26,792 nt of DNA, taken from positions 1 to 26,792 of the forward strand of contig CAYNQH010000001.1 of assembly GCA_964399255.1 (NCBI GenBank), in the 5' to 3' direction. The stretch is from an uncultured Methanosarcinales archaeon (GTDB lineage: Archaea; Nanobdellota; Nanobdellia; Woesearchaeales; CAYNQH01). A model generated the notes under the pieces. That model ran no database searches, was not told the DNA's origin, and was given only the letters and a program-made list of their open reading frames with translations. Positions 1-26,792 of this stretch are shown piece by piece. Position numbers and translations under genes: made by a program. Position 1 is the stretch's first letter. The number at the start of each line of letters is the position of its first letter.

Positions 1-1
1 C

Positions 2-406
2 GAGAAACTTGTAAGCCCTATTGTCAAAGAATCAAAAGATGCATTAAAAGAGGTTAAAGAGGGCATTGGATTAATATTCATAGACGGAGCTCATGAGTAT
101 GACCTTGTCAAGCTTGATTACAAGCTCTGGTCTCCTAAGGTTGTGGAGGGAGGGATAATAGCTTTCCATGATACTATAGGTTTTGAAGGTCCGAGAAAGC
201 TTGTACGTGAAGAGATATATAAATCCAAAAAATTTAGAAATGTGGGTTTTGTAGACACTATAACCTTTGCTGAAAAAGTAAAATCAAACTCTCTTAAGGA
301 TAGGATGAGGAACAGAATCATGCTTCTTTTGAGGGATTTATTTGAGATAACTTATTATTTATTCGTAAAGATTAGGGGACGAAATGATATTCAATCAACC
401 GGTTAG
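2..406 (+). CDS. Class I SAM-dependent methyltransferase (Methyltransf_24-like), 5'-truncated by window edge
   Basis: The frame is open from base 2 (EKLVSPIVKESKDALKEVKEGIGLIFIDGAHEYDLVKLDYKLWSPKVVEGGIIAFHD). The IFIDGxH and GGIIAFHD motifs are typical of this family. The track ORF at 143 is only the C-terminal part. Confidence 0.85.
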   Translation, partial: EKLVSPIVKESKDALKEVKEGIGLIFIDGAHEYDLVKLDYKLWSPKVVEGGIIAFHDTIGFEGPRKLVREEIYKSKKFRNVGFVDTITFAEKVKSNSLKDRMRNRIMLLLRDLFEITYYLFVKIRGRNDIQSTG

Positions 407-417
407 TCTCATTTAAA

Positions 418-2016
418 ATGAAGAAAAAGAATATTGAAATTATCCTGTTAGCATTATTATACTTCTGTGTGCTATTTGCCTGGACCAGGCCGATAAATGA
501 GATGCCATTTGGTGATGTCGATTCAAGTACACATTTCACTTCTGGAGACTGGATGGGCCAGAATGACAAAGCAATATGGAAAGTCCCTTACTATATGAAC
601 TCAATAATCCTGAATGAAACCTCTCAAGGGTATTTAGGCTATCCACCTCAATTCAACACAATAGAGGCCATCTCTCAGATAGTTGGAGGGCATAGGATAA
701 TCTCTCCTTATATAATCATAGCATTGCTGTGCTCTATTATAGTATTATCTTCCTACTTCCTGATAAGAAATTTGTATGGTTTTTGGCCAGCTTTCTTGTC
801 AAGCCTGCTACTTGGATTCTCGACAAGGGATTATATGGTATATTTATGGGCTCAATGGCCTCAGGCGGTTTCTTATGCTTTTATCCCCATTGTAGTGTAC
901 GCTTATTATAAATATGTTGAGGCATATCTTGGCAAAGAAAAGCATAGCTGGAGATATTTCATAATAGTCTCTGTTTTATTGGCGACACAGTACATGATGC
1001 ATCCTATGGGTATTTTTATCTCTGGGGCAATACTGTTTATATACAGTCTTATCCTTCTTTTCAAGGACAAAAAGATACCTTTCAATATTAAGCATTGCAT
1101 AGCCTTGATTACCTTATTTTTTATAATAGTCATAGTATTAGCTCCTTTGCAGTTCCGTGTTTTTCTCGGATCTCTTGGAGTCATCGACATAGGGCTTTAT
1201 GGAGGGGGAGAGAAAGGAGGCGTTTCAGCTATAAAATTACAGCATCTTGGAGACCTCTTTTCTTGGAGCAAGATTCCAGAGAACCTTGCAGGCGTCCCAG
1301 CTAGCTATTACACTTACAGCGGTAGTCACGGAGGTTATTGGACGCTTCCTCTCTTGATCTTAGGCCTTCTTGTGGTATTTACAAGAAGAGAGAGAAAGGA
1401 CCTGCTTATGATATCCTGGTTGATAACTCTTTATATAGCGATCCATATAGGTGTTCTGAACCTTCCCAAAGCTCATCGTCTATTGGCTAGTGAAGCCTAT
1501 CTGTTTTATCCTTTGATAGGGATTGCTCTGATAGCTATTCCTTCTCTAATCAATGTAAAAGAGCCCTATAAAAGATATCTTAAGACTGGATTGATAATAA
1601 TTTTTATCCTTCTTGCAATAAATTTCAACGCAAAGCCAGCTTATGATACTCTTAGTGTAGCTTATGCAGGCATAGGAAGGATAACTCCTATACAGTATGA
1701 AGCGGCGGACTGGATAAGGAACAATCTGCCTGAGAAGGCCATGATATATCAGACAGGCACCCCATTTTTAGCCAAGAAAAAATGGATAAGGGCATTATCT
1801 TTTAGGACTATAAATTACAATGTTTCTTTAGTTCCAGATCTTAATCTGGAAGGATTTGAATATGTCTTATTGGACTATTCTGACTTGTCTATTTTGAGCA
1901 GTGATCCCCATATAAAAGAGATTATATCATTCCATCAAAAGTGGGAGCAGGATAATCTGGCTGATAAGCCTGTTTTGTATAATAAGAACCATATCAAGGT
2001 GTATGCAATTGAATAA
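418..2016 (+). CDS. Multi-pass membrane protein, GT-C-fold glycosyltransferase-like (532 aa)
   Basis: First TM is followed by an external loop with acidic/His motif GDVDSSTH and YPP, then about 10 further hydrophobic segments, WAQWP, and a soluble C-terminal domain starting YEAADWIRNNLP. It lies in a glycosylation locus. The family call is pattern-based. Confidence 0.6.
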   Translation: MKKKNIEIILLALLYFCVLFAWTRPINEMPFGDVDSSTHFTSGDWMGQNDKAIWKVPYYMNSIILNETSQGYLGYPPQFNTIEAISQIVGGHRIISPYIIIALLCSIIVLSSYFLIRNLYGFWPAFLSSLLLGFSTRDYMVYLWAQWPQAVSYAFIPIVVYAYYKYVEAYLGKEKHSWRYFIIVSVLLATQYMMHPMGIFISGAILFIYSLILLFKDKKIPFNIKHCIALITLFFIIVIVLAPLQFRVFLGSLGVIDIGLYGGGEKGGVSAIKLQHLGDLFSWSKIPENLAGVPASYYTYSGSHGGYWTLPLLILGLLVVFTRRERKDLLMISWLITLYIAIHIGVLNLPKAHRLLASEAYLFYPLIGIALIAIPSLINVKEPYKRYLKTGLIIIFILLAINFNAKPAYDTLSVAYAGIGRITPIQYEAADWIRNNLPEKAMIYQTGTPFLAKKKWIRALSFRTINYNVSLVPDLNLEGFEYVLLDYSDLSILSSDPHIKEIISFHQKWEQDNLADKPVLYNKNHIKVYAIE

Positions 2017-2344
2017 ACAAGGTAATTTGGATAAAGAGACAAAATCAGTGATAATCAGCTTAGTGATAGCTAGCCTTATTTTCTTTACGGTTTTATTTGG
2101 TTTTGTAGGTCTTAGAACAATATCCTCTCTTGCTTTATTTGTTATCCCTGTTTTCCTTATTCTGGACAACTTTGATTTTTCTCTGGGAGAGAAGACAATA
2201 TTCTCTTTCTTCTTGGGTTTAGGCATTTATTCTACTTTAGTATATTATACTGCCCTTCTTATAGGATCAATAAAGTTTGCGATGATAATAGTATTTGTTG
2301 TATTGACTTTCGCAGGATTATTCCTCTCAAAATTTAAGAAATAG
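2003..2344 (+). CDS. Small 4-TM membrane protein, paralog of 2358-2741 (likely start TTG 2009)
   Basis: Hydrophobic 113-aa ORF overlapping the upstream stop. Motif LFVIP...LGEK...LG. AAGGTG at 1996-2001 is 7 nt before TTG 2009. Confidence 0.8.
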   Translation: MQLNKQGNLDKETKSVIISLVIASLIFFTVLFGFVGLRTISSLALFVIPVFLILDNFDFSLGEKTIFSFFLGLGIYSTLVYYTALLIGSIKFAMIIVFVVLTFAGLFLSKFKK

Positions 2345-2357
2345 CTTCATGAGGGGA

Positions 2358-2741
2358 TTATATTATCTTTTCTTTCCTGGCAACCCAAAATACAGAAATT
2401 GTTATCATGACAAAAGGGAGGATAATTCCATGGTACTTGATATGCACCCCAATTAATCCAAGATAGTTGCTAGAAATAACTACTGAAGCAGCACCTAGCA
2501 CAGAGCCTGCTATAAATCTTTCTATGAATCCAAGCTTATCTTGCCAATAGAACATCAGGCAGAATCCTGGCAGTACAAAAAGCCAGAAGAATGCCGAAGT
2601 CACTCTAATCACTGTCAGCATTTCTTCTTGGGAGAAGGCTATTTTGGATATTATAGATACTGTTATGAATATGATAATTATATAACCAAGTTCAGTCTTT
2701 ACCTTGCTTATGGTTTCATTTATCTTTTTATTCAAATGCAA
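2358..2741 (-). CDS. Small 4-TM membrane protein, paralog of 2003-2344 (likely start TTG 2735)
   Basis: Motif LFVLPG...LGFIER...LG. GGAGA lies 9 nt before TTG 2735, which overlaps the TGA stop of the upstream gene. Confidence 0.8.
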   Translation of the reverse strand: MHLNKKINETISKVKTELGYIIIIFITVSIISKIAFSQEEMLTVIRVTSAFFWLFVLPGFCLMFYWQDKLGFIERFIAGSVLGAASVVISSNYLGLIGVHIKYHGIILPFVMITISVFWVARKEKII

Positions 2742-4369
2742 TCATCTCCAGGTTTTTCGTTATGGATTATAGAAAAATAACCGTTTGAAAATGTCTCTTT
2801 TATCCATTCTTTTTTAAGTATTAAATCCTTGATATAATTATTATACTGTGCTAGGGCAGGTGCATAGCTGCTCCCCGTCTGGAAGATGTAGTAGTCGAAG
2901 GAGCAGACATCTCTCGGGACCTGTTTTTGTAGATTAGGGTCTTCATCATAGTAGAACTTAAAATTTAAGAGAGATGTCCTGTGAGGTATCATCCGACTGC
3001 ACCCCTCTACTATATCCCCTGCTTTGTAATATCTTTTGACAGACTGGTTTTTTAATGTTTCGATATAATCATCTAGATTTATGATATATGTTCTTCTATG
3101 CGTGGTCCCAAACATGTTTGATTGGCTAAGTCCATCAACATAAAAAAAGAAGATCTTTGAGTCTTGGGGGGTATTTGTCCTTATCCATTTTATACTATCC
3201 CAGAATACTGGACTTACCATCCCATTGAAATTCATGTCAACCTTGTACGAGAAAGCTATAAGAATTATGATCAGTAATCCCACTACTACTGATAGGCCTG
3301 TTTTCCATTTCTTGGTGATAAGTCCGACTGCGTAATATGTGAATATTCCAAAGAATATAGCAAGATAAATCGGCCACATAAACCTTAGGGTGACAGTCCT
3401 TTTTCCAAAACCTAAGTAATTTGTAAAACCAAGTATGAACATTATAACACCAAGAAAGATAGCCTTGTTATTTGATTTTCTGATTAGGAATAGTGAAACC
3501 ACTAACCCTATTATTATAGGGATTAGGAGCCATAGCCCAAAATCTTTAAGATAAGGTACTGGTATCCCAATAGTCGCCCAGCTTATCTCACTGGTCTTGG
3601 ATAATGTTTCTCCACGACCAAGCCACATCCCATAGAACTTAATAATCTCATCGAGGGAGATTATGAAAAATATAATGCCTCCAAAGATATATGCTTTTAT
3701 CTCTTCTTTACCTAACTTTTTCTGTAAAACTCTGTAACCAACCCATATTGCACCAAGAATTCCAAAAATGATAAATTCAGGATAATGTGTCATGAAGATG
3801 CCGCTTACAAAAAGTGCCAAAGGGATGAACATATATCTTTCTTTTATTACAGTGAGAGCCCAAAAAGAGGAGGTAAAGAACAGGTACGCAACTGCAGACT
3901 GCCACTGAGCCCATGTAAACCCAGAGATAAAAACGTTTGTGAATAACAACAATGAAACAGGCATGGACAAAATTGCTATATTCTTATTGAACTTTCTTAT
4001 TATTATATAGACTAAGAAAACATTTAGGATTGAGAAAAGCATAGTTAGAAGGTAGATAGAATCATAGCTTTCAATACCCCCCATGAATGAAAAGAGCGAA
4101 GCGAATATGTAATTATTTGGTGGAAGACAAAGGTGAACATCTTTGTATCCTCCTACGTACCAAGGTGAGAAATATTTTGCATACCCTTGTTCTTTGACAT
4201 TGTCAGTAGTCAGGTAATGGATAAAATTATCAGAAGCCATGAAAGCATAAGGATAGTCATGAGAAATCCTCTTGTCTAAGATGTTTGCAGGACCTATATA
4301 GATAAGTGCTCCGAATAAGATTATTAGAAAGATAAATTCAAGAGGTAGCTTTATTTTTTTGTCATTCAT
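2732..4369 (-). CDS. Multi-pass membrane protein, GT-C-fold glycosyltransferase-like (545 aa), paralog of 418-2016
   Basis: Same layout as 418-2016: ASDNFIH and LPP in the first loop, WAQWQ, MTHYP, and a C-terminal domain starting WDSIKWIRTNTP. Confidence 0.6.
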   Translation of the reverse strand: MNDKKIKLPLEFIFLIILFGALIYIGPANILDKRISHDYPYAFMASDNFIHYLTTDNVKEQGYAKYFSPWYVGGYKDVHLCLPPNNYIFASLFSFMGGIESYDSIYLLTMLFSILNVFLVYIIIRKFNKNIAILSMPVSLLLFTNVFISGFTWAQWQSAVAYLFFTSSFWALTVIKERYMFIPLALFVSGIFMTHYPEFIIFGILGAIWVGYRVLQKKLGKEEIKAYIFGGIIFFIISLDEIIKFYGMWLGRGETLSKTSEISWATIGIPVPYLKDFGLWLLIPIIIGLVVSLFLIRKSNNKAIFLGVIMFILGFTNYLGFGKRTVTLRFMWPIYLAIFFGIFTYYAVGLITKKWKTGLSVVVGLLIIILIAFSYKVDMNFNGMVSPVFWDSIKWIRTNTPQDSKIFFFYVDGLSQSNMFGTTHRRTYIINLDDYIETLKNQSVKRYYKAGDIVEGCSRMIPHRTSLLNFKFYYDEDPNLQKQVPRDVCSFDYYIFQTGSSYAPALAQYNNYIKDLILKKEWIKETFSNGYFSIIHNEKPGDDCI

Positions 4370-4370
4370 T

Positions 4371-6305
4371 TTATATCCTTATTGATTTTGGTTTCTGTTT
4401 TTCTATATAAATCTTGTGCCATAGTGCGAAATTTACAAGGCTCCACAGCTGTCTTCCATAGTATAGCCTGCTTTTATCATAGTTTTTAAATATTTTCTCT
4501 ATATATTCCTCTCTGAAAAATCCTTGTTTTTTAATCTCTTGCTCACTAAGCAAATCCCTAAATAAACCTTTCAAATCTTTTGAGATCCATCTGTCAAGAG
4601 GTACTTGGAAAGGCTGTTTTTTCCTGTATATAACCTCTTTTGGAATAACTTCTTGTAAGCTTTTTTTGAGTATATATTTGGTTGTAAGGCCTTTAAGCTT
4701 GAGTCTTTGGGGGATATTGGCTGCGAATTCAACAAGCCTATAATCAAGATAGGGTACTCTTGCCTCAATCCCAAAAGCCATACACATCTTGTCAGGTTTC
4801 ATCAAGAGATCTTCAGCAAGGTAGGTCTTCATATCCATATAGAGAAGTTGATTCAGGAAATCAGTATTATTATTAAAGTACTTTTTATTCACCTCTTTAA
4901 GATATGAGTTATTAGTTTGTGAATTTAGATTTTCAGAGAAAAGTTCTTTCTTTTCTTGCTCATCAAAGACAGAGACAACATCATGGTACGCCTTAGCCTT
5001 ATCTGTATCGATTATAGCTATAAAATTTGCAAACCTCTCAAACATTTTTTTACCAGTAGCAGAAGAATATTGGTATACCTTATTTAACACACTTAATGGT
5101 GCTGCTTTAATCATTGCAGGCATCATTATTTTTCTTATAAAAGGAGGTAGGTTTCTCATCTTATAACCCATCATTAGAAATTTATATTGGTCATATCCTG
5201 CGAATAGCTCATCTGCTCCGTCTCCTGTCAGTATGACTGTTACTTTCTTCTTTGCATGTTCTGAAAGCACATAATTTGGTACGGCAGCAGGGTCACTCAT
5301 AGGCTCATCAAGATGCCACACTATCTTAGGAAGTTCTTTCACAATATTGGATCTTATCTCAACCTCATTATGGTCTGTGTTGAAAAGCTCACTTATTTTT
5401 CTGGCATGTCCAAGCTCATTGCCTACAATATCATCTTCAAATCCTACAGAGAAGGTATTTATACCTTCAGGATTTATCTTGTTCATAAGCGCAACAATTG
5501 AGCTTGAGTCTATCCCGCCGCTTAAATAGGCTCCGAGAGGCACATCAGCTATGAGTCTTTTTTTGACACTATCTTCAAGGATCTCAAGAATCTTTTTTTT
5601 GTAGAAATCTTCACTTTTTTCCTTCCCTTCTGTGTTTTCAAAATTTATATCCCAAAATCTTTTTACTTCAAGATTTTTTTTCTTTAGATCATAAACTGCT
5701 TTATAACCGGGTTCTAGTTTGTATATGCCTTTTAAGATAGTTTCTTTTCCTGAAATATACCTCAAGGTGACGAACCTGTTTAGAGCCCGAGGATTTATTT
5801 CTCTTTTTACCATATCATATTCTATTATTCCTTTGATTTCTGAGGCGAATATGAACTCTTCTTCATTAATATAGTAATATAATGGTTTTATCCCTAATCT
5901 ATCCCTAGCTAGAAAAAGCCTTTTATTCTTTGTGTCATATATGCAGAAAGCAAAAATGCCATTAAAATGGTTGAGGCAGCTCTCTCCATATTTTTCATAA
6001 GCATGGATTATCACTTCTGTATCTGTATCAGATTTAAATTTGTGGCCTTCTTTTTCTAATTCTTCCTTGATCTCTTTAAAATTGTAAATCTCACCATTGT
6101 AGGTTATCCAAACTGTGCCGTCCTCATTGCACATTGGTTGATTTCCCCTCTCACTTAGATCTATGATGCTCAATCTTCTGTGGCCAAGACTCACATTCTT
6201 GTCTGTATAATATCCTGAGGCATCAGGACCTCTATGTGTCATTACATCAGTCATTTTTCTGACTAATGTTTTATTATCCCAGTTAAAACCTAATATCCCA
6301 CACAT
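4371..6305 (-). CDS. asnB: Asparagine synthase (glutamine-hydrolysing) family amidotransferase, probably glycan-modifying
   Basis: N-terminal MCG (Ntn catalytic Cys), HRGPD, GHRRLSIID, NGEIYN, RDRLGIKPLYY, PP-loop LSGGIDSS, TGDGADELFAGY, EARVPYLD. Embedded among glycosyltransferases. Confidence 0.95.
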   Translation of the reverse strand: MCGILGFNWDNKTLVRKMTDVMTHRGPDASGYYTDKNVSLGHRRLSIIDLSERGNQPMCNEDGTVWITYNGEIYNFKEIKEELEKEGHKFKSDTDTEVIIHAYEKYGESCLNHFNGIFAFCIYDTKNKRLFLARDRLGIKPLYYYINEEEFIFASEIKGIIEYDMVKREINPRALNRFVTLRYISGKETILKGIYKLEPGYKAVYDLKKKNLEVKRFWDINFENTEGKEKSEDFYKKKILEILEDSVKKRLIADVPLGAYLSGGIDSSSIVALMNKINPEGINTFSVGFEDDIVGNELGHARKISELFNTDHNEVEIRSNIVKELPKIVWHLDEPMSDPAAVPNYVLSEHAKKKVTVILTGDGADELFAGYDQYKFLMMGYKMRNLPPFIRKIMMPAMIKAAPLSVLNKVYQYSSATGKKMFERFANFIAIIDTDKAKAYHDVVSVFDEQEKKELFSENLNSQTNNSYLKEVNKKYFNNNTDFLNQLLYMDMKTYLAEDLLMKPDKMCMAFGIEARVPYLDYRLVEFAANIPQRLKLKGLTTKYILKKSLQEVIPKEVIYRKKQPFQVPLDRWISKDLKGLFRDLLSEQEIKKQGFFREEYIEKIFKNYDKSRLYYGRQLWSLVNFALWHKIYIEKQKPKSIRI

Positions 6306-6313
6306 TTTTATTT

Positions 6314-7171
6314 TTACAGCTTGGTTCTTTTTATGATTAAGTCTGCAAGGAGACCAAGAAACCCTATCTGGATGCCTGCAAGTATTACCATTACTGCGCC
6401 TGCTCCGAAACGGTTGAAGTTATAAAGATCGATTCCTGCCTTTATCGCACCGAGGAAAATCAGTAACGCACTGACTGGAAGAAACACATTCAATGGTTTG
6501 AAATAGGTTATAATCCTTATCACCAGCTGTGTAAAACCTATAAAATCTTTTATTGGATGTATCGTAGAATTGCCTTCTCGCTTATAATAATTAATTGGGA
6601 TAAACTTAACATCATATCCATTTGTCATTGCTGCTAATGTTATTGTTGTTGTAAAAGAGAATCTTTCTGGGAATAGGTTCCAGAAACGCAGAGCCATATC
6701 TTTCTTGAAGATCCTTAATCCTGAGTTCAAATCAGGAATTTTTTCTCCTGAGATATACTCAGCAAGCTTTCTAAGAAACCATTTTGCAGGCCTTCTTAAG
6801 AAAGGAACTTTTACATCTTTTCCTGTTCTTGAACCAATGACCATATCATAGGAAGAGAGATCTTTGATAAGTTTTGGGATGTCTGCCATAGGATATGTAC
6901 CGTCACAATCAGTGATCAATATCCAATCATTTTTTGCTAAAGATATTCCTTTTTTTAGGGAAGCCCCATATCCTCTATTCCTCTTATTATCTACCGCATG
7001 GATGCCTGTAATCTTGCTTAATATATCTTTTGTGTTATCTGTTGAGCAGTCGTTCACTACTATTATCTCATGTTCCACTTTTGAGTCTTTAAGCGATTTT
7101 TTTAGTTTTTCTATTTCTTTTATTATGCTTTTTCCTTCGTTATACACAGGCACTATTGCAGATATCTTCAT
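6314..7171 (-). CDS. Glycosyltransferase family 2 with C-terminal TM helices
   Basis: IVPVYNE, VNDCSTD, NRGYGASLKKG, TDCDGTY (DxD), DLNSGLRIF, two hydrophobic C-terminal segments. Confidence 0.93.
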   Translation of the reverse strand: MKISAIVPVYNEGKSIIKEIEKLKKSLKDSKVEHEIIVVNDCSTDNTKDILSKITGIHAVDNKRNRGYGASLKKGISLAKNDWILITDCDGTYPMADIPKLIKDLSSYDMVIGSRTGKDVKVPFLRRPAKWFLRKLAEYISGEKIPDLNSGLRIFKKDMALRFWNLFPERFSFTTTITLAAMTNGYDVKFIPINYYKREGNSTIHPIKDFIGFTQLVIRIITYFKPLNVFLPVSALLIFLGAIKAGIDLYNFNRFGAGAVMVILAGIQIGFLGLLADLIIKRTKL

Positions 7172-7665
7172 TTTTTCACCTTATTACCATAAACCTTCAT
7201 TATCTTCTCTATCATCTTTGTTGTAGAGTAGCCATCAACAAGCTTCACGATATGGATCTTGCCGCCATGCTTCTCTACTATAGGCCGTTCTATGCAATCA
7301 TGGCCGTATTCTGAGCCATTTACATGGATATCCGGCCTTATCACATCAAGCAGAGCTATAGGGTCTGTCTCATCAAAGATTGTGATATAATCGATGCATT
7401 CGAGCGCAGCAAGCATCTCTGCCCGTGCCTCCTGGGGGTTTATAGGCCTGTCCTTGCTCTTGTACTGCTTTATCGAGCTGTCGCTGTTCAGGCCGAGTAT
7501 CAGGACATCCCCCTGCTTCTTAGCCTCCTGAAGCATCTTGATATGGCCTACATGGAGTATGTCAAAGCTCCCATTTATGGTAGCTATCTTCTTCCCTTGT
7601 TTTCTCAGGTTCTGTGCTATCTGCCTTATCTCTTCTCTTGTCTTTATCTTTTTATTTTCGGCCAA
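7168..7665 (-). CDS. Stand-alone heptose-1-phosphate adenylyltransferase-like nucleotidyltransferase (RfaE/HldE domain II type)
   Basis: NGSFDILHVGH (HxGH), LGLNSDSSI..K...RP, RAEMLAALECIDY, RPDIHVNGSEY, GYSTT. These match the HldE C-terminal/RfaE-II cytidylyltransferase-superfamily pattern. Confidence 0.88.
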   Translation of the reverse strand: MAENKKIKTREEIRQIAQNLRKQGKKIATINGSFDILHVGHIKMLQEAKKQGDVLILGLNSDSSIKQYKSKDRPINPQEARAEMLAALECIDYITIFDETDPIALLDVIRPDIHVNGSEYGHDCIERPIVEKHGGKIHIVKLVDGYSTTKMIEKIMKVYGNKVKK

Positions 7666-7667
7666 TC

Positions 7668-8810
7668 CTACACACCCCTATCAATCATCTTCAGCACTGC
7701 ATCCATGACATCGCTTACCTTTATCAGCTTCATGCATTTCTGGTAGAGATTCCCTTTATACTTGCATTCTGATATGATTCCTTCATGCACATTGATGCAT
7801 GGAGAGCATTCTATCTTATTGTACAATCCTATATTCCCCGGGCCGTAAGGCCCGAATCTCTCCGGAAGGTTAGGCCCGAATAATCCTATAGTCTTCACTC
7901 CCTGCGCTGCAGCTATGTGCATAGGTCCTGTGTCATTGCTTATGAACACCTTGCATTCTTTTACCAGGGCGAAGAACTGCCTGAGGTTGAAGGCTCCTGC
8001 AGAGCTTATTATGCCATTTTTTTTAGTCTTTGATATTATCCTGTCTACAAGATCTGTTTCACCTTTAGAGCCTGTGAATATCACCTTGGCATTGTGCTTC
8101 CTGACAAGCTCATCAGCAAGCGCAGCAAACCTCTCTTCTGGCCAGAGTCTTTGCCTTCCTGATTCAGCTGCGCCAGGGGTTATCCCTACGATGAAATCTT
8201 CTTTTTTTATCCCATGTTTATGCATGAATCTTGCTACAGCCTCCTTGTCCTGCTTTGAGAAAGGCAGCCCTATGAGCTTCTCAGTATCATAGTTGATCCC
8301 CAGAAGCCGAACCAGGTCAAGGAATGTCTGTACGACATGCTGATCATCATCGTATCTGACGCTGTCGGTGTATATGATCGATCTCAGGCCTTTGAAACCG
8401 AGCCTTCTTTTTCCGACAAATAAGGCTATCAAGGCCGAGATATTTAGGTATTCTTCCATGTCTATGACTATATCATACCTTTTGAAGTTGAGAAACATGT
8501 ATTTTATTATCTGGGCCGGGCTCATCTCTAATATGATGAGTTTATCCTTATGCTTGAAGTCTTCATAGACTGCTTTTACCCTGTCTGTTGCAAGGATTGT
8601 CAGTTTCGCCTTTGGAAACTTCTTCTTAAGGGCCTGCAGCGCAGGAAGGGTGAGTATTGTCTCTCCTATGCCCCAGAATTGGATTGCAAGGATATCCTTA
8701 GGTCTCTCAATCTTGCAGAATATGCTGAAAGGCTTAGTTATAAAGCCGAGCAGGATGACTAGAAAGAAACCTATATACCTATCGATCTTTTTTATTGTCT
8801 CTATGTCCAA
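7668..8810 (-). CDS. Glycosyltransferase family 9 (ADP-heptose heptosyltransferase-like, WaaF/WaaC type)
   Basis: WGIGETILTLPALQALKKKFPKAKL, PGAA...RLWP.ERFA.LAD, FISNDTGPMHIAAA, IGLFGP, CSPC...C...CM. Confidence 0.9.
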   Translation of the reverse strand: MDIETIKKIDRYIGFFLVILLGFITKPFSIFCKIERPKDILAIQFWGIGETILTLPALQALKKKFPKAKLTILATDRVKAVYEDFKHKDKLIILEMSPAQIIKYMFLNFKRYDIVIDMEEYLNISALIALFVGKRRLGFKGLRSIIYTDSVRYDDDQHVVQTFLDLVRLLGINYDTEKLIGLPFSKQDKEAVARFMHKHGIKKEDFIVGITPGAAESGRQRLWPEERFAALADELVRKHNAKVIFTGSKGETDLVDRIISKTKKNGIISSAGAFNLRQFFALVKECKVFISNDTGPMHIAAAQGVKTIGLFGPNLPERFGPYGPGNIGLYNKIECSPCINVHEGIISECKYKGNLYQKCMKLIKVSDVMDAVLKMIDRGV

Positions 8811-8837
8811 AAAACCACCCGACTAATCTTTATGAAG

Positions 8838-9170
8838 TTACTTCTTAGCTCTCCTGATAGCGATTCCCCTTACAAGGTCTTCGATCTTCTTCTGCGTCTT
8901 CTTCAGCTTGAGGTAGTTGAAGAAAGTTATGCCTATCAGGAACATGAATCCTAGCACGATGAGAAGGTCCATCGTCCTTGCGAAGCTCAATGATTCTACA
9001 ATCGGATTGAGCAGACCTGGAGAGACAGATATCACTATGAAAGCTACCCACATCACTGCCCATAATGCCATCTCCTTACCTGTGAATTCCTGCCTCTTAT
9101 AGTGCAGGAATGTGAGGTATGCCATGAAAAGCGCGAATAAAATACCTAATATCTGTATACCCATCATCAT
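8838..9170 (-). CDS. DUF2304-like small membrane protein
   Basis: Three TM segments then coiled tail KKIEDLVRGIAI, directly after a GT2 gene as is typical of this family. Start set at the ATG overlapping the upstream TGA (ATGA, 9170) rather than 9188. Confidence 0.8.
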   Translation of the reverse strand: MMMGIQILGILFALFMAYLTFLHYKRQEFTGKEMALWAVMWVAFIVISVSPGLLNPIVESLSFARTMDLLIVLGFMFLIGITFFNYLKLKKTQKKIEDLVRGIAIRRAKK

Positions 9171-9829
9171 TTTGTCAGCCTCCACCATATCATGTTTAGC
9201 ACTATCTTTATACCGTCGATTACAGTAGTGCCTTTATATTTTTCGTTATATATCGTCTCTATAGGTATCTGAGAGTAACGAAGATCATGTTTTCCTGCCC
9301 TGGCGATCATCTCTGATTCCATGCTGTAGTCCTGAGCATCCCATCTTATCTTCCTGTAAGCCTCTCGTGTGAAGCACCTGTATCCTGACTGGGTATCCTT
9401 TAGGCTTATGCCATACAATATCCTTACGCAGGTGCTTATGAACCAGTTTCCATAGCGTAGTATAAAAGGCATATTCTTGTCAAGGCTCCTGTAGCCGAAC
9501 ACTATATCATTATCATTTATCTCTTTAAGAAACCTCGGGATGTCTTCAGGCTTATGCTGGCCGTCTGCATCGATAGCTATGATGACCTTTGCGCCTTTTG
9601 AGATCGCATAGTCACATCCTGTCTTCAATGCTGCCCCTTTCCCAAGGTTCACGACATGCCTTAAAGCAACAGCTCCTGATCCATCTGCAATATCATATGT
9701 TTTATCCTTAGAACCATCGTCAACTACAATTATGTCCTTGATGTATCTTTTTGTCTTCCTTATTACCTCTCCGATCATTCTCTCTTCATTGTACCCTGGG
9801 ATTACAGCGAAGACATTCTTATTTTTCAT
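9167..9829 (-). CDS. Glycosyltransferase family 2, polyprenol-phosphate sugar synthase-like
   Basis: IPGYNEE, VVDDGSKD, NLGKGAALKTG, DADGQH (DxD), DTQSGYRCF, YSMESEM. Confidence 0.92.
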   Translation of the reverse strand: MKNKNVFAVIPGYNEERMIGEVIRKTKRYIKDIIVVDDGSKDKTYDIADGSGAVALRHVVNLGKGAALKTGCDYAISKGAKVIIAIDADGQHKPEDIPRFLKEINDNDIVFGYRSLDKNMPFILRYGNWFISTCVRILYGISLKDTQSGYRCFTREAYRKIRWDAQDYSMESEMIARAGKHDLRYSQIPIETIYNEKYKGTTVIDGIKIVLNMIWWRLTK

Positions 9830-9830
9830 C

Positions 9831-12800
9831 CTAACTGACTATGACTACAGCACCATCCTCTTCATCATCAAGTCCCTGATCTCCCTGTACAGATGAATCT
9901 CCTAAATTTTCTGATTCGTCAGAAGTGTTTGCAGGGTAGTTGCCTGTTTCTTCTTTTGGTAATGCTGTTGCCCCCTCTTTTTCTTCATCTATATTCTTCC
10001 TTCCTGTAAGCTTTATTATATGATATCCGAACTGGGTCTGGATTATGTCTGATACTTCTCCTATCTTCATGCTGAAGGCTGAGTTCTCAAATTCAGGTAT
10101 CATGACGCCTCGCTTGAACCATCCTAGATCCCCTCCTGTCTGGGCTGATCCTGTATCAAGAGATCTGTTCTTTGCAAGATCTGCGAAGTCCTCGCCTTCA
10201 TCAAGAAACCCTTTTATCTCTTCTGCCTCTTCTTTTGTGCTCACAAGGATATGGCTTGCCCTCACCTCTATCTTGGAATCTTCCTGCTGGATTATGTCCT
10301 GCATTATATTTGCGTCAGCTCCTTCCCAGTCGACCTTCCATGTCTTTATATTAAGGCCTGTGATGTCTGTCTGGTCATGGAAAAGGTCAAAATGCTTCAG
10401 CCCATGCCCTTTGAAATAGAAAAGCCTGGTGAACATGCTCATAGCAAGCTCTGATGACATCCATAAGCTGGAATAGCCTAATCCCTGAGGTATTATAGCC
10501 ACTGAGATGCCTATGTTATTCTTGATATACTTCTTCTGATACACTCCAGTCTTATTGGCATATACAAGTATATCCGGATACATCGTGCCTTGAGGAGTAG
10601 GTATCTCAGCTTCCCATGTGTCTGTATCTACAAGAACCCTTATCTGGCCTCCGCCTCTTACTGCGCTTACGCAGTCAAGCTTGTTGTCAGTCTTCTTGCA
10701 GCCTGTGACTCCGCTTACATAGCCAGGCCATGAAGCTATCCAGTCGTTTACTTCTCTGCTTCCGCTCAATGCTTTGGCCTCATAATACAACTGTTCTGTC
10801 TTATCTTCACTCTCGTTTATCTCTTCTGCTATCTCTGAGATGCTCTTTATGCCTCTCTTGGCCCTATAGAATATTGTTGCCTTCTTGAAGTCCCATAGCC
10901 CGAAATGGCCCCATACTCCTGCCTTTCCTACCATGTCTTCTGAGGTGATATAGAACGCTTCAGGAGGATTGCAATAGGTATTCCTGATTATACTGTCAAT
11001 ATCCTTCTTAGATATCCCATAGCTCTCAAGCTTTTCAATAGCTGCTTCTTTGTCAAGTACAAGGATCTCATACAGGATTTCGATGGACCTATCAGTATTA
11101 TTCTTTGTTGCATTGAACATTATGTCAAATGCATTGTTCGCTCCGCAGTCAAGCATCCTTAAGATGCCCATAGCCAGATCCTCATCATCGGTCTGCAATG
11201 ATTTTCCGACCCAATGGGCCTGAGGAGTATCCTGTGATGTCCCGTCAAATGTGACTGGCCTGTCAGCCATGGCCTTGAACCAGTGCCCGAAATCCCACCA
11301 TGAGGTTATGATAGCGTTAGGCTCAGAGTTCTGCTTTATCTTTGTCAGAGAGTCATACCATGCATCATTGAAGCTGGGGATCTCATTTAATGCAGTAGCG
11401 TAGCCCATCTTTATAGGTGCTATGAGCAGAAGTCCGAAAAGCAGCACGATTGCGATCTTTGATACTGTCTCATTAAGATCCAGGCCTTTTGAAGCCCATT
11501 TTGAGGCATATTGGGATATGATGCCTGCAGCTGCTCCGAAGGCTATGCTGAATGCAGGCACTACAAGGAGAGTCCATCTTATACCTTTAGTCGTTGCATA
11601 TAATGTTGCGACAAACCATATGGTCAATATTATTGCATATCTAACTTCCCTATTCCCGTTCTTATCCTTCCTAAACATGGTAAGGATAACGCCTATTATT
11701 GCTATTGCCAAGAGCAAGTTTCCTCCAAGGGAGAGTATTGTCTGGTCAAAGGAAGTCTCATTCTGCTCAGCCACTGTAGTAAGTACATTAGGCCAGATCT
11801 TCTGTGTAGCTACATCCTTTATCTGGCTGAATCCTAAGGGTGACATGAATGAACGTGCGAAATTTCCAGAGTCTGTGAATAATGATGTGAATATCCCGCT
11901 TGATATAAGGAACACGCCTAATACTATAAGGCCTGTCTTTATCTGCTGGACATCCCATAGCTCTGAGATGCTCTTCTTTACCTTTGTTATCTTGTCTGCA
12001 GCGTGATATATCATGTATAAGCCTAATGAGGCGATCATAAAGAGGAATATATGCCACCATCCTCCCCAGGAGAAGCTATACATTCCCACAAGGAATCCTG
12101 CGATAGTTCCAAGCAGAACTTTCCATCTGTTATCTTTAGCATCGATAGATTCTATCACGAACCAGGTTATTATAAGAGGGAATAATATGTTGTAAGCGTC
12201 TGTGTCTGCAAATCCTCCTACAGTCCTTGTCAGGAATGAAGGATGGACTGCTATCAGCATGGATGAGAAGAATCCTGCGACATTCCCCCCTATCTTCCTT
12301 GCGATGAAGAATGCAGGGATCACGCATAATGCTGACAAGAGCACTGGGACGTAGAATGCAAGCTTCATAAGATAAAGATCTCCGAAGAAGATATGCATTA
12401 TCTTGAACAGGTATGCTTCAAAGTATGAGTTGAATACATCTCCAGGTATTACCCTTCCTATAGGCGCAAGCATATGGGTATCATAAGGCTTGCCATCTCT
12501 TAATTCGTCTCCTACATGCCCTCTTTCAAGTATGTTCTCTGAATGCAGAAGCCAGAAATATGGATCGATAGCAAGGAGATATGTCTGCCCTTTATCATCC
12601 TGGAAATGGGACTTGAAATATGCAGAGCTCTGCTTGACCTGCTCTTCTATCTGGGCCTTATTGGCCTTCTCGAATTCTGCAAACTTCTCATCTATCATAG
12701 CTGCCTTGTTGGCATCTGGCAGGTTAGGATATTTCTGGTCGATCTCAGCCTTTATCTGGTTCTTGTAGAAGTTCACTACATTGTTTTCTGCCCATGAATC

Positions 12801-13373
12801 TGTAATCGGGAGATATGCTGGCTGCACCCTTAGGAATATGCTGAGCAATAAGGGTATCAGGATTAGCATGAATATTATAGTCTTGTTGTGCTCTTTCAGG
12901 CTCTTTGCGCTGAACATATCCTTGACCTTTCCGAAGTCAATAGATAGGTCCTCTTCATCTGACTCTTCTTTTTTATCCTTCTGCGACCTTGATTTATTGT
13001 TTCCTTTGAACAGGTTGGTAATCTTGCTGAAATCTATCGAGACCTCGTCTTCATCTTCTTTTTCTTCTGTGAGCTTCTTCTCTACCTTTTCGATCTTCTT
13101 GACAGCCTTTTCTTTTATCTTATCAGCCTTCTTGTCCTCTTTCTTCAGCTGTTCTGCTGCCTGTTCTTTTATCTCTTCGACCTGCTCTTCGGCTTCCTTG
13201 AGGTCTTCTATCTTTTCCTCTTCCTTCGCTATCTGCTTCTCGATCTTTGCCTCTACCTTGTCTGCTTTCTTGTCGATATCTTCGGCCTTTTTCTTGCCTT
13301 TAAAGAAGTTAGTAACTTTGCTGAAATCTATAGAAATTTCTTCGTCTTCATCTCTATGCTCTTTTTCTGACAT
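9831..13373 (-). CDS. aglB: Oligosaccharyltransferase AglB (STT3 family) with acidic repeat-bearing N-terminal extension and C-terminal parvulin PPIase domain
   Basis: AIDPY, FADTDAY, TTVAEQ and SWWDFGHWF motifs with about 13 TM segments. Parvulin signature at 9996-10271. Start moved from TTG 13487 to ATG 13373, which has GGGGG 7 nt upstream and avoids overlap with the reductase gene. Confidence 0.95.
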   Translation of the reverse strand: MSEKEHRDEDEEISIDFSKVTNFFKGKKKAEDIDKKADKVEAKIEKQIAKEEEKIEDLKEAEEQVEEIKEQAAEQLKKEDKKADKIKEKAVKKIEKVEKKLTEEKEDEDEVSIDFSKITNLFKGNNKSRSQKDKKEESDEEDLSIDFGKVKDMFSAKSLKEHNKTIIFMLILIPLLLSIFLRVQPAYLPITDSWAENNVVNFYKNQIKAEIDQKYPNLPDANKAAMIDEKFAEFEKANKAQIEEQVKQSSAYFKSHFQDDKGQTYLLAIDPYFWLLHSENILERGHVGDELRDGKPYDTHMLAPIGRVIPGDVFNSYFEAYLFKIMHIFFGDLYLMKLAFYVPVLLSALCVIPAFFIARKIGGNVAGFFSSMLIAVHPSFLTRTVGGFADTDAYNILFPLIITWFVIESIDAKDNRWKVLLGTIAGFLVGMYSFSWGGWWHIFLFMIASLGLYMIYHAADKITKVKKSISELWDVQQIKTGLIVLGVFLISSGIFTSLFTDSGNFARSFMSPLGFSQIKDVATQKIWPNVLTTVAEQNETSFDQTILSLGGNLLLAIAIIGVILTMFRKDKNGNREVRYAIILTIWFVATLYATTKGIRWTLLVVPAFSIAFGAAAGIISQYASKWASKGLDLNETVSKIAIVLLFGLLLIAPIKMGYATALNEIPSFNDAWYDSLTKIKQNSEPNAIITSWWDFGHWFKAMADRPVTFDGTSQDTPQAHWVGKSLQTDDEDLAMGILRMLDCGANNAFDIMFNATKNNTDRSIEILYEILVLDKEAAIEKLESYGISKKDIDSIIRNTYCNPPEAFYITSEDMVGKAGVWGHFGLWDFKKATIFYRAKRGIKSISEIAEEINESEDKTEQLYYEAKALSGSREVNDWIASWPGYVSGVTGCKKTDNKLDCVSAVRGGGQIRVLVDTDTWEAEIPTPQGTMYPDILVYANKTGVYQKKYIKNNIGISVAIIPQGLGYSSLWMSSELAMSMFTRLFYFKGHGLKHFDLFHDQTDITGLNIKTWKVDWEGADANIMQDIIQQEDSKIEVRASHILVSTKEEAEEIKGFLDEGEDFADLAKNRSLDTGSAQTGGDLGWFKRGVMIPEFENSAFSMKIGEVSDIIQTQFGYHIIKLTGRKNIDEEKEGATALPKEETGNYPANTSDESENLGDSSVQGDQGLDDEEDGAVVIVS
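12912..13352 (-). repeat. Three imperfect 17-codon protein repeats (acidic-SIDFxK-xxxF) in the AglB N-terminus
   Basis: DEDEEISIDFSKVTNFF (13302-13352), EDEDEVSIDFSKITNLF (13008-13058), SDEEDLSIDFGKVKDMF (12912-12962). Confidence 0.9.
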
Positions 13374-13418
13374 ATTAAAACCCCCAATAATATGATTATA
13401 ATGTGAAAATAGGTTCTG

Positions 13419-13426
13419 TTTATAAA
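13419..13426 (-). promoter_or_regulatory. Putative archaeal TATA box for the aglB operon
   Basis: TTTATAAA about 46 nt upstream of ATG 13373, in the reductase-aglB gap. Confidence 0.5.
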
Positions 13427-13467
13427 GGTTTCCGTGGTTGGAACGCTTGTTCCATGTTATAATAAGG

Positions 13468-14556
13468 TCATATAACCTTTCTGGCAAACAATAGCAGCCT
13501 TGGTTCTCTTATTGCCAGTTTCAACAATGATCCTGATGCTTTATCCCTGTCGAAATTCCTGAAGAATTCCTTGTTTTTCTTCCTGCTGAGCAGGCTTATG
13601 ATCTTGTTATAATCTTTATCAGAGAACCTGTTGAGCATGTTTCTCACCCTCAGATGGGTGTTCAGCTCTTTGCCAACTGTCTTTTTCCAGGCTTTCTCAT
13701 AACTTTTCCCTGATATTATCGCTTCTGCAAGCTTTTCTGCAGCCTTAAGACCAGGTATGATGCCTCCTCCTGTAGTGGCTTTCACTTGTGTTGCAGCATC
13801 ACCTACAAGGTAGACCTTGATGTTCTTCTTTATAAGCTGGGTCTGAAGCCTTGGATTATATATAGGGATAAGCCCTGCCTGTATCTCTAGCTTGTCTTCA
13901 TTCATGGAAAGGAATGAGCTGAAATATTTCCTTGTGGATCTTTTTGTCGCAAGCCCTATCCTTGAGATATCTTTTGACTCAGGGACAGACCATGCAAAGA
14001 ACCCAGGGCATACATCCCCTGTGTAGACCTCAAATGTGCCTGGGTGTTTCCTTACCTTGACCCTGGCCTGGAGCCCTATAAGGTAATGTCTAGCTCCCTT
14101 CATCCCGAATGCTTTAGCTGTAGGAGAAAGAGGGCCGTCAGCGCCTATGACTATGTCTGGGGAGGTTATGACCTCCTTACCTTTGCTTATGAACCTTAGC
14201 TTGTTGTTCTGTTGGCCTATAAACTTATGCTCTGCATGGACCTTTGCGCCTGCTTTCTTAGCTTTATTCACCAATGATACATCAAACTTTTTCCTGTCTA
14301 TGATTATGTCACTTACTGGGAGGTCTATGTATTCCTTATTCGGGGCGAATATCCTTGCATTGTTTATCTTATTGACCACTAAATTTTTATCTAGTTTTAT
14401 GATGTCACTGATAGAAGAGGTCACTATGCCTGTACATTGTACAGGGCTCCCTATGTCTTTATGCTCTTCATAAAGGTTTACATCAAATCCTTCTTTTGCA
14501 AGCAGGTAGGCTGTATAGGCTCCGGCAGGCCCAGCCCCTATAATATTTATATTCAT
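13468..14556 (-). CDS. Geranylgeranyl reductase family FAD-dependent oxidoreductase
   Basis: IIGAGPAG Rossmann motif, PVQCTG, IDRKKFD, IGADG, FFAWSVP, LVGDAATQVKATTGGGI. Confidence 0.9.
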   Translation of the reverse strand: MNINIIGAGPAGAYTAYLLAKEGFDVNLYEEHKDIGSPVQCTGIVTSSISDIIKLDKNLVVNKINNARIFAPNKEYIDLPVSDIIIDRKKFDVSLVNKAKKAGAKVHAEHKFIGQQNNKLRFISKGKEVITSPDIVIGADGPLSPTAKAFGMKGARHYLIGLQARVKVRKHPGTFEVYTGDVCPGFFAWSVPESKDISRIGLATKRSTRKYFSSFLSMNEDKLEIQAGLIPIYNPRLQTQLIKKNIKVYLVGDAATQVKATTGGGIIPGLKAAEKLAEAIISGKSYEKAWKKTVGKELNTHLRVRNMLNRFSDKDYNKIISLLSRKKNKEFFRNFDRDKASGSLLKLAIREPRLLLFARKVI

Positions 14557-14692
14557 GGCTTTTTTTATTGCTTGGTTATATATATTATTTTGGATTATTC
14601 TCTAGTATAACAAACTTTAAATACCACCCCCTAACTTCTTTGTGACTTAATAATAATAATGAGTTTTTTTTACTACATCATACTAACAAAAA

Positions 14693-14707
14693 CGAAAAGT
14701 TTATATA
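14693..14707 (+). promoter_or_regulatory. BRE + TATA promoter of the surface-protein gene
   Basis: CGAAAAG-TTTATATA, about 90 nt upstream of ATG 14797. Confidence 0.7.
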
Positions 14708-14781
14708 GAAGGGGCGATTTAGATAACCTGTTTTTTGGGGGTTATAAATTTTAATTTAACATTTAAGATTAATTATCTTTA

Positions 14782-14788
14782 AGGAGGT
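14782..14788 (+). promoter_or_regulatory. Strong Shine-Dalgarno site
   Basis: AGGAGGT 8 nt upstream of ATG 14797. Confidence 0.8.
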
Positions 14789-14796
14789 AGATTGGG

Positions 14797-16182
14797 ATGA
14801 AGAAGAGCTTTACAATTGGGGGGTTGATGATACTTCTCATAGCCTTGATGTTCGCCCTACCAGCCTATTCCGCAGGAAACTTCGGTAACCAGATAGGCTT
14901 GAAGATGGTGGAACTTAAGGTCGACGGAGACATCATAACCGATGATGAGATAGTGAGAACACAGTTCAACAGGAATCAGGAACTTGATATCAAGGTCCGT
15001 GTGCAGTCAGACATGAACACCACAACAGAGAATGTTGAAGTCACTGCAATGATACTAGGAGACGAGCATTATGAGATCTCGGATTCTACAGACACATTTG
15101 ATATGGAGCCAGGGGTTGTCTATACAAAGACCCTTTCACTTGCGCTTCCAGATATAATGGACAAGGACAATTATAAATTGAGGATACTTGTTGCAGACAG
15201 GTATGGTGCTGCAAACATATACAACTATAACCTCAAGATAACCTCAGAGAGGCATGACATGATCGTAAAGGATGTGTCTTTCACTCCAGAGAATGAGGTA
15301 ATAGCAGGAAGATCATTCCTTGCAGTCGTAAGGGTTAAGAACGTAGGAGACAGGTCTGAAGACAGCGTCAAGGTCAAGGTAGACATACCCGAGCTTGGCG
15401 TCAGCGCAACAGACTATATAGATGAGGTTGACCAGGAGGATTCTGAATCTTCAGAAGAGCTCTATATGAGGATACCTCAGTGCGCAAGACCTGGACAGTA
15501 TGAGGTAAGGGTCACTGTAGAGTATGATGACGGGTTCAAGCAGGAGAACCAGAAATACTACATAAATGTAGTTGATGCTCCGGAGAACCTTTGCGGTGCA
15601 GGATCAAACACTCCAGCAACCACAACTACTACGACTCCACTTCCAGACACTACTACAACGACCACGACTCCGCCTCCTCCAGCGCCAAAGACTATAATCA
15701 AGCTTGACGCACAGTCACAGACTGTCAAGATAGGAGAGGGTGGTTCGATATACCCTATAACGATAACTAATGAAGGCCCAACACCAAAGACCTACACGAT
15801 AACTGTAGATGGTGTAAGCACCTGGGCAGACGTGAGGATGAGCCCAAGCAACGTCTTGATCATAGACGGCGGAGAGTCCCAATCTGCATTCCTCTACGTA
15901 TCAGCTCTTGAAAGTGCTTCGCCAGGAGAGATGCCTTTCTCCATAACAGTTAGCTCAGACGGTAAGGTGCTTAAGCAGATCCCTCTTTCAGCAGATCTTA
16001 TAGAGCTGAAGGAAGACGAGGATAACACTGGAAGCATCAAGCAGGGTCTTGAGATAGGCCTCATAGTGCTTGTTGTGCTTCTGATCATCCTGGCTCTGGT
16101 CATAGGCTATTCAAAGATGAAGAAGTCTGAAGATCAGGAGATGGATGAGGACGAAGAGCTTACAGGGCAGACGTATTATTGA
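14797..16182 (+). CDS. Secreted, C-terminally anchored surface protein with Ig-like (CARDB/NEW3-like) domains; S-layer-like candidate
   Basis: Signal peptide MKKSFTIGGLMILLIALMFALPAYSA, beta-rich repeats (VRVKNVG, ITITNEG), Thr/Pro linker at 15610-15687, TM GLIVLVVLLIILALVIGY, acidic tail ending GQTYY, NTT sequon. Confidence 0.75.
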   Translation: MKKSFTIGGLMILLIALMFALPAYSAGNFGNQIGLKMVELKVDGDIITDDEIVRTQFNRNQELDIKVRVQSDMNTTTENVEVTAMILGDEHYEISDSTDTFDMEPGVVYTKTLSLALPDIMDKDNYKLRILVADRYGAANIYNYNLKITSERHDMIVKDVSFTPENEVIAGRSFLAVVRVKNVGDRSEDSVKVKVDIPELGVSATDYIDEVDQEDSESSEELYMRIPQCARPGQYEVRVTVEYDDGFKQENQKYYINVVDAPENLCGAGSNTPATTTTTTPLPDTTTTTTTPPPPAPKTIIKLDAQSQTVKIGEGGSIYPITITNEGPTPKTYTITVDGVSTWADVRMSPSNVLIIDGGESQSAFLYVSALESASPGEMPFSITVSSDGKVLKQIPLSADLIELKEDEDNTGSIKQGLEIGLIVLVVLLIILALVIGYSKMKKSEDQEMDEDEELTGQTYY

Positions 16183-16211
16183 TTTTTTCTTTTATTTTTT
16201 TCTCTATTTTT
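16183..16211 (+). terminator. Oligo-T tract terminator candidate
   Basis: TTTTTTCTTTTATTTTTTTCTCTATTTTT directly after the stop, between convergent genes. Confidence 0.5.
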
Positions 16212-16235
16212 CTAAACTGGTTGTATTATCATATT

Positions 16236-17105
16236 TCAGATAAACAGTATAGATGCGTATCCTACAGCATTGCTGTAATCATCTGCTATATCCCCGGAAG
16301 TGTAGTATGCAAGAAGATTAGCTTTGCATCCTTTTAGGATCTTCATCATGCAAGCTATGCTATACTTGCCGCAGATTGTAGCTTCTTTATCTTCGATGTA
16401 GCCTAAGAAACCTGATGGATCCATATCTTCTATGAACCTTATTGCACCCATGTCAAGATTCTTTAGCTTCTCCTTGACGCCGCTTACGAAAGGGATATAG
16501 CCGTAGCTTATCCCATAATGGGTAAAGTCAGAAGAGCATATTATCACTGCTTTCTTTCCATATTCTTTCATAGCCCTGCTTATCTTCTCTGCAGCTTCTT
16601 CATAGTCTTCAGTTATCATTATTGCAGCGATCTTAAGGTTGTCAAGCCTGTCTTTAGAGACGAACTGCAGGAAAGGGAGCTGGACCTCGATAGAATGCTC
16701 TCTCCCATGCGCCCTGTTGTTCTCAATAAGCCCCTTATTACGAAGTACCCCGATGAAATCCCTGTCTGTTCTTATCACTCCAAAAGGAGTGCTCCAGTCC
16801 AGGCTGCATGAGCAGCTATCTCCTGCGTAGGAATGGCTGTTACCCAGAAGGATATAGAGTTCAGGGAAATCTGATTCTGCGATCTCCTTGAAAGAGAATG
16901 CTGCTGCAGGTCCTGAGAACATATATCCTGCATGAGGCACTATGGCCCCTTTTATGGCCTTACGCTCTCTCTTACCAGGAAGCTTTCCCGGGCCGTGGAT
17001 AGATATGAAAGATCCTTTTATCTGCTCTTCAAGCTCCACGTCAAAGTCAGAATAGAACTGTCCTGCCACTAGAGGCTTTCTTGTTTCTCTGCTCTCTCCG
17101 GTCAT
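16236..17105 (-). CDS. amrB: AmmeMemoRadiSam system protein B / MEMO1 family
   Basis: VAGQFY, IVPHAGYMFSG, REHSIEVQLPFLQ, SSDFTHYG, TICG, VGYAS. Confidence 0.92.
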   Translation of the reverse strand: MTGESRETRKPLVAGQFYSDFDVELEEQIKGSFISIHGPGKLPGKRERKAIKGAIVPHAGYMFSGPAAAFSFKEIAESDFPELYILLGNSHSYAGDSCSCSLDWSTPFGVIRTDRDFIGVLRNKGLIENNRAHGREHSIEVQLPFLQFVSKDRLDNLKIAAIMITEDYEEAAEKISRAMKEYGKKAVIICSSDFTHYGISYGYIPFVSGVKEKLKNLDMGAIRFIEDMDPSGFLGYIEDKEATICGKYSIACMMKILKGCKANLLAYYTSGDIADDYSNAVGYASILFI

Positions 17106-17141
17106 GCTATTGTTTGTTTTTCTTCTGTATTTATATTTTTT

Positions 17142-17156
17142 GAAAACATTTAAATA
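17142..17156 (+). promoter_or_regulatory. BRE + TATA promoter
   Basis: GAAAACA-TTTAAATA about 35 nt upstream of ATG 17191. AGAGGGG SD-like site at 17181-17187. Confidence 0.6.
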
Positions 17157-17190
17157 CGATATCGGCTATTTTTAGATAAAAGAGGGGAAA

Positions 17191-18195
17191 ATGGGCATCA
17201 TAAACGCAATAGTCATTAGTCCTGCTGTATCCTTAGCCAGCCAGACAAAGCTGAGTTTCTTGACATACCTCCTCTTGAGGATGAAGATAAGGATGGCAGC
17301 CTATTATCCTTTCTATATATCTATAAGCATAGGCCTGACAGCATTGCTCTTCCTTTTCTATTACCTTGCTATCTATAAGAAGCATCCTCATGTAGTCCCT
17401 CTTTTGGCTCAGATGCAGGGTGCTATGGACGCAAAGGCAGGGGCAGTCCAGGCAGTGCCTCAGAAAAAGAAGCTTGATGAGTTCAGGGAAGAAGTCCTTT
17501 CAAGGAACTATCAGATGCCTGGCAAGGATGACCAGAGAGTGAGGCTGCGCCAGGATAAGGTTGTGCTTCCGTTCCTCCGGGGAGAAGGGAGCGAAAGGGA
17601 GAAGGAGTTCTTATTCAAAGAGCTGGAGGATAAGAAGAAGCTTGAGCAGGTAAGGCAGAACCTATCAAGATGGAAAGGCCTTTTCTCAGCTTTTCTTGGC
17701 AAGCAGGAGGATCAGGATAAGGCAAGCATACTTTCTAAAATAGGGCTGTTGTCTGTCTCTTTGTCTGTGAAGGTAACAAAAGGCATAAGCTCCAACCAGA
17801 TAAGGCCTGAGGATGCGGTAGATATGTTCAGGAATCCTGACGAGAAGATGGCCAGGGCTGTGATGGAAAACCTTCTCCTAAATGAGGAAGAAGAATCTTT
17901 CGTGCTTCAGGCAAGACAGGACTATGCGGATCTTGTTGGTGAGGAAAGAGAGCTTGTAAGATCGATTGAGGAAGAGAGGAAGAAGCTTGAGCAGTTCAGG
18001 CTTGCGCATGCAAGTACAAGGCAGAGAGCTAAAGAGCTGTTCTCAAGATTTGATGATAAGCCTGCATCCGATGGTGCAGTCAAGAAAGCAGGGCCTCAGG
18101 AAAAGCCTCAGCCAAACTCTCAGCCAAACTCTCAGCCAAACTCTCAGCCAAACTCTCAGACTAGATATCCTTCAAGGCCTGGAGGCGATGCCTGA
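17191..18195 (+). CDS. Hypothetical membrane-anchored, charged coiled-coil protein (334 aa)
   Basis: TM segment ISIGLTALLFLFYYLAIY, E/K/R-rich helices, QPNS repeat tail. Has its own promoter and SD and overlaps the next ORF by 1 nt. No family recognised. Confidence 0.7.
   Translation: MGIINAIVISPAVSLASQTKLSFLTYLLLRMKIRMAAYYPFYISISIGLTALLFLFYYLAIYKKHPHVVPLLAQMQGAMDAKAGAVQAVPQKKKLDEFREEVLSRNYQMPGKDDQRVRLRQDKVVLPFLRGEGSEREKEFLFKELEDKKKLEQVRQNLSRWKGLFSAFLGKQEDQDKASILSKIGLLSVSLSVKVTKGISSNQIRPEDAVDMFRNPDEKMARAVMENLLLNEEEESFVLQARQDYADLVGEERELVRSIEEERKKLEQFRLAHASTRQRAKELFSRFDDKPASDGAVKKAGPQEKPQPNSQPNSQPNSQPNSQTRYPSRPGGDA
18107..18159 (+). repeat. 12-bp in-frame tandem repeat (CAGCCAAACTCT) x4
   Basis: Four perfect copies at 18109-18156 plus partial flanks; encodes QPNS x4. 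Confidence 0.97.
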
Positions 18196-18818
18196 TGGAT
18201 AGGGAGAAGGCAATATTCATAATCGAGAATGTCCTGATATTCCTTGTTATCTCATCAGTGATATTCCTATTTGTGGCTGCAGGCCACATAATGATAAAAA
18301 GGCCTCCTCCAAGGATAGAGTTCTTAGACGAGACAGGGCAGAACAACCTTGCAGGGAAGGTATTCCTCGATGATGATAGGGTGGGGGTTACAGGCTTGAG
18401 GGTCTTTGACCTGATGCCTGACAGCTACTGCGACAGGAAATACCAGCTCAGGCTTGAGACGAACAGCCTCAACCTTACCTGGCTTACAAGCCCTTCAGAC
18501 TGCATGGTCAGCTATATATCTTATAATATGAAGAAGAAGGCATATCATCTTACCTATGATACTGCCACTTTCAGGTTTATAGATAAGGAAGAGATGAGGT
18601 ATATAAGCGGAACATTATATTTTGACGGGGCATACATAGGGATGGTGGTGGCTAACCATACTGTTACGGCAGAAGAATGCCAAGGCATTAAAGAGATTAC
18701 AGTCACCTCATTCAGAGGGTCTCAGTCTGTGACTTCAATGTGGGAGAATAACCAGACCCTGTGCGGCATGCAGGAGGTCATAGACCTGTATATACTGAAC
18801 AAGACTATCGAGGGCTGA
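18195..18818 (+). CDS. Hypothetical N-terminally anchored secreted protein with two internally duplicated beta domains (207 aa)
   Basis: One N-terminal TM, duplicated motif F.D....(L/I).G.(V/L)..D...(V/I)G, four N-x-T sequons (NLT, NHT, NQT, NKT). Confidence 0.75.
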   Translation: MDREKAIFIIENVLIFLVISSVIFLFVAAGHIMIKRPPPRIEFLDETGQNNLAGKVFLDDDRVGVTGLRVFDLMPDSYCDRKYQLRLETNSLNLTWLTSPSDCMVSYISYNMKKKAYHLTYDTATFRFIDKEEMRYISGTLYFDGAYIGMVVANHTVTAEECQGIKEITVTSFRGSQSVTSMWENNQTLCGMQEVIDLYILNKTIEG

Positions 18819-18981
18819 AAGTCTTTGGAAGAGAATATCTTTTAAGGATTTAACCAAGCTGACTGCAAAATGAGCCATATTTAATGGGGCATGCAAATTC
18901 TTAAGATATACTGCCTTAAGGGTAGAAGATATATAAAAGATGATCTCTATGGATTATGGCCCTGTTCAGATAGATTTTTAA

Positions 18982-19782
18982 ATGATAGGTGATTCACTTC
19001 CTGTTATGGGAGTGATGATAGGGCCTTTGGATATAGAGATTCCTTATTGGTTAGCTGCAATATGCATAATCATCCCGATCCTTATAATAGCGCCATTTTC
19101 TATAGGGCCTGACTGTCATGGATACTGCACAAAGGAAGAGGCAGGCACCCTTATGGCAGTCCTCTTGATAACTATGATAGGGAGCCTTGTGCTGCTGACA
19201 ATAGGCTTATCTGCATGGCAGATAATTGCTGTAATATCATCCAAGATACAAGGGCCTACTTTGCCTTTCGAGAAGATAGATGGGATAATGGGGATGTCTT
19301 TCACATTAGGGGCGCTTACAGTGGCACTCTTGGCAGTTGCTATGAGCACCTCTTATGGATTTCACTTAGCATATCTTTCTATGTTTATACTCCCTGTCGC
19401 TTTCTTCATAGCAGGATTTTTGCTGATGAGGCACAGGTATCTCAAGGTCAGGGGCAAGGCAATACTTAATGTAAGAGGGACCACTATCACGACTGACTTC
19501 CTGAATGTCGAGATGGACATGCTCTATTCCATAAATCGCAGGCATCCTTACCAGATAACTTCTGTAGGTGTGCATCCTGGGACGCATAAGAAGATGAGAT
19601 TCTTCAGCGACCACATCTGGATCAATCCTACAGGATATGCTCCTAAGAAGATAAAGGTAAAGGTAGATCCCCATGATCCCCATAACTATCACATGGACCT
19701 TTCATTCCTGAAGGAGCATGAAGACCTGAAGGATATTAATTGGGATGGTGTGATAACAGAGAGGTTCAGGATTAAGGATTAA
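18982..19782 (+). CDS. Membrane protein with C-terminal DUF3592-like domain
   Basis: Four TM segments then ...FFSDHIWINPTGYAPKKIKVKVDPHDPHNYHMDLSFL, a pattern I recognise from DUF3592-type proteins. Start codon uncertain. Confidence 0.6.
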   Translation: MIGDSLPVMGVMIGPLDIEIPYWLAAICIIIPILIIAPFSIGPDCHGYCTKEEAGTLMAVLLITMIGSLVLLTIGLSAWQIIAVISSKIQGPTLPFEKIDGIMGMSFTLGALTVALLAVAMSTSYGFHLAYLSMFILPVAFFIAGFLLMRHRYLKVRGKAILNVRGTTITTDFLNVEMDMLYSINRRHPYQITSVGVHPGTHKKMRFFSDHIWINPTGYAPKKIKVKVDPHDPHNYHMDLSFLKEHEDLKDINWDGVITERFRIKD

Positions 19783-19784
19783 AA

Positions 19785-19835
19785 TGCTTTGTTTATCTCT
19801 TCTATGACTCTCTGTGCACGCTGGTCTTCAGAGCG
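19785..19835 (-). pseudogene. 51-bp relic homologous to the middle of the PLD gene (21063-21113)
   Basis: Translates RSEDQRAQRVIEEINKA versus PLD CPEDRCAQQVIEEINNA. By hand 35/51 nt are identical, with six differences at third codon positions. Confidence 0.65.
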
Positions 19836-20646
19836 AGGATTTCTTTTTTGCGACTATAAAAATGTTATCTCCAAGATTAAGTGATACAATGATCTTTAAG
19901 ATAAATATGGCTGCTTTTCTGATCAATTTCGGAATCCTAACAGGAACGTGGTTCATAGTAAGGATCTCTATTTTGATGATATCAAAATTATGGTCTTCTA
20001 AAAGCTTTTTAATGCTCTTTATAGAAAAAAAATTAAGGTGCTGACCAAAACCTTGTCCATACCATGATGTTCTTTGTATAAACGGGAAGATCCCATATAT
20101 ATAAGGTACACCAATCATGAAGTAACCGTCTTTTTTTAATATCTTGTTTACATGATTCATGAATTCGTATAACTTATCAACATGTTCAAGAACATGATTC
20201 ATTGTAATTAAGTCATATTTAGAATTTATCTTTTTGACTTCAGTATTGTGTATCTTGAATCCTTTTTTTCTCAGGGCTTTTGTTAATTGTTTGTCAATCT
20301 CTTGTCCTTCTGCTTTTAAACCCCTCTCTAGGGATATCTTAATTAGATGACCTTTTCCACAGCCAATATCTAAACTTGAACCTGTTATATTATAATCTTT
20401 TATTGCTTTTTTGTAAGAATCAAAATGTACTAATTGAGCCTTGTAATCTTCATCAAAATTAATCTCACTTATCTTTGTTTGGTATATCTTTTTTTTGTTT
20501 GTTTCATTGTATGGTTGAGGGTAAGGCTTGATAAGACCACAATTATTGCATTTGAATAAAGGGTATATCTTTGGGCCGGACGTTTCATTAAAAAAATGTA
20601 ATTTCTTAAATGAACTTTCTTTACAAATAATGCACTTTTTTAACAT
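19828..20646 (-). CDS. Class I SAM-dependent methyltransferase with N-terminal Zn ribbon (Methyltransf_23-like), AT-rich
   Basis: CIIC...CNNC, LDIGCGKG (motif I), DLITMNHVLEHV, LKKDG, HLNFFS..SI..LL. Confidence 0.9.
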   Translation of the reverse strand: MLKKCIICKESSFKKLHFFNETSGPKIYPLFKCNNCGLIKPYPQPYNETNKKKIYQTKISEINFDEDYKAQLVHFDSYKKAIKDYNITGSSLDIGCGKGHLIKISLERGLKAEGQEIDKQLTKALRKKGFKIHNTEVKKINSKYDLITMNHVLEHVDKLYEFMNHVNKILKKDGYFMIGVPYIYGIFPFIQRTSWYGQGFGQHLNFFSIKSIKKLLEDHNFDIIKIEILTMNHVPVRIPKLIRKAAIFILKIIVSLNLGDNIFIVAKKKSSL

Positions 20647-20667
20647 GGAGTTTTGTTTTTATTATAG

Positions 20668-20681
20668 TTTATAAACTTTTC
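20668..20681 (-). promoter_or_regulatory. BRE + TATA promoter, probably leaderless transcript
   Basis: GAAAAG-TTTATAAA on the minus strand, 22-29 nt upstream of ATG 20646. Confidence 0.6.
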
Positions 20682-20714
20682 TAGCGCATTTTATGATTGG
20701 TTTTTATTTATGCC

Positions 20715-21710
20715 TTATACTTTACCAAATTCCTCAAGAAAATTCTTAGCAATATCCTTGTCATGTATTATCAGCATATTCTCATCATTGTTCTCGTTGC
20801 CGTTCTTTGTAGGGTTGAAAGAGCCTGTGATGACTGTCTCATTGTCGATGATGAATACCTTGTGGTGCATCTTGTAAGGATTGTGGTCCCACATGACATC
20901 CATGCCTGCATCCAGCATCTTTTGGTATTCATTGTATGCGTTGTTCTGGGTCTTCTCGAATACTCCTTTGACTTCAATCCCATCGGATCTTGATCTTTGT
21001 ATTATCGCGTCACCTATCCCATCATGCGTAAAGGAGAATGTCATGAAGTGGATGCTTTCCTTAGCATTGTTGATCTCTTCAATGACCTGCTGCGCGCATC
21101 TATCTTCAGGGCAGAAGTAGTTCTCCATTGTCTTGTTGTTTATGATGATCTGAGGATATCTTACATCCTCTCCTCTTCCGAACACTCCTCCCCAGAGCTC
21201 ATCAAACTCGTCTTCATAATTCTCTGCAAGATAACGAGAATAAAATACTGCAAGATTGTTGTTGTTCCTGTAGTTCCCGTTGAACGTCGGGTTGAATGAG
21301 CCTGTAGTGACGATCTGGCCGTCGATGACACAGAATTTGTTATGCGAGAGCTGGCTGCTTGTGTCCTGCCTGGCAAAGCTGAGATGCTCTACCTGCTCAA
21401 AGTTGTCATTGTCTACGACGAGCTTGACATCCAATGTCTTGCTCTTCTTCTCTAGCGCTTCTATCAGCTCAGGCAGGTCAAGATCATAAAGTGCGCAATG
21501 AACAGATTCTTCTGCATCGCTTATCTTATCTTCCAGCACAGATGAACAGTTCTCTCCAGGGCAGAAATACACTTCAGGAGATGGTGCAGATTCTGAGGGT
21601 ATCTGAGGCATAAGCCTATCTGTCATGATAGGATAGCATCCTATTACAAGCGCTATCCCTAGGATTGCTGCGTAAATTGATTTCTTCATCAATAACCTTT
21701 TGAAGTACAT
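20715..21710 (-). CDS. Phospholipase D superfamily protein with two HKD motifs, N-terminal signal/anchor
   Basis: HNKFCVID...TGSFN and HHKVFIID...TGSFN, duplicated YFCP motifs. Alternative start ATG 21689. Confidence 0.92.
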   Translation of the reverse strand: MYFKRLLMKKSIYAAILGIALVIGCYPIMTDRLMPQIPSESAPSPEVYFCPGENCSSVLEDKISDAEESVHCALYDLDLPELIEALEKKSKTLDVKLVVDNDNFEQVEHLSFARQDTSSQLSHNKFCVIDGQIVTTGSFNPTFNGNYRNNNNLAVFYSRYLAENYEDEFDELWGGVFGRGEDVRYPQIIINNKTMENYFCPEDRCAQQVIEEINNAKESIHFMTFSFTHDGIGDAIIQRSRSDGIEVKGVFEKTQNNAYNEYQKMLDAGMDVMWDHNPYKMHHKVFIIDNETVITGSFNPTKNGNENNDENMLIIHDKDIAKNFLEEFGKV

Positions 21711-21748
21711 TTTTTATAAGCCTTTCCCTCTTGGATTCGGACAGATTT

Positions 21749-22249
21749 TTATTTGTATGGAAGATTTTTTATCTCTTCCACGCTTTTCAGAAGGGAGAAT
21801 TTAGTCTCGAGATGCTGATTCTCAAGGGAGTCCAGGAGCTTGCCTAGCTTGGTTGGCTTTCTCTTTTCCAGCTTGATTTTTTTCAGCTTTGCAAAGAGCT
21901 CTAACTCCTTGTAGCGCACTGTCCTGAAGAGCTTTATGATGTTCTTGTCTTCTCTCTTAGGCTGCCTGCCTTTGAATGTCCTCTCTAAGAAATCTTCTAT
22001 CTCATCATCCAGGGTCCAGGGAAGGACTTTCTTGTCATGCCTTCCGGATTTCACGACCTTGATAGGCATGCTGATTATGCTGCTGATGAAATATCTTGAT
22101 AGGTCGTCTTTGATAAGGAGAACCTTGTTCTTCTCTACGGCCTTGGTCAGCCTTAATTCTTTCCTCACCCTGCTTTCTATATTTCTTAAGAAACAGGGGG
22201 TACAAAGCCTTTCAAAAAAGGCATTTTTACCGCATATTTTACAACCCAT
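21749..22249 (-). CDS. Degenerate, shortened TtuA/Ncs6-like (PP-loop family) protein lacking the SGGKDS loop
   Basis: CKIC...LCTPCF..IESRVRKELR zinc-finger start and the C-terminal KLFRTV..KEL..FAKLK...LLDSLE.QH..TKFSLLKS pattern, but no SGG.DS. Start set at ATG 22249 (track uses GTG 22291). Confidence 0.55.
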   Translation of the reverse strand: MGCKICGKNAFFERLCTPCFLRNIESRVRKELRLTKAVEKNKVLLIKDDLSRYFISSIISMPIKVVKSGRHDKKVLPWTLDDEIEDFLERTFKGRQPKREDKNIIKLFRTVRYKELELFAKLKKIKLEKRKPTKLGKLLDSLENQHLETKFSLLKSVEEIKNLPYK

Positions 22250-22327
22250 ATGGGACGAGAAAGGCTGTCCATTTAAAATTCTTTCCCTCACCCTTTAATT
22301 GTTACTACTCAAAAATACTTAAAAAAA

Positions 22328-22342
22328 CGAAAGATTTAAATA
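22328..22342 (+). promoter_or_regulatory. BRE + TATA promoter with no downstream plus-strand ORF
   Basis: CGAAAGA-TTTAAATA, the same form as the promoters at 14693, 17142, 24481 and 24908. Confidence 0.6.
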
Positions 22343-22364
22343 TAAGTTGCAATATATAGGTATT

Positions 22365-22497
22365 GTTGGGGTGCATATAATCTTATAATCACCTCTTTTT
22401 CCCTCGTAAATGCTCCTTGCGAGCATTTACAGGGTTTATGCTCACCTCTTTTTCCCTTGCAAAACATTCTTCGGAATGTTTTGCTTGGGTTTTTTTT
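22365..22497 (+). ncRNA. Candidate ~130-nt structured small RNA with two anti-Shine-Dalgarno-hairpin units and a U8 end
   Basis: TCACCTCTTTTTCCCT occurs at 22389-22404 and 22442-22457. Each copy runs into a 14-bp stem (22401-22434; 22454-22489), the second closed by C(UUCG)G. T8 at 22490-22497. Confidence 0.55.
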
Positions 22498-22506
22498 AAT
22501 AATCCT

Positions 22507-22559
22507 TCAGATTAAGCTTTAACAATCTCTGTTCATTATTAGATGATAAGGATCATCAC
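22507..22559 (-). ncRNA. Possible C/D-box guide sRNA
   Basis: GTGATGA (C box, 22553-22559) and CTGA (D box, 22507-22510) are 42 nt apart. Internal D' CTAA and C' ATGAACA are degenerate. Lies 23 nt downstream of a same-strand stop codon. Confidence 0.35.
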
Positions 22560-22582
22560 ATCAAGTCTAGAATTATACATGT

Positions 22583-24409
22583 CTATTTTCTCAGCCGGAT
22601 ATACTGTTTTACCTTCTGCTTCTTAAGGCTATGATCCGCTTTGCTGCCTTTCTTCCTGATAATCAGTATAGCAGATAGGATACCTATAGCTATCCCTCCT
22701 ACCAGGGCCACTAGAGCTCTTGGCTGAGGCGCTATCCTTATGCTGAACCCGAAATTCTCAGGCTTTTTCTCTTCAAGGTATAGGCTTATATCGCTGAGCT
22801 CTATAGCATACTCTGCGTATAATAATGATGAGTACTTATCATTATCCTTCAATGATTGGCTGTATTCATGGTAAGAGTATCCTACTATCGGGAATATTTC
22901 ATTGTCTATCTGTCTCTGGATAGTCTTCCTTGCTGCCTTGAGCTTCTGGTCTATAAGCTGGTCCACTCCGTCTTTCTCTAAGCCTATAGTGCTAAGCACT
23001 ATGTCTATCTTTGCCTTTGCCTTGCTTGCCTTGAAAAGGCATAAGGCAAAGTCTTTGTTATTGCGGTCCGCGATAGCCACCTCTATGTCTGTCCTCACCC
23101 CTTCAACCAGTCCTGGGAAGAACAATGTGGAATATTGGTATCTTTCTTCTGCTTCATTGATCTTCTCAGTGCATGCTCTTTCAATCAATGATCTGTCGAG
23201 CATGAACTCTTTCCCTTCCTTGCCGAAGAAGCTGCTCCACGAGTATGCAGAGTAAAGCCTTTCTATAGCTGCTGCAAGCGAGTACAATGATCCGTCTGTT
23301 GAATTTCCTTCCCTCAATTCCTTTGCGCTTTCTATATGCGCTGAAGCTTCCCTTATCCTTTCCTTCACTACTGTGTATGCCTGGAGGTCAGTGATAGTGT
23401 CTAAGGTGAAGTTGTCTATCTCACTGTCCATCTTAAGGATGTTTGTGCTAGTGACATTTACTATGCCTAAGAATTCCGCATCAGAAAGCTGTAAAAGCTT
23501 GAGCTCCTGAAGCTCATAGTCTACATTTGCGCCATAGCAGAAGCTTGCGGCTGAATAGTACAAGTTATCCAGGTAAGCTTCCTTGGCTTTCTCCCTAAGC
23601 CTGAAAGCATTCTTCTCTATCTCAACAAATTCCTTGTCGATTATATCATGGTCTGTTATGTTGAACTCTGACACTCTTGCTTCAAGGAATAAAGACCTGT
23701 TGCATAATATCATGGCCAGATTCTGCATTATGCTCTTGTATTGGGGGTTCATCCCTATCTCTGAAGGTCCTTCCTCTAATTCTGTTCCCGCATAATGATG
23801 CAATGCTTCCTCAACATCACTGACTTCTATGACCTCTATGCCAAGCTCTCTTCCCATAGCTATGATATCTATGCTCTGGTTGTTCTCTGTTACTTTCCCT
23901 TCACCACGAGGCACAAGGACCTTGCTTATGTTATTCCTGGCAGCAGCCTCTACCTTTGCTCTTATGCCTCCTACAGTCCCTATTAGGTTGCCTGAATTTA
24001 TAGTTCCGGTAGTTGCTATATTGTCATCTATCTTGATATTCCCAAGAAGGGATATAGTCAGGATCGAGATGGCAGCTCCTGCACTTGGGCCTCCTACGAT
24101 GGCGGAGTTTGATTTTATAGTATAGAAGAAATCATAGCTGCTGCAGTCCTTGTCGAGGTATTTGCATGCTATCTCCTTGGCGAATCTTGTCGAGAACTGG
24201 GTGTCAAGCTTTGTTACGGGATAGGTCTCTATGAATACCCTTCCTGCCCCTTGTTTTATATCCAGATAAAGATCTGCTATGCTTCCTGTATAATTTCCGT
24301 TATTTTCGCTGACAGCAAGGAGCTTGAGGTGCCCCTGCTCTGCTGATACTACCTGGATAAACAGTAAGAATATCAGGAATACAAACAAAAATCCTTTTCT
24401 ACCCCCCAT
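22583..24409 (-). CDS. Archaeal secreted Lon-like (S16) serine protease without ATPase domain, C-terminal membrane anchor
   Basis: Signal peptide, VGGPSAGAA (catalytic Ser), TGTINSGNLIGTVGGIRAK (catalytic Lys), long helical region, TM ALVALVGGIAIGILSAILII, basic tail. Confidence 0.88.
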   Translation of the reverse strand: MGGRKGFLFVFLIFLLFIQVVSAEQGHLKLLAVSENNGNYTGSIADLYLDIKQGAGRVFIETYPVTKLDTQFSTRFAKEIACKYLDKDCSSYDFFYTIKSNSAIVGGPSAGAAISILTISLLGNIKIDDNIATTGTINSGNLIGTVGGIRAKVEAAARNNISKVLVPRGEGKVTENNQSIDIIAMGRELGIEVIEVSDVEEALHHYAGTELEEGPSEIGMNPQYKSIMQNLAMILCNRSLFLEARVSEFNITDHDIIDKEFVEIEKNAFRLREKAKEAYLDNLYYSAASFCYGANVDYELQELKLLQLSDAEFLGIVNVTSTNILKMDSEIDNFTLDTITDLQAYTVVKERIREASAHIESAKELREGNSTDGSLYSLAAAIERLYSAYSWSSFFGKEGKEFMLDRSLIERACTEKINEAEERYQYSTLFFPGLVEGVRTDIEVAIADRNNKDFALCLFKASKAKAKIDIVLSTIGLEKDGVDQLIDQKLKAARKTIQRQIDNEIFPIVGYSYHEYSQSLKDNDKYSSLLYAEYAIELSDISLYLEEKKPENFGFSIRIAPQPRALVALVGGIAIGILSAILIIRKKGSKADHSLKKQKVKQYIRLRK

Positions 24410-24480
24410 GACCTGGATTTATAGATACTGGTATTTATTATTTTCTGTTTTATTACCATTCTAAAGTACTTATTTATAAA

Positions 24481-24497
24481 CGAAATGTTTTTAAATA
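24481..24497 (+). promoter_or_regulatory. BRE + TATA promoter
   Basis: CGAAATGTT-TTTAAATA, placing the start site near ATG 24518. Confidence 0.55.
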
Positions 24498-24517
24498 ACG
24501 GATTATATGGTATGCCT

Positions 24518-24712
24518 ATGGCCAGTACGGATCCGAAAAAAATCCTGAATTCTATCAAAGAGATAATAATAGAGAATGAGAAGATGAAGAAAGAGATCTC
24601 TGAGCTTAAGAGGGAAGTGATGCTCCTAAGACAGAGGGATACTCTGCTTGCACGTTCTGTACTCAGGCTTTACAAAGGTAATGCTTCTCCAAAGAAGGGG
24701 AAGAAGAGATAA
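24518..24712 (+). CDS. Small basic coiled-coil hypothetical protein (64 aa; track start 24485)
   Basis: Heptad-like ENEKMKKEISELKREVMLLRQRD and a K/R-rich tail. The promoter position favours ATG 24518. Confidence 0.6.
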   Translation: MASTDPKKILNSIKEIIIENEKMKKEISELKREVMLLRQRDTLLARSVLRLYKGNASPKKGKKR

Positions 24713-24907
24713 GATTTCGGTAATGATAAGGGATATGCTGCCTTTGTAATCTGTCTGTCGCCTATATAATATGAGCTATTTTTGCGATTATGAATCGGCA
24801 TTCTGTATAATTAATGTGAAAAAGTTATGAGATTAATAATTTATAGTTATTTTTTTAAAGTAAAAGATTAAATTTAGGTGTTTTTTATCTGGAATATTGA
24901 GTCATGC

Positions 24908-24924
24908 CAAAACATTTTTAAATA
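24908..24924 (+). promoter_or_regulatory. BRE + TATA promoter of topA, leaderless spacing
   Basis: CAAAACATT-TTTAAATA ending 22 nt before ATG 24947. No SD present. Confidence 0.6.
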
Positions 24925-24946
24925 AACCTTTACTTCTTTGGATTTT

Positions 24947-26792
24947 ATGAAATATGAGCTTATCATCGCAGAGAAGCCTAATGCAGCAAAGAAGATCGCA
25001 GAAGCTCTTGCTGACGGAAAGCCAATCAAAGAGGCGGTGAACGGTGTTCCTTATTATAAGGTCACTCACGGGAACCAGGATATTGTCGTAGGAGCTGCAG
25101 TAGGCCATCTATATAACCTTATTGAGAAAGACAAGAAAGGATGGACCTATCCTATATTTGATGTCAAGTGGGAAGAGTCTGCCAAGGTAAGCAAAGGTTC
25201 TGCTTTCAACAAGAAATATCTCGCAGTAATAAAGAAGCTCTGCAAAGATGCTGATAAGTTTGTAGTAGCGACAGATTATGATGTAGAAGGCGAAGTAATA
25301 GGCCTTAACATCATAAGGTTTGCGTGCAAGCAGAAAGATGCCCGCAGGATGAAATTCTCAACCTTGACTAAGGGGGATCTTATAGAGGCATATGACAATG
25401 CAGAAAAGCATCTTGATTGGGGCCAGGCCAATGCAGGGGTTGCAAGGCATGAGATGGACTGGTACTATGGCATCAACCTCTCAAGGGCGCTTAGCCTAGC
25501 TGTCAAGTCAACAGGGTCTTTCAAGCTGCTCTCTTCAGGAAGGGTCCAGGGACCTGCACTTAAGATACTTGTTGACAGGGAGAAGGAGATAAAGGCTTTC
25601 AAGCCTGTGCCTTTCTGGCAGATCGATCTTAAGGGTCTGGCAAAGGATAGCGAGATAATAGCGTGGCATAAGGAAGACAAGTTCTGGGAGAAATCAAAGG
25701 CAGATATCGTCATGGAGAAGGTCAAGGGCCAGAAGGCTTTTGTAGACAAACTGGATAATAAGCAGTTCAAGCAGTCACCACCTACACCTTTTGACCTGAC
25801 CACGATGCAGGTAGAAGCTTATCGCGTGTTCAAGATAAACCCTAAGGCCACCCTTGAAGCGGCGCAGGAGCTTTACACTAAAGGATATATATCCTATCCG
25901 AGAACATCTTCCCAGCAGTTGTCAGAGAAGATAGGTTTCAACAAGATACTTACTGACCTCAAGAAGCAGGACTTCTATAGGGATCTTGCCCAGAACCTCC
26001 TCAATAAAGGCAGCCTCAAGCCTAACAACGGCAAGAAGACTGATCCTGCGCATCCTGCTATCTATCCTACCGGCCAGATAGGCAGCATAACCGGCGAACA
26101 GGCAAAGATATATGACCTCATAGTCAGGAGATTCCTCGCGACTTTCGGAGAGCCTGCTGTAAGAGAGACCATGACTATCGACATCGATGTCAATAAAGAG
26201 ATATTCATAGCAAAAGGGACAAGGACTGTAGAGCCTGGATGGCATATATACTACGGTCCATTCGTTAGGCTTGAGGAAGAAGAGCTTCCGGCAGTCCAGA
26301 AAGGAGAGGAGATCAAGGTCAAGAAGATAACCTTATATGATAAGGAGACACAGCCACCTAAAAGGTATACTCAGGCTTCCATAATCAAGGAGCTTGAGAA
26401 AAGAAACTTAGGCACGAAAGCTACACGAGCTGCAATCCTTGACAATCTTTACCATAGAGGTTATGTCGACGGATTCTCTATGCAGGCTACAGAGCTGGGC
26501 ATAAGGACTGTTGAGGTCCTTGAGAAATATTCCCCTGAGATACTTGATGAGGAGCTCACAAGGCATTTTGAAGAGGAGATGGACCTGATAAGGGAGGAGA
26601 AGAAGACAGGCGAACAGGTTCTTGAAGAGGTCAAGACAGTGCTCACAAAACTCCTGAAAGGTTTCAAGGCAAAGGAGAAGAGCATAGGAGAAGAGCTCCT
26701 GAAAGCTACGACAGAGACAAGGGATGAGCTCAGCTATATAGGAGCATGCCCTAAATGCGGCGACGGCGTGCTACAGAAGAGGAAAGGCAGGT
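24947..26792 (+). CDS. topA: DNA topoisomerase type IA (archaeal TopA/Topo III), 3'-truncated by window edge
   Basis: Not in the ORF track because there is no stop in the window. MKYELIIAEKPNAAKKIA, VGHL, TOPRIM ATDYDVEGEVIG, SSGRVQGPAL, active-site GYISYPRT (Tyr at 25895), HPAIYPT, LGTKATRA, and a zinc ribbon starting CPKCG at the end. Confidence 0.97.
   Translation, partial: MKYELIIAEKPNAAKKIAEALADGKPIKEAVNGVPYYKVTHGNQDIVVGAAVGHLYNLIEKDKKGWTYPIFDVKWEESAKVSKGSAFNKKYLAVIKKLCKDADKFVVATDYDVEGEVIGLNIIRFACKQKDARRMKFSTLTKGDLIEAYDNAEKHLDWGQANAGVARHEMDWYYGINLSRALSLAVKSTGSFKLLSSGRVQGPALKILVDREKEIKAFKPVPFWQIDLKGLAKDSEIIAWHKEDKFWEKSKADIVMEKVKGQKAFVDKLDNKQFKQSPPTPFDLTTMQVEAYRVFKINPKATLEAAQELYTKGYISYPRTSSQQLSEKIGFNKILTDLKKQDFYRDLAQNLLNKGSLKPNNGKKTDPAHPAIYPTGQIGSITGEQAKIYDLIVRRFLATFGEPAVRETMTIDIDVNKEIFIAKGTRTVEPGWHIYYGPFVRLEEEELPAVQKGEEIKVKKITLYDKETQPPKRYTQASIIKELEKRNLGTKATRAAILDNLYHRGYVDGFSMQATELGIRTVEVLEKYSPEILDEELTRHFEEEMDLIREEKKTGEQVLEEVKTVLTKLLKGFKAKEKSIGEELLKATTETRDELSYIGACPKCGDGVLQKRKGR

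What the first reader, a model, noticed from the sequence alone, without database searches (positions are those of the whole stretch)
7168..8810. LPS-type heptose enzymes (GT9 + RfaE-II nucleotidyltransferase) inside an archaeal aglB operon
Seen: a GT9 and a stand-alone HxGH nucleotidyltransferase are adjacent (2-nt gap) and translationally coupled within the aglB run. Established: WaaC/WaaF and HldE/RfaE make and use ADP-heptose for the LPS inner core, and archaea have no LPS. Inference: this organism builds a heptose-containing lipid-linked N-glycan or glycolipid. ADP-heptose is also a known agonist of the innate immune sensor ALPK1. gmhA, the heptose kinase, gmhB and hldD are not in this window, so the pathway must be completed elsewhere or the donor differs.
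Basis: partly seen in the sequence, partly recalled or inferred. Interest (0 to 1): 0.62.

Follow-up and report, generated by a model that had tools for sequence, protein, structure and literature searches.

The report
Heptose enzyme pair in archaeal AglB operon
A tiny uncultured sediment archaeon (Woesearchaeota type) has a bacterial-LPS-type heptose transferase and the enzyme that activates heptose inside its protein N-glycosylation operon; dozens of relatives share this layout, but here most of the heptose-making genes were not found.

Summary
A GT9 gene (7668-8810, minus strand) and a stand-alone HxGH nucleotidyltransferase (7168-7665) lie 2 nt apart in a ten-gene co-directional run led by a geranylgeranyl-reductase-family gene and AglB.

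The transferase is an HldC/HldE-domain-II orthologue, not a RibL- or TagD-like enzyme. The GT9 keeps the ADP-heptose-binding residues of E. coli HepII.

Across about 30 Woesearchaeota/Nanoarchaeota genomes the same frame recurs: GGR-AglB-GT2-DUF2304-GT9 ... gmhA-epimerase-kinase-gmhB-NT-GT2-membrane proteins. Here the gmhA-to-gmhB block between GT9 and the transferase is gone.

Elsewhere in this genome I found only gmhB (contig C75) and a second GT9 (C132). No gmhA, heptose kinase or SDR epimerase turned up, but the assembly is 86% complete and covered at about 3-5x. In the order, 61 of 63 near-complete genomes with the transferase also have the kinase, so it is probably just unassembled. The gmhA and epimerase losses may be real.

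Most likely the pair makes ADP-D,D-heptose and adds heptose to a dolichol-linked glycan used by AglB.

Archaeal heptose enzymes (Tang 2024) and a heptose-bearing Thermoplasma N-glycan are already known. This scan has also noted the same island in at least 16 other genomes. Interest is moderate to low.

The parts
13468..14556 (-). Geranylgeranyl-reductase-family flavoprotein. It is the first gene of the run and probably saturates the polyprenol/dolichol carrier (inferred).
   Evidence: TIGR02032 scores 180 bits against a cut-off of 158.8. An orthologue sits directly upstream of AglB in about 20 related loci.
9831..13487 (-). AglB/STT3 oligosaccharyltransferase, 1218 aa. It has a charged N-terminal extension and a C-terminal parvulin (PPIC) domain.
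   Evidence: PF02516 165 bits and PF13616 90 bits. WWDFG motif is in the sequence. Related AglBs are 33-47% identical.
9167..9829 (-). GT2a, a polyprenyl-phosphate sugar synthase of the PpgS/DPM type.
   Evidence: PF00535 79 bits. NF058614 PpgS 131 bits, which is below its cut-off. Orthologues are 54-64% identical and sit in the same position in about 30 loci.
8838..9188 (-). DUF2304 small membrane protein, the partner of GT2a. The pairing resembles Rv3632 with PpgS.
   Evidence: PF10066 78.6 bits. It is conserved between GT2a and GT9 in related loci. The PpgS/Rv3632 pairing is described in PMC3485146.
7668..8810 (-). GT9 glycosyltransferase, a predicted heptosyltransferase acting on a lipid-linked acceptor at the cytoplasmic face.
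   Evidence: PF01075 131 bits. PDB 3tov E 8e-28 and WaaF 1psw E 9e-14. The equivalents of HepII donor residues are invariant in 11 orthologues: E216, G218, R221, D293, G295, H298. It falls in an archaeal clade of 31 rows with 96% support.
7168..7665 (-). [quoted passage not shown]
   Evidence: TIGR02199 174.1 bits. HVGH at residues 38-41 and LVDGYSTT at 142-149. PDB HldC 5x9q E 8e-30. 41% identical to E. coli HldE domain II and 44-65% to NTs inside archaeal heptose operons. Tree.
6314..7171 (-). GT2b, an AglJ/dolichyl-phosphate-hexose-transferase-like GT2 with C-terminal membrane helices. It is the first gene of the low-GC block.
   Evidence: PF00535 100 bits and TIGR04182 AglJ 104.6 bits, which is below its cut-off. 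GC3 is 0.33 against 0.54 for the NT gene.
4371..6305 (-). AsnB-type glutamine amidotransferase, probably a sugar-modifying amidotransferase (inferred).
   Evidence: PF00733 345 bits and TIGR01536 534 bits. AsnB homologues lie beside heptose genes in L031, L070 and L090.
2732..4369 (-). 545-aa polytopic membrane protein, a weak GT-C (PMT_2-like) candidate. It may use the polyprenyl-P-sugar outside the membrane (inferred).
   Evidence: No Pfam hit at 1e-3. PMT_2 at E 0.005 here, and 3 of 8 orthologues match PMT_2 with best E 3.6e-6. Orthologues follow NT-GT2 in L024, L025, L029, L054, L060, L075 and L085. No PDB hit by profile.
2358..2741 (-). 127-aa membrane protein that always follows the 545-aa protein. 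Function unknown.
   Evidence: No Pfam hit. It is conserved at 28-46% identity directly after Mem545 in seven loci.

Best explanation
The two genes are the last biosynthetic step and the first consuming step of a nucleotide-heptose branch, built into the N-glycosylation operon of a Woesearchaeota-type (DPANN) archaeon.

Proposed mechanism:
- The 165-aa enzyme is an HldC-type nucleotidyltransferase. [quoted passage not shown] The motif is LVDGYSTT, not the promiscuous GRSTT form, so mainly the ADP form is expected.
- No epimerase was found, so the product is probably the D,D-isomer.
- The GT9 enzyme transfers that heptose, at the cytoplasmic face, onto a dolichol-phosphate-linked glycan primed by the neighbouring AglJ-like GT2.
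- After flipping, AglB moves the glycan to protein asparagines.
- The GT2a/DUF2304 pair and the 545-aa GT-C-like protein probably add a further sugar from a polyprenyl-phosphate donor outside the membrane.

What is shown: family membership of both enzymes, conserved donor-site residues, tight operon structure, and conserved synteny with complete heptose operons in relatives.

What is inferred: the sugar, the acceptor and the link to AglB.

The upstream steps (GmhA, kinase) are not in the assembly. I think the kinase is most likely in the unassembled 14%. The absence of gmhA and the epimerase may be genuine.
For: NT identity:
- rfaE_dom_II 174 bits, far above every other family.
- PDB HldC is the best match.
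- 41% identical to E. coli HldE domain II.
- Clade with HldE/HldC, split 100/99 from RibL-like paralogues.
- HVGH and (F/L)xxGxSTT motifs are present (motif definition from PMC11461863 and PMC11573728).

GT9 identity:
- PF01075 131 bits.
- Aligned to HepII 1psw, the equivalents of Glu190, Gly192, Lys195, Asp269 (the heptose-sensing residue), Gly271 and His274 are E216, G218, R221, D293, G295 and H298. All are invariant in 11 orthologues.

Synteny:
- GGR-AglB-GT2a-DUF2304-GT9 followed by gmhA-epimerase-kinase-gmhB-NT-GT2-Mem545-Mem127 recurs in five loci taken from the genome search relatives.
- The same frame appears in about 25 named Woesearchaeota/Nanoarchaeota loci.
- 18 of 19 NT-positive relatives also carry GT9.

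Own genome:
- gmhB is over its cut-off and 40-45% identical to operon gmhBs.
- Transketolase, Rpe and RpiB are on C31.
- A second GT9 is cut off at the end of contig C132.

Kinase likely unassembled:
- 61 of 63 genomes of the order that are at least 90% complete and NT-positive have the kinase. These counts include two unpublished genomes, G118 and G176.
- The organism is covered at only about 3-5x, and the assembly N50 is 5.5 kb.
Against: - No gmhA, heptose kinase or HldD-like epimerase was found in the assembly. This holds for family models and for tblastn with ten kinases and ten gmhA proteins from same-order relatives.
- The only PfkB kinase (C125) is ribokinase-like: 107 bits to ribokinase against 48 bits to rfaE_dom_I.
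- The NT scores just under the NCBIfam cut-off, and the GT9 scores under every LPS heptosyltransferase equivalog cut-off.
- The catalytic-base position holds Glu, not the Asp13 of HepI/HepII.
- There is no biochemical or glycan-structure evidence for any Woesearchaeota member.
- The acceptor could be a glycolipid rather than the AglB substrate.
Confidence: 0.6

Rival explanations
1. Salvage variant. The lineage really has lost gmhA, the kinase and the epimerase. It makes ADP-heptose from heptose phosphates taken from a host or partner cell, using only GmhB and HldC, and then uses GT9 as above.
For: - The assembly has no SIS-domain protein at all and no PF01370 epimerase, whereas 55 of 60 relatives have PF01370, usually several copies.
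- gmhB and NT are intact but unlinked to any kinase.
- Two 100%-complete relatives (G022, G027) keep kinase, NT and GT9 without gmhA.
- The gmhA-to-gmhB block has been removed cleanly from between GT9 and NT.
Against: - NT without a kinase occurs in only 2 of 63 near-complete genomes of the order.
- This assembly is 86% complete at about 3-5x depth.
- Transketolase is present, so sedoheptulose-7-P can be made.
- No transporter for sugar bisphosphates is evident.
- Uptake of heptose phosphates by an archaeon has no precedent that I know of.
Confidence: 0.12
2. Heptose is made and transferred as proposed, but onto a membrane glycolipid or lipoglycan, or a non-AglB surface polymer. The position in the AglB operon would then reflect shared carrier-lipid chemistry only.
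For: - All characterised GT9 enzymes act on lipid-anchored glycans (LPS core).
- In Methanocaldococcus indicus the NT-kinase-gmhB-GT9x3-epimerase cluster has no AglB within 10 kb (L079).
- Some related loci carry GT9 and NT away from AglB (L027, L028, L032).
Against: - The GT9 orthologue group of this window sits directly after AglB-GT2-DUF2304 in about 30 genomes from many families.
- The run is a tight operon with gaps of -22 to +27 nt.
- A heptose in an archaeal N-glycan has a structural precedent in Thermoplasma.
Confidence: 0.17
3. The NT is another HxGH enzyme (RibL-type FAD synthase, glycerol-3-phosphate or ethanolamine-phosphate cytidylyltransferase) and the GT9 uses a non-heptose donor. 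Under this reading the pair has nothing to do with heptose.
For: - The NT is under the rfaE_dom_II cut-off (174.1 against 181.5) and the GT9 is under all heptosyltransferase equivalog cut-offs.
- Human ethanolamine-phosphate cytidylyltransferase also carries a GxSTT motif and scores 76 bits.
- No RibL-like paralogue was found in this assembly.
- The heptose precursor genes are missing.
Against: - The score gap is large: 174 bits against 60 or less for every other NT family.
- The tree splits the NT from RibL-like paralogues at 100/99.
- Orthologous NTs that score below the cut-off (G051 145 bits, G060 128 bits) sit inside complete gmhA-epimerase-kinase-gmhB operons. Some orthologues are fused to the kinase or to gmhB.
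- The heptose-sensing Asp and the other donor-site residues of the GT9 are conserved.
Confidence: 0.05
4. The pair is a decaying remnant of a heptose island whose biosynthetic core has been deleted. The genes are still open but no longer serve a working pathway.
For: The gmhA-epimerase-kinase-gmhB block is absent from its usual place, and three of the four genes were not found anywhere in the assembly.
Against: - Both genes are full length with all motifs intact.
- They remain translationally coupled inside the operon.
- gmhB is retained over its cut-off elsewhere, and a second GT9 is present.
- No frameshift or stop was seen, and the reads show no variants.
Confidence: 0.06

Closest known systems
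Bacterial ADP-L-glycero-beta-D-manno-heptose pathway with split HldA/HldC (GmhA, HldA, GmhB, HldC, HldD), e.g. Burkholderia HldC (PDB 5x9q), and E. coli HldE domain II
   Same: The NT is of the same family and size as stand-alone HldC. It carries HxGH and (F/L)xxGxSTT motifs. It matches 5x9q at 107 bits and is 41% identical to HldE domain II. A GmhB orthologue is present in the genome.
   Different: The organism is an archaeon without LPS. GmhA, kinase and epimerase were not found in this assembly. The gene sits in an AglB operon, not an LPS core cluster. The score is 7 bits under the NCBIfam cut-off.
LPS inner-core heptosyltransferases WaaF/HepII (PDB 1psw) and WaaC/HepI, and the Veillonella GT9 (PDB 3tov); CAZy family GT9
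   Same: It has a Pfam GT9 domain. Equivalents of the HepII donor-site residues are conserved: Glu190, Gly192, Lys195 (as Arg), Asp269, Gly271, His274. A lipid-linked acceptor at the cytoplasmic membrane face is expected.
   Different: The catalytic-base position holds Glu50 instead of Asp13 in all 11 orthologues. It has an extra C-terminal Cys/His-rich motif (SPCINVHxG...C...KCM). It falls below every LPS equivalog cut-off. In the tree it lies in an archaeal clade, nearer to the WaaF group than to WaaC/WaaQ/WaaU. The acceptor cannot be Kdo2-lipid A.
Archaeal NDP-heptose biosynthetic enzymes described by Tang et al. 2024 (Science; read here through PMC11461863 and PMC11573728)
   Same: It is a monodomain heptose nucleotidyltransferase from an archaeon and carries the (F/L)xxGxSTT hallmark.
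   Different: Position 5 of the motif is Tyr, not Arg, so it is not of the STTR5 type that also makes CDP- and UDP-heptose. Those papers state that the use of heptose in archaea is unknown. Here the gene context (AglB, GT9) suggests a use.
Haloferax volcanii Agl pathway (AglJ and other GTs on dolichol phosphate, AglB, and a final sugar delivered from Dol-P-mannose by AglD/AglR/AglS)
   Same: An AglB operon with an AglJ-like GT2 and a Dol-P-sugar synthase type GT2. A GT-C-like membrane protein could add a last sugar outside the membrane.
   Different: All GT2 scores are far below the Agl equivalog cut-offs. No GT9 or heptose is known in the Haloferax pathway. The comparison with AglS rests on weak PMT_2 matches only. 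My account of the Haloferax pathway itself is from memory.
Thermoplasma acidophilum N-glycan containing D-glycero-D-galacto-heptose
   Same: It is a structural precedent for a heptose in an archaeal Asn-linked glycan (PMC11407970, PMC12448462).
   Different: The heptose isomer and the lineage are different. No link to GT9 or HldC genes was examined here.

Membership tests
HldC / HldE domain II (heptose-1-phosphate nucleotidyltransferase, TIGR02199) | HxGH nucleotide-binding motif of the cytidylyltransferase-like fold | tested here: met
   HVGH at residues 38-41. PF01467 65 bits.
HldC / HldE domain II (heptose-1-phosphate nucleotidyltransferase, TIGR02199) | C-terminal (F/L)xxGxSTT motif of heptose nucleotidyltransferases (Tang 2024, via PMC11461863 and PMC11573728) | tested here: met
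   LVDGYSTT at residues 142-149. E. coli HldE has FEDGCSTT. Position 5 is Tyr, so it is not the promiscuous GRSTT form.
HldC / HldE domain II (heptose-1-phosphate nucleotidyltransferase, TIGR02199) | Score over the curated NCBIfam cut-off | tested here: not met
   174.1 bits against 181.5. Only 21 of the 64 genomes with an NT match (G000 included) pass this cut-off, and NTs inside complete heptose operons also fail it, for example G051 at 145 bits and G060 at 128 bits.
HldC / HldE domain II (heptose-1-phosphate nucleotidyltransferase, TIGR02199) | Groups with HldE/HldC rather than with RibL, TagD or other small HxGH transferases | tested here: met
   Tree (100/99 split from RibL-like paralogues). 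Bit scores. True RibL and TagD sequences could not be put in the tree; they are represented only by PDB and HMM scores.
HldC / HldE domain II (heptose-1-phosphate nucleotidyltransferase, TIGR02199) | Forms ADP-heptose from beta-heptose-1-phosphate and ATP | not testable with these tools
   Needs an enzyme assay.
CAZy GT9 heptosyltransferase | Pfam Glyco_transf_9 domain over its cut-off and similarity to solved GT9 structures | tested here: met
   131.3 bits against 22. 3tov E 8e-28 over 323 residues and 1psw E 9e-14.
CAZy GT9 heptosyltransferase | Catalytic base Asp13 (HepI/HepII numbering) | tested here: inconclusive
   The aligned position is Glu50 (GE in place of GD). It is invariant in 11 archaeal orthologues. 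The role of Asp13 is taken from 10.1101/2022.06.13.495986. A Glu could serve as base, but this is untested.
CAZy GT9 heptosyltransferase | ADP-heptose-binding residues, including the heptose-sensing Asp (HepII Asp269, HepI Asp261) | tested here: met
   E216, G218, R221 (for Lys195), D293, G295 and H298 align to HepII Glu190, Gly192, Lys195, Asp269, Gly271 and His274. All are invariant in alignment A1.
LPS core heptosyltransferase I/II/III equivalogs (WaaC, WaaF, WaaQ) | Score over the equivalog cut-off, and Kdo2-lipid A as acceptor | tested here: not met
   The best score is TIGR02195 at 107.5 bits against 134.6. The protein lies in an archaeal clade apart from E. coli WaaF, WaaC, WaaQ and WaaU. 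It is not filed as an LPS enzyme.
Complete ADP-heptose pathway in this genome | GmhA (sedoheptulose-7-P isomerase) | tested here: not met
   No match with TIGR00441, PF13580 or PF01380, nor by tblastn with ten relatives' GmhA proteins. The assembly is 85.9% complete.
Complete ADP-heptose pathway in this genome | Heptose-7-phosphate kinase (HldA / HldE domain I) | tested here: not met
   The only hit is a ribokinase-like PfkB on C125 (48 bits against a cut-off of 345). tblastn with ten relatives' kinases found nothing. 61 of 63 near-complete NT-positive relatives have the kinase.
Complete ADP-heptose pathway in this genome | GmhB phosphatase | tested here: met
   C75:2333-2884. NF006506 183.6 bits against 178, and TIGR00213 151.8 bits against 149.6. 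It is 40-45% identical to operon GmhBs.
Complete ADP-heptose pathway in this genome | HldD-type 6-epimerase | tested here: not met
   No TIGR02197 or PF01370 match in the assembly. The epimerase is not required if D,D-heptose is the donor.
Archaeal AglB N-glycosylation locus | STT3/AglB with the WWDxG catalytic motif, in one operon with the glycosyltransferases | tested here: met
   PF02516 165 bits and WWDFG in the sequence. Ten co-directional genes with gaps of -22 to +27 nt.

The most novel reading that the evidence does not exclude
This lineage has truly lost de novo heptose synthesis (gmhA, kinase, epimerase) but keeps GmhB, HldC and two GT9s. It would decorate its surface glycan with heptose salvaged as heptose phosphate from a partner cell. 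That would be a DPANN symbiont feeding on a host's cell-envelope precursor.
Probability: 0.1. Interest if true: 0.65.

Novelty: new member of a known kind. Interest (0 to 1): 0.35.

Why it matters
The authors who showed that archaea have working NDP-heptose enzymes wrote that the reason archaea make heptose is unknown (PMC11573728). The gene order here, repeated in dozens of Woesearchaeota genomes, suggests an answer that can be tested: heptose goes into a dolichol-linked glycan handled by AglB.

This window adds little beyond what the scan has already seen in at least 16 other genomes. Its one special feature is the contracted layout. GT9 abuts the nucleotidyltransferase directly, and the rest of the pathway is dispersed, unassembled or lost.

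That contraction bears on a side question, namely how DPANN lineages without GmhA obtain heptose phosphate.

A cultured methanogen, Methanocaldococcus indicus SL43, carries an orthologous NT-kinase-gmhB-GT9-epimerase cluster (L079). It would be a practical organism for testing the idea.

Tried and rejected
Gene neighbourhoods of the closest protein homologues (79-70% identity) could therefore not be read.
- The search for related loci with the single GT9 protein found nothing in genome contigs or metagenome contigs. With alignment A1 it worked, but no GT9 above about 55% identity turned up. No close relative is available to show whether the contraction is shared, or to estimate selection.
- No RNA holder was listed for the stretch, so nothing can be said about expression.
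- A profile of the 545-aa membrane protein against PDB sequences gave no meaningful hit. Only weak PMT_2 matches support a GT-C assignment.
- I looked for hidden pathway genes by tblastn of every ORF from about 70 related loci against the whole assembly. This found other glycan genes, and the pentose-phosphate genes on C31, but no gmhA, kinase or epimerase.
- The reading of the NT as a RibL, TagD or ECT-type enzyme was considered and rejected on scores and the tree.
- An assembly artefact at the GT9/NT junction was considered and rejected, because contigs from two runs bridge it.
- Earlier notes for this same genome contained nothing on heptose.
- Structure prediction was not run, because the sequence evidence for both folds is already strong.


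Full report
**Observation**

The window is the whole of contig C1, the longest contig of a 1.44-Mb assembly. The assembly has 299 contigs, an N50 of 5.5 kb, 85.9% completeness and 2.8% contamination.

On the minus strand, ten genes run from 14556 down to 2358 with gaps of -22 to +27 nt. In order they are:
- a geranylgeranyl-reductase-family gene;
- AglB/STT3, 1218 aa, with a WWDFG motif;
- a PpgS/DPM-like GT2;
- DUF2304;
- GT9 (7668-8810);
- an HxGH nucleotidyltransferase, here called NT (7168-7665);
- an AglJ-like GT2;
- an AsnB-type amidotransferase;
- a 545-aa membrane protein;
- a 127-aa membrane protein.

The GT9 stop and the NT start are 2 nt apart, and the NT stop overlaps the next start by 4 nt. 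Logan contigs from two runs of one sediment-metagenome study bridge both junctions without a mismatch, at a depth of only about 3-5x.

**What the two proteins are**

The NT scores 174.1 bits (E 1.5e-51) on TIGR02199 rfaE_dom_II. That is 7 bits under the curated cut-off, but far above the next families: the generic TIGR00125 at 60 bits, PPAT at 44, TagD at 40 and RibF types at 27-28.

Among solved structures the best match is Burkholderia HldC 5x9q at 107 bits. Next come human ethanolamine-phosphate cytidylyltransferase at 76 bits over two domains, the archaeal 3glv at 46 bits and TagD at 35-38 bits.

The NT is 41% identical to residues 322-473 of E. coli HldE. It is 44-65% identical to NTs that lie inside archaeal heptose operons, or are fused to the kinase or to GmhB. 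In a tree it sits with these sequences, and a 100/99 branch separates them from the small RibL-like paralogues of related genomes.

It carries HVGH and LVDGYSTT. The second is the (F/L)xxGxSTT hallmark of heptose nucleotidyltransferases. Position 5 is Tyr, not the Arg of the promiscuous STTR5 form.

The GT9 scores 131 bits on PF01075. It matches the GT9 structure 3tov at E 8e-28 and E. coli HepII (1psw) at E 9e-14. In the alignment to 1psw, HepII residues Glu190, Gly192, Lys195, Asp269 (heptose-sensing), Gly271 and His274 correspond to E216, G218, R221, D293, G295 and H298. All are invariant in 11 orthologues. The residue roles are taken from 10.1101/2022.06.13.495986.

The catalytic-base position holds Glu50 instead of Asp13 in all 11 orthologues. 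The protein scores below every LPS heptosyltransferase equivalog cut-off, so it is a GT9 but not an LPS-core equivalog.

**Surroundings and relatives**

Same-order relatives drawn by the genome search can be tied to public records titled Candidatus Woesearchaeota archaeon. The organism is therefore a Woesearchaeota-type DPANN archaeon.

In 60 relatives, each from a different family:
- 19 have a strong HldC-type NT, and 18 of these also have GT9;
- 12 of the 19 have a strong gmhA;
- kinase and gmhB mostly travel with them.

The gene order recurs across these genomes. GGR-AglB-GT2a-DUF2304-GT9 is followed, after a variable stretch, by gmhA-SDR epimerase-kinase-gmhB-NT-GT2-Mem545-Mem127. I saw this in five loci taken from the genome search relatives and in about 25 named genome-contig loci.

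The GT9 of this window belongs to the orthologue group that always follows DUF2304 (40-54% identity). In the tree this group forms an archaeal clade of 31 rows with 96% support, nested among bacterial GT9s and nearer to WaaF than to WaaC, WaaQ or WaaU. The cultured methanogen Methanocaldococcus indicus SL43 has an orthologue in an NT-kinase-gmhB-GT9-GT9-epimerase-GT9 cluster (L079).

**What is special here**

In this window the whole gmhA-epimerase-kinase-gmhB section is missing, and GT9 abuts NT directly.

Found elsewhere in the assembly:
- a GmhB over its cut-off on C75 (183.6 bits against 178), 40-45% identical to operon GmhBs but with no heptose neighbours;
- a second GT9, of the paralogue type that relatives place beside the kinase, truncated by the end of contig C132;
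- transketolase, Rpe and RpiB on C31, which can supply sedoheptulose-7-P.

Not found:
- gmhA or any other SIS-domain protein;
- a heptose kinase;
- any PF01370 epimerase.
This holds for family models and for tblastn with relatives' proteins.

How real are these absences?
- In 199 genomes of the order that are at least 90% complete, 63 have the NT and 61 of those have the kinase. These counts include two unpublished genomes, G118 and G176, which are positive for both. Without them the figure is 59 of 61.
- Given 86% completeness and 3-5x depth, the kinase is most probably unassembled. I estimate about a one-in-five chance that it is truly absent.
- The case for gmhA and the epimerase differs. 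55 of 60 relatives have PF01370 proteins, usually several, so missing all of them by chance is unlikely.
- Two 100%-complete relatives (G022, G027) keep kinase, NT and GT9 without gmhA. The loss of gmhA and the epimerase may therefore be genuine. How such lineages obtain heptose-7-phosphate remains unexplained.

**Mechanism proposed**

The family assignments, the conserved donor-site residues, the operon structure and the conserved synteny are shown. Everything below is inferred.
- GmhB yields beta-heptose-1-phosphate.
- The AglJ-like GT2 primes dolichol phosphate.
- The GT9 adds heptose at the cytoplasmic face.
- The glycan is flipped, and AglB transfers it to Asn.
- GT2a with DUF2304 makes a polyprenyl-phosphate sugar, by analogy with PpgS/Rv3632 (PMC3485146). 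The weakly PMT_2-like 545-aa protein would use this sugar outside the membrane.
- The AsnB-type enzyme would amidate a sugar acid.

**Comparison with what is known**

Functional NDP-heptose enzymes in archaea were reported in 2024. Their role was called elusive. A heptose (D-glycero-D-galacto-heptose) is part of the Thermoplasma acidophilum N-glycan. I found no paper in the library linking GT9 or heptose genes to AglB in DPANN archaea.

This scan has already recorded the same island in at least 16 other genomes. Those are AI notes, and I reached the same reading independently before reading them.

The present case is a new, contracted member of a known kind. Its interest is moderate to low.

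Noticed in passing
window 9999-10292 (minus strand; AglB residues about 1066-1163): AglB carries a C-terminal parvulin/PPIC peptidyl-prolyl isomerase domain (PF13616 90 bits; PrsA-like, 110 bits). Only 1 of 33 related AglBs (L069) has it. A foldase fused to the outward-facing end of an oligosaccharyltransferase would couple N-glycosylation to folding of secreted proteins.
   Followed up: partly
window about 12888-13345 (minus strand; AglB residues about 48-200): AglB has a long Lys/Glu-rich N-terminal extension before the first membrane helix. It contains three copies of a [DE][ILV]SIDF[SG]K[IV] motif. Similar extensions occur in about half of the related AglBs. The listed TTG start at 13487 may be too far upstream, since an ATG lies 37 codons in.
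   Followed up: partly
window 7171 (boundary between NT and GT2b); low-GC block 1-7171: There is a sharp composition break exactly at the NT/GT2b junction. The genes from GGR to NT have GC 0.42-0.44 and GC3 0.46-0.60, matching the genome GC of 0.426. GT2b, AsnB, Mem545 and Mem127 have GC 0.35 and GC3 0.32-0.37. A read-derived contig bridges the junction. This suggests the distal half of the glycan operon was swapped in from a lower-GC relative.
   Followed up: partly
window 7731-7805 (minus strand; GT9 residues 336-360): A Cys/His-rich C-terminal motif, SPCINVHxG...C...KCM, is conserved in all 11 archaeal orthologues (P337, N340, H342 and C359 invariant; C338 and C349 nearly so). It is absent from the aligned region of the solved GT9 3tov; the alignment to 1psw ends before it. 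It also occurs in many bacterial GT9s (pattern hits). It may be a metal site.
   Followed up: no
whole assembly G000: No SIS-domain protein (so no GlmS either) and no PF01370 NDP-sugar epimerase/dehydratase was found, although the genome encodes AglB, several GT2s and two GT9s. 55 of 60 relatives have PF01370 proteins. This lineage seems to have a very reduced sugar-nucleotide metabolism.
   Followed up: partly
G022 (L029) and G027 (L033), same-order genomes rated 100% complete: These genomes carry kinase, NT and GT9 (G022 with a gmhB-NT fusion, G027 with an HldE fusion) but no gmhA. G027 also lacks gmhB and any PF01370 protein. The source of heptose-7-phosphate in such lineages is unexplained.
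   Followed up: no
G000:C31 (L213 3-2466) and L035 8902-11905: Transketolase, ribulose-phosphate 3-epimerase and RpiB lie together on C31. In relative G025 the same genes directly follow the gmhA-HldE cluster. This suggests that sedoheptulose-7-P supply is co-organised with heptose synthesis.
   Followed up: partly
L079 (Methanocaldococcus indicus SL43 chromosome, NZ_CP186926.1 1163900-1185006): A cultured methanogen has NT-kinase-gmhB-GT9-GT9-epimerase-GT9 in one cluster, with no AglB within 10 kb. One of its GT9s is 40-41% identical to the window's GT9. It is a practical organism for testing what archaeal heptose is used for.
   Followed up: no
L028 6857-7438 (G009): A 193-aa ORF with no Pfam match sits between gmhB and NT, in a genome that has only a weak gmhA-like hit elsewhere. 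It may be an unrecognised pathway component.
   Followed up: no
L053, L058, L063, L064, L066, L069, L076, L081, L083, L084, L088, L091 (genome contigs record titles): Several MAG records titled 'uncultured Methanosarcinales archaeon' or 'uncultured Bacteroidales bacterium' carry this Woesearchaeota-type GT9, in several of them together with the AglB island. Those included in the GT9 tree fall inside the Woesearchaeota clade. The submitter taxonomy of these automated bins looks wrong.
   Followed up: no

What the first reader, a model, noticed from the sequence alone, without database searches (positions are those of the whole stretch)
22328..22497. Orphan-promoter small RNA candidate carrying two tandem anti-Shine-Dalgarno + hairpin modules
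Seen: a BRE-TATA (CGAAAGA-TTTAAATA) of the same form as four gene promoters in this window points into a gap with no plus-strand ORF. The predicted start is near G22365-22368. The exact 16-mer TCACCTCTTTTTCCCT then occurs twice, 53 nt apart. Each copy runs into a stem built on CCC...GGG but with a different inner sequence: CCCT-C-GTAAATGCTC/CTTGC/GAGCATTTAC-AGGG and CCC-TT-GCAAAACATTC/TTCG/GAATGTTTTGC-TT-GGG. This is conserved architecture with changed sequence, which suggests selection on structure. It ends in T8. The 5' GGGGTG (22368-22373) can pair with the first CACCTC, masking one copy and leaving the second free. Established: UCACCUC matches the archaeal 16S rRNA 3' tail (AUCACCUCC), and cUUCGg is an extra-stable RNA tetraloop. 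Inference: a trans-acting RNA that mimics the 16S tail and pairs with ribosome-binding sites such as AAAAGAGG before ATG 17191. If transcribed from the other strand it would instead display two start-codon-less AAAAAGAGGUGA sites as a 30S decoy. The U5 tracts flanked by stems also resemble Sm/Lsm binding sites. I do not recognise it as a known RNA family.
Basis: partly seen in the sequence, partly recalled or inferred. Interest (0 to 1): 0.82.

Follow-up and report, generated by a model that had tools for sequence, protein, structure and literature searches.

The report
Archaeal small RNA copying 16S tail
This stretch is a real gene for a small non-coding RNA of an uncatalogued family found in nearly all Woesearchaeota-type archaea and some of their viruses; it displays a copy of the ribosomal RNA tail that docks messenger RNAs, so it probably acts on the start of protein synthesis or on ribosome maturation.

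Summary
The window holds a consensus archaeal promoter, two exact copies of a 16-mer 53 nt apart, a different hairpin after each copy, and a T8 run.

This is not a chance feature or a DNA repeat. It is one member of a large RNA family that Rfam 15 does not contain. My covariance model finds the family in 142 of 151 genomes of the same GTDB order (Woesearchaeota by record titles) and in 27 of 34 genomes of sister orders.

- **Structure:** the hairpin covaries strongly (93.6% of cells paired against 65.5% in shuffles).
- **Strand:** G-U pairs and promoter direction both point to the plus strand.
- **Second locus:** the same genome has another two-module locus on contig C221.
- **Viruses:** head-tailed virus contigs carry the gene between their terminase and portal genes.

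The function is inferred, not shown. My best reading is a trans-acting RNA whose exposed CACCUCUUUUU pairs with ribosome-binding sites. The main rival is a decoy of the pre-16S 3' end for the Dim2/Rio1/Nob1 maturation factors. This reading gains weight because a second type of locus lies beside RIO1-Dim2 genes in at least 13 GTDB families.

No RNA-seq run could be found. This scan had already met the same family on other genomes.

The parts
22301..22309 (+). GTTACTACT promoter-upstream element. It is a general feature of promoters in this genome and is not specific to the RNA.
   Evidence: The same T(T/A)ACTA(C/T)T element sits 12-26 nt before the BRE/TATA of at least 20 promoters in the genome. 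It is also conserved upstream of family members.
22328..22342 (+). BRE (CGAAAGA) and TATA box (TTTAAATA) of the small-RNA gene.
   Evidence: Read. The pattern is found twice in the window against 0.01 expected. A BRE/TATA in the same position and orientation is seen in 92 aligned family promoters.
22365..22497 (+). Predicted primary transcript of about 130 nt. The start is inferred from the TATA position and the end is the T8 run.
   Evidence: The TATA centre plus about 26 nt gives 22365-22368 (inference from archaeal promoter geometry). The fold has -49.5 kcal/mol and a z-score of -8.7.
22368..22373 (+). GGGGUG, a 5' masking segment predicted to pair with the first CACCUC.
   Evidence: It is paired in both the minimum-free-energy and the centroid structure. 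In 18 of 57 family members with 5' extensions the motif is also predicted to be masked, against none for the shuffled means.
22385..22439 (+). Module 1: motif UCACCUCUUUUUCCC (from 22389), hairpin 22401-22434 and tail UUUAU.
   Evidence: Model R1 scores it 45.4 bits, E = 9e-12.
22438..22497 (+). Module 2: motif at 22442-22457 (predicted unpaired), hairpin 22454-22489 with a UUCG loop, and U8 at 22490-22497 (archaeal oligo-T terminator).
   Evidence: Model R1 scores it 60.4 bits, E = 1e-16.
21749..22249 (-). Divergent neighbour: a conserved 166-aa protein with an N-terminal CxxC...CxxC zinc ribbon. It has its own TATA box at about 22272-22280.
   Evidence: The same protein cluster lies upstream and divergent in 31 of 128 family loci. 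It has no Pfam or NCBIfam family. Atlas look-alikes carry TtuA_LIM_N, which is a lead only.
22583..24409 (-). Convergent neighbour: a 608-aa protein with a Lon_C (S16 peptidase) domain.
   Evidence: Lon_C matches at 2e-11, with NCBIfam Lon-family hits. A homologue lies convergent and immediately downstream in 62 of 128 family loci.

Best explanation
Window 22328-22497 is a promoter-led gene on the plus strand for a non-coding RNA of about 130 nt. It belongs to a large, uncatalogued family of the Woesearchaeota and sister orders (class-level clade of DPANN archaea).

Each module has three parts: an invariant single-stranded CACCUCUUUU(U)CC, whose first eight bases with the preceding AU copy the 3' tail of 16S rRNA; a freely covarying hairpin closed by CCC/GGG; and a U-rich tail.

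The most likely mechanism is that the RNA acts in trans. The exposed anti-Shine-Dalgarno copy, extended by U5, pairs with the purine-rich ribosome-binding regions of mRNAs (AAAAAGAGGUGAU type) and competes with the 30S subunit. The U5 tract, hairpin and U-tail would give stability and a likely SmAP (Lsm) binding site.

In this window the 5' GGGGUG is predicted to hide copy 1 and leave copy 2 active.

**Shown:** the gene architecture, family membership, structure under selection, strand, distribution and viral carriage.
**Inferred:** transcription, the start site, pairing with ribosome-binding sites, SmAP binding and the masking switch.
For: **Family and structure**
- The same architecture is present in 142 of 151 genomes of the order (109 of 115 high-quality ones). 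At E <= 1e-9 it is in 131 of 151 genomes of a phylum-level sample, including 27 of 34 genomes from other orders of the same class.
Nearly all are Woesearchaeota, Nanoarchaeota or Pacearchaeota MAGs.
- In RNAalifold, 11 of 14 pairs show compensatory changes.
- On 108 sequences, 93.6% of cells are paired against 65.5% in shuffles. The covariation score is 0.757 against 0.21 (0 of 500 shuffles reach it), and slid controls reach at most 0.163.

**Strand**
- 297 of 2070 pairs are G-U when read on the plus strand.
- Plus-strand hairpins are more stable than their complements in 107 of 134 cases (mean -22.9 against -17.7 kcal/mol, Wilcoxon p = 2e-17).
- The BRE/TATA always points the same way.

**Motif**
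- CACCTCTTTT and the CC that opens the stem are invariant in 64 of 64 aligned sequences; the fifth T between them is kept in at least 90%.
- 16S genes of relatives end in GGATCACCTCC.
- The motif is predicted unpaired in module 2. In 28 of 113 promoters it begins 20-24 nt after the TATA box, which puts it at the very 5' end of the RNA.

**Plausibility of mRNA pairing**
- The genome uses SD sequences, with AGGTG 5-7 nt before start codons.
- 25 ribosome-binding sites in the genome can form at least 11 contiguous pairs with the motif.
- An Lsm gene is present in 30 of 30 relatives.

**Viruses**
- Virus contigs carry the gene between the terminase and portal genes. This fits a general trans-acting effect on the host's translation apparatus.

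**Precedent**
- sRNAs that mask ribosome-binding sites exist in archaea (M. mazei sRNA41 and sRNA154; PMC5867862) and in bacteria (csRNAs; PMC3091779).
Against: - There is no expression data. No RNA run holds the window or a Cock Soda Lake homologue.
- The ten best predicted targets in this genome show no functional coherence.
- Viral and host genes use the same mix of SD types, so a virus-borne copy would not obviously spare viral mRNAs.
- Invariance of the full 13-15 nt, including exactly U5, is more than a flexible mRNA seed needs. It suits a protein or RNP binding site equally well.
- Blocking hundreds of ribosome-binding sites would need very high RNA levels.
- No SmAP gene was found in this MAG itself, which is 86% complete.
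Confidence: 0.45

Rival explanations
1. **Decoy or sponge of the pre-16S rRNA 3' end.** The RNA does not target mRNAs. Instead it mimics the D-site region of pre-16S rRNA (…AUCACCUCC followed by a U-run). It would bind or titrate proteins that recognise that region: the KH protein Dim2/Pno1, the endonuclease Nob1, or Rio1-dependent late 30S maturation. This would tune the final step of small-subunit biogenesis, or store and recycle these factors.
For: - A second locus type lies next to the RIO1 kinase and Dim2/Pno1-like KH operon. This includes this genome's own second locus, with RIO1 at L003 94-789.
- Dim2 lies 0.5-2.8 kb from a model hit in at least 13 genomes of different GTDB families. 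About one would be expected by chance.
- A third locus type is flanked by S24e, RpoE and a PIN-domain gene.
- In 49 of 73 genomes of the order that have TGGATCACCTCC, it is followed directly by at least five T. The motif plus U5 therefore resembles the unprocessed 16S end, not only the mature tail.
- Nob1, Pno1 and Rio1 act together at this site (PMC4231747 abstract). Archaeal Nob1 cleaves short single-stranded D-site RNAs (PMC3326319).
- The 13-15 nt motif is fully invariant and no coherent mRNA regulon appears.
Against: - Half of all loci lie beside an unrelated Lon_C-domain gene instead.
- Synteny is inherited, so the 13 families are not independent events.
- The motif lacks the second C of CCUCC.
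- It sits at the 5' end of an RNA before a hairpin, whereas in 16S it follows helix 45.
- No binding data exist.
Confidence: 0.27
2. **Cis-antisense partner or 3'-end element of the convergent Lon_C-domain gene.** The protease mRNA reads through the RNA gene on the other strand. The small RNA would control that mRNA's stability, and the motif would be incidental.
For: - A Lon_C-domain gene is convergent in 62 of 128 loci.
- Its stop codon lies within 26-125 nt of the motif start in about 38 of them.
- On the minus strand no T-run follows the hairpins until the T7 run at 22321-22327, so read-through antisense RNA is plausible.
Against: - An antisense pair needs no sequence invariance, yet the motif never varies.
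- The family also occurs in other contexts and in viruses where no such gene is present.
- In this window an 85-nt gap separates the two genes.
Confidence: 0.08
3. **No RNA function of its own.** The element would be a plain terminator, a REP-like DNA repeat, a minus-strand '30S decoy', or a small peptide gene.
For: - Hairpin plus T-run looks like a terminator.
- Short ORFs overlap the region: 35 and 43 aa on the minus strand and 25 aa on the plus strand (read).
Against: - Only two loci exist in the genome, so the element is not dispersed.
- The promoter is conserved and there is no upstream gene on the plus strand to terminate.
- G-U asymmetry favours the plus strand.
- Archaeal termination needs no hairpin (established knowledge).
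- The overlapping ORFs share only the residues encoded by the motif itself and shift frame between the window and L003.
Confidence: 0.03

Closest known systems
3' tail of 16S rRNA and the pre-16S D-site region (…GGAUCACCUCC followed by a U-run in this order)
   Same: The eight bases AUCACCUC are identical and a U-run follows. In relatives, the 16S end is followed by at least five T in 49 of 73 genomes.
   Different: - It is a separate small gene with its own promoter.
- The motif lacks one C.
- It lies 5' of a hairpin instead of 3' of helix 45.
- It is not part of a ribosome.
Methanosarcina mazei sRNA41 and sRNA154 (archaeal intergenic sRNAs that mask ribosome-binding sites; review PMC5867862)
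   Same: All are archaeal intergenic sRNAs with anti-RBS sequences proposed or shown to block translation initiation. sRNA41 acts on several sites of a polycistronic mRNA.
   Different: - I detected no homology.
- Those RNAs are restricted to Methanosarcina and target specific operons; for sRNA154 the anti-RBS sequence lies in a loop.
- Here the motif is single-stranded and often 5'-terminal, invariant across a class-level clade and carried by viruses. No target is known.
Streptococcal csRNAs (cia-dependent small RNAs; PMC3091779)
   Same: Both are small RNAs, often in several copies, whose unpaired region is complementary to the Shine-Dalgarno sequence next to stem-loops.
   Different: - csRNAs are bacterial and depend on CiaR promoters.
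- Their motif lies between two stem-loops and includes an anti-AUG (CAU).
- The present family has no conserved anti-start codon and uses an archaeal BRE/TATA promoter.
Protein-sponge RNAs (CsrB/RsmZ for CsrA; 6S RNA for RNA polymerase). Cited from general knowledge.
   Same: This is a 'works like' comparison for the rival reading only. Repeated motif-plus-hairpin modules imitate the natural ligand of a protein.
   Different: No protein partner is known here, there are only one or two modules, and there is no sequence relation.

Membership tests
Woesearchaeal 16S-tail small RNA family (uncatalogued; model R1 built here) | Invariant CACCUCUUUU(U)CC directly 5' of the hairpin | tested here: met
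   Both window copies are exact. The motif is invariant in 64 of 64 seed sequences.
Woesearchaeal 16S-tail small RNA family (uncatalogued; model R1 built here) | Covarying hairpin closed by CCC/GGG, followed by a U-rich tail | tested here: met
   The window modules score 60.4 and 45.4 bits against R1. Family covariation is shown.
Woesearchaeal 16S-tail small RNA family (uncatalogued; model R1 built here) | Own BRE/TATA promoter on the same strand | tested here: met
   The promoter lies at 22328-22342. The promoter consensus over 92 members is.
Woesearchaeal 16S-tail small RNA family (uncatalogued; model R1 built here) | Expressed as a discrete small RNA | not testable with these tools
   No RNA run was listed for the window or for the L075 homologue.
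Any Rfam 15 family | Score at or above the family's gathering threshold | tested here: not met
   The window gives 0 matches. The best sub-threshold hit scores 21.6 bits against a cut-off of 70.
RBS-masking sRNAs of Methanosarcina (sRNA41/sRNA154) | Anti-RBS sequence present | tested here: met
   The motif is complementary to GAGGUGAU. 25 ribosome-binding sites in the genome can form at least 11 contiguous pairs with it.
RBS-masking sRNAs of Methanosarcina (sRNA41/sRNA154) | Sequence or structure homology and demonstrated repression of target translation | not tested
   No sRNA41 or sRNA154 sequence was available to compare. Repression needs an experiment.
Streptococcal csRNAs | Anti-SD plus anti-AUG in the unpaired region between two stem-loops, and a CiaR-dependent promoter | tested here: not met
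   No anti-start codon is conserved. Many members start at the motif itself, and the promoter is an archaeal BRE/TATA.
Terminator of the neighbouring gene, or dispersed REP-like repeat | T-run after the hairpin on the strand of an upstream gene; many dispersed copies | tested here: not met
   There is no plus-strand gene upstream. On the minus strand the hairpins are followed by GGGAAAAAGAGG. The genome holds only two loci.
CRISPR mini-array or ToxI-type tandem RNA repeats | Identical repeats with unrelated spacers and cas genes; or a toxin ORF downstream on the same strand | tested here: not met
   The hairpin arms cross the repeat/'spacer' boundary. 117 of 127 loci have a single module. No plus-strand ORF lies downstream.

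The most novel reading that the evidence does not exclude
The RNA is a molecular mimic of the unprocessed 3' end of 16S rRNA (AUCACCUC plus a U-run). It would sponge or chaperone the late small-subunit maturation factors Dim2/Pno1, Nob1 and Rio1. This would give these tiny symbiotic archaea, and the viruses that carry a copy, a switch on ribosome production rather than on individual mRNAs.
Probability: 0.25. Interest if true: 0.85.

Novelty: new variant of a known kind. Interest (0 to 1): 0.66.

Why it matters
Regulatory RNAs of DPANN archaea are essentially unknown. This family is almost universal in one of the largest DPANN groups, is under strong structural selection, and carries an exact copy of the most conserved functional sequence in translation initiation.

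If it masks ribosome-binding sites, it would be a lineage-wide global brake on translation, of a kind known so far only from a few species-specific sRNAs. If it is a decoy of the pre-16S end, it would be the first RNA mimic known to regulate ribosome maturation.

Virus-borne copies suggest it is also a lever in host takeover. The family deserves an Rfam entry, and it would improve annotation of thousands of MAGs.

Tried and rejected
- **Rfam:** gathering and E-value scans gave nothing meaningful.
- **RNA evidence:** the window is held only by DNA sediment metagenomes. I chose a homologue from Cock Soda Lake (L075) because PMC6704655 reports a metatranscriptome there, but no RNA run was listed.
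- **Own 16S tail:** the 16S gene is not assembled in this MAG, so I used relatives.
- **A specific regulon:** the ten best-matching ribosome-binding sites belong to unrelated genes, including PPDK, thymidylate kinase, an MscS-like protein, DUF4349 and a surface protein.
- **Viral escape through SD type:** I tested whether viruses avoid their own RNA by using GGAGG-type SDs while hosts use GGTGA-type. Both use both types in similar proportions, so I rejected this.
- **An RNA-specific regulator site:** the upstream GTTACTACT element occurs at 20 or more ordinary promoters, so I rejected this.
- **Peptide coding:** the overlapping short ORFs are not conserved apart from the residues encoded by the motif.
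- **CRISPR mini-array, ToxI repeats, minus-strand decoy:** rejected on architecture and G-U asymmetry.
- **Universal self-masking by 5' extensions:** only about a third of the long variants mask the motif, and another third expose it more than shuffles do.

Full report
**1. Observation**

- CGAAAGA-TTTAAATA lies at 22328-22342.
- GGGGTG lies at 22368-22373.
- The exact 16-mer TCACCTCTTTTTCCCT lies at 22389-22404 and 22442-22457, 53 nt apart.
- Hairpin 1 spans 22401-22434: 14 bp, one bulged C, loop CUUGC.
- Hairpin 2 spans 22454-22489: 3 bp, a UU/UU internal loop, 11 bp, loop UUCG.
- T8 lies at 22490-22497.

The promoter pattern occurs only twice in the window, against 0.01 expected. The other copy precedes ATG 17191, whose leader does contain AAAAGAGG.

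The gap lies between two minus-strand genes. One is a 166-aa protein starting at ATG 22249, with its own TATA box at about 22272-22280. The other is a 608-aa Lon_C-domain protein at 22583-24409. The promoter at 22328 therefore has no protein gene to serve.

**2. What it is: one member of a large RNA family**

The genome is a 1.44-Mb archaeal MAG in 299 contigs, 86% complete. It has a second locus on contig C221 with the same promoter and two modules but quite different stems.

A 13-mer search in 40 relatives showed the same plan in most of them. The plan is BRE/TATA, then a variable or absent 5' stretch, then (A/U)AUCACCUCUUUUU, then a hairpin opened by CCC and closed by GGG, then UUU(U)AUA.

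Nearly all were MAGs titled Woesearchaeota, Nanoarchaeota or Pacearchaeota. I extracted 137 modules from these loci.

Rfam 15 has no match. A full-text search found no paper combining DPANN, small RNA and anti-Shine-Dalgarno.

This scan's notebook shows that the same family was met before on other genomes: e1-3676178, e1-5302584, e1-4993657, e1-5239174 and e1-1887856. I re-derived the points I use here.

**3. Structure, strand and distribution**

*Structure.* A 64-sequence alignment (A1) gave 14 consensus pairs, 11 of them with compensatory changes. I built covariance model R1 from it and realigned 108 modules (A2).
- 93.6% of cells are paired, against 65.5% in shuffles.
- 432 cells show double changes, against 122 in shuffles.
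- The covariation score is 0.757 against 0.21, and 0 of 500 shuffles reach it.
- Sliding the partner columns drops the score to 0.163 or less.
- The three outer C-G pairs hardly vary. The fourth position is unpaired in 43 of 108 sequences, which marks a conserved mismatch just above the CCC/GGG clamp.

*Strand.* 297 of 2070 pairs are G-U when read on the plus strand. Plus-strand hairpins are more stable than their reverse complements in 107 of 134 cases (mean -22.9 against -17.7 kcal/mol, p = 2e-17). The BRE always lies on the same side of the TATA box. The window's own stems contain no G-U pairs and fold equally well on both strands, so its strand call rests on the promoter and on homology.

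*Distribution.*
- R1 matches 142 of 151 sampled genomes of the order, and 109 of 115 high-quality ones.
- At E <= 1e-9 it matches 131 of 151 genomes in a phylum-level sample, including 27 of 34 genomes from other orders of the same class.
- Most genomes have one strong hit.
- About 20 genomes show tandem pairs. In my stricter pattern set, 10 of 127 loci do.
- This genome has three strong modules and one degenerate one, in two loci.

**4. Transcript ends**

The distance from the TATA end to the motif peaks at 20-24 nt in 28 of 113 cases. With the usual archaeal spacing, this puts the start site two or three bases before CACCUC. The basic form is therefore an RNA of about 58 nt with the motif at its extreme 5' end.

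Other members, including the window, carry 5' extensions of 20-100 nt. I tested 57 such members.
- In 18, the motif is predicted to be masked (unpaired probability below 0.3). No shuffled mean falls that low.
- In about 20, the motif is more exposed than in shuffles.

Self-masking is therefore recurrent but not general. In the window, GGGGUG is predicted to pair with the first CACCUC while the second stays free. It remains a prediction.

**5. Context**

I clustered the neighbours of 128 loci. Three recurring settings emerged.
- **Type A (the window):** a PLD/NucT-like gene, the 166-175-aa zinc-ribbon protein, the RNA, then a convergent Lon_C-domain gene. The convergent gene is present in 62 loci and often ends within tens of bases of the hairpin.
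- **Type B (this genome's C221 locus):** divergent from a RIO1 kinase and Dim2/Pno1-like KH operon.
- **Type C:** ScpA upstream, with S24e, RpoE and a PIN-domain gene convergent downstream.

I compared Dim2 positions with the R1 hits. Dim2 lies 0.5-2.8 kb from the RNA in at least 13 genomes of different GTDB families, where about one would be expected by chance. These cases share ancestry, so they are not independent events.

The GTTACTACT element upstream of the promoter is a general promoter feature of this organism.

**6. Viruses**

The pattern also hits 14 IMG/VR contigs. About seven of them have the full family architecture.

In L170, L174 and L175, and in the L179/L180 pair, the gene lies on the same strand between the terminase large subunit and portal genes. 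The portal matches reach E = 1e-26 to 1e-84 and the terminase matches E = 1e-43 to 1e-47. Real head-tailed viruses therefore carry the gene. This confirms what the earlier notes said.

**7. Mechanism**

The motif equals the last bases of 16S rRNA in relatives, which end in GGAUCACCUCC. It can therefore pair with Shine-Dalgarno regions.
- This genome uses SD sequences, spaced 5-7 nt from the start codon.
- Its SDs are typically preceded by A rather than G: A 82, T 62, G 18, C 16 before GAGGTGA. AAAAAGAGGUGAU-type sites would therefore pair over more bases with this RNA than with 16S.
- 25 ribosome-binding sites allow at least 11 contiguous pairs.
- An Lsm gene is present in all 30 relatives searched. 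This makes the U5-hairpin-U-tail a plausible SmAP site.

This is my best reading, at 0.45.

Several points weigh against it.
- The top predicted targets are functionally unrelated.
- Viral and host SD types do not differ.
- Full invariance of 13-15 nt is more than a flexible mRNA seed needs.

The main rival, at 0.27, is a decoy of the pre-16S 3' end.
- In 49 of 73 genomes with an assembled 16S end, GGATCACCTCC is followed by at least five T. The motif plus U5 therefore looks like the unprocessed D-site.
- The type B and type C settings place the gene beside factors that act at that site. Rio1, Pno1/Dim2 and Nob1 work together there (PMC4231747), and archaeal Nob1 cleaves short D-site RNAs (PMC3326319).

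I consider a cis-antisense role toward the convergent protease gene (0.08) and non-RNA readings (0.03) unlikely, for the reasons given under the rival explanations.

**8. Verdict**

The gene, strand, structural selection, 16S-tail mimicry and predicted masking hold. The RBS-pairing mechanism is unproven and has a serious rival.
- The two-module form is a variant, not the rule.
- The family is absent from Rfam, and I found no paper describing it.
- I class it as a new variant of a known kind (anti-SD small RNAs), with a one-in-four chance of being something categorically new.

Noticed in passing
window 22301-22309, and at least 20 other promoters of the genome (for example G000:C22:1005, C264:914, C232:1718): A palindromic element T(T/A)ACTA(C/T)T…A(G/A)TAGT(A/T)A lies 12-26 nt upstream of the BRE/TATA at many ordinary promoters. 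In some family promoters an inverted copy, GAGTAGTAAC, follows the TATA box. It may be the binding site of a general transcription factor in Woesearchaeota.
   Followed up: partly
L003 (G000:C221) 1075-1620: Direct repeats (ATCTACAAGA twice, AAATATCATRAT three times) lie upstream of a TATA-like GATTTAAATA. About 450 nt without an ORF follow before the DnaG primase gene. This could be a regulated leader or another non-coding RNA. Rfam gives no hit.
   Followed up: partly
L014 around 1501 (plus strand) and L015 around 1501 (minus strand): A longer RNA-like element begins with the same CACCTCTTTTTCCC. It continues with GGCTCCCT…GGGGGTGG…AGGGAGC and a T-run. It occurs in genomes that also have the standard RNA and has no Rfam hit. 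It may be a self-masked long paralogue.
   Followed up: partly
L170, L174, L175, L179/L180 (IMG/VR contigs): In head-tailed virus contigs the small-RNA gene always sits between the terminase large subunit and portal genes on the same strand. It has a host-like TATA box.
   Followed up: yes
window 21749-22249 (-): The conserved 166-aa neighbour starts with a CxxC…CxxC zinc ribbon. Protein-atlas look-alikes are clusters carrying TtuA_LIM_N, the N-terminal zinc finger of tRNA thiolation enzymes, but the PP-loop domain is missing.
   Followed up: partly
whole genome G000: Shine-Dalgarno sites fall into two nearly exclusive classes: 180 GGAGG-type, 175 GGTGA-type and only 14 with both. The full GGAGGTGA is rare; the base before GAGGTGA is A 82, T 62, G 18, C 16.
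   Followed up: partly
L035-L038 (16S loci of relatives): The 16S gene is followed by a U6-U9 run and then a tRNA gene, which appears to contain an intron in some loci. The T-run directly after the 16S end is present in 49 of 73 genomes of the order.
   Followed up: partly
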